DNA of 64,000 nt from a virus: positions 1 to 64,000 of the IMG/VR virus record IMGVR_UViG_3300027804_000050; one strand, written 5' to 3'. Both the position numbers and the translations under genes were made by a program. The notes beneath the pieces are model-generated. The model did not search any database. It worked only from the letters and a program-made list of their open reading frames with translations, and was not told the origin of the DNA. This document shows, piece after piece, positions 1 through 64,000 of the stretch (the first letter of the stretch is position 1; each line of letters starts with the position of its first letter).

Positions 1-43
1 CGGGGCCCCATTAGTTTTAACTAATAGGATCATAACCTATTCT

Positions 44-409
44 TTACCCATAGCACCACGCTCCCGAGGGAGTTAGGTGTGCGTATTTGGCCTTGTAGAT
101 AGGCTCCCAATCCTTGCCAGTATCCACTTCGAAAGTTTCCATCACATAAGGATCATAGCTAACACGGTTTGCGACATCGTAAAAGCTATAAGGATGGGGG
201 AGCGTAGTAAGAATGCCCGTAACATAGGCGTGGACATTCTTACGCTTTTCCCGCCTTACACGATCACGGCCAGCGTCGTTTACCACGAACTCGACATGGC
301 CTAGGGTTACGCATTCAGAGTGTCCCGTAACACGCCAGCCCTTCCCTTTGATATAGGTCTGGATGCTATACAGCTTGCGGTGCAGGTTGCGATAGACTCT
401 AACCTTCAT
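44..409 (-). CDS. Conserved hypothetical phage protein (VRVYRNLH...RKNVHAYV type)
   Basis: 121-aa ORF; start overlaps the stop of the upstream ORF; motif pattern seen in small early genes of large phages. Confidence 0.75.
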   Translation of the reverse strand: MKVRVYRNLHRKLYSIQTYIKGKGWRVTGHSECVTLGHVEFVVNDAGRDRVRREKRKNVHAYVTGILTTLPHPYSFYDVANRVSYDPYVMETFEVDTGKDWEPIYKAKYAHLTPSGAWCYG

Positions 410-576
410 TTTTTTACTTCATACTCCATGATGAGGGTTTCAGATTTTTTGAACGATTCCATCACTACCTTTTCAGCCGCTTCCCTTGTTTCGAAGACTC
501 CTTCGAACTCCTTTACCTTTAAAGGGTCTAACCAGTCCCCGACAGTTCTCACATCTAGCAGCACATAAACTTTCAT
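406..576 (-). CDS. Small hypothetical protein (MKVYVLL...GVFETREAA...EYEV)
   Basis: Start re-called to ATG at 576, which gives an ATGA overlap with the upstream ORF stop. Confidence 0.7.
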   Translation of the reverse strand: MKVYVLLDVRTVGDWLDPLKVKEFEGVFETREAAEKVVMESFKKSETLIMEYEVKK

Positions 577-752
577 TGTTGCACCTTGTATTCTTCGATC
601 CAAAAAGGGTTCAACTCACGAGTGCGGAGGGGATTGAGTTCAGCCCATTGCCTAGCTTTTCTTTCGCACTCCTGATTTGCCAACTCTCTCGTTTGATAGA
701 TACCCACTAGCGTGCATCCATTTTCACGGTCACGCCACAAAAGATAAACCAT
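573..752 (-). CDS. Small hypothetical protein, 59 aa (MVYLLWRDRENGCTLVGIYQTRELA...EEYKVQQ); not in ORF track
   Basis: Translated by hand; TAATG coupling upstream and ATGA coupling downstream; resembles 406..576. Confidence 0.7.
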   Translation of the reverse strand: MVYLLWRDRENGCTLVGIYQTRELANQECERKARQWAELNPLRTRELNPFWIEEYKVQQ

Positions 753-889
753 TATTGTTCTTCCTCCACGATCTTAGGTTCGAAGGTGTGATTAGTCGGC
801 CCCCACTTATGCGCGCTCCCGTAGAAGCTATAGGTCGGGTTGCCTGCTGTCTCTTCTCCGCATACAGCGCATACAATTTTGGTTTTCAT
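752..889 (-). CDS. Small CxxC/His protein, 45 aa (MKTKIVCAVCGEE...HKWGPTNHTF); not in ORF track
   Basis: Translated by hand; fills the gap exactly with ATGA and TAATG overlaps; possible zinc ligand set. Confidence 0.65.
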   Translation of the reverse strand: MKTKIVCAVCGEETAGNPTYSFYGSAHKWGPTNHTFEPKIVEEEQ

Positions 890-1188
890 TGTCCAACCTC
901 ATACTCCATGCCGTCGATCTTAACCCACTTGATGCCCTCAATAGGGATAGTGCGCCATTGACCATCCGATGCGGACTCGTCTCCCGCCATGCGATAAACC
1001 GAAATTAAGCCCTTACCACTAAAGCTGTAAGCCGCCACACCACCTGCGCGTCCAACCGTCACGGTAGAACCCAAGCGGAAGCGACCTTCCCGAACTTCGC
1101 CTGATCCACGGGTCACAAACTTAACCGAGAAAACCTTGCCATTCGTGCCATTGATGAGCGTTGCCGCATCTTGATTCGTGATCTTCAT
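886..1188 (-). CDS. Hypothetical protein, SH3/WYL-like small beta-barrel (FSVKF.T..GEVR...WRTIP)
   Basis: 100-aa ORF directly after a consensus promoter; motif typical of small phage barrel proteins. Confidence 0.65.
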   Translation of the reverse strand: MKITNQDAATLINGTNGKVFSVKFVTRGSGEVREGRFRLGSTVTVGRAGGVAAYSFSGKGLISVYRMAGDESASDGQWRTIPIEGIKWVKIDGMEYEVGQ

Positions 1189-1194
1189 GCCCTA

Positions 1195-1222
1195 AGTATA
1201 CCTAAATTCTGCACCATGTCAA
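1195..1222 (-). promoter_or_regulatory. Sigma70-type early promoter TTGACA-N16-TATACT, leaderless (6 nt to ATG at 1188)
   Basis: Read directly on the minus strand. Confidence 0.8.
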
Positions 1223-1242
1223 GAGCCTAAATCTGATTTCTC

Positions 1243-1267
1243 TAAACCATTGTAGAATAAGAGGTTA
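1243..1267. promoter_or_regulatory. 25-bp TAA-N19-TTA element upstream of the early promoter
   Basis: TAAACCATTGTAGAATAAGAGGTTA, 20 bp upstream of the -35; counterpart at 1626..1650. Confidence 0.4.
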
Positions 1268-1318
1268 TATCAATGGGGCCCCCGGCCTGTTACGCTTTCG
1301 TAACATCCAAGGTTCTTA

Positions 1319-1573
1319 TCAGTAAGGTTTCCAATGCTCGTTGTGACGCTTGAAGTAGTCGTTAACAAGACCGTTCAAGATGTCCTGAGTTTTGGTTAGG
1401 CGATTGATCGTCTCTTCATCTAAAGACTTGTAGACCTTTTCGGCTAGGTCTTCATCGGAAAAACCATCCGCCCAGAACTCCGTAACCTCTTCAGGATATC
1501 TGTCGCAGTCCACCTCAAAGGTAGCACGGAAGTCCACACCATTCACAACTACTGAGCCAGTCATTGTTCCCAT
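1319..1573 (-). CDS. Hypothetical protein
   Basis: 84-aa ORF preceded by a consensus promoter. Confidence 0.7.
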   Translation of the reverse strand: MGTMTGSVVVNGVDFRATFEVDCDRYPEEVTEFWADGFSDEDLAEKVYKSLDEETINRLTKTQDILNGLVNDYFKRHNEHWKPY

Positions 1574-1579
1574 GCCCCT

Positions 1580-1607
1580 ATTATAGTCCAGAACCCGAGT
1601 TTGTCAA
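1580..1607 (-). promoter_or_regulatory. Sigma70-type early promoter TTGACA-N16-TATAAT, leaderless (6 nt to ATG at 1573)
   Basis: Perfect hexamers, same geometry as 1195..1222. Confidence 0.85.
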
Positions 1608-1625
1608 GCCCCAAAAAAATTTTTA

Positions 1626-1650
1626 TAACTCTGGTCTACAAAAGCACTTA
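1626..1650. promoter_or_regulatory. 25-bp TAA-N19-TTA element upstream of the early promoter
   Basis: TAACTCTGGTCTACAAAAGCACTTA, 18 bp upstream of the -35. Confidence 0.4.
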
Positions 1651-1879
1651 TGCCACCGGAAAAAAACGCGAAAAAAAGATTGACAGGGCCTTGCTTTCGA
1701 GCCAGATGAACCTAGATAATTAACAACACTCTCTCTAACTTTTTTTTAGCAAGTTCCAAAAAACCTTAGGAGTCCCATAAAAGCCCTGAGACTCCTCATA
1801 GATTTCTAAAAAACTTTAAAAACCTATGGGTCCCATCCACGGCAAGGAATATTAGTTTTAGGGGTAGCAAGGGGATCAT

Positions 1880-1913
1880 AAAAAAAAGAGTCCCAAGAGA
1901 AAACTTGGGACTC
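1880..1913 (-). terminator. Rho-independent terminator
   Basis: 10-bp stem GAGTCCCAAG/CTTGGGACTC followed by T8 on the minus strand. Confidence 0.85.
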
Positions 1914-2010
1914 CCGGTAGTACCTAGGATCACCTCCGATCAAGCCCCGACAGGTAAAGGATTATTTGATGAGTGGTACTACCTAAGGAACCTGTCAGGG
2001 GGATGGCTTA
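1914..2010 (-). ncRNA. Candidate structured RNA element (H-type pseudoknot), 3' UTR or sRNA
   Basis: Interleaved stems 1945-1955/1990-2000 and 1916-1924/1975-1983; a G-U wobble favours the minus strand. Confidence 0.45.
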
Positions 2011-2012
2011 GA

Positions 2013-2114
2013 TTATTTTTTTTTCTTTAAACAGTAATCAGCTACCATCCACATGGTTACGAAGAACCAGACGGCCATACATACGGTTAGAGCGGAAAAG
2101 AAGAAGTCTGCCAT
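2013..2114 (-). CDS. 33-aa hydrophobic membrane peptide MADFFFSALTVCMAVWFFVTMWMVADYCLKKKK; not in ORF track
   Basis: Translated by hand; single TM-like helix plus basic tail. Confidence 0.55.
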   Translation of the reverse strand: MADFFFSALTVCMAVWFFVTMWMVADYCLKKKK

Positions 2115-2137
2115 TGGTCTTCTTTATATGTAGGTTG

Positions 2138-2335
2138 TCAGAGGCTATTCATGGCTCGCTTGAGATTAATTAAGAATCTTAGAGCACGCTTCTTGCTTTT
2201 GCTGTATTGGGCCAAGCAGATAGCTTCTGCTGATTGGTTGGGTTTAAACATTACATAGTACCAAGTATCGCCTGTATTTGGTGACCTATTGTCGTTAAGT
2301 AATCTGTCGCTTTCTATCCAAATTTTTGTTTTCAT
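2138..2335 (-). CDS. Hypothetical protein
   Basis: 65-aa ORF with AAGGAG SD upstream. Confidence 0.7.
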   Translation of the reverse strand: MKTKIWIESDRLLNDNRSPNTGDTWYYVMFKPNQSAEAICLAQYSKSKKRALRFLINLKRAMNSL

Positions 2336-2444
2336 AATTTCATCTCCTTGCCTATATTAGAGTAGAGGTATTAATTTTTTTATGTGGACTTCGAAGAATT
2401 TTATGTTGCGTCCGATAGCCCACTGTTGAAGGGGTAGAAGTAGA

Positions 2445-2469
2445 AGGCCCCTTCCGTGAGAAGGGGCCT
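2445..2469 (-). terminator. GC-rich hairpin, probable terminator
   Basis: AGGCCCCTTC-N5-GAAGGGGCCT immediately after the stop at 2475. Confidence 0.6.
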
Positions 2470-2474
2470 AAAGA

Positions 2475-2864
2475 TCATTCTTCTGTTTCTTCTTCAGTTT
2501 CTTGCTTGGATGTTTGTTTACCACATCCGCAACCCGATTTCTTGGGTTTTGCGAAGGTTTCAAACAGCAAGGTTTGAATTAGGAAGGTTGTAGCCAATGA
2601 GAATACGCCTGAGGCTACTAGAAGTAGTGTAGGATTAGCGATCATTGGTAGCAAAGGACTTACGACTCCTAGATAGGCGAGTCCCATTCCTGCCCAAAAG
2701 CTGGTACACATGGGGCAGTTCATGAGTAGCCAACCCCACTTGCCCCAAGTCGTATCGTTGTAACGCTTGGCAAAGAAGGTTCTGATTGGTTCCATGATCG
2801 TTGAGTATGCCATTAGCACACCTATTCCGTAAACAGTTAAAACCCAAAATAAAAATTCCATCAT
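2475..2864 (-). CDS. Membrane protein, DUF1360-like (CPxCxxxW)
   Basis: Three hydrophobic segments, EPIR motif, NCPMCTSFW. Confidence 0.7.
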   Translation of the reverse strand: MMEFLFWVLTVYGIGVLMAYSTIMEPIRTFFAKRYNDTTWGKWGWLLMNCPMCTSFWAGMGLAYLGVVSPLLPMIANPTLLLVASGVFSLATTFLIQTLLFETFAKPKKSGCGCGKQTSKQETEEETEE

Positions 2865-3559
2865 GATAGATCTCCGAGAAGTGAAATAGGCAACTTATTG
2901 TGGTCAATGAACGCTTGCCTATTTTTATGCCATGAATCCCTCCCTACAAGTTGACCGCTTGAGTGATGAATCATGGTTATTGGTACTGCTCTATTACGCA
3001 TTCCGTTCTTTAGAGCAGTGGTCGTGTAGTGAATATCGTAAAAATCCCATTCACCTTCAAAGTATTCAGGCTTCTCCAACCCTATTTTTCTTAAATTTTT
3101 AGCCTTAGCTGCCAAAAATAAGCCATCCAAGACAGCTACATTGTCGTAAGGCCCATAAAAAGTTGGGTAAGGCTGCTTTTTTTCGTTCAAATGCATCACT
3201 AAACCGCTGTGGTAGCCCATTTTATGGTTATCCCAATTCCACCAAACAGCATCTTGGCCTAAAAATCGTGTTCCGGCTGGTCCGACGAAGCAAATTTCTG
3301 GATTTTCAAGCTCTTCTTTTAATATTTTAACAAAATCTTTGTTTTTTGTCGTTATTTGGATGTCATCGTGACATAAAATGATGATATCTTCATCGTCAGG
3401 ATTAACTTTTTTAAGAGCATTTGAATAAGCTTTGAATATAGATGAAGAATTGACTAATAAATGTACTTTAATATTATTAGTATTCAAGAAACTTAGTAGT
3501 TCTAGAGTTATATCATTAACTTCTTTAGTTCTAGTACATATAAAAGCATATATATTCAT
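2861..3559 (-). CDS. Glycosyltransferase, GT2-like (GT-A fold)
   Basis: SIFKAYSN, ILCHDD, GPAG, LDGLFLA, WDFYDI and HHSSG motifs. Confidence 0.8.
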   Translation of the reverse strand: MNIYAFICTRTKEVNDITLELLSFLNTNNIKVHLLVNSSSIFKAYSNALKKVNPDDEDIIILCHDDIQITTKNKDFVKILKEELENPEICFVGPAGTRFLGQDAVWWNWDNHKMGYHSGLVMHLNEKKQPYPTFYGPYDNVAVLDGLFLAAKAKNLRKIGLEKPEYFEGEWDFYDIHYTTTALKNGMRNRAVPITMIHHSSGQLVGRDSWHKNRQAFIDHNKLPISLLGDLS

Positions 3560-3590
3560 ATAGATATAATAGTACTAATTTAATTTTTTT

Positions 3591-5114
3591 ATGGAACAAA
3601 GTTTAACTCATGAATTTAAAGCTTGTAAAGAGGATCCAAACTACTTTATATCAAAATATATAAAAGTTGTGCATCCAGTTAGAGGATTAGTACCTTTTAA
3701 ACTTTATGGATTCCAAAAAAAGATATTAACTGATTTACAAGCTCATAGATTTAATATTCTAAGAAAATTTAGACAGGCGGGATGTACTACGATAGCTGCT
3801 GCTTACTGTTTGTGGTTTGCAATATTTAATAAACATAAATCTATCGTAATTTTATCCAAGGGAGACGCTGAGTCAACAGAAGTTTTAGATAGAATAAAAA
3901 TAATGTATGACGAACTTCCAGAATTTTTAAAACCCGGAATAATTGAAGACAATAAACACACATTAAAGTTAAATACTAACTCTACAATTAAATCTAGACC
4001 TTCAGGAAAGCAATCTGGTCGTTCTTTAGCAGGATCTATGCTTGTAATTGACGAAGCAGCGTTTATTGACAACATAGATACTATTTGGGCTGCTGTTTAT
4101 CCTATCATTTCTACTGGTGGCCGTGCTTTCGTTTTATCTACTGTAAACGGTGTTGGAAACTGGTATTACGATGTTTATAATAAAGCCGTAAATAAAGAAA
4201 ATTCATTCAATGCCATAGATATTAAGTGGCAAGATCATCCTGAGTACAAAAGACATTTAGGTTATGAGTGGTTGTACAAGGAAATGGAAGATAAAGGGCT
4301 TAGTGTTGATGATTGGGAAAAGACTACTAGGGCAAACATGCCGCTCAGACAATGGATGCAAGAATATGAAGGCGTATTCTTAGGAACTGGTGAAACCTAC
4401 ATTGCTGGAGAGATTTTAAGCAGAATTAATTCACAAACCAGCCAACAATATTATCAAAAATATGGAGATCGGATGCGAGTTTGGCAAGATCCTCTTCCAT
4501 ATTATACTTATGTGCTAGGATGTGATGTTTCCTTGGGTGGAAACAGGGATTATTCTGCTTTCCATATTATTAATACTTATAATGGACAGCAAGTTGCAGA
4601 ATTTTATTCAAATAATACCCCAATAAACGAGTTTGCACAAATTATTAATCAAGAAGCAAGTATATATAATATGGCGTATGTGATTCCTGAGAGGAATACC
4701 ATAGGCAACAATTTAATAGATTGGCTCTTTAATGTTTTGGAATATGAAAACCTTTGGTCTGACGATAAAGGTAAGTTTGGTTATCAATTGACAAGCCAAA
4801 ATAGAGAACAGCTTCTTGCTACTCTGGAAGAAGCTTTGAGAACTGATAATATAAAAATAAACTCTAATAGAACTTCAGACGAACTTCTTACTTTTATCGT
4901 GGACGAGCATGGAAAGGCCAAAGCTGAAAAAACTAAGAATGATGACTTGGTTATGAGTTTGGCTTTGACAGTTTTTGCATACAAGAATCTTTTAGATACA
5001 TACCCCCAAGATTATTTCAAGACAACCGACAATTCACAACAAAAATTGCCCATGCCTAGCAAAGCGATCAAGCAAGGATTGACAGAGGAAGATTACAAAT
5101 GGCTGATGAAGTAA
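3591..5114 (+). CDS. terL: Terminase large subunit (T4 gp17-like)
   Basis: KFRQAGCTT Walker A variant, LVIDEAAF Walker B, LSTVNG, QEY, LGCDV and DDLVMS nuclease motifs. Confidence 0.95.
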   Translation: MEQSLTHEFKACKEDPNYFISKYIKVVHPVRGLVPFKLYGFQKKILTDLQAHRFNILRKFRQAGCTTIAAAYCLWFAIFNKHKSIVILSKGDAESTEVLDRIKIMYDELPEFLKPGIIEDNKHTLKLNTNSTIKSRPSGKQSGRSLAGSMLVIDEAAFIDNIDTIWAAVYPIISTGGRAFVLSTVNGVGNWYYDVYNKAVNKENSFNAIDIKWQDHPEYKRHLGYEWLYKEMEDKGLSVDDWEKTTRANMPLRQWMQEYEGVFLGTGETYIAGEILSRINSQTSQQYYQKYGDRMRVWQDPLPYYTYVLGCDVSLGGNRDYSAFHIINTYNGQQVAEFYSNNTPINEFAQIINQEASIYNMAYVIPERNTIGNNLIDWLFNVLEYENLWSDDKGKFGYQLTSQNREQLLATLEEALRTDNIKINSNRTSDELLTFIVDEHGKAKAEKTKNDDLVMSLALTVFAYKNLLDTYPQDYFKTTDNSQQKLPMPSKAIKQGLTEEDYKWLMK

Positions 5115-6844
5115 AAAAAATAAATGAAGGATATACGGAGTTCGGTAATACGAACGAAACCGAATTCTATTATCCTGTTGGACCGTTAGGAAGATTCTTT
5201 GCCAAGTTCTTCGCTCGCAAGGCTGCTCCCTTAGTAAGAAAAGAACTAGAGGTCAAGAGCGGCGATACGATCATCAATCCTGATGTAGTAAACAGCGAAT
5301 CTGAAGGCGTGATGGGTGCAGTTAGCCGTACTCCAGTTATGCCACAACTGGAGATGAATCGCAAGCGTAGATACAAAGACTATGAAGAAATGGATGATTA
5401 TCCAGAAATAGCAGCTACCTTCGATATCTATGCGGATGATTCTACATTAAAAGGAATCCATAACGAATATTGGAGAGTTAAATCAGAAAGCGAAGATGCA
5501 ATTAAAGAAGTTGAACGCTTATTCGAAAGAATGAATGTTCATAGATATCTTTGGGATATTGTCAGAAATACCGTAAAGTATGGAGATTGCTTCGTTGAAG
5601 TCGTATTAGATGTCAGCAAGCCAGAAGAAGGTTTGAAGAAGATTAAGATTCTTAATCCTGCATACATCATTCGTGTGGAAAATGAGTTTGGATATTTAAA
5701 AGAGTTTTTGCAAGAAGTGCCATCTAAGACTAACATTGACAACTTTGGAGACACAATGTATCAAGGAGGCAAGCCCAACCAATACATAAAACTCGATAAG
5801 AATCAGATAATACACTTCAGATTGCATACTTCAGATCCTGCATTCTACCCATATGGAAAATCCATAGCAGCAGCTTGCCATAGAACATTCAAATCATTGC
5901 GTATGATGGAAGACGCGATGATGATTTACCGTCTTGCACGCGCACCCGAGCGTAGAATATTCTACATTGATACTGGAACTCTTCCAACTCAAAAAGCAGA
6001 GTTATTCATCGAACGAATCAAAGAGAAATTCAAAAAGGAGAAATTCTACAATTCAACTACGGGAAATATTGATGCAAGATTTAATCCTTTGAGCGTTGAT
6101 GAAGATTATTTCGTGCCAACAAGAAATGGCGCAGGAACTAAGATCGATACTTTAAAAGGAGCAGAGAACCTTGGCGAGGTTGACGATGTTAAGTACTTCA
6201 GAGACAAGTTATTAGCTGCTTTGAAGATACCCAAAGATTACATAGTGGAATTTGACAAGTCTCCAGAAAGAAAAGCTAATCTAGCTCAATTGGATGTTAA
6301 GTTTGCTAGAGTAATCTTGCGTGTTCAAAAATCAATAGAAGTTGGTTTGGAAAACATTGCAAAAAGACATTTACAGCTTAAGAACTACCCACCATCCTTA
6401 ATCAAGGATATCAAGATAAAACTTCCTGATCCTTCTGATATGTTTGCAAAACGCAAGCTAGATTTGGATGAACAAAAAACCAGAGTTATTCAAGCCGTGA
6501 AGGGGTTGGGTTTATTCTCAAATAAAACTATATATAAAGAATATTATGATATGTCCGAAGAGGAAATCGATAGAGAACTTGAGGACTTAGAAGAAGAAGC
6601 ACAAGAAGCTGCTGCCAAGCAAATGGAGCAGCAAGCAGCCATGGCACCCCCTGCTCAAGCTGGAGCGGGTCCCGGTTATGGGGAGGCTGGAGGTCAAGAG
6701 GGCGCAGAAAATATACCTCCAACAGCCGCAGGGGCACCCGTGGCTGAAGGATTAGAAAAATTAAGTAATATTGTTAGTGTTTCGGATGAAGAGCGATTAA
6801 TTTTAGAAAGAATCCTCTTAAAACAAAAAAATAAAAATAAATAA
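5099..6844 (+). CDS. gp20: Portal protein (T4 gp20-like)
   Basis: LRMMEDAMMIYRLARAPERRIFYID, EDYFVPTR, IDTLKG, DDVKYF. Confidence 0.95.
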   Translation: MADEVKKINEGYTEFGNTNETEFYYPVGPLGRFFAKFFARKAAPLVRKELEVKSGDTIINPDVVNSESEGVMGAVSRTPVMPQLEMNRKRRYKDYEEMDDYPEIAATFDIYADDSTLKGIHNEYWRVKSESEDAIKEVERLFERMNVHRYLWDIVRNTVKYGDCFVEVVLDVSKPEEGLKKIKILNPAYIIRVENEFGYLKEFLQEVPSKTNIDNFGDTMYQGGKPNQYIKLDKNQIIHFRLHTSDPAFYPYGKSIAAACHRTFKSLRMMEDAMMIYRLARAPERRIFYIDTGTLPTQKAELFIERIKEKFKKEKFYNSTTGNIDARFNPLSVDEDYFVPTRNGAGTKIDTLKGAENLGEVDDVKYFRDKLLAALKIPKDYIVEFDKSPERKANLAQLDVKFARVILRVQKSIEVGLENIAKRHLQLKNYPPSLIKDIKIKLPDPSDMFAKRKLDLDEQKTRVIQAVKGLGLFSNKTIYKEYYDMSEEEIDRELEDLEEEAQEAAAKQMEQQAAMAPPAQAGAGPGYGEAGGQEGAENIPPTAAGAPVAEGLEKLSNIVSVSDEERLILERILLKQKNKNK

Positions 6845-6884
6845 GATTAGATACCATATATAATCAATAGATACGGAGTGTTTT

Positions 6885-8549
6885 ATGTTTACATTGTATG
6901 AAAACAGAGATAAGAAGGTAGCTTTACTAATAAAGCTAGGGGATTGCTTAGGTCGCTCATTAAGAGAGAATGTTGCTTTATTCTCCATAGATGGGGCTAA
7001 CAGCACTGTAACTTATATTACTGAGAGTGATAAAGTTATTAGTGGGTCATATGATATAGGAAAGGATGTTATCTTAAAAAATATCAAGGTTCAAGATTCC
7101 TCGATATTCAAGGATGACGGTCTATATCAAGGATTCATAGATGAGAAGGTATCTAACTTTGTTGGAAGTATCTACGCAGACGATTATAAAGGTGCGGATA
7201 ATACTTTCAATGAACTTTTAAGTCTATGGGAAAATAGACTTAAGTTTGATACAGTTCAAGCTAAACTAGCTGTTAAGACTGAAAGATTCAATGAGTCTCA
7301 AAAAATATTAACAACTCCTGAATTCCTGAGATTCTTAGAAATTGAACCTCAAGTTGTCAATTTCTTGAAGAAGAACTACGATAGAATTAGCAAGGTGCCA
7401 GAGATCAAGAATGCTATCAATCTATCTAATACAATATCAGAAGGCTTCAATTTCCCCTTCATGACCTATAAGCAACTCGCTGAATCCGAAACATACATTT
7501 TAAATGATGGAAACTCCGAAACTATCTATGAGATGATCTGCCGTCAAGAACTAGTTAAGAAAGAACTTCTGGAATCCAAAAAGGAGTTTGATACGATTTG
7601 GGCAACCAGCCCAGCTATTCAAAAACTAGCTAGCTGCATTTTCGAAGAAGATACCAAAGTTGTCGAAGCTCTCGCGGAAGCCATAAAAGAAATACCTTAC
7701 TTGGCTTTGGCTTCAAAGAATAATCTATTTAAAGTATTTAATAGTGCTTTAGCTGATGTGGATGGCATAGGTGTTTCAGAAAAAGACATTCAAAAGTTCT
7801 CTTCTAAGATTTTTGAAGCTAAAAAAGAGGTTAAGGAATTTATGATTAATACTCTAAATGAAAAATTTGGAGTAAATGTACAAAATCTACAAGATCCACC
7901 TAGCTTCAAGAGTCTTGTTAATGGACAAATAGTGATTTTTGAGACAATTTCAAGACTAGCTCCAAACGGAAGTATAATTAAGAAGACTTTAAATGAACTT
8001 TCAGACTCCCTCAAAGATAAATCAGGGGTTGAAGCAATTGATGTTAACACGGTAATTTATGAAATGTTCATAAAGGCTGGATATGGACAGATTTTAAATG
8101 AAAACAGGATGTTGAGTAAATACGCTTCAGTTGATTTTAGAAGAATTGCTAAAGATTTGAGCGATATATCATCTGTAATCGATAGCATGAAAGATAAACT
8201 AATGTCAGACCAAGGTAACCAAGATACTGGATATGAATCTGACGAAAACATGGAGCCTGAAATGGAAGGGGAAGAAGAGATGGAGGGTGAAGAAGAGATG
8301 GAGGGTGAAGAAGAGATGGAAGGGGAAGAAGAGATGGCTCCCGAACAACAAATGGCTCCAGAAGGTGAAATGCCAGAAGAAGAAATGGCCCCAGAAGAAA
8401 TGGAAATGCAAGCTCCAACAGAAGTTAAGAGCCAAGAACAAATGATGGATGATTTAAATAACTTGGAACAAATGATCAAAGATTTGGCTGACGAACTAAA
8501 TATTGGAGGAGAAGAAACTCCTTCTCCAGAAGAAGAAGAGGTAGATTGA
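6885..8549 (+). CDS. Hypothetical helical protein with acidic tail, possibly prohead core-associated
   Basis: Follows portal; GGAG SD; Glu/Met-rich C-terminus. Confidence 0.55.
   Translation: MFTLYENRDKKVALLIKLGDCLGRSLRENVALFSIDGANSTVTYITESDKVISGSYDIGKDVILKNIKVQDSSIFKDDGLYQGFIDEKVSNFVGSIYADDYKGADNTFNELLSLWENRLKFDTVQAKLAVKTERFNESQKILTTPEFLRFLEIEPQVVNFLKKNYDRISKVPEIKNAINLSNTISEGFNFPFMTYKQLAESETYILNDGNSETIYEMICRQELVKKELLESKKEFDTIWATSPAIQKLASCIFEEDTKVVEALAEAIKEIPYLALASKNNLFKVFNSALADVDGIGVSEKDIQKFSSKIFEAKKEVKEFMINTLNEKFGVNVQNLQDPPSFKSLVNGQIVIFETISRLAPNGSIIKKTLNELSDSLKDKSGVEAIDVNTVIYEMFIKAGYGQILNENRMLSKYASVDFRRIAKDLSDISSVIDSMKDKLMSDQGNQDTGYESDENMEPEMEGEEEMEGEEEMEGEEEMEGEEEMAPEQQMAPEGEMPEEEMAPEEMEMQAPTEVKSQEQMMDDLNNLEQMIKDLADELNIGGEETPSPEEEEVD
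8262..8333 (+). repeat. 18-bp tandem repeat x4 encoding MEGEEE
   Basis: ATGGARGGKGAAGAAGAG units. Confidence 0.9.
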
Positions 8550-8550
8550 T

Positions 8551-8991
8551 ATGGCAAATGTCACTCATGCACAAAGAACTTTTTCTAAATTAGCTAATAT
8601 CCCTACAGACTCTACATTATCTCTCAGTTGTGTTGATTCTTCAGGACAATTAATGGATTGTAATTATTTATCTGTAACATATGCAGCAAGTACTAATGTA
8701 GCCGCTTATTGCTTTGTATCTCCAAGAGTAGGTGCTGCTGCAAATGTAACATCTTTAAACATTACAGCTTTAACAGCTAATGGTGCTTCAGGAGCATTAG
8801 GAATTATTTTATACTCTAGATCTACTCAATCGGAAAGAACTGATTATCTTTGTTTAGGTTCAGAAAAATTTAGTATAATTGATTTTAAAACATCAGGTAT
8901 AGGAGGTGTAGCTGCTGTAACTTATGGAGTAGTTAGACCAATTAATAATATTAGACTTTCAGATAATATACTATATGATAATGGAAGTTGA
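8551..8991 (+). CDS. Hypothetical virion protein
   Basis: Ser/Ala/Val-rich; coupled between structural genes. Confidence 0.6.
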   Translation: MANVTHAQRTFSKLANIPTDSTLSLSCVDSSGQLMDCNYLSVTYAASTNVAAYCFVSPRVGAAANVTSLNITALTANGASGALGIILYSRSTQSERTDYLCLGSEKFSIIDFKTSGIGGVAAVTYGVVRPINNIRLSDNILYDNGS

Positions 8992-9003
8992 TAGGAGTTT
9001 TGA

Positions 9004-12000
9004 ATGCCAAGTTCAGTCTCTTCGGTAGTATTCACAATATATGATCCCGAAGAAAACACAATACAATCATTAAGAGCAGTAGGTGGTCCCCTTTTAGAAG
9101 AATTAGGTGGAACATCTAGAAGTGATTTATCTGGATTATTTTCATCTGTTGGAAATGTACCTGTAACTTATGATTCTGCAAATAAACGCTTCTTAGTTCA
9201 AGAAGTTACCGGAGTCTCTGCTGAAGTAACTTTTGATTCTGTTAGTGCTGCAATTGCGAGTGGATCCGGTGAAATTGTATTTAACGGAGATTTTAAAACT
9301 ACCGGAGGTGGACGATTTGTAGGAAATGTCTCTGGTAATCTATCGGGAAATGCTAATACTGCGTCTTTAGCTACTTTAGCAATATCTGCAACTTCTGCTT
9401 TGTCAGCAACTAATGCAGAGATAATTAGAAATGTTAAATTTAATGGAGTTCCTTACAATTTATCTTCCGATGTAGATGTAGCTGTAACTGCTGGAACTGC
9501 TGTCGTAGATTTTACTTCAGTTAGCTCTGCATTGTTTAGTGCAACAGGCCCAATATCTTTAAATAATCAAAATTTCAATAATGTTGGAAGTTTTAGAGCT
9601 AATAATCTAAGCGGAGACTCTGTATCTAGTAATACTTATCGAGGTAATACTATACAAGTAGAAACGGCATCTGCGACTACATCTTTCTCTGGCCCTGCTG
9701 CAACTATAAGTAATTTTACAGGAATAATAGGTCGATTCCTTACAAGCGTATCATCTCCAAATGTTAGTGCAGATGATGCTAAGTTTAATAACTCAGTTTC
9801 TGCTAATAGTTTATCAGGATTAATAGGTCGATTCTTAACTTCATTGTCTGCTGCATCAGTATCTGGAACAAGTGTTAATGCAGGAACTTTATCTGCTACA
9901 GGAAACACTACCTTAGGAGCGATGACAGGAACGACAGGAAAATTTACTTCAGAGGTATCATCTCCTTTAACTATAGGAAGCACGGTATCTGCAACAAACA
10001 TTGCATCGGAAGGTAATATAACATCTCAGGTAGGAACTATCCAAGGTCCTGTAGGTAGATTCACTTCCAATTTATCAGCAACAGATATTTCAGGACTTAT
10101 AGGAAGATTTATAACTTCGCTATCATCAGCATCATTTACAGGAACAAGTGTTAATGCCGGAACATTGGATGCTACAGGAAATACTACCTTAGCAGCAATG
10201 TCAGGAACAACGGGTAGATTCACTTCCAATTTATCAGCAACAGATATTTCAGGACTTATAGGAAGATTCCTAACTTCATTATCTGCTGCATCTGTAACTG
10301 GAACAAATATTGTTGCCACTAATGCTACCGCAACTAATTTTACTGGAACGGCAATCAATACTGGATCATTAGCAGCAACAAGCAATCTTTCAGTAATTGG
10401 GAATATTAATACCTCTGGAGATATAACTGCAACAGGTAGTGGTAAAACTATAAAAGGAGAAACAGTATCTTCCACAAATTCATATGTGAATGTAGCTGAA
10501 GCAGCAACTGTTATTGTTACTAATGGACTTACTTCTCCTAGTTTATCTGCGACAGATTTAAAGGGAATCAGTGTTTCTTCTCAAACAACTTTGTATGCAA
10601 CTGATACGATTTCAAATTCGTTAAGTTCCACGAATTTGAGTTCTAATGATGCTAGATTTACTAACTCAGCATCTGCTAATAATTTATCTGCCTTGATTGG
10701 AAGATTCTTAACTTCAGTATCTGCTGCTTCGGTAACAGGAACTACTCTTGCAGGAACAACTGGTAACATAACAACAGTAAATGCTACTAATGCAACTGCT
10801 TTGAACTTTACAGCTACCAATGCAACTGCAACTAATTTTACTGGAACAACAGTAAATGCAGGAACTGTTACTGCGACAGGAGATATTTCAACTAATACTG
10901 GAACCATAACAGCAGCTAACATTCGAGGAACTTTAAGTGTTTCATCTCAATCTGTATCTGGAACAAGCGTTAATGCAGGAACTTTAGCTGCTACAGGAAA
11001 CTCTAATTTGGCAGCGGTTACAGCTACAGGGGCTACAATAAATGGAAACTTAGCGACAACTGGAAACTTAACGACAACAGGAACTTTCAATGTTACTGGA
11101 GATTCAACACTAGGAGGAAATTTATTCCTTACTGATGCTTCTAAACAAATAAGAAATCAAGGAACAATTTCTAATACAGGAGCAGCCACTTTTGGTGGGG
11201 ATGTAACTGTAAGCAATAATGGAGCAACTTTTAAAGTTGGAAGCAGTGCAGGGTCAGGAATTACAAAATTAATAGGAACATTATCAGCAGTTGCAATAGC
11301 TAATGAATCGATCACAGTCGGCCAACTTATTCCAAGAATACTCTTTAATTCCACAAGCTTAAGTCTTAGATCTTCAGGCTCACCGTCAATAAATACTTGT
11401 CAAGCTAATCAAAATATTGAAATTGGAACTAATGGAGTAATTAATAATGTAATACTTGGAAATGCTACTGCAACAAGTTCAATATCTTTAGATTCCAGTG
11501 GATCAATATTTTTAGATACTCCAAATGGAAATACATCGGGTCAATCTGCTAGATTTACTTCTGGAGTATTTACTACAGTATCGGCAACAACATATTTAAA
11601 TGTTCCCGGAGGAGGAGGAGGAGATGCAAACGCTACTTCAATTACAGGAAGACCATTTAACTTCGATGAAACAGATCTAACTAGTCTACAGATTCCTGTA
11701 ATAATAAAATATAATACTACCTTAGATGAATGGCAAGCAGCAGTACTTGTTCAAGATTTTGGTGCTTTTGCTGGTCCCGTAGAAAGTTTAGTTACTTTTA
11801 ATTCTAATACAGATAGTTCAAGTACTCCACTTTTCACAGTTGTATCTGGAATAAAAATACCATCTGGCACTATTTTAAGTAATGGTCAAATGTTGGTTGC
11901 TTCTGGTTCAAGCGGAACCTTAGTAGCATCACAGCCCCCAGTAGGTGTAATTCCTGTTGGAAATGTAGGATCGTACACTCCAGAGGCAATTCCAAGTCTA

Positions 12001-13884
12001 GGCTCAATACTTTTCTATGATGCTGATGCCTCCCCAGCTAGGTTACAACATACTACTGGTATAAAAGTAATGAGTGAAATTGGGCCTTTACTTTTATCAG
12101 GAACTGCTGCAATGCATGTTTCTGGAGGAGCATATGTTCGTGTTGATGGTAATTTATCTGCAACTACCGTATCAGCTACTACTTATTTAAATGTTAGACC
12201 TTATGTGTCTGCTGTTGATAGTGCTACTACAACTACAGTTAATATTAATGGTGATTACGACACTTATCTTGTCAATACAACTACAACAGGTGTAACACTT
12301 TATTTACCAGACGCTTCTGCATACAATAACAAGAAAATTACAATATCTAAGATTGATGATGGTGGATCCTATAGATCAGTAACCTTATCAGGTGCTCAAC
12401 TACAAACAGCTACAAATACTGTTCTTCTTTATGACCCAACAGAATCAGTTACAGTTATTTCTAATGGAACTAACTGGTACTCAATGGATTACGATAGGGC
12501 CTACGGGGTTGTTATAGTTTGTAAAAATAGTACAGGTGCAACACTTGCTAAAGGTACTCCAGTAAAAGTAACAGGTGCTACGGGAGCTAATGTTTTAATT
12601 GGTCCAGTATCTGCTGCAAATGACCATGTACCTGAAGCACCTAATGGAGATTTAAGTAGATGTATTGGAGTTGTAGAACATGACATCCCAACAGGTGAAT
12701 TTGGACATGTTCTTACAAAAGGAACTCTTTATAAGTTTAACACAAACGCATACAACGAAGGGGATATATTATACTTAGCTCCTAGTGGTGGATTTACTAA
12801 TGTAAAACCTGCTGCACCTTATGATGAAGTATTCTTAGGTATCGTAACTAGAAAACAATCCGTCAATGGATCTATTTTAATTGATGTTGCTAACCCAATA
12901 CATATCAATGATATTGTAGGATTTAACCTAGCATCAGGTCTAATTAATGGAGACTTGATTAGCTACGATACAACTACAAGCACTTTTGTAAATTCACAAG
13001 CTGTAAATGTTTCTGGTCAAGGTAAGTTTGGATCTGTATCCGCTACCAATATTTCAGGCACTACAATTACAGCAACAAATTACAATGGGTTACCCGCATC
13101 CTTTGATGCTACATCAATAGTTGGACTTAACATAAATCTAGGGTTGGGTGTTGGTAATGATGGAGACATATTTTATTGGGATGGGCCGGGTAATCAATTT
13201 TCTACTATCGGATCGGGGGTACTATTATCTGGAGCTTCAGTAGCATCTGCTATTTTAGCTGGTTCCGCTACTTCCGCAGTAAATGCTCAACAAGCACCTA
13301 ATGGATTTAATGTTACTGGAACAGTATTAGCAACCACAGTTTCCGCAACAACACTATCAGCTACAACAATTTCAACTCCAAAATATCCTACTTATATTTA
13401 CACAGCAACTGGAATATCTGTAGGAACAAACAAATTAATGTTTGATATGTTTAATGGTGCTGGTTCTGGAAAAACCTTAAAAGTAACTAGAATAGTTGCG
13501 TATGTAAGAAATACTACAACCATAACTGGTATAAATCAAGTTTTAGAATGTTACAGAACATCGTCTGTAGGAACAGGTGGTACAACAGTAACTGAAGCTA
13601 AAATGGTTACAACCGACCCTGCGCTTAATGCAAATATTACAGCACGAAATACTCCAACGGGGGGAGCTTCTTATTATACTCCATCAGGAGTTTTAGCAGC
13701 AGCCAACATTTACACTGAAGAAGGACAAAACCTGCAAGAAAGAGTTTACTTATACATGTATGACAGTTTTGCTGGATTAGAAGAATGTTTAACTGTTCAA
13801 GAAGGTGAAGGACTTAGAATAAACACAGGAGCAGTGGGTGCTGCTGGTGTAATAGCCATATATGTTTATTTCATAACGGTGTAA
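9004..13884 (+). CDS. Long Ser/Thr/Gly-rich fibre or decoration protein
   Basis: Repetitive beta-strand shaft (GRFxTSLSA, TGT, NAT units); VTLYLP..KKITISKID fibre domain; KNSTGATLAKGTPV..GDILYL cement-like domain; C-terminal beta-sandwich. Confidence 0.75.
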   Translation: MPSSVSSVVFTIYDPEENTIQSLRAVGGPLLEELGGTSRSDLSGLFSSVGNVPVTYDSANKRFLVQEVTGVSAEVTFDSVSAAIASGSGEIVFNGDFKTTGGGRFVGNVSGNLSGNANTASLATLAISATSALSATNAEIIRNVKFNGVPYNLSSDVDVAVTAGTAVVDFTSVSSALFSATGPISLNNQNFNNVGSFRANNLSGDSVSSNTYRGNTIQVETASATTSFSGPAATISNFTGIIGRFLTSVSSPNVSADDAKFNNSVSANSLSGLIGRFLTSLSAASVSGTSVNAGTLSATGNTTLGAMTGTTGKFTSEVSSPLTIGSTVSATNIASEGNITSQVGTIQGPVGRFTSNLSATDISGLIGRFITSLSSASFTGTSVNAGTLDATGNTTLAAMSGTTGRFTSNLSATDISGLIGRFLTSLSAASVTGTNIVATNATATNFTGTAINTGSLAATSNLSVIGNINTSGDITATGSGKTIKGETVSSTNSYVNVAEAATVIVTNGLTSPSLSATDLKGISVSSQTTLYATDTISNSLSSTNLSSNDARFTNSASANNLSALIGRFLTSVSAASVTGTTLAGTTGNITTVNATNATALNFTATNATATNFTGTTVNAGTVTATGDISTNTGTITAANIRGTLSVSSQSVSGTSVNAGTLAATGNSNLAAVTATGATINGNLATTGNLTTTGTFNVTGDSTLGGNLFLTDASKQIRNQGTISNTGAATFGGDVTVSNNGATFKVGSSAGSGITKLIGTLSAVAIANESITVGQLIPRILFNSTSLSLRSSGSPSINTCQANQNIEIGTNGVINNVILGNATATSSISLDSSGSIFLDTPNGNTSGQSARFTSGVFTTVSATTYLNVPGGGGGDANATSITGRPFNFDETDLTSLQIPVIIKYNTTLDEWQAAVLVQDFGAFAGPVESLVTFNSNTDSSSTPLFTVVSGIKIPSGTILSNGQMLVASGSSGTLVASQPPVGVIPVGNVGSYTPEAIPSLGSILFYDADASPARLQHTTGIKVMSEIGPLLLSGTAAMHVSGGAYVRVDGNLSATTVSATTYLNVRPYVSAVDSATTTTVNINGDYDTYLVNTTTTGVTLYLPDASAYNNKKITISKIDDGGSYRSVTLSGAQLQTATNTVLLYDPTESVTVISNGTNWYSMDYDRAYGVVIVCKNSTGATLAKGTPVKVTGATGANVLIGPVSAANDHVPEAPNGDLSRCIGVVEHDIPTGEFGHVLTKGTLYKFNTNAYNEGDILYLAPSGGFTNVKPAAPYDEVFLGIVTRKQSVNGSILIDVANPIHINDIVGFNLASGLINGDLISYDTTTSTFVNSQAVNVSGQGKFGSVSATNISGTTITATNYNGLPASFDATSIVGLNINLGLGVGNDGDIFYWDGPGNQFSTIGSGVLLSGASVASAILAGSATSAVNAQQAPNGFNVTGTVLATTVSATTLSATTISTPKYPTYIYTATGISVGTNKLMFDMFNGAGSGKTLKVTRIVAYVRNTTTITGINQVLECYRTSSVGTGGTTVTEAKMVTTDPALNANITARNTPTGGASYYTPSGVLAAANIYTEEGQNLQERVYLYMYDSFAGLEECLTVQEGEGLRINTGAVGAAGVIAIYVYFITV
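10054..10268 (+). repeat. Exact 56-bp direct repeat pair (10054-10109, 10213-10268) within a 159-bp period
   Basis: GGTAGATTCACTTCCAATTTATCAGCAACAGATATTTCAGGACTTATAGGAAGATT twice. Confidence 0.9.
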
Positions 13885-13885
13885 T

Positions 13886-14368
13886 ATGCCAGCAATTTAT
13901 TCAGTAACTACATCTAGATTGAATGTATCTTCTGGGGCAGAAGATTATCTTCAAATAGTTAATAACTCTGGAAGTGCTATAGAAATAATCGAAGCTTATG
14001 CAGTTAATGACCCTTCAGCAACATTAACAGGTCAATCGTTCACTTTTGAAATGTTCAGGCTTTCCGCATCAGGAACGGGAACAAGTTTAACTGCTACTCC
14101 ATTCAATACAACTTTTGGTTCTTGTCCTACTTCTATAGATATTGAAGAAAATGCTAATTTTACTACTTCTGGAAATCCATTGTGTGCTGGAAACCTTTAC
14201 ACTGAAGAGGGTGCAAACTTCATGGACAAAGCTCAAATGTATGAATACGCTGCCCAAATGATTGAAAAACCAATTACCTTGTTAACTGGAGAAATGCTCG
14301 GTATAACAGGTAATGTTAGAGATATTCCGGGACAAGCTAAATTTTACTTAAGATTTAAAATAACTTAA
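13886..14368 (+). CDS. Fibre-tip paralogue protein
   Basis: Aligns by eye with the C-terminal ~165 aa of 9004..13884 (NLYTEEG vs NIYTEEG). Confidence 0.7.
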   Translation: MPAIYSVTTSRLNVSSGAEDYLQIVNNSGSAIEIIEAYAVNDPSATLTGQSFTFEMFRLSASGTGTSLTATPFNTTFGSCPTSIDIEENANFTTSGNPLCAGNLYTEEGANFMDKAQMYEYAAQMIEKPITLLTGEMLGITGNVRDIPGQAKFYLRFKIT

Positions 14369-14404
14369 AAATAGACATCTATATAATATATAAGGATTTA
14401 AATT

Positions 14405-14761
14405 ATGGTAACACAAAACTCAGTCACACGGGACATGGTAAAATGGACACTCGCAGTAATAGCTTGTGTAGGATCAGTTGCGGGGTACATTGAGTTCCGC
14501 TCACGCGAGCACGCGCAGGAGGCCAGAATGGATATGAGCCTTCAATTAAACACACTTAGGACTGAGCTAGTAGGAGATATCAAGACCAAATACGATCTCC
14601 AGTCAGGCATCAAGCTGGAGCAGGTCTTAGAGAATCAAAAAGAATTATTGAGAATGGCTTTAGAAAATCAAAAGGATATACAAGAAACCTCCAAAGAAGT
14701 TCTAAAACTAACACAAAAACTAGAAGCTGATTTGAATGTCTTGAAAGGCTCTAAACAATAA
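14405..14761 (+). CDS. Membrane-anchored coiled-coil protein
   Basis: N-terminal TM (WTLAVIACVGSVAGYI) followed by heptads. Confidence 0.6.
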   Translation: MVTQNSVTRDMVKWTLAVIACVGSVAGYIEFRSREHAQEARMDMSLQLNTLRTELVGDIKTKYDLQSGIKLEQVLENQKELLRMALENQKDIQETSKEVLKLTQKLEADLNVLKGSKQ

Positions 14762-14989
14762 TCATTCAATCATGTGATTTTGTTTTGCTGCTTTTAAAAG
14801 TCTCCAGAAAAAAGATTCTTTTAAAGCATTTAATTGTGTAATAATATTAGATAATCTTTGAACAGTATCCTCAGAAACTTTATTGGTTTCTAAGATACTG
14901 TTTAATTCTTTTTCCGAGAATTTAAAAGATTGTCTTTCATTGTCGGTAAACACCACAAGTTCTTTTTTAATATCTTTTTCTGTTTTCAT
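14762..14989 (-). CDS. Hypothetical protein
   Basis: 75 aa; coupled to the helicase stop. Confidence 0.65.
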   Translation of the reverse strand: MKTEKDIKKELVVFTDNERQSFKFSEKELNSILETNKVSEDTVQRLSNIITQLNALKESFFWRLLKAAKQNHMIE

Positions 14990-16350
14990 ATTACCACCAC
15001 TTCGTGCCCTTCATCTTCGTAATACTTTTTGCGTTTCTTTGAATGCTTGATAAGATATTTTTCTTTATCCATAAAATCATAAATATATACTTTATCTTTA
15101 TTTTTATGTTTTCTCAAGGCTCGACCTAAGGCTTGTAAAGTTGCAATCTCACTCATTAATCCTCTAGCATTTATGAAATGAGTGATTTCTTTTATATTTA
15201 CTCCGGTTTGGAGAATATTTGTTCCTATTAAGATTGAAGTTTTTTTAGTTGACCTGAATTTATTTATTGTTCTGTATCTGGAAGCAATATCGTCTGCTCC
15301 TTCCAAGAATTGTGAGTCTTTTATTTTATTTTCTAAAGATCTACCATGCTCCAAAGATTTTGTCAAAATTAAAATCTTAGCATCAGGTTTAGTTTCTTTT
15401 ATGTTCTCAACAATCGTTACAATCATTTCATTTCTAGACTCATTATTGACTATGTATGCGTCATACACTTCTCTGTAGGTCATGTCGGTGTCAATTCCAC
15501 TAGCCTCGTATTTTCTATTAATCAATTGAATGATGGGCTTGGACAAATGCCCCTCTTCAACCAGAGTATTTGTATCGACTACCTGAATAATAGGACCTAA
15601 TGCGCCTTCCAAAGTATATAATCTAATATCATCACTAGGAGGAGTTGCCGTCAGCCCAAATCTAAAAGTGGCAGAAGGGAAAGATTCTATTGCTGCCACA
15701 GAATTTTTTCCTTTGGAAAACTCATGGCACTCATCTACAAATAGAACTTCTGCGGACTCTAAATGAGTATCTAGTATTTTTTCTATGCTTTGAACAGTGC
15801 AAAGCATGATGTTTCCATTAATGTAACCTTCCCCAAAACAAACTCCCAAATCTGTAAAACCAATTTCATTCTTTAAAAACTCATAAGTTTGAGTAAGTAA
15901 TTGTTTTGAGTTAAACAGGATTACCATCTTGCGAGGATGCAACGCTTGAATTAATCCTGCTAATATTAATGTTTTTCCTGATCCAGTCGGAGATTTAATA
16001 ACTGCTCTTTTTGAAGATAAAGAAGCTTTAATTAGTTCCTCTTGATAATCATAAAATTTGTAACTAGGAACTATGTAATCATTAAGTTTTTTTTGATCCT
16101 CTTGTAAGTAACAAATTTCCGGTTTGCAGTTTATTTTTTCTAAGTCTTTTAAAATCCTAGGGAGAAGACCGGGTTTAAATGATCCAGTTTTAGTTATAAA
16201 ATGTTTGTTTCCATCCCAGTGGTGAGATCTGTAAGAGGTAGAATATTCTGAACCCGGTATTTTAAATGTATAAAGCTTATAAAGAGCTTCTAGCAACTGA
16301 GGATTATCAGTTTCTATTTTAGCTGATGTATTTTTGACTGTAATCTTCAT
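14986..16350 (-). CDS. uvsW: SF2 DNA helicase, UvsW-like
   Basis: SPTGSGKT, VDECH, GLTAT, TGVNI, QALGRALR; N-terminal WDG motif. Confidence 0.9.
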   Translation of the reverse strand: MKITVKNTSAKIETDNPQLLEALYKLYTFKIPGSEYSTSYRSHHWDGNKHFITKTGSFKPGLLPRILKDLEKINCKPEICYLQEDQKKLNDYIVPSYKFYDYQEELIKASLSSKRAVIKSPTGSGKTLILAGLIQALHPRKMVILFNSKQLLTQTYEFLKNEIGFTDLGVCFGEGYINGNIMLCTVQSIEKILDTHLESAEVLFVDECHEFSKGKNSVAAIESFPSATFRFGLTATPPSDDIRLYTLEGALGPIIQVVDTNTLVEEGHLSKPIIQLINRKYEASGIDTDMTYREVYDAYIVNNESRNEMIVTIVENIKETKPDAKILILTKSLEHGRSLENKIKDSQFLEGADDIASRYRTINKFRSTKKTSILIGTNILQTGVNIKEITHFINARGLMSEIATLQALGRALRKHKNKDKVYIYDFMDKEKYLIKHSKKRKKYYEDEGHEVVVI

Positions 16351-16393
16351 CTATACTATAATAGTATATGTCCTTTGCAAAGGAGACATTTAT

Positions 16394-17122
16394 ATGACAA
16401 TTGACCCTAAACAACAAATAGTTGATGATATTTTAAAGGAACTTCCTATATCTAGTGATATAGAAGTTGAGTTACCTAGTCGATGCTTGGCTTACAAATT
16501 ACCTAATCCAGAAAAATCAGTTACGATAAGACCTATGAGTTTTGATGATGAGAAGCTTTTAGCCACATCAAAAGGCAAGGCTGACCCTATCGGAATTATT
16601 TTATCTAGATGTGTAACTAACATAAATGTTACTGAACTTTTCCCCATGGATAAGCTATATTTATTATTAAAACTAAGAGAAATATCCTACGGAGATGAGT
16701 ATAACTGCACGGTCCCTTGTCCTCATTGTAGCACAGAAAATAAGATGTGTATTCAATTATCTCAACTTCCTGTAGTTCAAGTTCCAGATAATTTTGAAGA
16801 TAAGATGGAGGTAGATCTTCCAGTTCTTAAGAAAAAGGCGATAGTTAAAATGCCTAGAGCCAAAGATGAGCCTTATCTATCAGATTTAGATAAAGTTTCA
16901 ACTAATCTATGGAGATTTATTGAAAAAATAGATAATTATGAAGATAAAGTAATTATATCTAAAGTATTGGAAAAACTACCAATTAAAGATATTAAAACTA
17001 TAACTAATGCATTAAAAATTGAATTTGGAGTACAAACTAAAATTAGTATGGAATGCAGTCAATGCCGTAAGCCATCAACGCATGAATTGCCAATTACCCC
17101 AAATTTTTTCGATGTGAACTAG
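16394..17122 (+). CDS. Baseplate hub assembly protein (T4 gp26-like)
   Basis: RPM..DEKLL, LREISYG, two CxxC pairs, C-terminal NFF; start re-called to ATG 16394 after AAGGAG. Confidence 0.8.
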   Translation: MTIDPKQQIVDDILKELPISSDIEVELPSRCLAYKLPNPEKSVTIRPMSFDDEKLLATSKGKADPIGIILSRCVTNINVTELFPMDKLYLLLKLREISYGDEYNCTVPCPHCSTENKMCIQLSQLPVVQVPDNFEDKMEVDLPVLKKKAIVKMPRAKDEPYLSDLDKVSTNLWRFIEKIDNYEDKVIISKVLEKLPIKDIKTITNALKIEFGVQTKISMECSQCRKPSTHELPITPNFFDVN

Positions 17123-17304
17123 AAGAACTTTTAAATTTAGAGAGTCTTTATCTAGAAGCCTATATACTGGTACACAGGGCTGGTTTTACATATCAAGATG
17201 TTAAAACTATGCCAAAACTAGAAAGACTAGTTTTTATTAGGCTTCTAAAAGAAGAGGTTGAGAGAGAAAACGATGCAATTGAACGGAGTAAATCTCGTAG
17301 ATAG
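17101..17304 (+). CDS. gp51-like baseplate/tail assembly chaperone segment, probably reached by -1 frameshift; not in ORF track
   Basis: -1 frame ORF LYLEAYILVHRAGFTYQDVKTMPKLERLVFIRLLKEE with no suitable start codon; slippery A AAT TTT TTC at 17101. Confidence 0.65.
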   Translation, partial: KFFRCELEELLNLESLYLEAYILVHRAGFTYQDVKTMPKLERLVFIRLLKEEVERENDAIERSKSRR

Positions 17305-18220
17305 GCACAACAGGGCAGGAGTGCTTGAGAAGGTAGGATTAAGAGTATTCTTTATTAATAATGGAGAATACTTCGATCCATATGACATCAGTGGTGTTAC
17401 AATCTTCAAAGAGCTAGCTAATACTTCTCCAAGTTCGGTGATTGATACCGATACTGCCCTTCTCTCCTCTTCTATTTCTTCTAGTTTGATCCTGATGCAT
17501 TTTGGAGCTTCTGCCAATGATTCAGGTGCTGCTCTCTACCCGTCTTCATACAATCCTAATTCTAACGCTGCTTCAACTAGCGGTATTTACAGAGTAGGCA
17601 CTGGAGAATACATGGTTGTTCTAGCACCTGATACATCAGGTCGCTATGATTTCTTCGGATCTTCTTTGGTAGTGGAGAATGGTGCTAGTTCTGTAGATGA
17701 TTACATTGATATTTGGACTGTAAAATTCTTTAGCAATTCAGATTATCAATGCCTAGTCAATGATTTCCATTTATACAGAGACACTATCTTTACAGTAACG
17801 CAGCCCTTGTTGCTAACTGCATCAAACAGGCTTGTTAACAAAAATTTAAAACTAGATTCAAAAATTGATCTAAAGGTCACAACAGATGTTAACATAGAAA
17901 ATCGTGACATAGATCAATCCACAAAGAATGTCTTCCGAGACTCTGCTGTGGTTTCAGCAATGTTTAAGATAGAAAAAATAAACGAAGATACTATGGCATT
18001 ACCATCCAGAGTAGAGGTTTCAGGATTCTCACAAACTTCTTCGTTAGTAGATATCACTTCTGATAACACCATGGTATTCAGTTTTGATACAACAAAATTA
18101 GCCACACATCCAAGTGTAGCTAATTTTGCAGGGTTGACTGGAACTTATTGCTTAACCTGTAAGTATAACTTGTTGAATCAGACCATTGTCAGTCAACCCA
18201 TGTACTTTATCATATCTTGA
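17273..18220 (+). CDS. Hypothetical virion protein
   Basis: Start re-called to ATG 17273; beta-rich; structural context. Confidence 0.6.
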   Translation: MQLNGVNLVDRHNRAGVLEKVGLRVFFINNGEYFDPYDISGVTIFKELANTSPSSVIDTDTALLSSSISSSLILMHFGASANDSGAALYPSSYNPNSNAASTSGIYRVGTGEYMVVLAPDTSGRYDFFGSSLVVENGASSVDDYIDIWTVKFFSNSDYQCLVNDFHLYRDTIFTVTQPLLLTASNRLVNKNLKLDSKIDLKVTTDVNIENRDIDQSTKNVFRDSAVVSAMFKIEKINEDTMALPSRVEVSGFSQTSSLVDITSDNTMVFSFDTTKLATHPSVANFAGLTGTYCLTCKYNLLNQTIVSQPMYFIIS

Positions 18221-19173
18221 ATTTTGTAATCATAATCAAAAGGTTTACTGTTTTGAGAAATCCATTGGTCTAGATCTACAAACTTTGCATGAGCAGCATT
18301 CCAGTCCTTGAATCCATCTGGTGTATCGCAAGTCCACAGTTGATTCATACGCATCAATTTTCTCATCGAATCGAACCTCTCCCTCCCGTGCGTTCCTGCG
18401 GAATCCGAATCATATCCAATTATGATTCTGCCCTCAAAGTCCTTTAGCATCTCTAGTTGATTCATGCTAACAGAACATCCTTGCGTAGATGTTGCGTTGA
18501 TTCCTTGAATCTGCAACGATATTGCATCTATTGGGCCTTCGCAAACAACCACATATTCGGCATCCTCGTCAAAAGGATACAGTACATCAGAAACCTTCAA
18601 GTTGTTGTAGTAGGTTGGATTTAGATACTTGGGATTCTGATCGGTCAGGGTCCTCGCTTGAAAATAATACAAAAATCCGTCTTGTTCAAAAGGTAGAATT
18701 ATTCTTTCTTGGAACCTTTTGTTGCTGGAGATAAAGTATTTTTTAGAGTCATCTAGGTCAAACAAACATCTTCTGAAGAGATATGACCAAGCCTTTTCCT
18801 CCGTGGCATTGCAGAAACTCATGTTGGAATGGATCTTTATTAGAGTGCCTAGATCCTCGTTTTCGATCTTCTTTGTAGAACTTAAACCAACATCTTCTAG
18901 TTTTACTGAGTCAAAAGTTTTTACCAGAAGTCTTATTTGAGCTTGCTGGTAGGTCATGCCTTCTACATACGAGTAGAGCCTAATGAAATTTCCTTTTTCA
19001 CCACTCTTGAAGTCTTGCCAAAGACCAGTGTCTAAATTTACACTCATGTGCCTCTTCCAATCATTTTCTAGGAAGATGGATTGCATGATAAATTCACGAC
19101 CACTTGAAGAAATCTTGCCTGTATCAGCAAACTTCTCCTCAAGGTAGGCTCTAATATATTCAGGAGCAATCAT
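18193..19173 (-). CDS. DNA primase (DnaG/TOPRIM, T4 gp61-like)
   Basis: RIILPF, FQAR, PKYLN, CEGPIDA, GYDSD..G, KDWN; start re-called to MIAPEY. Confidence 0.9.
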   Translation of the reverse strand: MIAPEYIRAYLEEKFADTGKISSSGREFIMQSIFLENDWKRHMSVNLDTGLWQDFKSGEKGNFIRLYSYVEGMTYQQAQIRLLVKTFDSVKLEDVGLSSTKKIENEDLGTLIKIHSNMSFCNATEEKAWSYLFRRCLFDLDDSKKYFISSNKRFQERIILPFEQDGFLYYFQARTLTDQNPKYLNPTYYNNLKVSDVLYPFDEDAEYVVVCEGPIDAISLQIQGINATSTQGCSVSMNQLEMLKDFEGRIIIGYDSDSAGTHGRERFDSMRKLMRMNQLWTCDTPDGFKDWNAAHAKFVDLDQWISQNSKPFDYDYKIQDMIKYMG

Positions 19174-19942
19174 GCACATAGATAAAATATCAGAGTCCAA
19201 GTACCGCACTTTTAAGCAGTGCAAGTTGAAATATCGTTACAAGTATGTGGACTTTGTTCCAGAGCCTGAAGATGCTAATACCGATGCCTTGCATTTTGGA
19301 TCCTACATCCATAAAATTTTTGAAGACGGGGTTACGCTAAAATCTGAAAAAGATTTAGTTAAACTTTCCGAAGAAGTACGAGGCAAATATAAAGTTTCTT
19401 CTGACTATGATGGGAAGGATTTAATTTGTATTAAAAACTTCTTATCTTTTAACAAAAAATTAGGTGAGACAGTATCAACTGAAATGTCTTTTGATATTGA
19501 GATTGCCAAGGACATTAGATTGAATGGTATCATTGACCGTGTAATAAGAGGCAAAAATAATACCTATTTAATTATAGATTACAAAACATCTAAAAAAGAG
19601 AAGTCTAAAATTGATTTGTATCAAGACACGCAGATGAAAGGATACACTTATGCTATTCATAAGATGTATGAAGTGCCTATTAAAAATATAACTGTGGCAC
19701 ACTATTATCCTTTGACAGATAATTTAGTTAGCGTATCCTACACTCCAAACCAAATAAATTCGTATGTTAAGTCTATTGTATCAGAGGTATGGAGAATTCG
19801 CAAAGCAAAAAAAGACGATCTCGTCGCCACAAGAAATGAATTCTGTAACTGGTGTCCTTATAAAGGACTATGCCCAGAATTTAATGACCCTCAGGTGATC
19901 GAGGAGAATATAAAAAAACTCAAGTCTTCCTCAAAGACCTGA
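19172..19942 (+). CDS. PD-(D/E)XK nuclease, RecB/AddB/Cas4-like, with 4-Cys (Fe-S) motif
   Basis: S.S...F.QC, GSYIH, E, GIIDR, IIDYKT, Q..Y, CNWCPYKGLC; AGGAG SD. Confidence 0.9.
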   Translation: MHIDKISESKYRTFKQCKLKYRYKYVDFVPEPEDANTDALHFGSYIHKIFEDGVTLKSEKDLVKLSEEVRGKYKVSSDYDGKDLICIKNFLSFNKKLGETVSTEMSFDIEIAKDIRLNGIIDRVIRGKNNTYLIIDYKTSKKEKSKIDLYQDTQMKGYTYAIHKMYEVPIKNITVAHYYPLTDNLVSVSYTPNQINSYVKSIVSEVWRIRKAKKDDLVATRNEFCNWCPYKGLCPEFNDPQVIEENIKKLKSSSKT

Positions 19943-20225
19943 GTGAGCCGTAGATGAAGGGGGAGTATATTTCTATTTCTACGGATTCAAAAAAATTAAG
20001 TACTTGATCAGGAGAATATTTACATTTCCTAGTAAGATAAGTATATAATATAGTAAGCTTTAAAGGTTTTTGTTTATTTAAAGCTTCTAAAACCTTCATC
20101 TGGAAATGTTTTATGAACTTCTCTGAGTATTTATGTCTCCATCTTTCAACAAACTCAGAACTTAGTGTATCATTAATTAAATCTATAAAATCTACTATAT
20201 CTATATTTGTATTATTTACATCCAT
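19920..20225 (-). CDS. Hypothetical protein
   Basis: 101-aa ORF, helical. Confidence 0.65.
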   Translation of the reverse strand: MDVNNTNIDIVDFIDLINDTLSSEFVERWRHKYSEKFIKHFQMKVLEALNKQKPLKLTILYTYLTRKCKYSPDQVLNFFESVEIEIYSPFIYGSLRSLRKT

Positions 20226-20258
20226 TATTATATAACCTAGATATATTAATATAGTTCA

Positions 20259-20663
20259 ATGGCTCAAAAATTTCAAAGAAAATTAAAAAAAATAGAAACC
20301 AATACGGGTTTATATTTTGATCCTATAGCTAAAAGTCCTAGCCAGATAGATGTAGGTGATATTTTAACTTTTAAATACGAAAAGATTCAAAGACTAGTCT
20401 TGGTAGTAAAACCCGTATCAAAATCTCCAGATACAGGAAATTTACTTTTAACTTGTGTAAATATCTCCTTGGATACTGAATTTACCAGAGAATCAGCTAA
20501 AGCCCTATATAAAAATAGATCTAGTTTAGGGGAAGATCAATATAGAACCTACATCTTCAATAAGATTGAAGGTAACTTACGAGTATTAATTAGTGAAGAA
20601 GACGAGAGTCCTCCTAAACCTCTTTTAGATGATCAGGTAACAGACGAGGTTTTTAAAGAATAA
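20259..20663 (+). CDS. Hypothetical protein, possibly DNA end protector (gp2)-like
   Basis: GDILTFKY and YRTYI motifs; lies just before tape measure. Confidence 0.35.
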   Translation: MAQKFQRKLKKIETNTGLYFDPIAKSPSQIDVGDILTFKYEKIQRLVLVVKPVSKSPDTGNLLLTCVNISLDTEFTRESAKALYKNRSSLGEDQYRTYIFNKIEGNLRVLISEEDESPPKPLLDDQVTDEVFKE

Positions 20664-20666
20664 CAA

Positions 20667-22781
20667 ATGGCCGTACCAGCATTAATTTCAGCTTTAAGCA
20701 CAGCACTTAGAACTTCTACATTAAGCATGGGTCGTTTAAGTACTGCCATAGATGTTTCTAGGGCGGCTGGGTCCACATCGGCAGAACGCTTGGTTAATGC
20801 TCAAGCCACTATGGCAACAGGCTTGGGTGGCATCGTGGGTATGTTAGCCCAACATATAGACTCTTTAACCAATGAATTCTTGGATTATAGCACTCAAGCC
20901 GCAAAGTTTGGTAATAGTTTTGATGGAGTGATGCAGGAGCAGTCTGCTTCGGTAGGTTCTCTTAATGATTCTATAAAAAATAGATTTGAAGTTGCATTAA
21001 AATTAAATGAACAAGGATTGTATGGTAATAATGCTGAACTTGCTAATTTAGCTAGCATTCAGCAAAATTTAGGAATTAATTCAGAAAAAACCATTGCAGC
21101 TTTAAGAGCAAATTCTTTATCTACTGGATTAGGTTCCGATTCAATGAATAGGCTTGCAGCAGAAACTGTAAAACTATCCACAGATTATAGAGTTTCTACT
21201 GAAAGGTTAGTAGCAGTCATTAAAGATTTACAAACTTCTAATGAAAATTTAGCATTGATCAGTGGAGCAAATGCTGAAGCTTTCAATAAAGGAGTTATGG
21301 GATTAGCTGCGGAACTTGGTGGGGGAACTGATGTTACCGCGCAACTAACTAAGTTCGCAAATCTATTAGCCTCGACGGATCCCACTACTATGCAAAGACT
21401 CGCTGCTGCTGGTCTTGCTGATGTTCAACAAAGAATAATTCAAGCTACATCACCAACTGAAATTCAAGCAATATTAAAAGAAGCTGCACAAAGAGCAGGT
21501 GGAACTTTTGAAATGTTTGAAAGTAGTGTTTTGGCTGGTGCAGCAACAGTGCAGCAAAATTTTGGTAGAGATCTTCCTGCGGTAACTATTGCTTTAAACA
21601 CTGCTTTAAGGGAAGCTTCACAAAATGTAAGGAACTTATCTGATGCAGCAGCAGCTAATGTCGATCCAAGAGATCAATTAAATAAATTATTAGAAAGAGC
21701 GTTTGATCCTTTAAGACAATTATTCTTTGACCAAGTTCCAAAAATATTAACTGCATTAACCCCTGCCATTGAATTATTCTCAAAAATGTTATCAGAAGTG
21801 GTTGTTTTCATAACTCCATTTATCGAAACATTAGTAGAAATAACTTCAGTAGTAATTAGTGCTGCTGTGGCTGTTTTTGAATTCTTAAAAGAAAGCCAAG
21901 CATTTAAACTTTTCTTGATAGGAATTGTTCCTGCATTAATAGCTGCATTATTACCACCGTTTATACTTTTGACAGCAGCTTTATATTCATTAGTTGTTGC
22001 AGCAGTAACTTTAGCATTACCATTTATTGCAATTGGAGCAGCACTATATTTATTATATAAAGGTGCAATATTAGTTTATGAAACATTTGAGACACAGTTG
22101 AAACCAATAGTTGATCAGATTGTTCAATTCTTCTCTGTTTTTAAAGCTGATTTTGTAACTGTTTTTGAAGATTTGGTAACTTTTGGGAAAGCACTAGCAG
22201 TTATTTTTGACGAACCTCAAATTGCATTGGATTCTTTTGTAGGTTTAGTTCAAAGACTTGGAGCAATGATATTAGATATAATATTTATTGTTCCCAAGAT
22301 TTTATCTTCTGTGGCTTCAGCAATTTTGGATTTCTTGCCAGATGCGATAGTCCCTGACGCATTAAAAGAATTTGCAGAAGGAGTTCCAGCAGCTTTAGAC
22401 GGAGTTACTAATTCTTTAAGAGAATCTTCCCAGAAAAATATGGATTCTTCAAAACAAGCTTTGGCAAAAATAGAAGCTGAACAACAAAAATCAAACGCAA
22501 CTTTAGATCAAATTTCAACAAATACTAAAAAAGAACCTGCTACTCTTCCTGATTATATGAATGATTTGAACTTAGAATTAGAAAAGGCTTTCCAAGAACT
22601 GTTAGGTATAAATGAGCAGGAAGGTATGTTAAACGCTTTAGCAACCGTAAACCAAACAATGCAAATTGTTTCTCAAAATATAAATAATCAAACTCAACAC
22701 ATAGTTCAAGGAAACGAAGTTAATAATCAAGTGGCTATTAACACTCGCCCAAAAATGACCGCAATAGGTGATGGAGGCTGA
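20667..22781 (+). CDS. Tail tape measure protein
   Basis: Ala/Leu-rich helical, hydrophobic TM-like block, upstream of baseplate genes. Confidence 0.75.
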   Translation: MAVPALISALSTALRTSTLSMGRLSTAIDVSRAAGSTSAERLVNAQATMATGLGGIVGMLAQHIDSLTNEFLDYSTQAAKFGNSFDGVMQEQSASVGSLNDSIKNRFEVALKLNEQGLYGNNAELANLASIQQNLGINSEKTIAALRANSLSTGLGSDSMNRLAAETVKLSTDYRVSTERLVAVIKDLQTSNENLALISGANAEAFNKGVMGLAAELGGGTDVTAQLTKFANLLASTDPTTMQRLAAAGLADVQQRIIQATSPTEIQAILKEAAQRAGGTFEMFESSVLAGAATVQQNFGRDLPAVTIALNTALREASQNVRNLSDAAAANVDPRDQLNKLLERAFDPLRQLFFDQVPKILTALTPAIELFSKMLSEVVVFITPFIETLVEITSVVISAAVAVFEFLKESQAFKLFLIGIVPALIAALLPPFILLTAALYSLVVAAVTLALPFIAIGAALYLLYKGAILVYETFETQLKPIVDQIVQFFSVFKADFVTVFEDLVTFGKALAVIFDEPQIALDSFVGLVQRLGAMILDIIFIVPKILSSVASAILDFLPDAIVPDALKEFAEGVPAALDGVTNSLRESSQKNMDSSKQALAKIEAEQQKSNATLDQISTNTKKEPATLPDYMNDLNLELEKAFQELLGINEQEGMLNALATVNQTMQIVSQNINNQTQHIVQGNEVNNQVAINTRPKMTAIGDGG

Positions 22782-22783
22782 TA

Positions 22784-23677
22784 ATGTATAGAGTAGACAG
22801 AAGATTACCTGAGAGGTCTAAATTAGTTTTTTACTTTCCAAATCCAGATCAGGCTGAGGGAAAATTTACTTCTGTAGAATTACCTTTTTTCGAGAATATT
22901 CAGGTAGAAGAAAGTAAAACTGCTAGATATGTCAGCTATAAACTTTTATCTAGACATAGTGATTTGTACGGGTACACAGGAGCAGATTCTAGAAAGTTTA
23001 TGTTGGATTTTAGTATAAGTATACCCCACCTAATGGCAGAGTATCCAAATTACATTAACTTAGATATGATGAAAAGGAATGTAAAAAAGAAATTAATAAC
23101 AGCCCCAGAAAATAATTTTGGTAACACTCAAAATACTAACTCTATCCCAACACAATCTCAAAAGTTTGCTCAAGAATACAGAGATTTTGTCAAAGGAACA
23201 GACTCTGGATCTTTACAAAGTGTATTACAAAATCTAGTTTCTCAAGATATGTATAATTCAAGTGATGCAGTTGATTTGATAGATACAGAGTTTAGTAGAC
23301 CAGTTAGTGACATTGATAAAAAAGCAATAGAAATAGTTTTATATTGGATTAATGTAGTTAGAAGCTCTGTTGTGACTAATGCTAAAAATCCTATCTTAGG
23401 ACCTCCAATAGTTAGATTTAGCCATGGTGTGATGTATCAAGACATTCCTTGTATCATAAAAGATTATAAGATATCTCAAAATTACGACACTGCAACTTAT
23501 GATTTAGATACCTTGATGCCTTTTACAATTGATTTTGTTCTTAATTTGGAAGAGTTCAGATCAGGAGATTTTGGAGTTTTTGAAAAAAATCAAGCTATAA
23601 AAAGAGATAATTTAGCAGGATATGAGGCAGTTATTTTTGAAGATACCCACAGCATGGATCCCGGAGAATTAAGATGA
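22784..23677 (+). CDS. Baseplate tube initiator (gp48/gp54-like)
   Basis: ESK.A.Y....L.R....YGY; GPPIVRF..G..Y..IPCII motif; synteny. Confidence 0.65.
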   Translation: MYRVDRRLPERSKLVFYFPNPDQAEGKFTSVELPFFENIQVEESKTARYVSYKLLSRHSDLYGYTGADSRKFMLDFSISIPHLMAEYPNYINLDMMKRNVKKKLITAPENNFGNTQNTNSIPTQSQKFAQEYRDFVKGTDSGSLQSVLQNLVSQDMYNSSDAVDLIDTEFSRPVSDIDKKAIEIVLYWINVVRSSVVTNAKNPILGPPIVRFSHGVMYQDIPCIIKDYKISQNYDTATYDLDTLMPFTIDFVLNLEEFRSGDFGVFEKNQAIKRDNLAGYEAVIFEDTHSMDPGELR

Positions 23678-23982
23678 GCAATTTTCAAAACTCTAAAGGT
23701 CCTTATGGGCTAGATAAAAAAACTTACAGACATAGAGGCAAAACAGTTACTACAATTTTGCACTCTAATAAGTTTGATACTATTATAACTAATATTCAAA
23801 AAGCATATAAGTATGATGTTGCTTACTTACCTGCTGGATTGAAACAAAGACCTGATTTAATTGCTAATGATTATTATGGTAACCCTTCCAATTGGTGGTT
23901 GATATTGTTTGTAAATAATATAAAAGACCCTTTTGAAGAGTTACAGGAAATGAAAAGGATAATTCTCCCTAAAGTAAAATGA
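23674..23982 (+). CDS. Baseplate wedge protein gp53-like (LysM-like)
   Basis: RPDLIANDYYGNPSNWWLILFVNNIKDPF. Confidence 0.85.
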   Translation: MSNFQNSKGPYGLDKKTYRHRGKTVTTILHSNKFDTIITNIQKAYKYDVAYLPAGLKQRPDLIANDYYGNPSNWWLILFVNNIKDPFEELQEMKRIILPKVK

Positions 23983-26480
23983 CTAACTTTGTTCCAACAC
24001 CTTTTATTTTTATAGGATTCAATAAAGATGCAATAACAAAAATCTTTTTGGATCCTAATTCCCTTTCTACCACTGATATAATTAAACAAATAAAAGAGTA
24101 CTCAGGAGATAAAGAGGATTTTTTACTTTTTGAAAATTATGCTAATCCAAATTTTGTACGCTTACAACATACATTAGGAGCCGGAGGAAGTGCTCCCAAC
24201 ATTCTAGAAATTGAATTAGTAGATCCTAATAATGAATTCGAAAAACGGATGATGATGACAACATCATATCCTGAAAATGTTCCATTTGAATTAGTTGATA
24301 GTAGTGGAACTCCAATAGCAATAGCTAATTCTCAAAAGTTAGAATCTAAAGTAAGAAAAGAATTGTACTTATCTTCTATAAATAGATATGTTCAAGCTAA
24401 TACTGATAGATTGTATTACATTGCGTATGGTGTGGGAACTAATCCTAAATATTGGGCAGGACCTTTTGCAGTTACTTTAACTAATTTTAATATCGAGACT
24501 ACAGAATTTAAAAAAGTAACTTGTATTTTTACTCAAGTGCCTAACGGTCTTTCAGAAGAAGGAGCATTAGCTTTTAATAAAAAATCTAAAGGAGCACTTA
24601 ATGCTACAGGGCTAAAAAGACAGACAGTAGGATCTTCAAAACCGATATTATTTGCTGATTATTTAAATAATAAAAGTGAAGTTTTTTACGATCCTTATTC
24701 TTTATCAACTAAAGAATCTAATTCGATAAAAGAAATAATTGCTTCCACCTTGAGTGACAAGCAAAAAAGTAAGATAAGTTTGATTTCTTCTTTTATTAAA
24801 GAAGTAGATTTTCATTCCATGGTAACTGACTGTATTGCAAACTATGTTGCTAAAGTTACCGGTAATGATAATGTTATAGTTTTTTTACCAAATTTAAATT
24901 CTGTTTTAGCAGTATCTGAGGGGTTTAGTGAGGCAATTGAAGCTGCAAGAAATGTTTCTAATAAAAAATTTAAATGGGTATCTAATCCTAGATTATCAAC
25001 TTGTTTAAGAGTGAGACACGCAATCAGTGATTCCCTTAGTTATTTAAACAGGATGACCCAAGTAGTTTACCCGGAAGATAATGATCATTTAAAACAAGAT
25101 TTTGATAAGAGTAAAACTACAGACGCGAAAGATATATCTTGGGTTACAGAGACTGAAAAAGAGTCAGATAGAAATGCTAGATTAGAAGCTTTTTTCAAAA
25201 AAAATAGTTTCTATTCTATTTTAGAAACAGTTGTTCAAGATAATAATACTGTAAATCATTGGGAAGTTTTAGATAAACTAATTGCTGAGATTAATAGGAA
25301 TATTAGTGTTTTGCAAATAAACTTAGCAATGTACTTCGAAAGCAATGTCAAAATTTTAAATGTCTTGAAAGAATATTATGATAAGAAAGACCCTGCTTTT
25401 AGGTTCCCCTCATCATTTCAAGATGTAGTCATAATTGTTGGCGATAGAGACATGATAAGGAAATATATCTACGCACAGGAACCAATAGCAATAGGAAAAA
25501 ATGATCTTTTTGATACAAAGATAAATATAAGTTTAGAAGGTGCTGGGCAAAATACAACCATAAAAAATGCAATACAACTATATCACTCCAAGGATAAAGT
25601 ATTCTTTAGTAAAGATTATAATGAAAAAATATCTGAAGTAGTATACCCAGATGATGAAAACGCTCCTTTTGGCTCATACCAATCTCCTCCAGATATCTTT
25701 GCTTACAAAAAAACTGATGATGTTAAAAAGCAAGGAAAATTATTAAATCGTTATACTGTATTCCGGTACAATACCGCCAATCCAAATGTTTTAAAAATAA
25801 AAGTAGATAATAATCTTTCTTATCTAACGGAATTAAAAGTAGGATTTCAAAGAGAATTATTTAAGTCTGCAACAACAAAACTTGCAGGAGTTTATTCAGA
25901 CCAATACAAACTAAATGTTTTCCTTTCGGAAGAAGCCATAATAGGATATATTCAAAATAAATTAAGATCTAGTGAGCCTGTGGATAAAGAGTTTTTAGTT
26001 AAGGAAATTTCAGAAAGTTTAGCTCAGAATGGTCTTCCTAATGATGTTCAAGGAGACGCTGTAGCAATTGCTAAAAATTGTTTGGCATTGGCAGAGGGGG
26101 GAATGAAAAGTAAAAATAGACAAACTATAATTATAGATGCATTCTCACCTAAAAACCCTGCACTAGTAATGTCTGATTTATCCAACTCCTTATATAAAAG
26201 AACATTTCAAGTTGTATTGGAAACTTTACCAATGTTTCATATAAGTAACTACTCAAATATTAACTCTAATTGTATGTTGTTTGCTCAAAGTGGTAAACTA
26301 CTAGTCAGCGACCCTTCTTATGAAACTGATCCATTTGCAGTTTTTTTAAGTGGATTATATATTTTAATCGGTATGAAACATGTGATTGAACCAGATAGAA
26401 TGTATTCAGAATTTACTTTGGTGAGAAACTCAAAAGTATTAACTTCTGAAAAAGGATATAATAAAGGAAAAACTGTATGA
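23979..26480 (+). CDS. Baseplate hub (gp27-like), enlarged
   Basis: C-terminal LSGLYILIGMKHVI...SEFTLVR; between gp53 and spike. Confidence 0.6.
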   Translation: MTNFVPTPFIFIGFNKDAITKIFLDPNSLSTTDIIKQIKEYSGDKEDFLLFENYANPNFVRLQHTLGAGGSAPNILEIELVDPNNEFEKRMMMTTSYPENVPFELVDSSGTPIAIANSQKLESKVRKELYLSSINRYVQANTDRLYYIAYGVGTNPKYWAGPFAVTLTNFNIETTEFKKVTCIFTQVPNGLSEEGALAFNKKSKGALNATGLKRQTVGSSKPILFADYLNNKSEVFYDPYSLSTKESNSIKEIIASTLSDKQKSKISLISSFIKEVDFHSMVTDCIANYVAKVTGNDNVIVFLPNLNSVLAVSEGFSEAIEAARNVSNKKFKWVSNPRLSTCLRVRHAISDSLSYLNRMTQVVYPEDNDHLKQDFDKSKTTDAKDISWVTETEKESDRNARLEAFFKKNSFYSILETVVQDNNTVNHWEVLDKLIAEINRNISVLQINLAMYFESNVKILNVLKEYYDKKDPAFRFPSSFQDVVIIVGDRDMIRKYIYAQEPIAIGKNDLFDTKINISLEGAGQNTTIKNAIQLYHSKDKVFFSKDYNEKISEVVYPDDENAPFGSYQSPPDIFAYKKTDDVKKQGKLLNRYTVFRYNTANPNVLKIKVDNNLSYLTELKVGFQRELFKSATTKLAGVYSDQYKLNVFLSEEAIIGYIQNKLRSSEPVDKEFLVKEISESLAQNGLPNDVQGDAVAIAKNCLALAEGGMKSKNRQTIIIDAFSPKNPALVMSDLSNSLYKRTFQVVLETLPMFHISNYSNINSNCMLFAQSGKLLVSDPSYETDPFAVFLSGLYILIGMKHVIEPDRMYSEFTLVRNSKVLTSEKGYNKGKTV

Positions 26481-27559
26481 TATCAGTAGCTGAAGTAACC
26501 CGAACAGAGCAGATTTCTGATGGTATTAGATTTTTTGCTCATATTCAATCTCTAGGAAATGAGGAAAAAGAGATTATTTATGTATCTCCATTCTTTGGTG
26601 CGGGTCACAGCGGTTTTGTTGCTCTCCCTTCTGTGGGTCAGAAAATTGTAGTTGTTAGGCCAGAAGATGATGAATTTTTTTACTACATAGGATCTTTTAT
26701 AGAACCCCCTAAAAATTTAACTGATGAAGGTAGTGAGTTAAAAGCTGAAAAAGAAGATCCTATTGAAAATTTAGATGATCAGTTATACAAAGCAAGAGGT
26801 ATTCCACAAAGAACATTCTGGAAAGATTCGAAAGGTAATAAAATCATTCTTTCGGATGAGTATAATCCTACTTATTTTAATTTAAAAATACATTTACAAT
26901 CTTTTACAGGCAAACTATTAGGATTGATAGATAGCCCTTTAATTGCGTCTATCTTTTTGAAAAATGACCATGGTGATGGGATAACAATCACATCAGAACC
27001 TAATGTTGTAGACGCTGCCCGTCAAATAAAAAGCATAGCTCACACTACTCAAGAACACATAGCTAGGCACGGTCGTTACTTGGTCGTGGTTAATGATGGT
27101 AGAGAGTTGACCTTGTGTAATAGATCCACAGGCGCATTCAAGGAGCCTAATAGTAATAGGTATGGTAACATTAACCTAGAGTCTTATAATAAAGATATTA
27201 ACTTGTATGCTCGTTCCGGCCAAAGAGGGAAAATACACATTGAATGCACAGACTCAGGAGCTAATGAACAAGTAATACAAATAAAAACAACAGCAAATAA
27301 TTCAGTTGTTAGAATTTCTTCTACTGGAAAAATAGAGATAACTACTGAAGGTGACCTAGATATTAACGCTAATCAAAATATAAATATAAACTGTGGTGGG
27401 TCCTTTAGCGTCAATGCAGGAGCAGGTATGGAATTTAAAGCAGGAAGTGCTATCAATGTTGATGGCTCTCAAGTTTATTTAAATTCCAATAGGGCTGCTC
27501 CAACTGCTCCCCAAATAGGAAACACCGAGAGTGATTACGAAGGAGTGTATGCTTTCTAA
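26477..27559 (+). CDS. Central spike (gp5/VgrG-like OB fold plus beta-helix, no lysozyme)
   Basis: GFVALPSVGQKIVV...YYIG OB motif; GDLDINA/NININ repeats; C-terminal VYLNS. Confidence 0.8.
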   Translation: MISVAEVTRTEQISDGIRFFAHIQSLGNEEKEIIYVSPFFGAGHSGFVALPSVGQKIVVVRPEDDEFFYYIGSFIEPPKNLTDEGSELKAEKEDPIENLDDQLYKARGIPQRTFWKDSKGNKIILSDEYNPTYFNLKIHLQSFTGKLLGLIDSPLIASIFLKNDHGDGITITSEPNVVDAARQIKSIAHTTQEHIARHGRYLVVVNDGRELTLCNRSTGAFKEPNSNRYGNINLESYNKDINLYARSGQRGKIHIECTDSGANEQVIQIKTTANNSVVRISSTGKIEITTEGDLDINANQNININCGGSFSVNAGAGMEFKAGSAINVDGSQVYLNSNRAAPTAPQIGNTESDYEGVYAF

Positions 27560-30318
27560 TGGCTTCATTTGATCTAGAAACATTTTTACGGGTTCAAAAC
27601 CAAGGTGGCGGTGCTTTTGAGGCACTAGGAGCTAGCTTTGGAATTCCAAACTGCTTGTTGGATTTAGGAAAGCAAGCACTCGGTATCTTACCAACAAGTA
27701 TCCTTGCAGATGTGACAGGCCAAGTAAAGGATGCTCGTGATCATGCGGATTCTGTAACCAAGGAAATTATAAAAAAGATAATGTTGGATACAGGAATCAT
27801 TGAATTTGATACTGAAACTGGCCGACTTAAATTCAGATCAGACTCCACCAGAGATAAATTAGATAATGATACTTTACAAGTTCTAAAAAACTTATCTGGA
27901 GCATTACAAGCGTTTGCATATGCATCACAGTTTGGAGCACAATTATATGCAAATTATCAAAGCATAGCAAACCAATTCGCAGAAATTGGAGAATGTTTTG
28001 ATAAACTAGAACAATTACAAAAATTCCAATCTGGAAATTCTGCTAACCAAAAACAACTTCTAAGCCAATCCCAAGTCGTGGAGTTAGAGGAAAAGAAATA
28101 TGCATTGGATAAAGTTAGATTCCAAAATGCACAAGACTTTGTTAATAGATGCGATGCTTTTATTCAAACTGCAAATGAAATAGCATATGAAAGAAGTTTG
28201 GATCCCTCATTAGAACCTAAGTTTTCAGATTCCTCTGAGTTTGATCAATTCTTAGCTGAAACTACATTTGAAAGAGTTCCAATAGATGATATTCAAGTCC
28301 CCGGAAGAAGACCTCAGGAAGGGGGAGGAACAACAGCAGAAGAACAAGAAGAAATCTTTAGATTGACCTTTGGGCCACCAATAAGCACTAGAGGATATTT
28401 CTTACTAACTAAGGATGGTTTATATTACGATTCTCAAAAAGGTGGCTTAGACCCAGTCCTGCTTTCTATAAATCCTGATGTCATCCCAGCAGGAGATAGA
28501 TGGAAATATGAATACGATCCTAATATAGGAGGCAAGGGAACTGCAATAACCTTCCAACAATATCAAGATTACAAAAATACTTTATTTGATTTAGATAAAA
28601 TAGACGATAGCAGAACGCTGACAAATTTTTATGAGCAAGATCACTTCTTACAAAATTTGATACAGCAAAGAGATAAAAACATTTATGATTTGTCCGCTGC
28701 ATTAACTAGTGAAATAAACACAAACGGTGAATCTTCGATCACTAAAAACATGAGGTTGAGTTTAGCTGCGGAACTTTCTAGTCACAATAGAAAAATAAGA
28801 AAAAGAAAAAAACAAATAGAAGTTGCAGTAAAAGCACCTAATGTTTTTGAATCTAAAGTTGAATCCCCAACAATTTTCCAACCCGGTCAAGTTCCTATAA
28901 ACGATTTCTCTTATCTGAATGATTATGATTTTTCGATAGAAATCGAGAAACAAAAGGAGTTGATGTTTGTCCAAGGGGACTTAGAGGGTATTATACTTCC
29001 AATAGAAGTTAGATTTGCTGCCAGTCCAATTCGCAGAGCTAACATGCCAGACTTTAATTTGGCAGTTCCAGAAATAGGAGTAGGAAGTATTATTTATGAA
29101 GATATCGACCCATCTTCAAGCACAATGCTTTCCTTGACAGATGTAGTAGTAACAGATGAATTGTTTGCAATTTATAATCTGTTGCAACCTAAAGTAGTCC
29201 AACCCTCTTCTAATGATTACTTTATGACAAATACTGTCACTAATAATAAATATAATAATTTACAATTAGTGGCAAACTTTGCTAGTGCAGTTTATGTATC
29301 AGGATTATCTATTCCTTATTTGGAAGGAGTGACTAAGAATAAATCATCTAGCCCAACTTTAGCGTCTGGATTAGGATCGTACATGAGATTACCAGATACT
29401 AGAGAATTTAGAGAACTTATGTACAATCCGAAAGGATTTAGTATTGAGTGTTGGGTTCATGTCCCTAATCTAACAAACGCTGCAACAGGCTGGTTGAGTG
29501 GAACGGCTTCTTCTCTTACTAAGGTTATTCTTGGAAATGAGAATGTAGGATTGAAAGAAGGCTCTAGTCCACCTGTAGATGAAAATGGATCATTGCGAGA
29601 TTTAGATTTCTTACCTATAAACGATGGTGATGCCTATACAAAGGGGTTCATTATGGGCTTTACAAGAGACAGGAGAATAACTAAGGAAGGTTTAGGATAT
29701 AGCAATGATAATGCTCAAAATAACCCTACATCTTCTTTAAGTTTCTTCATTGCTCCTACTCAGTCACGGGATGCAAGTTCTTGTTCTTGGATCAATAAAG
29801 CCAACTGCAATCAAACTGAAAGTTTCTACAAGATGACAGTAGACTGTTCTACTATTGTTAATGGCAAGAGTTACGGCCAAGCATCTTCAACATTTATTTT
29901 AATAAATGTTGCAGCAGATCCTACAACAGATACAGTTAAAATGTATTGTGATGGGCAATTAATGGCAACTTCCTCTTTAAGTGAAGTATTTGGAGTAGAA
30001 AAGTTTAGAACCCCAGATCTACCATCATTTAAAAAGAAAAATAGTTTTGAATACCAGACTTCAAGTGTCGATGGCCCTAGAAGTTTAAAGGCTGGCCCAA
30101 AACTTAATACCTTCTATACCCCTTGGATGGTTGGAGGTGGGTACACAGATGGAATGTACCTGTATGGTAACTTTATGGGTGGCAACAGAGGTGGTATAAC
30201 CAGTGGCTTGCGTGGGTTCGTAGGAAGTTTAAAATTTTACGCAAAACCCCTAGATAGTAGTGAAGCTTTGAAGAATTATAATGGTCAGAGCGTATACTTT
30301 AAAAATATTTTAACATAA
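27559..30318 (+). CDS. Baseplate-associated protein with C-terminal LamG/concanavalin-like domain
   Basis: FSIECWVH, KMYCDG, GFVGSLKFYAKPL....NY. Confidence 0.7.
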   Translation: MASFDLETFLRVQNQGGGAFEALGASFGIPNCLLDLGKQALGILPTSILADVTGQVKDARDHADSVTKEIIKKIMLDTGIIEFDTETGRLKFRSDSTRDKLDNDTLQVLKNLSGALQAFAYASQFGAQLYANYQSIANQFAEIGECFDKLEQLQKFQSGNSANQKQLLSQSQVVELEEKKYALDKVRFQNAQDFVNRCDAFIQTANEIAYERSLDPSLEPKFSDSSEFDQFLAETTFERVPIDDIQVPGRRPQEGGGTTAEEQEEIFRLTFGPPISTRGYFLLTKDGLYYDSQKGGLDPVLLSINPDVIPAGDRWKYEYDPNIGGKGTAITFQQYQDYKNTLFDLDKIDDSRTLTNFYEQDHFLQNLIQQRDKNIYDLSAALTSEINTNGESSITKNMRLSLAAELSSHNRKIRKRKKQIEVAVKAPNVFESKVESPTIFQPGQVPINDFSYLNDYDFSIEIEKQKELMFVQGDLEGIILPIEVRFAASPIRRANMPDFNLAVPEIGVGSIIYEDIDPSSSTMLSLTDVVVTDELFAIYNLLQPKVVQPSSNDYFMTNTVTNNKYNNLQLVANFASAVYVSGLSIPYLEGVTKNKSSSPTLASGLGSYMRLPDTREFRELMYNPKGFSIECWVHVPNLTNAATGWLSGTASSLTKVILGNENVGLKEGSSPPVDENGSLRDLDFLPINDGDAYTKGFIMGFTRDRRITKEGLGYSNDNAQNNPTSSLSFFIAPTQSRDASSCSWINKANCNQTESFYKMTVDCSTIVNGKSYGQASSTFILINVAADPTTDTVKMYCDGQLMATSSLSEVFGVEKFRTPDLPSFKKKNSFEYQTSSVDGPRSLKAGPKLNTFYTPWMVGGGYTDGMYLYGNFMGGNRGGITSGLRGFVGSLKFYAKPLDSSEALKNYNGQSVYFKNILT

Positions 30319-30319
30319 C

Positions 30320-30784
30320 ATGGCTTATAATCAAACAGTTAGAGTATTTGGTCCAACTACCCAAAAACCTTTACGGGATACGATTCGGGTAAGAGAAAAG
30401 TTTTTTGGTTTAAATTACCCCATAGGAAAATTTAAAGCTAATGGTGGGTTTTTCCAAAAAACATCAGGATTTGAAACTTTAAAGGCATCAATAACCCAAT
30501 TGCTTTTAACTGAAAGAGGTGAGAGGGTTATGTTACCTAATTTTGGCTGTTCATTAAAAAGATATTTATTTCGCCCGTTAGATTCTATTTTATTTACAGA
30601 AATAAAAAATGAAATAGTAGATTCAATTACAAGCTATACTAGAGATGTTAAAATTTTAAAAATAGCAGTCTTTGAATTGGATAAAATAAATTTAGACGGG
30701 AGCCATGGATTAAGAATAATTTTAACTCTAGCTTTGAGTAAAGAAGCCCAAAATCAATTTGAGATAGAAGTGGTCGTACAATGA
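30320..30784 (+). CDS. gp25: Baseplate wedge / sheath initiator gp25-like
   Basis: LLLTERGERVMLPNFGCSL..YLF. Confidence 0.9.
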   Translation: MAYNQTVRVFGPTTQKPLRDTIRVREKFFGLNYPIGKFKANGGFFQKTSGFETLKASITQLLLTERGERVMLPNFGCSLKRYLFRPLDSILFTEIKNEIVDSITSYTRDVKILKIAVFELDKINLDGSHGLRIILTLALSKEAQNQFEIEVVVQ

Positions 30785-32355
30785 CATTTACAAATAATGC
30801 ACAATCAGATTTTATGAAACTAGTGGTCTTTCCAGAAGACAAAAAAGCTAGTTTAATAAATTATGCATCTAGTGATTTCCTTTCTCTTAGAGATTCTTTG
30901 GTAGACTATATCAAAGCAGTTTATCCTTTGGAGTATGATTATTTTGTAGAATCAGATTTAGGGATGATGTTAATTGAGTTGGTGGCATATATGGGGGCAG
31001 TAATGTCTCTTAAGGCAGACTTTCTAGCTAACGAAAATTATTTAGTGACTGCTAGAGATAGAAATTCAATTAGAAAATTATTTGAACTTATCGGGGTTAG
31101 ATTAAAAGGGCCTTTATCCTCTGCCGCCCAAGCGTCGATAACTTTTAATGGGACAGCAGGAAGTGTTGTTATCCCTATTCAAAACAGAACTATCACAGTT
31201 AAATCTCCTGAAGATGGAGCTAACTTAGCGTTCACTTTGTATAAGACTGTTAATGGGGTTGTAGATACTGCAAATAATACGGGTCAAATAGCTTTATCAC
31301 AAGCTGAAAGTGTTGGTACTACTGGATTAACTTGGAATAATATAATATTGCAAGAGGGTGCTTTAGTTTCTGATGAAGGTGAATTTGCAGCAACAGAATC
31401 AATAAAAAGTATTCCATTGACTGAAGGTCCTGTAGTAGAAGGGTCCATAGATGTTTACATTAATACTGGAGATTCTACTACATCTGGAGCTTATACAGAA
31501 GTAGAGAATATTTTCTTTGCTTCTAGTACTACACAAAAAATATTCCAAGTCATATATGATGATGATTATAAAGCCACTGTACTATTTGGTAACGGTATTA
31601 GGGGAGTAATTCCACCAGATGATTCTTCTTACATAGTTACTTATAGAGTTGGAGGAGGTAGTAGAGGTAATATTGTTTCAAATTATATAAATTCAAATAT
31701 TACTGAACAAGGCACTAGAGTCGGGGTTGTAACAAACACAACGGGAGCAACAGGAGGCGCAGATGCCGAAACCGCTTTCCATGCTAAAAAGTATGGTCCT
31801 TTAACTTTTGCTAGACAAGATAGAGTTGTTACTTTAGAAGATTATACTGTCTTTGCAAATACTTTTATTAGTGATTATGGGACAGTAGGAAAAGCCACCA
31901 CAGTGGCAAGAAAAGCGTATTGTTCTGGTAACATTATTGATATCTATGTTTTAGAAAAAGCTAATAATTTACAAGTTCAAAAAGCTAGTCCAACATTCAA
32001 GCAACAATTGATAACTGCTCTACAGCCAAAGAAAATGGTGACAGACGAGATCGTTGTTGTAGATGGATTAGTTAGAACTTTAGATTTAATAGTTACGGTT
32101 AAAGTTGATAGAAAATTACAACCAAAAGATCAATTGATAAAGAGTAAAGTTAGAAATGCCATCCTAGATTTCATGGCAGTAGATAACAGAGAATTTGGAG
32201 AGACTCTTGTAGTCGCAGATTTAAATAGAGTAATTTTTGAAATAGAAGAAGTTAGGATTTCATCTATCGACAATGTCCCAGAAAATATCAAGGTTGAATT
32301 CAATGAATTGATTCAACTTAATAACTTATTGATAAAAATTGATTATCTAGACTGA
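30781..32355 (+). CDS. gp6: Baseplate wedge gp6 / Baseplate J-like
   Basis: DFLSLRDSL, SDLGMMLIEL.AY, FGNG..G..P, GGADAE, RVVTLEDY. Confidence 0.9.
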   Translation: MTFTNNAQSDFMKLVVFPEDKKASLINYASSDFLSLRDSLVDYIKAVYPLEYDYFVESDLGMMLIELVAYMGAVMSLKADFLANENYLVTARDRNSIRKLFELIGVRLKGPLSSAAQASITFNGTAGSVVIPIQNRTITVKSPEDGANLAFTLYKTVNGVVDTANNTGQIALSQAESVGTTGLTWNNIILQEGALVSDEGEFAATESIKSIPLTEGPVVEGSIDVYINTGDSTTSGAYTEVENIFFASSTTQKIFQVIYDDDYKATVLFGNGIRGVIPPDDSSYIVTYRVGGGSRGNIVSNYINSNITEQGTRVGVVTNTTGATGGADAETAFHAKKYGPLTFARQDRVVTLEDYTVFANTFISDYGTVGKATTVARKAYCSGNIIDIYVLEKANNLQVQKASPTFKQQLITALQPKKMVTDEIVVVDGLVRTLDLIVTVKVDRKLQPKDQLIKSKVRNAILDFMAVDNREFGETLVVADLNRVIFEIEEVRISSIDNVPENIKVEFNELIQLNNLLIKIDYLD

Positions 32356-35300
32356 TGAATACTTTCAATCCTTCTCCTAACCAATACTTTAAGAGAAACT
32401 TCGTAGAGGTTTTGGAGATTCTTTCTCCCAAAATTTACGAAGCCAAAGACATTGAATTGAGTGGAGTAGGAATTCAAGAAGACGATCAGATAATAAATAC
32501 TCAAATAGCTGCTGCGGCAAGAATCGGGTCAATACTTCCTGTTTCAGGAAGAAATGATATATCTTCAATAAGCCAATTTTTTATAAAACAAAACGCTCTT
32601 ACTTTTATAAATCCTCAAACTTTCGAAGATGATATTCTATATCCATTAGGGTACACTCTAGAACAATTTGAAACTGAAGAATCTTTTGTTCAATTCTTAT
32701 CAGCAACCTTACAACCAAAGATAAAAACAAATGATCCAAGTCTAGCAACTAATACAAGTGGAGTCTTTGGAGCCACAGCATCTGCTGTCCATGACTATCT
32801 CATAGATAGTTTAGGATGGATGTATATCTTAAACAATACTAGTGGAGTTTGGAATTATCAACCATCTGCATATGTGACTAGCCAACTCTCAGGATTGTAT
32901 TTATCTAGAGATATTAAAGATTTAGATGGAATAATTGGATTCAATAGACATTTATGGTATAATTATTCTAGTTATATTCCAACTTCTTATTTATCCTCTA
33001 CCTCAACATATACAAGTGGAACACAGCAGTTAGATAAATTAGAAACAATGCTTGAGGCAATATTTTCTCAAGCATTCATGGACAAGCAAGACTTTAGGGT
33101 AAAAGATGCATTTAATGATTATATTGATGGACTAGGATTAATTACAGATTTAAAACCAAAAGGTCCACATAGAAAATTATTAAAAGCAATGGCTTACTCC
33201 ATGGCAGATGTTAATGACCATGTTGAAAAATTAGCATCTTTATATGACATAGAAAGTTGTCCTGAGGAGTATTTAGAGCAGTTAGCTGGGTTAATTGGTT
33301 GGAAGTTATTGGGACCAGACTCATCAAAATGGAGACAACAACTAAGATCTGCAACAGAAGCGTACAAGAAAAAAGGAACCTCTGTTGGAATACAATTCGT
33401 CCTAAATTCGATCATTAGTGATGTTCTAATTGATGCATCAGGAGCACTAACTGAGTTATGGGAATCCTATGTTCCTTTCATGCTTTGGTATATGTTGGCT
33501 ACAGATTCCATATATGTAAAAAATGCTCAAACATGGACTAAACAAAGAGCAGAATCACTAGGAATTTACAACTACAATAGCAGTAGTTTTATTGATAATA
33601 TACAATCAATAGTGGATTCTATATTATTAGAAGCTTATATAAAATTCCCTGAAAACTTTATTTATCAAGGTAAACCTTGGCCCGTATACAAGATGTTGGA
33701 GCTTGGTAATGATACGGGAGAGCCTATTGGAACTTATACTGTAATAAATGATCCAATAGCAAAAGCTTATTTACGAGTTGATAAAAATCGTAGAACCTAC
33801 AGAAGTTTAAAGGTACAGCAAAATAATCAAGACTTAGCTTATACCAATTCATTCGGAACAGAACCAGATGGAGAAGGGGTTTACATAGCTGGAACATCTA
33901 TTCCTACAATTGAAAAACCCGTTTACTTATCTGCAACTGGAGATAAAAACTTTGTATTTAATTTTAGAAATTACAATAATTTTCCAATACCCCCATTTGA
34001 AGAAATAAAATATTACAAGGAATGTAAGGTAAACGAAGAACTGGTAGATTTTTTAGTTGAGAAAACTAGATGCTTAGGAATTTCTGATTCTCTAACGGAT
34101 GCCTTTGGAACTTATTTAAGAAACAATACTTATAAACTAGGGAATGTATACGGATCGATAAATGATTTCTTGATGTTCTTCTCTTCGATGCAAAATCCGA
34201 CTAATTATTTTGAAGTCTTGGATATGCAGCAGGGGATGGATTTTGATGTTTTGAGTTTATGGAATAGTAAGTCTTCCCATGTTTTGATTAATTACAGTGC
34301 TACAAACTTTAATTTTACAAAACGAGATATTACAGGTGATAGTAAATATGCGTTAACTCAGACAAAAGATGTATTGAATAAATTCCTTCCCGCGCATGCA
34401 ATACCTATTTTATTAGTTGATGCTTCCTCTCCTGTAGAAGATTACATAACTACAAATACAAATTTTGATTCCATAGAAATCAAAGATCAGCAAACCATGT
34501 TCTCATTGGTTAGTGGGGCTATGGCAGGGTATGAGTCCTCTGGAGTAAGTATGAGGACTATTTTTACTGGGACACTTGGGGGCACATTGACTCCTGAGGG
34601 AATGACTACTTTTACAAGAGAGCAAGCAAATCAACTTGATGATATTCTTGTTAGCTCTACAACATATACAAATACAACTCCTAGAAAATCTTTAAGAAGA
34701 AGAAATTATAAGTTTGTCTTACCACAAGAAAAATATTATGATAGAACAGGATTCAATCAACCAATTTCGTTTGACGGATCTTCAGCCTTCTCAAGAGAAC
34801 AGACAAAAGGATTCCTAGTTTTAGGTTATGTACCATCATCTAATTCTTTCTATCCAGTAGTAGATTACACTAATCCTTCTGGAGTTTGGGACAAGTGTGA
34901 AAATCTAACATCTGATAATACATTCTTTGGAGTGGACACTAGTAATACTTTCCCATGCAGAGGAGCTTTTGAATTAGATTCAGATTCTAAGATGCCGGAA
35001 ATAGGTAGTAGACATGATAGATATATTGATAGATGCCAAATCCCTCATATCTATAGGACCATGCATGGTATAAAGGAAAAAGAAGCTTTAGCTAGAGCAG
35101 ACATCCAAGTCTCTACGAATGTTTCATATAATGAAGATTCACATTGGAAAAATCAATCTTTGAGTTTAGCTAACACATACATCAATAGTGGTGTCATGGG
35201 AATAAACTCTTATTATGACTACGAAAACTTTAAGTTTGGTAGGGGGATCCATTTACTTTATAGAGATTATAAAAAATATTTCAATCATGGATTAGGATTC

Positions 35301-36689
35301 TCTAGCATTGATGAGACTGGAGCAAATATTTTCTCACATGTTTTCGGTCCTACACTTTACAATGCTAATTTCTCTGTTGAAGGCTCTGCTGTAGTCTCTC
35401 AAGAAGGGGATTATATCGCTTCATCGTTGGATGCTATAGTTCCAATCGGATATGGAGAAGGGTCGGGAGTATTTACCACTTGTGCTGTTAATAATGGTTA
35501 TGCCTCAGGAACTTATATTGCTAGTACTATAAATTCAATGATTGTGCCTCTAGAAGGTACATTTAGCTCGACAGGATTTGGAAATGCTGAATTTAGAAAC
35601 CCCCACATTCTAAGTGGAATTGAATTTGTGCAAACTTCTGGAGCATCTAGATTTAATAGATTTGAATTGATAAAACTAGATCAATCATTATTTAATCAGA
35701 ATGATGATCAATTCTTAGCAAATAAACTTTTTATTAAATCGTATTCAATAAATGGATTGCCAAGATTAAGATTTGATTTATCAGGATACGGCCCAAGAGC
35801 CAATACTTTAATTAAGGATCATTATTTTAACTTAAATGTTAAAGCTCAGATAGGTAACGATTCTGTAACAAACTATGGTGGAGGTGCCATGGGAGTCTGG
35901 ATACATACGGATTTGATTACTGCTGAAAATGGGCAAAAATTAATGTGGTGCTGGACTCCAAGGAATCAATGGGAATTGATAGTTTATGATAATTTAACTC
36001 AAAGAACTTTATTAAATGATTTAGCTCATATAAAGAACTTTAGGCAATTCTCCGTTGTTAACGATCCTGAGTTTAGGACAGATATTAGACAAAGATGTTT
36101 AGGTAATGAAGTTCAAGAATATGAGACTGTCACTGAGTTACCTGCTAAAAATACTTTTGATTATTTTAAGGAAAATTATCTAGAAAATTTTGACATACCT
36201 TTTGATACAAGAAATTATACACTCTATAATAACTATGAGTACTTAGAAATCATACCAGTTCCAGAACATTACTATAAAATTAGAAATTTAGTTCATGGAC
36301 AAGATATTAACTATTATGTAGAAATCTTTAAAATGAATCAATCTGATTCAAATAAATATCTTTTAATTAGCGATATATCTCTACAAGATCTTACATTAAA
36401 ACAAAATTCAGGGTTCCAGTTAAATTACGGAGTGGAGACAAGTTCTATCCCATTGGTTCCCTTTGTTGATGAAGCTAGATTCTATACTAATAAAGAAGAA
36501 CTGAGATCAATATTAAAATTCTTTAATGAGTTGGTTGAGGACCCTTACACTAGTAGGGTTGCAGCAAATTCGTCAGGAACACTAGATACAAGTGGTGGCA
36601 GCAGAATTAACTATAAGATACATCCTGATTTAGTTGCTTTAGCAGGTGGAGGAGCATCACAAATAACAAGTTTGGATACTAGAAATTAA
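32355..36689 (+). CDS. Large baseplate wedge protein (gp7 / P2 gpI-like domain)
   Basis: DIESCPEEYLEQLAGLIGW...YKKKGT; FLPAH; follows gp6. Confidence 0.75.
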   Translation: MNTFNPSPNQYFKRNFVEVLEILSPKIYEAKDIELSGVGIQEDDQIINTQIAAAARIGSILPVSGRNDISSISQFFIKQNALTFINPQTFEDDILYPLGYTLEQFETEESFVQFLSATLQPKIKTNDPSLATNTSGVFGATASAVHDYLIDSLGWMYILNNTSGVWNYQPSAYVTSQLSGLYLSRDIKDLDGIIGFNRHLWYNYSSYIPTSYLSSTSTYTSGTQQLDKLETMLEAIFSQAFMDKQDFRVKDAFNDYIDGLGLITDLKPKGPHRKLLKAMAYSMADVNDHVEKLASLYDIESCPEEYLEQLAGLIGWKLLGPDSSKWRQQLRSATEAYKKKGTSVGIQFVLNSIISDVLIDASGALTELWESYVPFMLWYMLATDSIYVKNAQTWTKQRAESLGIYNYNSSSFIDNIQSIVDSILLEAYIKFPENFIYQGKPWPVYKMLELGNDTGEPIGTYTVINDPIAKAYLRVDKNRRTYRSLKVQQNNQDLAYTNSFGTEPDGEGVYIAGTSIPTIEKPVYLSATGDKNFVFNFRNYNNFPIPPFEEIKYYKECKVNEELVDFLVEKTRCLGISDSLTDAFGTYLRNNTYKLGNVYGSINDFLMFFSSMQNPTNYFEVLDMQQGMDFDVLSLWNSKSSHVLINYSATNFNFTKRDITGDSKYALTQTKDVLNKFLPAHAIPILLVDASSPVEDYITTNTNFDSIEIKDQQTMFSLVSGAMAGYESSGVSMRTIFTGTLGGTLTPEGMTTFTREQANQLDDILVSSTTYTNTTPRKSLRRRNYKFVLPQEKYYDRTGFNQPISFDGSSAFSREQTKGFLVLGYVPSSNSFYPVVDYTNPSGVWDKCENLTSDNTFFGVDTSNTFPCRGAFELDSDSKMPEIGSRHDRYIDRCQIPHIYRTMHGIKEKEALARADIQVSTNVSYNEDSHWKNQSLSLANTYINSGVMGINSYYDYENFKFGRGIHLLYRDYKKYFNHGLGFSSIDETGANIFSHVFGPTLYNANFSVEGSAVVSQEGDYIASSLDAIVPIGYGEGSGVFTTCAVNNGYASGTYIASTINSMIVPLEGTFSSTGFGNAEFRNPHILSGIEFVQTSGASRFNRFELIKLDQSLFNQNDDQFLANKLFIKSYSINGLPRLRFDLSGYGPRANTLIKDHYFNLNVKAQIGNDSVTNYGGGAMGVWIHTDLITAENGQKLMWCWTPRNQWELIVYDNLTQRTLLNDLAHIKNFRQFSVVNDPEFRTDIRQRCLGNEVQEYETVTELPAKNTFDYFKENYLENFDIPFDTRNYTLYNNYEYLEIIPVPEHYYKIRNLVHGQDINYYVEIFKMNQSDSNKYLLISDISLQDLTLKQNSGFQLNYGVETSSIPLVPFVDEARFYTNKEELRSILKFFNELVEDPYTSRVAANSSGTLDTSGGSRINYKIHPDLVALAGGGASQITSLDTRN

Positions 36690-37765
36690 TGCGTGGAGTA
36701 GTAGAAATATATTCGATTGAGGATAACACCCCTAAATTACTTTATTCAGAAAGTAATTTAATTGTAGACGGGGCGGGTAAAACTATTGTAGATGCACTAA
36801 CAACTTTTGACGGAGTTTCGGGAATATCTAGTGGATCGGCTATTCTAAACGCTTCAAATTACACCATCCAAGCAATTACTTTCGGTGCCCCATCAGGTGC
36901 TTATTTAAGAAATATACATAACACTACCTACCCATTATTAATAAGTGGGCTATCAAACACAAAATTAACTGTTCTACGAGATGGAGTAACTTCAACCTCC
37001 TTTACTCCACAAATAGATGTTCTCCCTAGTTATCCTAATCCTCTGGATAAAAAGTTAGAATTATCAGCATCTCCTTCAGGATCTTGGTCTGGAATTACAA
37101 TAAAACTTCCATATACTACTAGTGCAGGGGTAACAATTGAAGATCAAGGTCATCATTTAAATATTGCTAGTTTACCTTCCTTGTACAATCAATTTGGAGC
37201 ATCATCACCTCTGGCTGTTTTATTTGGTAATTATGCTTTTTCAGCAGCAGCAAATACCGTTTCAGCTATATTAATTTCTTCTATAAATCAGCTAGATTCA
37301 AATACTGGACAACCTAGTTCTTTTGTAGTTACAGGTAATTTAGCAGCAGGTATAAATTATAATGGTAGATCATTGATAGATTATCATGGATTTATACACA
37401 TGATTAGTCCGTCTGCAAATGTTAATATTAATTTTACTACTACAAATAGTAGTGGACTACAATTAAGTGCTCAAACAACATTTAGCTCTACAGGAGAATT
37501 AGTTTATGGAACCCGAATTTCCCCAACTGATATTGTTGCTTTAAACATAAATGGTGGTATATATCACATGGGATTATGGACAATTGATTTAAATAAGTCT
37601 ATTCAAGCTGGTAATTTCCCTCCATATTCTTTTAGTCAACTAAATAATCCTAGGAAGTATAGATTATTTTGCAAAAAAACTTTTACTAAAAATATAATTG
37701 AGTTTGGAACATTCAGCACTGCACCCTCTGAATTGCAGATAGTTTGGAGAATTAAGTTCTTATGA
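36689..37765 (+). CDS. Baseplate / fibre attachment protein
   Basis: NLIVDG N-terminus, MGLW, LQIVWRIKF C-terminus; paralogous to the next gene. Confidence 0.6.
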   Translation: MRGVVEIYSIEDNTPKLLYSESNLIVDGAGKTIVDALTTFDGVSGISSGSAILNASNYTIQAITFGAPSGAYLRNIHNTTYPLLISGLSNTKLTVLRDGVTSTSFTPQIDVLPSYPNPLDKKLELSASPSGSWSGITIKLPYTTSAGVTIEDQGHHLNIASLPSLYNQFGASSPLAVLFGNYAFSAAANTVSAILISSINQLDSNTGQPSSFVVTGNLAAGINYNGRSLIDYHGFIHMISPSANVNINFTTTNSSGLQLSAQTTFSSTGELVYGTRISPTDIVALNINGGIYHMGLWTIDLNKSIQAGNFPPYSFSQLNNPRKYRLFCKKTFTKNIIEFGTFSTAPSELQIVWRIKFL

Positions 37766-38358
37766 ATTTTATAGAAGATTTAGGAATAAATGGACATTTA
37801 ACTATCACGAAAGTTAATCGGGATGGTTCGGAAGAACTTATATTCGATGACCATAATATTATTGTTTCAGGAATGGGAGTTGGATTAGCTTTCTTATTTG
37901 CTGGACTAGGCTCAACTAAGATAACTGATTTTCATTTAGACAGAGTCCAAATTGGAGTTTCTGGAAATTCCAGTTTAGAAACTAGTACAACCTTCCAACT
38001 ATCTGGTCCATTATCATCTACAGCAGAATACGGAGTAAATTCTGATCAAAATGTTGTTCAATCAAATCAATTAGTAAACGGAACATCTGTTTCTAATAAA
38101 TTTTTTATAAAATTACCTAGAAGCAAAGTAACTAGAATAAATGATAACTCTGTAAGATATACAATTGTTTTAGATGAAGATGCCTGTAACAGTTCAACTA
38201 TAAGAAATAATTTACCTATAAATGAAATAGGATTGTTTATGAAAAACCCTCAAGGAGCAGCAACAGATAGTTCCTTGTTAGTTGCATATAGATATTTTAG
38301 CAATATACTAAAGACTGACGATTTTAGTCTCATTTTTAGATGGACAATAAACTTCTGA
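37762..38358 (+). CDS. Baseplate / fibre attachment protein (collar/gp8-type)
   Basis: HNIIVSG, INEIGLF, AYRYF..I.KT..FSLIFRWTINF. Confidence 0.7.
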   Translation: MNFIEDLGINGHLTITKVNRDGSEELIFDDHNIIVSGMGVGLAFLFAGLGSTKITDFHLDRVQIGVSGNSSLETSTTFQLSGPLSSTAEYGVNSDQNVVQSNQLVNGTSVSNKFFIKLPRSKVTRINDNSVRYTIVLDEDACNSSTIRNNLPINEIGLFMKNPQGAATDSSLLVAYRYFSNILKTDDFSLIFRWTINF

Positions 38359-38359
38359 T

Positions 38360-41300
38360 ATGGCTTTCAATAAAAACGATATTTACACTTCTAGCGGGAG
38401 CTTAAGAGTATACAACTCTTGGACTCCTTATGTCAGCAAGTTTGATACTAGTTCCTTCTATAACTGGGAACAGGATAACTTACCTCTTTATGATCTTGAA
38501 GAAAGAACTTATGAACTTTGGGAATATGCAGGCTTCCCAACTTCGAGTATCACTGGTTTAGCTTTGACAGTTAGTGCTGATACTCCCGCTCTAACTCTAG
38601 CTCAAAATAGAAATATTTATACTTCAGTAAGTGCCGCAGTAGCATCATTACCAAGGGTTATTAGATTTCCAGTTTTGATTGAAGTTGCTAATTTTGGTGA
38701 TCTAGGACCTTTAGAATTACATGATTTCCAAATAGTAGAAAATGGATCTATAGAAATAATAAATAGAAATTATGTTAAAGCATACACTGCATCTAGCACT
38801 GTAGGGCAGGTAGGAACAGTATACGGCAATACTTATATTACTAGAGTTGATAGTTTAGATATAAGTGCTAGTATTTACTCTTCAGTAGGCTCCACCTCTT
38901 GTGTTAATATTTCTTCAACTGTTTTTAGCGGGTCTAACGACACTAGATTTACTTCAGTAAATTCAGTATTATATCCAAAAGTAACTGATAGAAAAGCACC
39001 TTTATCGGTTACTATAAGAGACTCCGCTGCCATAGGAACAACTTCAAATCGATTCCCACTAGGAGCTTATGAAACAACCTCCCCCACTGATTTAACTGTT
39101 TCAAACGGTGGTGATTTCTCAGCAATGTCAAATTACCCAGTTGGAATGATATCCAGAGATGTAGTTGCTACAACTAATGATGTTTTCGGTTTAATATATG
39201 GTAACAATTTATCTCGGATGTCAGTGAAAAACTGTTCTGGGAAAATATACATTAGAAACTTTTTCGTAGATGGTCAAAATACTAATTTAACTACAGCCAC
39301 TAAAGTAGGTATAGAAATTCTAAATTCAGATGTTATTTTAGAAAATTGTACAGCAGTAAGGTGTCGGGAAGCTGGATTTGCATTCAATAATTCTAAAGTA
39401 ATTCTCTCTAGAGGAGCTTTTGCTTATAGAAATTATGGACTAAGCAGTTTGTCTGTGAGAGAAACAACAAAATCTTGTGGATTTAAAGTACTGAATAGTG
39501 AAGTAATTTTGAGTGCATTAGTAGGTGGGGCATCTACAGAAGCTAGAGATTATCAAGCTAGTGGATATGATATAATGTTCATGGCTTCAAGAAATCCAAT
39601 TGGTTTCTTATTAGAAAATTCTAAACTATCGGGAGGTTTAAATAGATCGGATAGTGCAACACCTTCTCAAAACTCAACTTTTGCAGCAGAGTATAATAAT
39701 TTAGTAGGTGTAAAAGCATTTAATTCAATTTTAGATCTAAATGGTTTGATTGATATTTATCAAAATAAAGTGGGTATTGAATTAAATAATTCTAATCTCC
39801 TCGTTGATGAATTAACAGTTGATAGGCATACAAATGAAGGATTGATTGCTAGAAATTCAACCATATCTTATATTAAATCTGGTTATCCGATTGCTTATGG
39901 TTCAGTTAGAAGAGCCATAGAGTTCTATCTCAATGGTCAGCATTTAGTTTTAAATAATAATTCAAAACTAAAATATACAAGACAAAATGATCTTCCTGCT
40001 CTTTCTACTGGAGGAATGCTTTTCAAAGATTCACATGGAGTTAGTTATTTAACTGGCGGGGCTTGGCAAAAAATACCCGGAATAAAAGTAGACTCTAATT
40101 CAACAGCAGAGTTTGTTGAAGCTCAACTATTAAATCAAAATGGTAATTATGATGACCAAGCTTCTCATTATGGAACTGTGTTAAATTGTACAAATAATTC
40201 AACAGGATCTCTATACGGAACTAGCAATCACTGCACCATGGCTTTAGGAACATCTGGAAGCTATGAAAAACAATCTAAGATGTCTACTTTATATGCAGGA
40301 TCTAATTCAAAAATAACAATTGCTGGGCCTACAGTAGTAGGTCAGGGTGGGGTCGCCATATTGGCTGAAGATGGATCTACAATAGAAATCGGTCCTGCAA
40401 AAGATAATGAAACAGGTGAATTAGCTGTAAGTTCCTTCGCTTTAGCCAATGCTGCAAATCATACTAGTGTTGATTTACATGCAACCAGAGCTTGCTTGGT
40501 TGCGAATAGAAATTCAACAATTGATATGCATGATTTAGGTAGTTATAGAAATACTTGGATAGGGACTGTTGGTGCAACGGTAGCAGATTATGATTATGAT
40601 GTCGCAGATTTATCAAGTTATGTTGGTTCTGGATCTTTAAGATTCTTAGCTAATCCAATGGACTCTAATGCTGTAACTCAAAATACTACTAATACAATAG
40701 CATATGCAGAAACAACTAATCCAACATTCACTACAGATGCAAATACAAATACTTACAGGTATTTAGCAGATTTCTCTAAAACTTTAGGAGGGGTTTGTGT
40801 TAGAGCGTTGGGTAATAGTACTGTCCATGTTAACAATGTTCACTTTGGAAAAGGCCCAAATGCCAGTCCATTAGATGGATTAGTTTACAATGCAAGTGGA
40901 TCTGATTGTGATAGACTTTTAATTTGGAATATCGCGGATAGTTCAAAACTTTCTGTAGCACATGTTTCGGTTAGTGGTCAATATCCTGCCGATGCCGGAT
41001 ATCATGGTCCTCAATCTTATTGGACATCTAGTAATAATGGTTCTACTACTGGAACTGCAACTGTAGTGTATGGAGCACCATCTTCTACACCAGACTTTGG
41101 AGCATTAAGCGTTCTAGATCCTTTTGGAGCAGGTGGAAGTTCGGTTTCTTCAGTATGGAAATCCACTTCTGGTGTTTCTATAAATGATCCGTTTGACAGA
41201 TTCTATCCTGTACTAGGCAACATAGATACATCAACTGTATCGGCTTTAACTCAGCGTGCAGGTATACCGATTAGTGGAATAACTGTAAGTGGTATACAAT

Positions 41301-41854
41301 TAGGAACTAGCTCCACCTCTCTGTATAATAATCAAGGTGTATTTAGAATTTACTTCTCACCTAAGTCTGAATGTAAATACTTAGCTCATGATCTAAGTGG
41401 TTATGAAAATGGGCCTTTAGATTATAGAACTAACAAATATAGTAGATCTTTCTCCGCTCAAACAGGAGTTGTTTATCAGTTGTTTGCACAAGGCTACGGA
41501 TTATCTGCACCTGTGTCAGGAATTTCTACTACACCTGAATTGAGTTCTATTTACCCAACATTATTAAAATTAAGTAGGGACTCAAACGGAGATGGAATTC
41601 CAGATACTTTGTACACTTCTGGATACTATTATTGTAAGGAGTTCTTAGATGATGATCCAACACAAGTTATGTTGGATGAATCAGCAGCTAACCTTTTTGC
41701 CAATGCTAAAAATTGTGCGGTTGGAATGGGTGGAAGACCAAGGAGAGTAACTATTTACAAGGCTGGAACTGATGAACAGTTTAGTGAATCCAATACTGGA
41801 GACATTTATGGATTCAAATCAGCAAATGTATTCGATCTAAAGAGAGATAATTGA
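38360..41854 (+). CDS. Tailspike-like protein with right-handed beta-helix
   Basis: Repeated GI..xNS.V.L rungs (GIEILNSDV, GFAFNNSKV, GIELNNSNL). Confidence 0.7.
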   Translation: MAFNKNDIYTSSGSLRVYNSWTPYVSKFDTSSFYNWEQDNLPLYDLEERTYELWEYAGFPTSSITGLALTVSADTPALTLAQNRNIYTSVSAAVASLPRVIRFPVLIEVANFGDLGPLELHDFQIVENGSIEIINRNYVKAYTASSTVGQVGTVYGNTYITRVDSLDISASIYSSVGSTSCVNISSTVFSGSNDTRFTSVNSVLYPKVTDRKAPLSVTIRDSAAIGTTSNRFPLGAYETTSPTDLTVSNGGDFSAMSNYPVGMISRDVVATTNDVFGLIYGNNLSRMSVKNCSGKIYIRNFFVDGQNTNLTTATKVGIEILNSDVILENCTAVRCREAGFAFNNSKVILSRGAFAYRNYGLSSLSVRETTKSCGFKVLNSEVILSALVGGASTEARDYQASGYDIMFMASRNPIGFLLENSKLSGGLNRSDSATPSQNSTFAAEYNNLVGVKAFNSILDLNGLIDIYQNKVGIELNNSNLLVDELTVDRHTNEGLIARNSTISYIKSGYPIAYGSVRRAIEFYLNGQHLVLNNNSKLKYTRQNDLPALSTGGMLFKDSHGVSYLTGGAWQKIPGIKVDSNSTAEFVEAQLLNQNGNYDDQASHYGTVLNCTNNSTGSLYGTSNHCTMALGTSGSYEKQSKMSTLYAGSNSKITIAGPTVVGQGGVAILAEDGSTIEIGPAKDNETGELAVSSFALANAANHTSVDLHATRACLVANRNSTIDMHDLGSYRNTWIGTVGATVADYDYDVADLSSYVGSGSLRFLANPMDSNAVTQNTTNTIAYAETTNPTFTTDANTNTYRYLADFSKTLGGVCVRALGNSTVHVNNVHFGKGPNASPLDGLVYNASGSDCDRLLIWNIADSSKLSVAHVSVSGQYPADAGYHGPQSYWTSSNNGSTTGTATVVYGAPSSTPDFGALSVLDPFGAGGSSVSSVWKSTSGVSINDPFDRFYPVLGNIDTSTVSALTQRAGIPISGITVSGIQLGTSSTSLYNNQGVFRIYFSPKSECKYLAHDLSGYENGPLDYRTNKYSRSFSAQTGVVYQLFAQGYGLSAPVSGISTTPELSSIYPTLLKLSRDSNGDGIPDTLYTSGYYYCKEFLDDDPTQVMLDESAANLFANAKNCAVGMGGRPRRVTIYKAGTDEQFSESNTGDIYGFKSANVFDLKRDN

Positions 41855-41855
41855 T

Positions 41856-44429
41856 ATGGCAAAATTTACATTCTCAGATAGTCAGTATAAGTTTACCGAG
41901 CCTGTAAGATATTTTAAGGCTAACGATCCTTACTATTTTGAAGTTGATAATATTCCTATTAAGCAACTTCAAGAAAACTGCTTATGGTTGAGGGATCAAC
42001 TTAGAAAACTTGGTGGAGGAAGGAGAACTGGACCAGAAACGGAGACTAATGGAGAGACTAGACCCGGTAGAGGACCCGGAGGGTCTAGTGATGGACCTGT
42101 AGATAGACCTTCGAATGGAACTCTAGAAATCACAAGAAGAGATATAGATGAATTAAGACCTTACGCAACAGGTGGGGATAGAGTTGTAAGAGTTAGACCC
42201 GGAAGATACACTGCTAGAGTCAACGATGTCGGTAATGAACCTCTACAATACTTAGTAAAAATTATAGGTCAAGAATTACAGGATACGGAACTTTATAAGA
42301 CTTTTACTTTAAATTCAACTAATGATACTTTTAATACTTTAGTTATAAATAGTATTAATAAGTTAAAGCAAACTGTTGCATCCAATGCGCTTCACATGAA
42401 TGGTTTAGCAGAAAGGGCATTTACTTGGGCAGTTAGAGACATTGATACTCCCAGTGATTATGGTCAACTAGCAACTGATGCTTTAGAATATGCAGGTCTA
42501 GGTGGAGTGGGATTGTTAGGACCTTTTGTATATTCACAAGCTCTCCTTTGGTATAAGGATTCAGGTTCAACTGACGGGTTCTATATTCTACCTAATTACC
42601 ACCCAACAAGCGTTGCCATTGGTTTTGCAAAACTTCCAACATTAGAAAACCATCTAATAAAAAGATGGAGAGGTGTTGCTAGAACAGCTATCGTTGATGT
42701 TCCTGAAGAACTCTCCATAGAAATTCCACAATTTAGTCGAGAAGACTTTTTCTATACAGATGAAAATGGAGCTAAACAATATTTAAATGCTACCCATAGA
42801 ATAGATATGGTTTTTATCTATTCAAAACCTGTCGATGCATCTGGCGTATCTATACTGCAAAATGGTACGGTGGTTCAAATAACCTCACCTGTTCTTGGAG
42901 TTGTCAGAGGTGCAGGAATAGGTATGAATTTTGAGCCAAAGACCTCAACTCAATATCAGCCTCAACCATCTTTAGATGCTCAAGGAAATCCAACAATCCT
43001 AGCTAGCGTCGCAGATCAATCAGCAGAAAATATAGGATTCTTACAATCTTCTGGAACTGAGCAAAGCTTTACCGTTAAGGGGTCTTTCCCTGCCCCAGAC
43101 GATTTGCTAAATATCGCACCTCTGCTTTCTCAAGATTTAGAAGATAATGCTATAGAATTAATTGGTCAATCAATTCTTCCTGTAGCTTATATTTTCGTTG
43201 ATGGTGATTCCGAAGAAATAGCAGGTACTAGAGTTATTGCCGAGTCCGATGTAATTGACATTAGACCTTTACTAAGAACCACAGAATTAACATACAATGA
43301 AAGGGCTGGACTTGCTGCTGCAATTCCACAAATTTCTTTGGCTAATCCAGTTGTAGGAAAATCTGTTTTAGATAAAGAAATGAAGAGAATGTCTGAATAT
43401 GTGGCAAACAAAATATCCGAAATTCAAACAAATACTCAAACCCAAGATGCTAATAATGGAAAACTTTTAGCCACAGGTTATGTATTTGGTGGATTAAATT
43501 ATGGAGTAGAGGGAGCGTTATTCCACTATTACAAGCAAAAATTTGCAAATGATGGAAATGAAACAAATGATTCTGATATTTATATAAGAAATTATATTCA
43601 ATCTAGATATGGATATGCTAATTTTGACACTGGTGTATTAGATTTCCCTACATATCCTGATTGGGATATTTCTCGTTGGTGTTTAGACGGTAACTTCCAG
43701 AATAAAGGTGTGTTTCCTAATGATAGAATAACCCCTGTTATATCTCACCAGCCTAACCCCGGTTCTATAAACGAGGCAGACCGCTTTGTAAAAGCAGGAA
43801 GCTATAGGGATGCTGTCACCAATGCGGGGCTAACTTTAACTGGTGGAGTTCCCAATAGAGTTAATAATTTTACTAATACAGAAATTTCTCAATCGGGAGG
43901 TGGTGATAATGAAATGGGTCAACATAAAATAAATTTTATGTATATTTCAAAAAGAATATTGTTTAATCGTCCTTCTTGGATGTTAGATTACCACATAGAT
44001 GCAGAGTTAATTAATAGTTTAGGATTAACATACAGAGGCTCAGGATTGAATAATCCAGACGGAGAAGCAGATCAAGCAGCATATACTGGAATTTGGATTG
44101 AAAAAGGATTTAACGAATTTACTATTTATGTAGGATTCGTGACTATGGATAATTTGCGCGGTAGTGGGGCAACACAAGATTTACTTCCACACAGGAACAG
44201 AGATAGCCAAAGATTTGCATCTTTTATTGTTCCTGTAAGAGATATTTTATACTCTGATGTTAATGCAGATTCTTCATGTGGGGCAGGATTCCTTGGTAAT
44301 GTTAGGGTTGGTAAATGCACTTACCCAACAATAAAATGGAAGATGACAGGAGTATCTCAAAATTCTGCTGCATATCATTACGCTAATTTAAACTCTGCTA
44401 ATCCTTTGATTGCTCTCAATGGAGTGTGA
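41856..44429 (+). CDS. Tail/baseplate-associated protein
   Basis: N-terminus shares DN.P...L.E motif with the preceding gene; structural operon. Confidence 0.6.
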   Translation: MAKFTFSDSQYKFTEPVRYFKANDPYYFEVDNIPIKQLQENCLWLRDQLRKLGGGRRTGPETETNGETRPGRGPGGSSDGPVDRPSNGTLEITRRDIDELRPYATGGDRVVRVRPGRYTARVNDVGNEPLQYLVKIIGQELQDTELYKTFTLNSTNDTFNTLVINSINKLKQTVASNALHMNGLAERAFTWAVRDIDTPSDYGQLATDALEYAGLGGVGLLGPFVYSQALLWYKDSGSTDGFYILPNYHPTSVAIGFAKLPTLENHLIKRWRGVARTAIVDVPEELSIEIPQFSREDFFYTDENGAKQYLNATHRIDMVFIYSKPVDASGVSILQNGTVVQITSPVLGVVRGAGIGMNFEPKTSTQYQPQPSLDAQGNPTILASVADQSAENIGFLQSSGTEQSFTVKGSFPAPDDLLNIAPLLSQDLEDNAIELIGQSILPVAYIFVDGDSEEIAGTRVIAESDVIDIRPLLRTTELTYNERAGLAAAIPQISLANPVVGKSVLDKEMKRMSEYVANKISEIQTNTQTQDANNGKLLATGYVFGGLNYGVEGALFHYYKQKFANDGNETNDSDIYIRNYIQSRYGYANFDTGVLDFPTYPDWDISRWCLDGNFQNKGVFPNDRITPVISHQPNPGSINEADRFVKAGSYRDAVTNAGLTLTGGVPNRVNNFTNTEISQSGGGDNEMGQHKINFMYISKRILFNRPSWMLDYHIDAELINSLGLTYRGSGLNNPDGEADQAAYTGIWIEKGFNEFTIYVGFVTMDNLRGSGATQDLLPHRNRDSQRFASFIVPVRDILYSDVNADSSCGAGFLGNVRVGKCTYPTIKWKMTGVSQNSAAYHYANLNSANPLIALNGV

Positions 44430-44432
44430 TAA

Positions 44433-47400
44433 GTGACTGAAACACCATCTTTTGAGTGTGGTAAATTCTATCCCGGTCAAGGTCCGGGTAACAGGAGAGA
44501 TTATGAACCTCCGGTTACTCCAAAACGACATCCTAGAAGAAGGAGAAGAGATGGCGAACCTTGGGGTCCAAAAGGTCCTATTAGGGATAAACCTCCAACA
44601 AGATTAGTATTAAGAACCTGCTGGATTTGTAAAGAACGGCCAGCAACAGACCCAGATGGATTTGCTTGCGGTAGAGATGGACTTCCTGCTGCTAATGGTC
44701 CATGCAGATGCAGATTAAGAACTGATAGATTTTGTGAAAAAAAAGAAACTTGGGTTCCTGATTTGCCCGGAGCAACAAACTGTCCTACTAATCAATTTCA
44801 AACAGAAGCAGCTTGTGCATCAGTTTGTAGAGATGGTGTAGATGTAGTTTGCCCAGAATTTCCTTGTATTTATTATCTGTGCTGCATAAAAGAAGCAAAC
44901 GAAGAAAGAGTCCCTTGTCCTGAGTATGGTCCGGGATGTACTTGCCCTAAATTAACTGAAGCAACTTGTGAGATAGATGATGCAGGTACTATTGGATTAA
45001 ATGAACAGTGCCCACCTCCTCCAGTTGGGTGTCTCAATGGTGGTATTTTAGTTGCTTGGTCTTTAAATAATACACAAGCATGTAATAGCCCAGAATGTAG
45101 AGATAGACTAGGACCACCAAGATGTCCAGAACCAGATAGACCTTCTACTGAACCGCAATCCTTTTTCTGCCCACCTAAAACTTGTGTTTATTGTGATATT
45201 AGACCTCCTCAAGGAGATGAGGGATCTTGGAGTCAGTGTGTTCCTCCTAATAATCCTTTATGTAGATGTAGGATAACTCAAGTAAGAGAATGTAAAACGG
45301 TTCAACTACAAGGAACTAGAAATCCAGTTACGGGAGAATGTGAATATCCTCCAATTACTAATCCTTTTAGTTATGGTTGCGAACCAGAATCTTTAAATGC
45401 ATGTTTAGCTGGTTGCAGACCTATTATAGAAGAAGACTGTAACTTCGGAGAGCGTCGAGGACCTTTACCTCCGGGACCCGGGCCATCAACTCCGGGAGGT
45501 CCTACTGGCCCCGGACCATCAACTCCCGGTCCCGGAGAGTCTACGGGAACTTCCCCTATATCTAAAAATTGTAAGTTTTGTATACAAACAATAACAACTG
45601 GGTATGAACCCTGCGTTGGCCCAAATGGGCAACCAAATTGTAGATGTCAAAAAATTTATAATAGAATTTGTGAAACAAAACAAGTATTTAGAAGACCAAA
45701 TGGAACATTTCCTAACTGCACTACTGTTCAACCAACAGGAACAATAGTTAACTCTCCACCATATTCAAGTTGTGCCCCTATTGACGGGCAACCTTGTACA
45801 AATAAGAGAGGTCCCCCGCAATGTCCTGAGGAACCTAGTAGACTAGGGGAAACAACTGGAACTCCTCTTCCACAATCAGTGACTTGGTATGTTTGTTTAA
45901 GAGCTACAACAGCTTCTACTGGAGTTGGAGCAGTTTTAGCAGGAGGATGTTTTGCTAGATCATCAGTAAATAGACCCCCTAATGGATATGCAACATTAGT
46001 AGAATGTGAAAATGTATGTTCTAGACCACAAGGTGAACCTACAGGAACAGGGACGGGCGGTGGTCCAGTCCCACTAGTAGAAAGATATTCTTGCAATCAA
46101 ATAAATGGAAAGTGTAGAAGAGTTTTTGTTCCACAAAATCAAACAACTGGAACTTATGCTACTTTAGCTGCATGTGAAAGAGAATGTAAACTTAGAGCCG
46201 AAGGCTCTGAAATAGTTAATACTACAAATTTACCTGATCCAATAGGAACTTATTTTAGATGTAATAAAGCTACAGGAAATTGCTCTCCTGTATTTACAAC
46301 AAAAACAACAGCCGATAGGGAAGGTTATTTCTCAGATGTAAATGCCTGTAGATTAAGATGTAGATCAAATACGGCAGAAGCAGATAGATTGTCTAGAACT
46401 ACTTTAGGAGGCATTAGCCAAGTTGAAATTGGAGAAGGTAGTAATGGAGGAATTATTTCTGATCCTACTGAATTAAGAACTTATTACAAATGTATCAATG
46501 GCACATGTATTACAAGCACTGCAACTCCTCAACAAGCAACAAATCCAAACTATCATACTACATTACAAGCATGTTTAAACTATTGTCAAAATAATAAAAA
46601 TTCAGGGCCTATTTCTGTAAATAGATTAGGTGAGGGTATTTTAACTGACCCAATTATTTTAGATGATGGTGGGGCAGATGATGGGCCAGTAATAATTGAA
46701 AGAACTCCTCCTTTAGACGACATAGGAGAAACTACTTTGCCTAACGGAGAAAATAATCCGAATAGACCTAAAGTAAATCCTTCTGATGCAAATGTATCTA
46801 CACGCCCTTATTATGAATTACCTGAGAATAATGGTGCTGGAACAGTAAATTTAGATCCAGCAGCAGCAGTGTATGTTCCTCCTGTGTTAGATTTTTCTGA
46901 AGCAGTTGTTGTGAACTATAGACAAACCGATTTATTTGCGGAATATATTCATGAAGCAATAAATTATTATTTAGATAAAAACAATACTTCAGAGGATTGG
47001 AGATCTTATTACTCATCAGATTTAACTATACAAAATATAGAAAGAAGTTTAAAACCCTCTGCAATTAAAATCTTTGAAGCAATCACTGATCAAAAAGGTG
47101 ATTTAATTGGAAAAGAATATTTCTTAGAAGTTATTAGAGGAAAATTAATTAATGGAACTATCTCTGATTTTAATCTACCCTACTATAGAAAATTAGCAGA
47201 GAAAAGTAAAAAGAGAGTAGTTAAACCAATTAAGCAACAGGATCAAATTGTTAATACATTGCAAGCATTCGCATATCTTGAAAATAAATTAATTCCTTTG
47301 GATCCTGACAAAGGCACTGGCAGAACTTCAAAACTCACTCCATTGATAAAAACTTTAGCAACTGATTTGGAAAAATCATTGACGGTAATTGTTAATGATG

Positions 47401-48662
47401 AGGAAAGAAAGTTTTATATCAATGATGATGATATTGTAGTTGGTAGAGCTAATTTAAAAATCTCAGATGGAGATTATATCACGGTTGGAGTTGGAACTGG
47501 TCAAAGAAGAATTTATCTAGACACAGAAAAAGATCATGCATATCTTATTTCAGATTTAGATAAAGAAATAGCTTTAAATTTATTAGGTGGCGATTCTTCA
47601 ATTAGATTAACTGCATCAGCAACATTTGCGGTTAATTTGGAATTTAACTATCCATTAACTGGTGCTAGAGAAAATGTTTATTTCTTAAAGTTAAAAACAG
47701 AATCTGTAGTTACAGATAGAGCTACCGAATATATTGATAATACTACAGCAAGATATGATTTATGTTCTATAAATACTCAACAGGATTTAGACGCAATTAA
47801 TGAATATGTAAAGTTTAAGGCAAACCATTATCTCTTCCCTGTTCATCCAGATGATGTATTCTTAGATTATGTTGTTTCTTCAGGCCACTTATATTTACAA
47901 CAACAGGATATTAGATTTGATGGGCATGCTAGAAAAACTAATAAAAATATACCGTTATTAGTAAGACAACTTCCTTGGTATATCTTGCTCTTCCCAACAA
48001 ACAAAGAAGAAAATAATCCTTTTGATATTCAGTCTGATTTAATAGAATTTGAAAGTGGTGCAAGAACTACAAGAGAATTAATATTTGAAATGAGTATAGA
48101 CTCTGATGAGTATGATGCTAATATTACGACAGCTAAGTTTGTTAATATAGGCACTGTTTATCCAGACGAAAATGTTTACGGCGAATATGACTTAGACTCC
48201 AGAAAAGTTATATTCGATCCAAGTAGCACATTCTTCTCGTCTGGATATAAAGAAGAAAAGACTACGCAAAGACCAAGAACGCCGTTAAGAAAGATAAAAG
48301 AAATAATTTCTGAACTAAATAATAATTATGTTCTTGATCGAGGACTAACAACCTTTGATGTTTTCTCTCGTCTTAATTTTACAGACTTTAATAAATTTAT
48401 ATCTAATAGAACTAATAAAGTTATTTTTGATAAGATAAAAGAGGGCGCGATAGAAAATGTTAAAGTGTATGAAGTTACTAAATACTCTGGGGATGCTTAT
48501 TTGAATAAGACTGCGTTACTTAGGAGACGCTCTGCGGCAACAACTGATACTTACCCTCAAATAAGATCATTGAACTCAGGTGAATATATAGAGCCACCCA
48601 CGCAGACAGAAGCTCCAAGGATCATAACTTCAACCCCCAAGCAAATAAAGCCATTACAATAA
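44433..48662 (+). CDS. Cysteine/proline-rich modular protein, probably virion-associated
   Basis: About 61 Cys in the first ~720 aa in repeated modules; GTG start; lies between tail genes and PAAR. Confidence 0.75.
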   Translation: MTETPSFECGKFYPGQGPGNRRDYEPPVTPKRHPRRRRRDGEPWGPKGPIRDKPPTRLVLRTCWICKERPATDPDGFACGRDGLPAANGPCRCRLRTDRFCEKKETWVPDLPGATNCPTNQFQTEAACASVCRDGVDVVCPEFPCIYYLCCIKEANEERVPCPEYGPGCTCPKLTEATCEIDDAGTIGLNEQCPPPPVGCLNGGILVAWSLNNTQACNSPECRDRLGPPRCPEPDRPSTEPQSFFCPPKTCVYCDIRPPQGDEGSWSQCVPPNNPLCRCRITQVRECKTVQLQGTRNPVTGECEYPPITNPFSYGCEPESLNACLAGCRPIIEEDCNFGERRGPLPPGPGPSTPGGPTGPGPSTPGPGESTGTSPISKNCKFCIQTITTGYEPCVGPNGQPNCRCQKIYNRICETKQVFRRPNGTFPNCTTVQPTGTIVNSPPYSSCAPIDGQPCTNKRGPPQCPEEPSRLGETTGTPLPQSVTWYVCLRATTASTGVGAVLAGGCFARSSVNRPPNGYATLVECENVCSRPQGEPTGTGTGGGPVPLVERYSCNQINGKCRRVFVPQNQTTGTYATLAACERECKLRAEGSEIVNTTNLPDPIGTYFRCNKATGNCSPVFTTKTTADREGYFSDVNACRLRCRSNTAEADRLSRTTLGGISQVEIGEGSNGGIISDPTELRTYYKCINGTCITSTATPQQATNPNYHTTLQACLNYCQNNKNSGPISVNRLGEGILTDPIILDDGGADDGPVIIERTPPLDDIGETTLPNGENNPNRPKVNPSDANVSTRPYYELPENNGAGTVNLDPAAAVYVPPVLDFSEAVVVNYRQTDLFAEYIHEAINYYLDKNNTSEDWRSYYSSDLTIQNIERSLKPSAIKIFEAITDQKGDLIGKEYFLEVIRGKLINGTISDFNLPYYRKLAEKSKKRVVKPIKQQDQIVNTLQAFAYLENKLIPLDPDKGTGRTSKLTPLIKTLATDLEKSLTVIVNDEERKFYINDDDIVVGRANLKISDGDYITVGVGTGQRRIYLDTEKDHAYLISDLDKEIALNLLGGDSSIRLTASATFAVNLEFNYPLTGARENVYFLKLKTESVVTDRATEYIDNTTARYDLCSINTQQDLDAINEYVKFKANHYLFPVHPDDVFLDYVVSSGHLYLQQQDIRFDGHARKTNKNIPLLVRQLPWYILLFPTNKEENNPFDIQSDLIEFESGARTTRELIFEMSIDSDEYDANITTAKFVNIGTVYPDENVYGEYDLDSRKVIFDPSSTFFSSGYKEEKTTQRPRTPLRKIKEIISELNNNYVLDRGLTTFDVFSRLNFTDFNKFISNRTNKVIFDKIKEGAIENVKVYEVTKYSGDAYLNKTALLRRRSAATTDTYPQIRSLNSGEYIEPPTQTEAPRIITSTPKQIKPLQ

Positions 48663-48663
48663 T

Positions 48664-48963
48664 ATGCCATTTAGTTTAATAGGAAATACAGAAGTTTTAA
48701 ATTGTGGGGCTGTTCAAGAGGTTCAATCTCAAGGAACTGTCTTTGTTGCAAATAAGTTAGTTGTGGTTGTAGGAGATTTAACCACCCCACACCCAACAGC
48801 TAAATACCCAGCAGTAATAAAAAACCCAGCAAATACTTCTAAAGTTTTTATTAACAATATACCTATCGTAGTAGAAGAAGATGGTATTCCGGGGCATGGC
48901 TCAAGTCCACATTCCCCAAGGAATAAATATGTGGATAATGGTCATAATGTAAAAGCATACTAA
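48664..48963 (+). CDS. PAAR spike-tip protein (gp5.4-like)
   Basis: TVFV, GD...PH, SKVFIN..P, D...H...H, NV.A. Confidence 0.8.
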   Translation: MPFSLIGNTEVLNCGAVQEVQSQGTVFVANKLVVVVGDLTTPHPTAKYPAVIKNPANTSKVFINNIPIVVEEDGIPGHGSSPHSPRNKYVDNGHNVKAY

Positions 48964-49039
48964 AAAAATAAAAAAATATATTATTTGTAATATCTATACT
49001 ACATAAGTTAGAGCTTACAATTTTAATTGGAGAAAAGCT

Positions 49040-49585
49040 ATGAAACATGTTAATTTAAATGATGAATTCCGTAACAAGCTCCTTGAGTCAGCCGCTTGGG
49101 GTAAGATTGGCCTAAACATTAACGAAGGCAAGGTTGAAGAGGGCCAAGAAAGCCTTACTGAGGAAACTGACGCTCAAGGTTACGAAATAATTCAAGACCA
49201 AGAGGAAGAGTCTATTGATGAAGGCTCCGCTCATGTTTGCCCACTATGCACCTCGCTATTACCAGAAGCAATAGAAGAGGAAAGAGTTCTAGAGCACTTA
49301 GAGATAATTGCTAATGTTCTAGATCGCATAACACAGGTAAACGAAAGCGAAGAAGACCTAGAGTCCGTCATAGCTGAATGTGTTCGTGAAGTTCTATTAG
49401 AATCGGATGACGATATAATAGACGAAGACGAAGACATTTCCGAAGAAGAATATGAGCAAGAAGACTCCGACGACGATGATGTCGTTGAAGAGGAAATGGA
49501 TAAGGGTTATATGTCATCTTCCAAAGCTGGTAAAGGCAAAATGGGCAAGATGATGAAGGGAAAGAAGTCTAAGAAGTCTTGCTGA
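49040..49585 (+). CDS. Acidic hypothetical protein with CPLC motif, head-associated candidate
   Basis: GGAG SD; several L/I-x-E sites. Confidence 0.6.
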   Translation: MKHVNLNDEFRNKLLESAAWGKIGLNINEGKVEEGQESLTEETDAQGYEIIQDQEEESIDEGSAHVCPLCTSLLPEAIEEERVLEHLEIIANVLDRITQVNESEEDLESVIAECVREVLLESDDDIIDEDEDISEEEYEQEDSDDDDVVEEEMDKGYMSSSKAGKGKMGKMMKGKKSKKSC

Positions 49586-49600
49586 TTTTGATTTGATAAA

Positions 49601-49628
49601 AGCAGTCAAGTGAAATACCTTGACTGCT
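49601..49628 (+). terminator. Hairpin (terminator or processing site)
   Basis: AGCAGTCAAG-N8-CTTGACTGCT; weak U tract. Confidence 0.5.
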
Positions 49629-49650
49629 ATTCTAACTTTAGGGTCCCGCT

Positions 49651-50085
49651 ATGAAACATTATCATTTAGAAGATATTTATAGAGATTTACTAATAACAAA
49701 TTCCTATTGGAAAAAGGCTAATTTAGTTCTTGAATCCGAAGAAATGGAAAAATCAATCCAAGCGGCTGGCGGGGACCCCGAAGCTTACAAAGAAATAAAA
49801 GCTAAAAAACAAAAAGCCGCTGCAAAACCTAAAGTAAGCCCAAAAGTTATACAAAAAAGATTAGATCAATTATCTACAATGAGAGACGAGGCAGAGGCAG
49901 CAGAAGCTGCTGGAGTTAAAGATCCTTTAGATAGACCTTTAATTAAAAACCCTCATACTAATGCAGATGCTAGAGCAGCATTAGTAGCTCAAGATGAAGC
50001 AATGAAAAAAGCCGCTGCTTCTAGAAGAGCAGGTAATATTAGGAAAGAGATACTAAGCAGAAAAAACCCAAGTAAAAAATCATGA
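49651..50085 (+). CDS. Hypothetical basic protein, internal-head candidate
   Basis: 144 aa; Lys/Ala-rich after LVLE. Confidence 0.6.
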   Translation: MKHYHLEDIYRDLLITNSYWKKANLVLESEEMEKSIQAAGGDPEAYKEIKAKKQKAAAKPKVSPKVIQKRLDQLSTMRDEAEAAEAAGVKDPLDRPLIKNPHTNADARAALVAQDEAMKKAAASRRAGNIRKEILSRKNPSKKS

Positions 50086-50537
50086 GTACTTTAAAAAATT
50101 CTGGGATGAGCATAGGCTCTTATGCAGAACAGTTGATCATGAATGAAATGACAACTCCTAAGAAGGCTTTGTCATTTGTTAATAAAACTCCTGAAGTTGA
50201 AAAACAATTAGATATATCTGAAACAGTGGTTCCTGATGAATTCATGAATCAAGTTTTAGGAAAAAAATCAATACCTAAAAAACAGGTTAAGCAAGAGAAA
50301 AAAGTTATTGTTGAAAATGTTGAACCAAAGCAAACTCTGCTTACAGAAGAAAAGGCTGATGTTCTAATAAATCTTTTAGAGGAAGTTAAAACTCTTCTAG
50401 AAATGACTGGGACTGGATGTTGTGGCTGTAACATGGGAGGATCTATGCAAGTTGCTCCTTCCGGTGGCAAGAAGAAAAAATCTGATACTGTTCTTCTTTT
50501 TGCTCAAAAACTAAAAGGTATAAGGAATAAAAAATGA
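50082..50537 (+). CDS. Hypothetical protein, head-associated candidate
   Basis: LLTE and LLEMTGTG motifs; ATGA coupling. Confidence 0.6.
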   Translation: MSTLKNSGMSIGSYAEQLIMNEMTTPKKALSFVNKTPEVEKQLDISETVVPDEFMNQVLGKKSIPKKQVKQEKKVIVENVEPKQTLLTEEKADVLINLLEEVKTLLEMTGTGCCGCNMGGSMQVAPSGGKKKKSDTVLLFAQKLKGIRNKK

Positions 50538-50947
50538 ACTTGGTCGAAATACTAGACTTGTTATTAGAAGCCCGTGGATCTGAATCGGGTCGTTCTTATT
50601 ATACATCTAGAGAAGGAACCAAGAAAGAAAAACACTTAGCCACTAAAGCTAAGGTCACAACCTACAACAGTATAAAACAAGCACTAGCCCAAGCTAGGTA
50701 TGGAGATATTTTTAGCACCAAAGCCGCAAATAGGCTCTATGTTGTTTCTAAAGGCAAATGGGGTTCTAAGAGTGGAAGAGGTAAAATAGCTAAAGGTTTT
50801 ACTCCCGGAAGTTCAACTCCTAACTCTAGCTTCTCCTCAGTTAAGAAACACGCTGCAAGAACTAAACTGAGATATGGGGATGGTGATAAAAAACTAGCAG
50901 CAAAGTATGGCAGTAGAAGTTTAAAAAAGAAATTTGGGGTGAAGTAA
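50534..50947 (+). CDS. Very basic hypothetical protein, internal-head candidate
   Basis: Short LLLE leader then K/R/G/S-rich domain. Confidence 0.65.
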   Translation: MNLVEILDLLLEARGSESGRSYYTSREGTKKEKHLATKAKVTTYNSIKQALAQARYGDIFSTKAANRLYVVSKGKWGSKSGRGKIAKGFTPGSSTPNSSFSSVKKHAARTKLRYGDGDKKLAAKYGSRSLKKKFGVK

Positions 50948-50948
50948 T

Positions 50949-52040
50949 ATGATTATCACAGATGTGTTTTTAATAGAAAGATTACAAGTTATCAATGAAG
51001 GTACAGAAGGAAAAACCATGAAAGTTCGTGGAGTTTTCCAACGCGCAGAAGAATCTAACAGCAATGGTAGAATCTATCCCCAAAATGTACTGAGCAAGCA
51101 ATTAGACAAACTTCAACCATTAATTGAAGGTAGAAGATTGTGTGGCGAGTTGGATCACCCCACTAATGATACCGTAAAGCTATCTAATGCTTCTCACTTG
51201 ATTACCAAACTTGAAATGAAGGGTAATGAAGTTATAGGAGAGGCTGAAATACTTAATACTCCTGCTGGATTAACAGCCCGTGCATTGATAAATGGGGGAG
51301 TTAAGATAGGAATCTCTTCCAGAGGAATGGGAACTTTATCAGAAAGTTCCGATGGAAAAAAGATTGTAAATGAAGATTTTAATCTTATAACATTTGATCT
51401 TGTTGCGGATCCTTCCACTCGTGGTGCATATCCAGAACTTAGCGAATCAAAAAGATCTAAGTTTATAAATGAATCTAAAACTAAGTTACAAAAAGAATCT
51501 AATCTACTTAAGTTAATAAAAAGAAAACTTGATGAAGCATATAATCAATACAATGATGTAAGAGTTGATGAAAGATTAACTGCCAAGCAAAGTAAGTATT
51601 TAGATTATGATAAGGATGGATCTCTTGAGTCTTCAGATTTTGCATCTCTTCGTGCTTCAAAAAGATTGAAAAAATTTAGAAAAGGGAAAAACCAATCTAA
51701 ATTAAAAAAAAAATTAAAGGAAGCTTACCAAATAGATCCAGAAAGAGTTGATGAGTTAGTCGCGGGACTCGGGCAAACAATAGGTAATATTGCTGGACGA
51801 GTTCAAAGTGCCCCCTCTAGATTTATGAAAAGTTTTAAAAAATCATATAAAGAAGGGTTAAAGGGTAAAAAACTGCCCCCTCCTAAAGTAGACCCCGCTG
51901 CTCCAAAACCTGAAGGAGGGTTTTTTAAAAGAACATTAGGTGGGTTAATGGGAGGAGCTATGAGAGGTTTTGATAGGAGTTATTCTGGAAAACCAGTATT
52001 TGGTACAGAAGACAAAGAAGAGTCTAAAGAAAAAGTCTAA
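50949..52040 (+). CDS. gp21: Prohead core protease (T4 gp21-like) with long C-terminal extension
   Basis: N.NGRIYP, GELDHP, GISSRGMG, FDLVADPS. Confidence 0.95.
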   Translation: MIITDVFLIERLQVINEGTEGKTMKVRGVFQRAEESNSNGRIYPQNVLSKQLDKLQPLIEGRRLCGELDHPTNDTVKLSNASHLITKLEMKGNEVIGEAEILNTPAGLTARALINGGVKIGISSRGMGTLSESSDGKKIVNEDFNLITFDLVADPSTRGAYPELSESKRSKFINESKTKLQKESNLLKLIKRKLDEAYNQYNDVRVDERLTAKQSKYLDYDKDGSLESSDFASLRASKRLKKFRKGKNQSKLKKKLKEAYQIDPERVDELVAGLGQTIGNIAGRVQSAPSRFMKSFKKSYKEGLKGKKLPPPKVDPAAPKPEGGFFKRTLGGLMGGAMRGFDRSYSGKPVFGTEDKEESKEKV

Positions 52041-52133
52041 TTAATATATTAGGTAGGTACTTATACATTTTTTAAAAAAAATTAAAAAATGTATAAATCT
52101 ATAGTATCTATTTAAAGCTAGGAGCATTATTCC

Positions 52134-52772
52134 ATGGATAAAAAGTTAACAAACATAGCGCAAGTTCTACCTGAAGGATTAGATGAATCTACGGTAGAAA
52201 AAATATTCACCTTAGTCGATTCGGTAATAAACGAACAAGTTGAATCAAAAGTTAAGTTATTAGAAGCAAAAGTTAATGCATTCCTAAGAACAAAAATTGA
52301 TCAACTAAAAGAGCAAGCACTTGCCGAATTAGTCGAAGAGAATGAAGTTTTCAGAAATGCAAAACTATTTGAATCTGTTAGAACCTTGATGACTCTAGAA
52401 TTATCACAAAACGATGAGTCTAGCTTAGTCACAGAAATGAAAGAGCAATCTGATGAATTAGAACAAGAAGTATCGACTCTTAGTGAGCAGATAAACAAAC
52501 TAATTCTAGAAAACGAAAAATTGCAAAACACAATCAAGGTTTTATCAAATAAAGTAAACCTTTCCGAGCAAAAGACGAGAAAGCTTGAAAAGGACAGAAT
52601 GAAATTGGTCGAAGAAGTAAAGAATCTAGAAGCCTCTGCTGATGAACCTTTTGTATCATCTGAGAAGGCTGTTTTGATTTCTGAATCTGAAAGACCAGTT
52701 TCGATTAGAGAACAGGTCGGTAACCCGTTCTTATCCCCAGAGGCTATGAAATTAATGCCTTTTTCTCGTTGA
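52134..52772 (+). CDS. Prohead scaffold (gp22-like)
   Basis: Coiled coil between protease and MCP; AGGAG SD. Confidence 0.8.
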   Translation: MDKKLTNIAQVLPEGLDESTVEKIFTLVDSVINEQVESKVKLLEAKVNAFLRTKIDQLKEQALAELVEENEVFRNAKLFESVRTLMTLELSQNDESSLVTEMKEQSDELEQEVSTLSEQINKLILENEKLQNTIKVLSNKVNLSEQKTRKLEKDRMKLVEEVKNLEASADEPFVSSEKAVLISESERPVSIREQVGNPFLSPEAMKLMPFSR

Positions 52773-52788
52773 TTAGGAATTTCTAAAT

Positions 52789-54423
52789 ATGGACTCGATG
52801 TATATTCACGATGAAAAATTAACGCAGAAGTGGGGGCCTGTACTTGAAGGCATTAACAACGACTACGACCGTAGAGTTACAGCCCAACTTCTAGAGAACC
52901 AAGCTAAGGCAATAGTGGAAGATAAACTCCGCGAAGAGCTTTCAACAGGAGCCACCACAACTGGTCACCTAGGAACTTTCGCCAAGTTTGCTTTCCCACT
53001 CGTAAGAAGAGTATTCCCTGAGCTAATTGCCAAGAACTTCGTTGGTGTTCAACCAATGCAAGCTCCAGTAAGCCAAGTTTTCTACCTCGGTCACAGCCGC
53101 AAGTATGGTACTAATGAAGCTCAAACTGTTTACAGCAAGTACAACCTAACCTACCGTGGTTTGACCTCAAACCCAATAGGTTCTGCTTCTGGAACAGATG
53201 CTGGTACATTCTACACTGGTTCAACCGCAGGAACAGGAACTGGTCTTGATGGTGATGTTGCCGTAACTGGCTTCGACATCTCCAATGTGTTGCAAACTTT
53301 AACGGGTGGACAAATAACTGGTAATGGTGCTCCATCAGGAACCTTTGGTGGTAAGATAGCTGCATTCCCTAATGCTTCTGCAACTTATGCTTGGATCATG
53401 AGTGCTGGAGAGCGTTTAGAGGGAACAGGTATTCCTGAGCTAACCATGCACATTGAACAAGAAGCCGTCATTGCTCGTACTCGCAAGATGCGTGCATTGT
53501 GGACTCTTGAAGCTTCACAAGATCTCAAGGCTTACCATAACCTCGATCTCGAAAGAGAACTAACCGATCTTCTCTCCAAGGAACTTCAACTTGAAATAGA
53601 CCGCGAATTAATTGAAGATCTTCGTATGATTGCTTATGGATTCAATCGTACTGATACAACTGCTAAACTAGGTGGTGCTTCACTCCAAAATATGGATAAG
53701 AGTTACCTAGATTTTGGAACATTTGATGGTCTTGCTAACAAGAGCACTGCTGCTACCGGAACATTTGTTCCCGGACAGTTCACATATGATTTCACTGGAC
53801 TAGCAGCTACCGCCACAGGCAATGAATTTGGTTCACTACCTTCAAACAGAAATGTTTTCATCGTGGACTTCGGTGCCTTTACAGGAACCTTAAATCCCCG
53901 TCACCTTGGAGAAGTTTATGCTAATCTCTTAGCAGTAATCAACTTTGCTGCTCAAGATATCTACAAGACCACAATGCGTGGTCCCGGTAGCTGGCTACTA
54001 ACTTCGCCTGTAGTTGCATCACTTCTAGAGAGTGCTGCCAAGCTAGAAGGTGGTATTGCTAGAGAAGATGGTCCAACTAACATCGCTGCAAACTCAATCC
54101 AGTTCAGAGGTAAGTTCATGGGACGCTACGATCTCTATGTAGACCCAATGTTCCCCGATGATGAAATAATGGTTGGTTATAAGGGTTCAAATGCAATGGA
54201 TGCTGGTTACATCTATGCTCCTTACATCCCACTACAACAGCTACCAACTGTCACAGATCCTGAGAGCTTCCAACCAAGAAAGGGTATCCTAACCCGCTAT
54301 GGTAAGGTTGCTATCGAGCCTAATACAAGATTCTACCGTATTATTAGAATCGTAGGCCCCTCACTAAACTTCTTAACTTACCCCTTCGTTGCGGTGACTA
54401 AGAAGTTTGGTAGCTCACTCTGA
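52789..54423 (+). CDS. gp23: Major capsid protein (T4 gp23-like)
   Basis: KWGPVLEG, LLENQ, PLVRR, VGVQPM, TRKMRA.WT.E..QDL.A.H, EIDRE, YAPYIP, F.P..G..TRYG. Confidence 0.97.
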   Translation: MDSMYIHDEKLTQKWGPVLEGINNDYDRRVTAQLLENQAKAIVEDKLREELSTGATTTGHLGTFAKFAFPLVRRVFPELIAKNFVGVQPMQAPVSQVFYLGHSRKYGTNEAQTVYSKYNLTYRGLTSNPIGSASGTDAGTFYTGSTAGTGTGLDGDVAVTGFDISNVLQTLTGGQITGNGAPSGTFGGKIAAFPNASATYAWIMSAGERLEGTGIPELTMHIEQEAVIARTRKMRALWTLEASQDLKAYHNLDLERELTDLLSKELQLEIDRELIEDLRMIAYGFNRTDTTAKLGGASLQNMDKSYLDFGTFDGLANKSTAATGTFVPGQFTYDFTGLAATATGNEFGSLPSNRNVFIVDFGAFTGTLNPRHLGEVYANLLAVINFAAQDIYKTTMRGPGSWLLTSPVVASLLESAAKLEGGIAREDGPTNIAANSIQFRGKFMGRYDLYVDPMFPDDEIMVGYKGSNAMDAGYIYAPYIPLQQLPTVTDPESFQPRKGILTRYGKVAIEPNTRFYRIIRIVGPSLNFLTYPFVAVTKKFGSSL

Positions 54424-54438
54424 TCTGACTGATTAATT

Positions 54439-54476
54439 AAAAGAGGCAAGGAAATAAAATTCCTTGCCTCTTTTTT
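54439..54476 (+). terminator. Rho-independent terminator after MCP
   Basis: GAGGCAAGGAA-N6-TTCCTTGCCTC-T6. Confidence 0.9.
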
Positions 54477-54502
54477 GTTACCTATATACATTAGGGAGTT
54501 TT

Positions 54503-54727
54503 ATGTTCAAATATAGATCTAGATGTAAATGGAATCAATTATTAAGTATAAATAATAAAATAATAGAAATAAGACCGGGAGAATTTTTTGAATCCTCCCA
54601 AGAACTAGACTCCCCTTTCTTAGAGTTAGTAGCAGAAAAGAAGATAATATTTGAACCCAAGAAAAAAAAGGTGATAGAAGATGACATTTCCAGTGATAGC
54701 CAAGCCAAGAATAATGGGGTACGGTGA
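54503..54727 (+). CDS. Small hypothetical protein
   Basis: Start re-called to ATG 54503 after GGGAG. Confidence 0.6.
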   Translation: MFKYRSRCKWNQLLSINNKIIEIRPGEFFESSQELDSPFLELVAEKKIIFEPKKKKVIEDDISSDSQAKNNGVR

Positions 54728-55556
54728 TACTTTTGGAAGCTATGGTGGTAGACTTCTAACAGACACTAAGACTAATGGCGAAATAAAGACTGAAGAATTA
54801 AACACTGGATTGTTGGAAGACGGTGTTGAGTTCAACAGATTTGAACTATCTATCCGTGATTATATCTTGGCTAGACTTGGTCATCCTGTTGTGCGAGTTG
54901 AACTTAGTCCTTTTCAATTGAAAAGTTCAATTGAAGAATCAATAAACAAATTTTCTTATCATGCACCTTTTTGGAATCGCCAATTTGCGGTTTTTGAAAC
55001 ATCGGCTGGAATAAACCAGTACATATTACCACCACATATAGCACATAATCTAACTTATGTTGTTTATAGAAAAACACTACTTACACTACAACAAGCAACA
55101 CATGATTTAGAATATGATTTCTTTATTAAGTATTTCCAAGATAATTTCATTTATGGTGATTTTAGACTTGGAGATTTTTATCTTCTCCAAACCCACTTGG
55201 AACTTGCTAGAAAAGTTCTAGGTCAAGAAGGTGCATTTGATCTTTTAAATGGGAACATTTTGCAAGTGTATCCAGCACCAATCATAAATGGGGATGAAGT
55301 TATTTTAGAATTCAGAGCTATTGATACAAACACCATTCACCCTGCGTATAGAAATTGGATACAAAAATATGCTCTTGCGATAGCCAAAGGAATCCTTGGT
55401 GAAATAAGAGGTAAGTATTCAAGTCTACCATCCCCCGGTGGAGGTGCTAATTTAAATGGTGCTGCCCTGACTCAAGCAAGCCAAATGGAAAAAAAAGAGT
55501 TAGAAGAACAACTTCGAAGTGAATTCGAAGAACCCCCAACATTCACAGTATGGTGA
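54681..55556 (+). CDS. Neck protein gp13-like (head-tail adaptor)
   Basis: DYILARLGHPVVRVEL, WIQKYALAIAK..LG.IRGKY...P.PGG..LNG. Confidence 0.9.
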   Translation: MTFPVIAKPRIMGYGDTFGSYGGRLLTDTKTNGEIKTEELNTGLLEDGVEFNRFELSIRDYILARLGHPVVRVELSPFQLKSSIEESINKFSYHAPFWNRQFAVFETSAGINQYILPPHIAHNLTYVVYRKTLLTLQQATHDLEYDFFIKYFQDNFIYGDFRLGDFYLLQTHLELARKVLGQEGAFDLLNGNILQVYPAPIINGDEVILEFRAIDTNTIHPAYRNWIQKYALAIAKGILGEIRGKYSSLPSPGGGANLNGAALTQASQMEKKELEEQLRSEFEEPPTFTVW

Positions 55557-55559
55557 TAT

Positions 55560-56105
55560 ATGCCTTTGAAATCTGGATCAAGTAAAAAAGTAGTTAGTGG
55601 TAATATAAAAGAGTTGATGTCTGCTTATAAGAAAAAAGGTAAGATTGGAACTAGTAAGCCTAAAAATAAAAGAGCAGCACAAAAACAATCAGTTGCGATT
55701 GCACTTTCAAAAGCAAGAGAAGCCATTGAATTAGCTGGAAATCTTTTATTAGAAGAACCTCAGTATAAAAAAGGTATGAAGAGATTAGGTCAAAAAGCAG
55801 CAGAGGAATTTGCTAAGTCTGAAAAAGCCACAGCACAAGGAGAAGGAAGATATCATGCTCAAAAAGCACTTGGTTTTATTAAGGCTGGAAAACGAGCTAA
55901 AGCAGCACAAGCAAAAACACAAGCAGGCAGACAAGATTCTTCAACCGAGCACATAGGAACTCAATTAATAGAAAAACTTTGTGCCAAAGGAAAGGCTGCT
56001 GCAAAACGCAAGTTTGATGTTTACCCATCTGCTTATGCCAACATGTATGCTTCCGCTGTTTGTTCTGGTAAAGTTACACCCGGAGGAAAAAAAGATAACA
56101 AATGA
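55560..56105 (+). CDS. Multi-module basic protein (MPLKSG..NI.E module and YPSAYAN module)
   Basis: Recognisable small basic phage modules separated by LLE / LIE. Confidence 0.7.
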   Translation: MPLKSGSSKKVVSGNIKELMSAYKKKGKIGTSKPKNKRAAQKQSVAIALSKAREAIELAGNLLLEEPQYKKGMKRLGQKAAEEFAKSEKATAQGEGRYHAQKALGFIKAGKRAKAAQAKTQAGRQDSSTEHIGTQLIEKLCAKGKAAAKRKFDVYPSAYANMYASAVCSGKVTPGGKKDNK

Positions 56106-56923
56106 ATCTTAATGAAGATTTAAGAAAATGGGTTGCTGAAAAATGGGTTGACATTGGAGCACCAAAAAAAGGTGGGGGATTCAAACCATGTGGTAGGCAA
56201 AAAGGAGAAAAGCGTAGAGGCTATCCTAAATGTGTTCCTCTAGCTAAAGCTACTTCAATGTCTCAAAAGCAAAGAAGATCAGCAGTAAAAAGAAAAAGAG
56301 CTGCCCCTAACGATGGGCCAAAACCAGATTTTGTTTCAACAGAAGGGAAAAATGAAATGAACGATTCAATTCAATCTTATTTAAATATTTTTGGAACTTT
56401 ATTATCAGAAGTTAGTATAACAGGGGCACAATTTGCTACAGGAATTAGGGGAAATCCTTCAAGAAAAAAACTAGGACAAGAAGAAATTATTGTTAGGGGT
56501 GTGACGGGTAATTCTATATCAGTTTCTCCAAATGACCCTAGATATAAACAATTTCAAACTAGACTAGGGAAAGATAAACCCACAACTCTTTATTCTGGAA
56601 CTAAAATTCGTTCAGTTAGCAGTAGAGGAGATAAAGTTTCAGAAGGTAAAAGTCCAGCATGGCAAAGAAGCGAAGGTAAGAATCCAGAGGGGGGATTAAA
56701 TAAAAAAGGAATAGCATCATATAGAGCAGCTAACCCCGGTTCAAAACTTTCTATGGCAGTTACAACAAAACCTTCTAAGTTGAAAAAAGGATCTAAGGCT
56801 GCAAAGAGAAGAAGATCTTTTTGTGCCAGAATGAGTGGTATGAAGAAAAGATTAACTTCAGCAAAGACGGCAAAAGACCCAAATAGCAGAATAAATAAAT
56901 CATTGAGAAAATGGAACTGCTGA
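56102..56923 (+). CDS. Multi-module basic protein (KWVDI..PCGR..YPKC module and AWQR.EGKN..GGLN..SFCARM module)
   Basis: Modules common in aquatic phage proteins, separated by LNE / LSE / VSE. Confidence 0.75.
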   Translation: MNLNEDLRKWVAEKWVDIGAPKKGGGFKPCGRQKGEKRRGYPKCVPLAKATSMSQKQRRSAVKRKRAAPNDGPKPDFVSTEGKNEMNDSIQSYLNIFGTLLSEVSITGAQFATGIRGNPSRKKLGQEEIIVRGVTGNSISVSPNDPRYKQFQTRLGKDKPTTLYSGTKIRSVSSRGDKVSEGKSPAWQRSEGKNPEGGLNKKGIASYRAANPGSKLSMAVTTKPSKLKKGSKAAKRRRSFCARMSGMKKRLTSAKTAKDPNSRINKSLRKWNC

Positions 56924-56926
56924 TAA

Positions 56927-57499
56927 ATGACAAATAAAAAAGAAAATTTTAAAATAACTACAAAACTCCCAGAACTTCCAGACATAGATTCTGAAGGATC
57001 GGAGCTAAGTTTATTTGACCAAAATAATCCAGATTTGAACTTATTCAACTTAGTAGACGATGAACTGATAAAACTCAGTGGTAGTAAAATGTACTTCTAT
57101 AAATACAATCAATCAGTTGATTTTGATCCTGTTTACATGGAATCAAAAAACAAACCAGTATCTAGAATTCCTATTTTAGTTCATGGTCATTATGAACCAG
57201 AAGCTTTGAGTGAGAACCTAACAAATTTCGGTGTAGAACTATCAAGTGATCAAGTTTTTACTTTTAACAAATCTTATATCGAACGCAAGTTAGGCAGATC
57301 AGTTATACCCGGAGATATTATTAAACCACTATTTCAAAATCAGAAATATCAAGTCTTTCAGGTAGTAGAAGATTCTTTTGAAGCATACGGAGTTTATCAT
57401 TTGGTTTGCAATGCTAAACTTCTTAGAGATGCTGAAGGCACTGTCAATACTCCATTAACAAAAGTGGATGATCCTTTGGGAGGGTATAGCCACGAATGA
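56927..57499 (+). CDS. Neck protein gp14-like (head closure)
   Basis: D.VY.E, L..FG.E...D..F.FNK, PGDII, YQVFQV. Confidence 0.8.
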   Translation: MTNKKENFKITTKLPELPDIDSEGSELSLFDQNNPDLNLFNLVDDELIKLSGSKMYFYKYNQSVDFDPVYMESKNKPVSRIPILVHGHYEPEALSENLTNFGVELSSDQVFTFNKSYIERKLGRSVIPGDIIKPLFQNQKYQVFQVVEDSFEAYGVYHLVCNAKLLRDAEGTVNTPLTKVDDPLGGYSHE

Positions 57500-58242
57500 A
57501 TTCTTCAGCCATAGAAATAGTTCTTAGAAATCAATCTATACTTGGAGAAACTGAAATAGGAACTTTGAGTAGTAGAAGTGATAGTTATTTAACGAGAGAA
57601 TCTTATATTAGGAATGAAATTCTAAGAATAACAAAAAAAGAATCAATCATCTCTGGTATGTACAAAGAGTTGCTTCGAGCAATGATTGATTTCTTTTCTG
57701 ACATGGTTTGTATTGATGATGAGAATAAAGTTATCCAAATTAGATGCATCTATGCCAACCCAGAGAGAGCAATAGCAAAGATAAAACAAGAAAATAATAT
57801 AATTTTACCATTAGTATCAGTATCCCAAGACAAATCAAAAGTTGATTTAGCTAGATCCAGATACAAAACCTTGCTAGTGCATGAAACAAAATACGACCCT
57901 GTTAAAAATAGAGCTATTAGAATTTTAAGTTTAGCTCCAGTTCCAATAGAAATTACTTATAATGTTAATGTTTGGTGTAAATATAAATCAGATTTGGATC
58001 AAATCGTAGAACAGATAAACTTAAAATTTAATCCAGATGCAGATTTATCAATCCCCGGTCATACATTAATTAAGGCTTATCTAGGGGAGGATACTTCGGC
58101 CTCTTCTGATTTAGAAGCAACTGATAAGGAAGATAGAGTAATTAAAAGAACTTATTCCGTAAATATATCAACTTACTTAAATAATCCTAAGTTTATTATA
58201 ACATCCAATGGAGCTATAGAAAGACTTAATTTAGAATTTTAA
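57496..58242 (+). CDS. Tail terminator / sheath stabiliser gp15-like
   Basis: IILP..S, PVPIEITY.V.VW.KY..DLDQIVEQI..KF.P. Confidence 0.85.
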   Translation: MNSSAIEIVLRNQSILGETEIGTLSSRSDSYLTRESYIRNEILRITKKESIISGMYKELLRAMIDFFSDMVCIDDENKVIQIRCIYANPERAIAKIKQENNIILPLVSVSQDKSKVDLARSRYKTLLVHETKYDPVKNRAIRILSLAPVPIEITYNVNVWCKYKSDLDQIVEQINLKFNPDADLSIPGHTLIKAYLGEDTSASSDLEATDKEDRVIKRTYSVNISTYLNNPKFIITSNGAIERLNLEF

Positions 58243-58297
58243 AAAAATATTTCTAAAATAGTTCTGAGTCCTAGTACATAAACATGAGAGGTAATAT

Positions 58298-58474
58298 ATG
58301 AAATTAGTTAAAAACACTAGTCTACAAGCTTTCACAATCTATTTTTCAACAGAGAGTGGATGCGATGAAAGATGGTTGAAGCCCGGAGAAGGTGTAGTTG
58401 TCCCTGACCATTACATCACAGAACAAGTATTAAACTTAGCCAAAAAAAGAATACTCAAAGTAGTTAACGCCTGA
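58298..58474 (+). CDS. Small protein preceding sheath, 58 aa (MKLVKNTSLQ...LKPGE..VVP...LKVVNA); not in ORF track
   Basis: Translated by hand; GAGG SD; fills the intergenic gap. Confidence 0.75.
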   Translation: MKLVKNTSLQAFTIYFSTESGCDERWLKPGEGVVVPDHYITEQVLNLAKKRILKVVNA

Positions 58475-58486
58475 TAGGAGATAATT

Positions 58487-60616
58487 ATGCCAAACTTTGT
58501 TAGCCCCGGTGTTTATGTTATAGAAAAGGACCTTTCAGAGTACACACCATCTCTGAATAGCTCCGTTGTTGGAATCGTAGGATTTGCATCTAAAGGTCCA
58601 ACAAACGAAGCTACATTGATCACAAGCCAAAATCAACTCATTGATACCTTTGGTGCTCCTAGCGAAGATATCTTCGGTCAAGGTCTAGAAGGTGCTTTAG
58701 AAGTTCTAGAGACAACCAATTCAATGTATTTTGTCAGAGCCGCTGCAACCTCAGCAGTCGAAGCTTCTGCCGCAGTTACTTTTGGTGCTTGCCCTGCCAT
58801 TATAGTATCAAGTAATCAATTTGGAGTAACTAGTAATCTTTACCTAGATATTCAAGTAAAGAATAATGCTGGTATAGAACAGTTTGCTTCAGCTAAACAA
58901 TTTAATATACCATCAGGAACTTTAACTGCTGGAGATCCTGATGTTTGCCAAGCAAGAGCATTAAAGAAAATAATTGGGGGTAGTTTAGACGCTGATGTTG
59001 TAGGTGTCTTTGACAATAATTCTACAACAGGATTAGGAGTTTCTGGAGCATTAGTCGGATCTTTCGCTGGTTCTGGGGCTTCTTTAAGTGTAACTGCTTA
59101 CTCAAACTCAACAAGAACTACTGGAGTTGCAGCCCTTTTCCCAGTAAACCATGCTGTAGGAACAACAAACTTCGGAGCTTCAGGCACTGGAGTTTCTTCA
59201 ATTACTGTTTTTGGAGCAGCCTTTGATGCTTTAACATCTAGCGGACTAACTTATTTCGTAGAAACTCTTTACCCCGGTGCTGGATACAATGCAGGAACCA
59301 CCGTTGATGGTGATACCAGTGGTAATTCTGTAACTGTCAGAGGTCTTGGTGCAGGTAACTTTGCTATAGATATAAATGAAAATGGTGCTGTAGTTGAAAA
59401 CTTCAAAGCCTCACTATTTGCTAGCGGAGCATTCCTTGAAGATGTAATTAATACTGGATCCACGAACACCACTTCAAGATATATTCAAGGAAACTTGTAT
59501 GCTGAAAATGGTGATATAGCTAGTGTAACTCCACTTAACAACTTTGCTAGCCAAGCTAGTGCTTTAGTTGGAGCAACCTTCGATCTTCTCAAGGGAACAC
59601 AACCAAACGCAGTTACTGGTGCTAGTTTAATTCAAGCAAGATTCGTTAAGCCTGTTGAAGGAACATATAATTTTGCTGGTGGAGATAACGGTATACCTTC
59701 TGATACTAACGGCAAAGCCACAGTATTGATTGGGGATGCAGCATCAGAACCCAAGACTGGTATCTATGCTCTAGATGACGATCTTCTCAATATTAGCATT
59801 GCACTAATCCCCGGTGTCTATAATCAAAGTGTTCAGAATGCCCTTGTAACATTGGCTGAACAAACTCAGAATTTCATCGCTCTGGTTTCTCCTCCTTACG
59901 GAATAGGAACAGTTCAGGATGCAATTGACTGGTCAAATGGTAAGTCTAGCAGCACTGCTGGATCGCGCACTGCTGCAATCAATAGCTCGTATGCAGCCAT
60001 CTACTTCCCACATGTTAAGGTGTTCAGCACCTTTGATGGTAAGGATCGTTGGTATGATCCAACAATCTTCGCTGCAAGACAGATGGCATTTACCGATAGT
60101 GTATCTGAAACTTGGTTTGCTCCCGCTGGATTCGTTCGTGGTAGATTAACCAAGCCAACCGATGTTGAAGTTAAACTCAACCAAGGTGATAGAGATACTA
60201 TGTATAGCGGCGGTAATGTTCTCAACCCAGTTGTTAACTTTGCCCAGCAAGGTATAACAATCTTCGGTCAAAGAACTGCCCAAAGAGATCCTTCTGCACT
60301 TGACAGAGTAAACATCAGAAGAATGATGATCTACATCAGAAAGGTAATCCTAGCTTCAACAAGAAGACTAGTGTTTGAACCTAACGACGAGTTTACTTGG
60401 GCAAGAGTTGAAAGCTTGCTAAACCCATTCTTCGCTGACATTGCTCAGAGAAGAGGTATTACACAATTCAAGGTTGTTTGTGACTCCACTACAAACACTC
60501 CAATAAGAATTGATAGAAATGAAATGTGGTGCAAGGTTTTAATCAAACCAACTAAGACTGCTGAGATTGTGGTCTTTGAACTTAATTTAACAAGTCAATC
60601 TGCACAAATAGGTTGA
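58487..60616 (+). CDS. gp18: Tail sheath protein (gp18-like)
   Basis: SPGVYVIEKD, WFAPAG..RG, NPV, FGQRT, DRVNIRR, FEPND. Confidence 0.97.
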   Translation: MPNFVSPGVYVIEKDLSEYTPSLNSSVVGIVGFASKGPTNEATLITSQNQLIDTFGAPSEDIFGQGLEGALEVLETTNSMYFVRAAATSAVEASAAVTFGACPAIIVSSNQFGVTSNLYLDIQVKNNAGIEQFASAKQFNIPSGTLTAGDPDVCQARALKKIIGGSLDADVVGVFDNNSTTGLGVSGALVGSFAGSGASLSVTAYSNSTRTTGVAALFPVNHAVGTTNFGASGTGVSSITVFGAAFDALTSSGLTYFVETLYPGAGYNAGTTVDGDTSGNSVTVRGLGAGNFAIDINENGAVVENFKASLFASGAFLEDVINTGSTNTTSRYIQGNLYAENGDIASVTPLNNFASQASALVGATFDLLKGTQPNAVTGASLIQARFVKPVEGTYNFAGGDNGIPSDTNGKATVLIGDAASEPKTGIYALDDDLLNISIALIPGVYNQSVQNALVTLAEQTQNFIALVSPPYGIGTVQDAIDWSNGKSSSTAGSRTAAINSSYAAIYFPHVKVFSTFDGKDRWYDPTIFAARQMAFTDSVSETWFAPAGFVRGRLTKPTDVEVKLNQGDRDTMYSGGNVLNPVVNFAQQGITIFGQRTAQRDPSALDRVNIRRMMIYIRKVILASTRRLVFEPNDEFTWARVESLLNPFFADIAQRRGITQFKVVCDSTTNTPIRIDRNEMWCKVLIKPTKTAEIVVFELNLTSQSAQIG

Positions 60617-60628
60617 TAAGGAGAAACT

Positions 60629-61219
60629 ATGGCAACATACAGTGAATATCGTGGTTCGATAGCTTCGACAAGCCCAACACCACTTAAAATCTCAACTTCC
60701 TTAGATGCTATAAGAAGCTATCAATTTGAAGTTGATTTCAGAAACATCCCTGCCTTGGGGGATTACAAAGAAGGCGATTTACAAATAGGTGTAAATAAGG
60801 TAACTTCCTTTGGTCCCAAGATTGAACCTATCGAAATTAATAGAGTGAATGATATTGTAAAATATCCCGGTAAGATGAAATTCGAACCAATCACAATAAC
60901 TTTCGATAATCAGTTACTACTCCCACAATATGCTCACCTTTGGGAGTATATCAAGGCTGTATATAATCCTCTAACTGGAACATATCATAATCCAGCCTCA
61001 GGAGCTAGAAACATTGCTACAATCAAAGCTTCTAGAATAATTGTTCGTCAACTAAGCGGACAGAATACCCCAATATCGGAAACAACTTTCTGGGGCGTAT
61101 TCCCTATGGAATATGCAATATCAGAAATGAAGTATTCTGAATCGACTAGTGTTAACACCATTGATGTTAAGTTCTCCTTCGACACAATGGATATTAGAAC
61201 TGTTGGAAAGGCTCCCTGA
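60629..61219 (+). CDS. gp19: Tail tube protein (gp19-like)
   Basis: F.V.F, KYPGK..FEPITITF.., GVFP, VKFSFD; follows sheath. Confidence 0.85.
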   Translation: MATYSEYRGSIASTSPTPLKISTSLDAIRSYQFEVDFRNIPALGDYKEGDLQIGVNKVTSFGPKIEPIEINRVNDIVKYPGKMKFEPITITFDNQLLLPQYAHLWEYIKAVYNPLTGTYHNPASGARNIATIKASRIIVRQLSGQNTPISETTFWGVFPMEYAISEMKYSESTSVNTIDVKFSFDTMDIRTVGKAP

Positions 61220-61241
61220 TTTAAGTTTAGATTAATAATAG

Positions 61242-61272
61242 ATACCCAATCTAAGAATCTTAGATTGGGTAT
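61242..61272. terminator. Near-perfect 15-bp inverted repeat after tail tube; probable terminator
   Basis: ATACCCAATCTAAGA-A-TCTTAGATTGGGTAT followed by TTT. Confidence 0.7.
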
Positions 61273-61295
61273 TTTCCTTAGAGCTATAATAGTAT

Positions 61296-63788
61296 ATGGA
61301 TTACTTAAGCCAATTATTAGAAAGCTACGATAAGCTCAAGAAAAGAAAATTTAAATTAGTTTACATTGAAGAAGCGGCTGTTCAATTAGATCCTGAAGCT
61401 CAAAAAAAAGTAGACACTTATATTGCAACTGCACAATCAAAAGCTGAAGTACCTTCTCCTGATAATAAAACTCCAGTAGTAGAAGTTCCAGAAAGTAATG
61501 TTTGGGTAGCTAAAGAAGGTAAGACTGCGGGACAAGTTGTGTTTGATGGATTCCCCGGTCCAAGAAAAGGAAAAGCTTTTGCTTTGTCAGGGTCATCTAA
61601 TGCAAAACAAAATTATAATGATTTTGTTAAATTATTATCAGGCCAACAATCCGATTCGCAACAACAAGCTAGTGCAGAGGATCAAACTGTAGCAACTCCT
61701 ATTGTTCCTGAAGTTCCACAAATAGACGATATTTCTGCCGATACTCTTCAAAATTCTTTTAATGCTTTAAAAAATTATTGTAGAGATAATAATTATAATT
61801 CTCCAATATGTAAAGAAAAAGGTTTTGGAAAAACAAGCACATCTACAGGAAATATTTTTACAGGTAAAGATTCGACAAGTGTATACGGAAGATTAGCTTT
61901 AGGAGCGCGAATAGTGTATGATCCTGTTCAACAGGGTTTAGTACAACAAAAATTAGATGATGCTAATATAGATATTGCAACTGAAGCATATAGAAAATTA
62001 GTGGATGCTGCAATAAAAAAAGAAAATAGTTGTGAAGATTTTACAAAATCAATTGGATTAATTTATGGCAAGGATGGAGAAACTTTATCAAAAATTCTAC
62101 TAAAAACAAATTCAGGAGATGATGCTGAAGGAGTTTTGGTTAAAGCAGGCGCATATGAAACGGCTTTGCTTTCAATGGCTCATAAAAATTGTACCTCTGC
62201 TAAAAGAAAACAAAGAACAACTTTATCAATTGTGCAAGATGGATCTAAGAGCCAAATAAAAGGATCTTTATCTGAAGCAACTGTAGATTTTCATTATCTA
62301 ATGTTACGATATAAATCAAATATTTCATTAAAAGAAAAAGAAGACATTAGAAAATTCATGGCTCAATATCTACAAGATAAAATTTTTACCATACAAAAAT
62401 TAGCTCAAGATTTAAGTAATATAGAAGAAACTGCTACTGATGTTGAAACTACTTTTATGAATGAAGTATTACAAGAAGAAGCTTTAAAATCTTCTAATAC
62501 ATTAGAACTACAGAAATTTTTAGCAAGAGAATTATTTTACCAAAGAAAAATAATAAATGATTTTTTCCCTAACGCAGTTTGTGCTTTCAATTCTGCTGAA
62601 GCTGGTCCACCAAAAACAGGAGAAAGACCTGATAGACAATTTATCTACACCTCAAAACAGTTAGCCATACAAGATTTCTTACAAAGAAATCCTAATTCTG
62701 TAGCAGAGGAAGTTGAACTAGAAGAAGTTACTTTGCGACAATTGAGACAAGTAATAAAAGCTAGATGTGGTGGAGATCCTAATTGTAAATCTCAAAAAGA
62801 TTTTGATGCAATGCTTAGGTCTGGTGGTCTTTATGAAGCTGGTGATTCAACCAAAGTTTTTTTTATCTCTGCTGGATTAAAGAGATATTCGCAATTAGAT
62901 CACATTACATTAGGCACAGTAGCAAGTACAAATAGAATGGATGATTTATTTACTCCAAATTATACTGGAGATTCTCAACTTTCTGAAGGATTTTTAGATT
63001 TAGTAGATCGAAGATTAGAATTAGATTCAACTTCTTATGAAAGTATGATGGCTTTCCATGAAGATTCAAAAAAAGAAAGAAAAACTATTGAATCAACTAT
63101 AACATCAAATTACACTGTAGATACAGGAAAAAAACCTGATTTAGCAGATCCTATTCAAGTAATAAAAAGAGTATCAAGTATCATAGGAGAAAAAACTTTA
63201 AAAACAAATGAGTATGCTTCAGAAATTTTAAAGCTAACGGAAAAGGCTACAAAACTAAAAAAAGATTCAGAGGGTAATATCATTGATAAAACTTCTGTTA
63301 TACCTAGATTAAGCCATAAACTAGTAAAATTTAAATTAATTAATAAACTTCAGAACTCTTTGAGTTCAATGAATTTAAAAGAGAAAAAAGCTTGTGAAGA
63401 CTATTTATTGAGACAATTATTAATTACTGGATCTACAAAAGATTCGAATATGTATCAAACAATTATACCAGATAATGGGAAAAGTTCAGTCATAAGACAT
63501 AACGAAATTTTTGATACCATTTTAACATCTAGAAAAAAAGGTAAATTAAAAATAGAAGTAACTGGATCGGGAGCTAGATTTATTGATGCAGAGTCCAATC
63601 TATTTATAGACTTGAATATGAGCACTTCTGGAAAAGATGGAATTAGTTTTAAAGCTAAACTAAATAAAAATACAATAGAAAAATTAAATAAAATTCAACC
63701 AACACAAGTTAGTGAACAAGAACAATTAGAATTATTCAAAGAATTTTTTAAGATACAAGAAAAGATATTAAAATCAATTAATCAATAA
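61296..63788 (+). CDS. Large hypothetical protein (830 aa), possibly virion-packaged
   Basis: Leaderless after TATAATAGTAT; terminal L/V-x-E sites; faint PD-(D/E)XK-like motifs. Confidence 0.6.
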   Translation: MDYLSQLLESYDKLKKRKFKLVYIEEAAVQLDPEAQKKVDTYIATAQSKAEVPSPDNKTPVVEVPESNVWVAKEGKTAGQVVFDGFPGPRKGKAFALSGSSNAKQNYNDFVKLLSGQQSDSQQQASAEDQTVATPIVPEVPQIDDISADTLQNSFNALKNYCRDNNYNSPICKEKGFGKTSTSTGNIFTGKDSTSVYGRLALGARIVYDPVQQGLVQQKLDDANIDIATEAYRKLVDAAIKKENSCEDFTKSIGLIYGKDGETLSKILLKTNSGDDAEGVLVKAGAYETALLSMAHKNCTSAKRKQRTTLSIVQDGSKSQIKGSLSEATVDFHYLMLRYKSNISLKEKEDIRKFMAQYLQDKIFTIQKLAQDLSNIEETATDVETTFMNEVLQEEALKSSNTLELQKFLARELFYQRKIINDFFPNAVCAFNSAEAGPPKTGERPDRQFIYTSKQLAIQDFLQRNPNSVAEEVELEEVTLRQLRQVIKARCGGDPNCKSQKDFDAMLRSGGLYEAGDSTKVFFISAGLKRYSQLDHITLGTVASTNRMDDLFTPNYTGDSQLSEGFLDLVDRRLELDSTSYESMMAFHEDSKKERKTIESTITSNYTVDTGKKPDLADPIQVIKRVSSIIGEKTLKTNEYASEILKLTEKATKLKKDSEGNIIDKTSVIPRLSHKLVKFKLINKLQNSLSSMNLKEKKACEDYLLRQLLITGSTKDSNMYQTIIPDNGKSSVIRHNEIFDTILTSRKKGKLKIEVTGSGARFIDAESNLFIDLNMSTSGKDGISFKAKLNKNTIEKLNKIQPTQVSEQEQLELFKEFFKIQEKILKSINQ

Positions 63789-63999
63789 ATATATTATCTG
63801 GATATTTTAATATTTCATCTAGTAAATTTATCTCATACTGCTCAAACCCTATGGTATTATAGAGTCTGGGCAGTATGTTTTTTTTCGAGATTGTTACTGT
63901 AGGTTGTCTATCTTGTTGAAAAATAATTATAAAATCTTTTTTAGCATTTACAGAATCTCTTTCAGCTTTTATTATAAAATCCCATAATTCTGAACTCTT
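63778..63999 (-). CDS. Partial (3' end) Holliday junction resolvase-like protein
   Basis: SELWDFIIKAERD....KDFIIIFQQDRQ resembles the C-terminus of phage PD-(D/E)XK resolvases; truncated by the window edge. Confidence 0.5.
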   Translation of the reverse strand, partial: KSSELWDFIIKAERDSVNAKKDFIIIFQQDRQPTVTISKKNILPRLYNTIGFEQYEINLLDEILKYPDNIFID

Positions 64000-64000
64000 A

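What the first reader, a model, noticed from the sequence alone, without database searches (positions are those of the whole stretch)
44433..46590. Eukaryote-like cysteine-rich modular protein next to the PAAR gene
By hand count there are about 61 Cys in the first ~720 aa and one in the remaining ~690 aa. They form four ~85-aa modules (CxxC..C..CxC..C..C..C..C..C; 10, 12, 12 and 10 Cys) and four 4-Cys modules ([YF]xC..GxC...Y.[TS]..xCxxxC) joined by Pro/Gly/Thr linkers. Even Cys counts per module suggest disulfide-bonded domains, very unusual for a particle assembled in the bacterial cytoplasm. They could oxidise after lysis to lock an adhesin or protease-resistant appendage, or bind metals. 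No thiol oxidase is visible in the window; the DUF1360-like CxxC membrane protein is a speculative partner. An N-terminal PKRHPRRRRR basic patch is also present.
Basis: partly seen in the sequence, partly recalled or inferred. Interest (0 to 1): 0.75.

Follow-up and report, generated by a model that had tools for sequence, protein, structure and literature searches.

The report
Disulfide-bead phage baseplate protein
An uncultured aquatic T4-like phage encodes, at the end of its baseplate genes, a 1409-residue protein whose first half is a string of eight small cysteine-stapled domains, four of them predicted to fold like animal Kunitz protease inhibitors; it is most likely an exposed, disulfide-locked tail appendage, an unusual design for a particle built in a bacterial cytoplasm.

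Summary
ORF 44433-48662 (+) has 62 Cys, 61 of them in residues 1-718, arranged as four 10-12-Cys modules and four 4-Cys modules joined by Pro/Gly/Thr linkers.

The gene is a core gene of an uncultured clade of T4-like myoviruses (about 45 IMG/VR loci, fixed synteny). All members share three parts:
- a roughly 20-aa N-terminal motif with an invariant Cys;
- a hypervariable Cys- and Pro/Gly-rich middle;
- a conserved, nearly Cys-free C-terminal domain of about 600 aa (confident AF2 model; no convincing match in the whole-model fold searches).

Several results point to intramodule disulfides rather than all-Cys4 zinc sites:
- The middle has an even Cys count in 29 of 31 distinct relatives.
- All 62 Cys are kept in an ortholog with 58% non-Cys identity.
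- Cys are lost in pairs within a module.
- Modules are deleted whole or in register.

In the AF2 model, three of the four 4-Cys modules match Kunitz-type domains (best: Z 4.3-5.0, rmsd 1.3-1.8 Å). They fail sequence membership of PF00014 and lack three of its six Cys. The 10-Cys module matched nothing.

The phage genome has no Erv, Dsb, thioredoxin or glutaredoxin hit. The scan has noted similar cysteine-bead baseplate proteins in other, jumbo-phage genomes. Function is inferred, not shown.

The parts
44421..44424 (+). Shine-Dalgarno GGAG, 8 nt upstream of the GTG start
   Evidence: Read directly from the sequence.
44433..48662 (+). Whole ORF, 1409 aa (P0001), stop codon included
   Evidence: The N-terminus is conserved from residue 2 in orthologs.
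44433..44498 (+). N-terminal family motif (aa 1-22, TETPSFECGKFYPGQGPGN) with invariant Cys9. It is the most constrained part of the gene.
   Evidence: The motif [FLY]xCGx[FLVIY]xPG was found in 32 of the 35 family ORFs whose N-terminus lies inside its locus and is seen in the database homologs. dN/dS is 0.04 for aa 1-57. It occurs once in the genome.
44520..44549 (+). Basic patch PKRHPRRRRR (aa 30-39)
   Evidence: It is present only in the close subclade P0001, P0003, P0004 and P0005.
44604..44864 (+). A-type module A1 (aa 58-144, 10 Cys: C63, 66, 79, 91, 93, 101, 117, 128, 132, 140)
   Evidence: AF2 predicts a beta-hairpin plus helix, with 10-residue block means of pLDDT 63-80.
44865..45140 (+). 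A-type module A2 (aa 145-236, 12 Cys). It is the least confidently modelled module.
   Evidence: The only structural match is weak and zinc-ribbon-like, Z 2.7.
45159..45452 (+). A-type module A3 (aa 243-340, 12 Cys)
   Evidence: pLDDT block means are 66-88. C287 and C324 are lost together in P0004. P0019 carries a related module.
45453..45554 (+). Pro/Gly/Ser/Thr linker (PGPGPSTPGGPTGPGPSTPGPG)
   Evidence: pLDDT is below 50. It contains a short imperfect DNA repeat at 45468-45529.
45555..45836 (+). A-type module A4 (aa 375-468, 10 Cys)
   Evidence: C380 and C429 are lost together in P0005.
45876..46031 (+). B-type 4-Cys module B1 (aa 482-533), with a long hairpin insert
   Evidence: It gives a weak match to the Kunitz-related TdPI, Z 2.7.
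46074..46199 (+). B-type 4-Cys module B2 (aa 548-589), with a Kunitz-like predicted fold
   Evidence: It aligns to BPTI/APPI residues 14/16-58 with Z 4.3-5.0 and rmsd 1.3-1.8 Å over 41-45 residues.
46242..46373 (+). B-type 4-Cys module B3 (aa 604-647)
   Evidence: pLDDT block means are 74-83.
46473..46598 (+). B-type 4-Cys module B4 (aa 681-722), with a Kunitz-like predicted fold
   Evidence: It matches huwentoxin-XI (Z 4.6) and the Amblyomin-X Kunitz domain (Z 4.3).
46599..46832 (+). Low-confidence spacer between the last bead and the C-terminal domain
   Evidence: pLDDT is below 50 in both models.
46833..48659 (+). Conserved C-terminal domain (aa about 801-1409, one Cys), mixed alpha/beta, with no convincing fold match found
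   Evidence: Family of more than 45 loci. AF2 gives pLDDT 79.9 and pTM 0.81. No convincing fold match in PDB or BFVD with the whole 650-residue model. No Pfam or PHROG hit.
48664..48963 (+). Neighbouring PAAR-like gene (99 aa). Its adjacency was seen only in the window and L013.
   Evidence: phrog_281 at 2.2e-9. Pfam PAAR_motif at 0.0015, below its cut-off. No small PAAR-like ORF follows the gene in the 11 more distant loci inspected, and tblastn of the window's PAAR hit none of 40 loci.
38360..44429 (+). Two conserved upstream partners, g1164 (38360-41854) and g857 (41856-44429), syntenic with this gene throughout the clade. Both carry invariant Cys.
   Evidence: Synteny. Invariant Cys columns.

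Best explanation
The ORF encodes a core tail or baseplate-periphery structural protein of a clade of uncultured aquatic T4-like myoviruses.

Proposed layout: the conserved C-terminal domain of about 600 aa is the part built into the baseplate. The short, highly constrained N-terminal motif, with its invariant Cys9, is proposed to be a docking or cross-linking site. Between them lies a fast-evolving 'beads on a string' segment. It holds four 10-12-Cys A modules and four 4-Cys B modules that are Kunitz-like in the model, separated by flexible Pro/Gly/Thr linkers.

Proposed mechanism: each bead is stapled by intramodule disulfides. Inferred pairs:
- B modules: strand-2 Cys to the first helix Cys, and strand-1 Cys to the second helix Cys.
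- A modules: C6-C8 and C1-C7.

The phage has no oxidase of its own. The bonds would therefore form late in infection or after lysis in oxic water. The result would be a flexible, protease- and shear-resistant appendage that faces the environment and most likely serves adhesion or host-surface recognition.

Shown here: the anatomy, Cys conservation, even parity, paired Cys loss, predicted fold, synteny and hypervariability.

Inferred: presence in the virion, actual disulfide formation and its timing, which end is anchored, and the adhesion role.
For: 1. Structural context. The window is a T4-like structural block: TerL, portal, gp5-like spike, gp6- and gp7-like wedge proteins, prohead protease, MCP and sheath. 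The gene sits tightly between baseplate-region genes and PAAR. The order g358-g198-g1164-g857-[this gene]-head genes recurs in the 40 more distant IMG/VR loci wherever the flanks are present.
2. Three-part architecture across the family. The middle is the fastest-evolving part (dN/dS 0.22-0.35, against 0.12 for the C-domain and 0.04 for the N-terminus). Its length varies from 214 to 794 aa.
3. Disulfide evidence.
- 62 of 62 Cys are conserved against 58% identity for non-Cys residues.
- The Cys count of the middle is even in 29 of 31 de-duplicated relatives (binomial P 2.3e-7). It is a multiple of four in only 14. The C-domain control is even in 12 of 31.
- His is scarce in the middle.
- Cys are lost in pairs within one module: C287+C324 in P0004, and C380+C429 in P0005. 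The same two positions are absent from a module of L013 and L015.
- Whole modules are deleted (B2 in P0004) or fused in register (B1 strand 1 to B3 strand 2 in P0005).
4. Fold. AF2 gives every module a beta-hairpin plus helix. Foldseek and an independent all-against-48,161-chain VIA search both rank Kunitz/BPTI domains first for B2 (Z 4.3-5.0, rmsd 1.3-1.8 Å, 41-45 residues). B4 also matches (Z 4.3-4.6), and B1 weakly. From the aligned ranges and Cys spacing, C561, C581 and C585 fall on BPTI C30, C51 and C55. The co-lost A-module pair C287-C324 likewise joins a strand-2 Cys to the first helix Cys.
5. Precedent. Virion disulfides that link fibres or RBPs to baseplates are shown experimentally in Pam3 and Milano. 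The neighbours g857 and g1164 also carry invariant Cys.
Against: - No experiment shows that the protein is in virions.
- No homology or fold match ties the C-domain to any known baseplate or fibre protein.
- The AF2 model of the Cys region rests on only 8 sequences. Modules reach pLDDT 65-88 and the mean is 58.8.
- Z of about 5 is within the range the tool calls common, although near the ceiling for a 45-residue domain.
- Sequence similarity to Kunitz is not significant (E about 0.5; hhalign P 0.079; no PF00014 hit).
- Even parity is also compatible with a mix of Cys4 metal sites and disulfides.
- The bacterial cytoplasm is reducing and the phage has no detectable oxidase, so the folding route of about 30 disulfides is unexplained.
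- The parity and co-loss tests ignore phylogenetic non-independence. The paired-loss events number only three or four.
Confidence: 0.6

Rival explanations
1. The modules are metal-binding (zinc-ribbon or knuckle-like, or Fe-S) domains that fold in the reducing cytoplasm. The Cys ligate metals rather than pair with each other.
For: CxxC and CxC motifs sit on two hairpin strands in the window's A modules. A2 gives weak structural matches to the zinc-binding hairpins of the MCM N-terminal domain, aRF1 and Cas9 (Z 2.4-2.7). The cytoplasm is reducing and the phage has no oxidase. PAAR and several phage fibre proteins are known to bind metals (established knowledge).
Against: - Cys counts are multiples of four in only 14 of 31 relatives, and His is scarce.
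- The first Cys of the 'CxxC' is Cx6-8C or absent in homologous modules.
- Cys are lost two at a time while the rest of the module persists. That would wreck a Cys4 site.
- B modules superpose on a fold whose Cys are disulfide-bonded, in the same register.
- No zinc-finger Pfam family reached significance. The best hits were PyrI_C at E 0.018 and ZF-HD_dimer at E 0.1, each in one of 11 modules.
Confidence: 0.12
2. The Cys mainly form intermolecular cross-links. These would join copies of the protein, or join it to g857, g1164 or wedge proteins, so that the region acts as a covalent cement or redox latch of the baseplate, as in Pam3 and Milano, rather than as independent folded beads.
For: The N-motif Cys9 is invariant. 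The odd Cys of the C-domain is not invariant, so Cys9 needs a partner elsewhere. Invariant Cys occur in g857 (C42, C821) and g1164 (five columns). Pam3 fibres are held by an N-terminal Cys28, and DTT releases them. Milano RBPs are disulfide-linked to baseplate proteins.
Against: Even counts, within-module paired loss and a compact hairpin-plus-helix prediction per module all argue that the 60 middle Cys pair within modules. The middle is hypervariable in length and module type, which is hard to reconcile with fixed intermolecular partners. This rival may still hold for Cys9 alone, and that is compatible with the best explanation.
Confidence: 0.12
3. The Kunitz-like B modules act as protease inhibitors. 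They would protect the virion from environmental or host-surface proteases, or block a host protease during adsorption.
For: The best structural matches are bona fide Kunitz inhibitors: BPTI, APPI, HAI-1, bikunin and SmCI. Multi-Kunitz proteins align across successive B modules.
Against: The modules begin at about BPTI residue 14-16. They lack equivalents of C5, C14 and C38, and so lack the 14-38 disulfide that frames the canonical binding loop. No PF00014 hit appears even at E<=10. The residues at the would-be P1 region differ between modules and orthologs. Many Kunitz-fold proteins are not inhibitors (established knowledge: dendrotoxins, collagen VI C5).
Confidence: 0.07
4. The protein is not a virion component. 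It would be a non-structural or exported product that only happens to lie in the structural block.
For: No homology to any known structural family. Disulfide-rich beads are typical of exported proteins.
Against: There is no signal peptide or hydrophobic N-terminal stretch. The gene is tightly packed with baseplate-region genes and PAAR. It holds a strictly conserved position between tail and head modules in the related loci.
Confidence: 0.04

Closest known systems
Kunitz/BPTI domain (Pfam PF00014; e.g. BPTI, APPI, HAI-1, bikunin, SmCI)
   Same: B modules are predicted as a beta-hairpin followed by a C-terminal helix. B2 superposes on BPTI residues 14/16-58 (rmsd 1.3-1.8 Å, Z 4.3-5.0). They share the [YF]-x-[ST]-x3-C-x3-C helix motif in the same register. 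By aligned range and spacing, three Cys fall on C30, C51 and C55. The modules are arrayed in tandem, as in bikunin or SmCI.
   Different: - Only four Cys. There are no equivalents of C5, C14 and C38, so the N-terminal segment and the 14-38 loop clamp are missing.
- The fourth Cys sits at the position of BPTI Tyr23.
- Sequence similarity is not significant and PF00014 is not matched.
- The modules sit in a phage structural protein that lacks a signal peptide.
- Homology versus convergence is undecided.
Disulfide-linked tail fibres and baseplates of cyanophage Pam3 (PMC9942802) and Agrobacterium phage Milano (PMC10811340)
   Same: These are myovirus tail or baseplate proteins made in the cytoplasm that nevertheless carry functional disulfides in the virion. 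Here the invariant Cys near the N-terminus parallels Pam3 fibre Cys28. The neighbouring baseplate-region proteins also carry invariant Cys.
   Different: In Pam3 and Milano a few intersubunit disulfides staple otherwise ordinary folds. Here about 30 putative intramodule disulfides define eight small extracellular-type domains. There is no sequence or fold relationship to the Pam3 or Milano proteins.
Domain-array decorations and adhesins of phage particles (Ig-like, FN3 or BACON arrays such as T4 Hoc; modular receptor-binding fibres with a conserved anchor and a variable part)
   Same: There is a conserved structural anchor plus a rapidly evolving array of small independently folding domains on flexible linkers. 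Modules are gained, lost and fused in register.
   Different: The domains are cysteine-stapled mini-domains rather than beta-sandwiches. The variable part lies between two conserved ends, not at the C-terminus. No binding has been shown.
Four-Cys 'bead' ([WYF]xC...C...Gx[YF]x[ST]LxxCxxxC) that earlier notes of this scan report in giant baseplate proteins of marine jumbo phages and in T9SS-secreted Flavobacteriales proteins (e1-5403328, e1-5788369, e1-5980012)
   Same: The B modules carry the same C-terminal motif G-x-[YF]-x-[ST]-L-x-x-C-x3-C after a Cys-bearing hairpin. They also sit in a baseplate-region protein of an uncultured aquatic phage.
   Different: The hairpin-to-helix spacer is longer here (14-17 residues against the 5-8 reported). 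The carrier protein and phage lineage differ (a 106-kb T4-like phage, not a jumbo phage). My searches recovered only members of this protein's own family and no bacterial secreted protein, so relatedness was not confirmed here.

Membership tests
Kunitz/BPTI (PF00014) | Match to the family HMM at or above the gathering score | tested here: not met
   No Pfam family at E<=1 for the whole protein. PF00014 is absent even at E<=10 for 11 isolated B modules.
Kunitz/BPTI (PF00014) | Six Cys forming the 5-55, 14-38 and 30-51 disulfides | tested here: not met
   B modules have four Cys. By structural register and spacing, C561, C581 and C585 correspond to C30, C51 and C55. Equivalents of C5, C14 and C38 are absent, and C554 falls at Tyr23.
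Kunitz/BPTI (PF00014) | Fold: twisted beta-hairpin packed against a C-terminal alpha-helix | tested here: met
   This holds in an AF2 model only. B2 matches BPTI, APPI and HAI-1 with Z 4.3-5.0 and rmsd 1.3-1.8 Å over 41-45 residues. Kunitz chains fill the top 16 rows of an unbiased search of 48,161 chains. B4 also matches and B1 matches weakly; B3 matched none.
Kunitz/BPTI (PF00014) | Canonical protease-binding loop (P1 at residue 15) clamped by Cys14-Cys38 | tested here: not met
   The modules start at about residue 14-16 straight after a Pro/Gly linker, with no Cys at positions 14 or 38. Inhibitory activity itself cannot be tested with these tools.
Phage baseplate or tail-fibre structural protein | Encoded within the baseplate/tail gene block, with conserved synteny | tested here: met
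   The gene lies downstream of the gp5-, gp6- and gp7-like genes, next to PAAR and upstream of the head genes. The same order recurs in the 40 related loci wherever the flanks are present.
Phage baseplate or tail-fibre structural protein | Sequence or fold homology to a described baseplate or fibre family | tested here: inconclusive
   No PHROG or Pfam hit. No tblastn hit in 50,697 phage records. The C-domain model has no Foldseek hit at E<=1e-3 in PDB or BFVD, and the best VIA Z is 3.2. The 650-residue model was searched whole, so single domains may have been missed.
Phage baseplate or tail-fibre structural protein | Physical presence in the virion | not testable with these tools
   The phage is uncultured and no proteomic data are at hand.
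Zinc ribbon or Cys4 metal-binding module | Four ligands per site from two knuckles (CxxC...CxxC), conserved as a set | tested here: inconclusive
   CxxC plus CxC occur in the window's A modules. However, the first Cys is Cx6-8C or absent in homologous modules. Counts are multiples of four in only 14 of 31 relatives. Cys are lost in twos. The only structural hint is Z 2.7 for A2. Metal content was not measured.
Pam3-type disulfide-anchored tail fibre | Conserved Cys near the fibre N-terminus bonded to wedge Cys | tested here: inconclusive
   Cys9 is invariant within a conserved N-terminal motif. Candidate partner Cys are invariant in g857 and g1164. The bond itself cannot be tested here, and there is no homology to Pam3 gp24.
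Four-Cys bead of jumbo-phage baseplate giants and T9SS-secreted proteins (earlier scan notes) | Motif [WYF]xC-x(3-8)-C ... G-x-[YF]-x-[ST]-[LM]-x-x-C-x3-C in tandem | tested here: inconclusive
   The C-terminal half of the motif is present in B1-B4 and in modules of L001, L012 and L016. The spacer is longer here. Profile searches found only this protein's own family.

The most novel reading that the evidence does not exclude
This phage clade builds an extracellular-type appendage in the cytoplasm, made of about 30 disulfides in Kunitz-like and novel 10-Cys beads, without any oxidase of its own. The virion would then mature oxidatively only after release. Redox state would act as an infectivity switch: the beads and the Cys9 anchor lock in oxic water and unlock at a reducing host surface. 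The Kunitz-like beads would be a true, very old offshoot or an independent invention of the BPTI fold outside eukaryotes, used for host binding or protease defence.
Probability: 0.2. Interest if true: 0.8.

Novelty: new variant of a known kind. Interest (0 to 1): 0.62.

Why it matters
Disulfide-rich mini-domains are the hallmark of secreted eukaryotic and periplasmic proteins. A phage particle is assembled in a reducing cytoplasm, so such domains are unexpected there. Known phage cases (Pam3, Milano) involve a handful of intersubunit bonds.

If the reading is right, three things follow:
- A widespread clade of uncultured aquatic myoviruses uses an array of disulfide-knotted beads as its fastest-evolving tail part. 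These include a minimal two-disulfide version of the Kunitz fold.
- That gives a concrete, testable system for how and when virion disulfides form, and for whether redox gates infectivity.
- It adds a new scaffold class to phage adhesins and a compact, evolvable binding scaffold of possible use in protein engineering.

The C-terminal domain and the N-terminal motif also mark an undescribed core structural family, with more than 45 loci, for annotating marine viromes.

Tried and rejected
Searches that found no relative or known family:
- Pfam and PHROGs on the whole protein: nothing.
- tblastn against 50,697 phage records with the whole protein and with a distant relative's C-domain: no match.
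- Exhaustive HMMER of the Cys region against 1.84 billion representatives: only two family members and one spurious 173-aa hit.
- PDB sequence searches: nothing for the whole Cys region or the A-module profile. The B-module profile gave only non-significant Kunitz hits at E about 0.5.
- ESM Atlas, twice: no usable hit.
- C-domain fold searches in PDB (Foldseek and VIA wide) and BFVD: nothing convincing.
- B-module profile against longer proteins in the 5.8-billion collection: only family members, so the link to T9SS-secreted bacterial beads suggested by earlier notes was not reproduced.

Comparisons that came out weak:
- hhalign of A against B modules: only the helix motif aligns (prob 25%).

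Readings considered and rejected:
- Recent DNA-level duplication or a tandem array. The modules are old at the DNA level.
- A lipoprotein or signal-peptide reading of the N-terminal Cys. There is no hydrophobic segment.
- A thioester (GCGEQ-like) reading of the FxCG motif. No Gln follows, and the motif is followed by xPGxGP.
- Paralogy with the other large structural genes.

Left open:
- Host. One 4-kb contig in an 'uncultured Actinomycetes' MAG carries a fragment, but the MCP was not found in that MAG, so it is probably mis-binned.

- Structure prediction returns no coordinates, so Cys-Cys distances could not be measured.


Full report
**Observation.** The ORF at 44433-48662 (+) encodes 1409 aa. 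It starts at GTG, with a GGAG 8 nt upstream, 3 nt after the stop of the upstream gene. The PAAR-like gene starts 1 nt after its own stop.

A script count gives 62 Cys: 61 in residues 1-718 and one at C1111.
- C9 lies in the N-terminal motif.
- Residues 63-140, 145-231, 246-336 and 380-464 hold 10, 12, 12 and 10 Cys (A modules).
- Residues 488-529, 554-585, 610-643 and 687-718 hold 4 Cys each (B modules).
- The modules are separated by Pro/Gly/Thr-rich linkers. The basic patch PKRHPRRRRR is at aa 30-39.

The N half is 8.4% Cys and the C half 0.1%, against a genome mean of 1.3%. No other long ORF in the genome is comparable.

**Context.** The window is the first 64 kb of a 106,108-bp IMG/VR virus record that CheckV rates 95% complete. 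It carries a T4-like structural block:
- terminase, portal, prohead protease, gp23-type MCP (about 30-34% identical to cyanophage MCPs) and sheath;
- a gp5-like spike, gp6-like and gp7/P2-I-like wedge proteins, and a PAAR-like protein.

The gene follows g358, g198, g1164 and g857 and precedes PAAR and the head genes.

**Relatives.** The Cys-rich half is nearly an orphan.
- The word-indexed search found only the protein itself and one 1425-aa ortholog.
- An exhaustive HMMER search of 1.84 billion representatives found only P0004, P0019 (both family members) and a spurious short hit.
- Pfam, PHROGs, PDB sequences, the ESM Atlas and 50,697 phage genomes gave nothing.

The C-terminal half has a much wider family: 17 database proteins of 895-1425 aa and 45 IMG/VR loci. 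The order g358-g198-g1164-g857-[this gene]-g181-g151-g137-protease recurs in the 40 more distant loci wherever the flanks are present. A PAAR-like gene follows it only in the window and L013. The 11 more distant loci inspected show no small PAAR-like ORF there, and tblastn of the window's PAAR hit none of the 40 loci.

**Family architecture.** All members share three parts:
1. An N-terminal motif, consensus TFGCGxFLPGxGPxNF, with an invariant Cys. It occurs once in this genome.
2. A middle of 214-794 aa that differs completely between lineages but is always rich in Pro and Gly, and usually in Cys.
3. A conserved domain of about 600 aa with 0-4 Cys.

Against the 69%-identical ortholog, dN/dS differs by part (dS is saturated):

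| Region | dN/dS |
|---|---|
| aa 1-57 | 0.04 |
| A modules | 0.22 |
| B modules | 0.35 |
| C-domain | 0.12 |

**Disulfides or metals.** Four sequence tests were run.
1. Conservation. All 62 Cys are conserved in the ortholog, while non-Cys residues of the region are 58% identical.
2. Parity.
   - After de-duplication, the middle region has an even Cys count in 29 of 31 relatives (binomial P 2.3e-7, ignoring shared ancestry).
   - Only 14 counts are multiples of four, and His is scarce.
   - The C-domain of the same proteins is even in 12 of 31. The neighbour g1164 is about half even.
   - Even parity excludes unpaired Cys. The lack of enrichment for multiples of four argues against an all-Cys4 metal design, although a mixture is not excluded.
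3. Paired loss in the close homologs.
   - P0004 has lost exactly C287 and C324 of A3.
   - P0005 has lost exactly C380 and C429 of A4. The same two positions (the first and seventh Cys of the A pattern) are absent from a homologous module in L013 and L015.
   - In P0005's A3, the net loss is again two.
4. Module-wise rearrangement.
   - P0004 has deleted B2 as a unit.
   - P0005 has a deletion that joins strand 1 of B1 to strand 2 of B3 in register, removing eight Cys and leaving a chimeric 4-Cys module.

These patterns are what disulfide pairs inside independently folding beads predict. They are hard to explain by Cys4 metal sites.

**Fold.** With an 8-sequence alignment, AF2 models the linkers as disordered (pLDDT below 50). 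It models each module as a beta-hairpin followed by a helix, with module pLDDT of 65-88.
- Foldseek against the PDB ranks Kunitz/BPTI proteins first: the tri-Kunitz SmCI at E 2.5e-3, then boophilin, bikunin, APPI and BPTI. TM scores are 0.6-0.76 on the target and rmsd 1.3-3.2 Å.
- VIA alignment gives B2 (aa 545-590) against BPTI/APPI residues 14/16-58: Z 4.3-5.0, rmsd 1.3-1.8 Å, 41-45 residues aligned, 14-20% identity. B4 matches huwentoxin-XI.
- An independent VIA search of 48,161 representative chains, which does not rely on Foldseek, again puts Kunitz domains in its top 16 rows. It adds Amblyomin-X for B4 and TdPI for B1. B3 matched no Kunitz chain.
- From the aligned ranges and the Cys spacing, I infer that C561, C581 and C585 occupy the places of BPTI C30, C51 and C55, and that C554 sits at Tyr23. 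There is no counterpart of C5, C14 or C38.

So B modules look like a minimal, two-disulfide, N-terminally truncated Kunitz fold without the clamped protease-binding loop.

The sequence evidence for homology is weak.
- A profile of 11 B modules finds sea-anemone Kunitz inhibitors only at E about 0.5, although in the same register.
- PF00014 is not hit even at E<=10.

Z near 5 is about the ceiling for a 45-residue domain, but the tool warns that such values are common. The match is to a model, not a structure.

**A modules.** Fifteen instances from five lineages align with seven invariant Cys columns: C, C, CxC, C, then CxxxC.
- They share with B modules only the [YF]x[ST]xxxCxxxC helix (hhalign prob 25%).
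- They match nothing in PDB sequences.
- The co-lost pair C287-C324 joins the strand-2 Cys to the first helix Cys, the same geometry as Kunitz 30-51. A modules may therefore be elaborated versions of the same hairpin-helix unit. This is inference.
- A2 gives only weak zinc-ribbon-like matches (Z 2.7).

**C-terminal domain.** AF2 with 18 sequences gives a confident mixed alpha/beta model (pLDDT 79.9, pTM 0.81).
- Foldseek against the PDB and BFVD gave no hit at E<=1e-3, and the best VIA-wide Z was 3.2.
- The 650-residue model was searched whole, so subdomain matches may have been missed.
- Conserved motifs include TEKDHAY and PLLVRQxPWY.

**Redox partners.**
- The whole phage genome has no Pfam-level Erv1/Alr, thioredoxin, glutaredoxin or DsbA.
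- The DUF1360-like ORF at 2475-2864 (-) is real, but nothing links it to thiol oxidation.
- The neighbours g857 (C42, C821) and g1164 (five columns) carry invariant Cys.
- Cyanophage Pam3 attaches its fibres to the wedge through an N-terminal fibre Cys, and DTT releases them (PMC9942802).
- Phage Milano has an extensive disulfide network that links RBPs, baseplate and sheath (PMC10811340).

Virion disulfides in cytoplasm-assembled phages are therefore established. What is new here is the number of bonds and their intradomain, extracellular-type character.

**Interpretation.** Most likely (about 0.6) this is a core tail or baseplate-periphery protein.
- The conserved C-domain is built into the baseplate.
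- The N-terminal motif, with Cys9, is a docking or cross-linking site.
- The hypervariable bead string is an exposed, flexible, disulfide-locked appendage used for adhesion or host-surface recognition. It would oxidise late in infection or after lysis.

Rivals are metal-binding modules (0.12), mainly intermolecular cross-linking (0.12, and compatible with the main reading for Cys9), a protease-inhibitor role (0.07) and a non-virion product (0.04).

The host is unknown. One fragment sits in an 'uncultured Actinomycetes' MAG, but it is probably mis-binned. One homolog comes from a TARA Oceans sample.

**Earlier notes of this scan.** These report similar cysteine-bead baseplate proteins in marine jumbo phages, with a 4-Cys bead ending GxYx[ST]LxxCxxxC that also occurs in T9SS-secreted Flavobacteriales proteins. 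The B modules carry that motif, but my searches did not connect them to bacterial proteins. I record this as a lead, not a result.

**Limits.** No model coordinates were available.

Noticed in passing
window 38360-44429 (g1164, g857) and 37762-38358 (g198): The conserved upstream baseplate-region proteins carry invariant or near-invariant Cys across about 30 relatives: g857 C42 and C821; g1164 C292, C330, C712, C850 and C1092; g198 C142. This hints that the whole tail periphery of the clade is disulfide-linked, as in Pam3 and Milano.
   Followed up: partly
L012-L051 (IMG/VR loci), compared with window 36689-52040: A large uncultured clade of T4-like myoviruses shares the order g358-g198-g1164-g857-[Cys-variable gene]-g181-g151-g137-prohead protease. 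No member matched any of 50,697 deposited phage genomes with this gene.
   Followed up: partly
window 46833-48659: The C-terminal domain of about 600 aa has a confident AF2 model (pTM 0.81) but no convincing PDB or BFVD fold match. Its strongly conserved motifs include TEKDHAY and PLLVRQxPWY. It may be an undescribed structural or enzymatic fold.
   Followed up: partly
window 48664-48963: The PAAR-like gene follows the Cys-rich gene only in the window and L013. The more distant loci inspected go straight on to the head-module genes, so the PAAR adjacency stressed in the finding's title is not a family feature.
   Followed up: yes
window 2475-2864 (-): The DUF1360-like ORF is confirmed by Pfam (18.2 bits, or 25.8 with neighbouring segments). 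There is no evidence of any link to thiol chemistry.
   Followed up: partly
L053 (CAZLHZ010000239.1, 4094 bp): A fragment of a family member lies on a short contig binned into an 'uncultured Actinomycetes' MAG. The phage MCP was not found elsewhere in that MAG, so this is probably a binning artefact and a weak host clue at best.
   Followed up: partly
window 44001-46000: There is a local GC rise (0.41 against 0.33-0.37 in the flanks). It coincides with the Pro/Gly/Cys/Arg-rich coding region, so composition rather than foreign origin is the simplest reading.
   Followed up: no
P0010-P0017 and L017-L050 (distant family members): The variable middles of distant relatives carry other, unrelated-looking Cys patterns, for example C.C...C...C.DC and CPDI motifs with acidic and Gly-rich stretches. 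One relative (L045, and P0018) has no Cys at all in the middle. The bead type is therefore lineage-specific, while even parity is general.
   Followed up: partly
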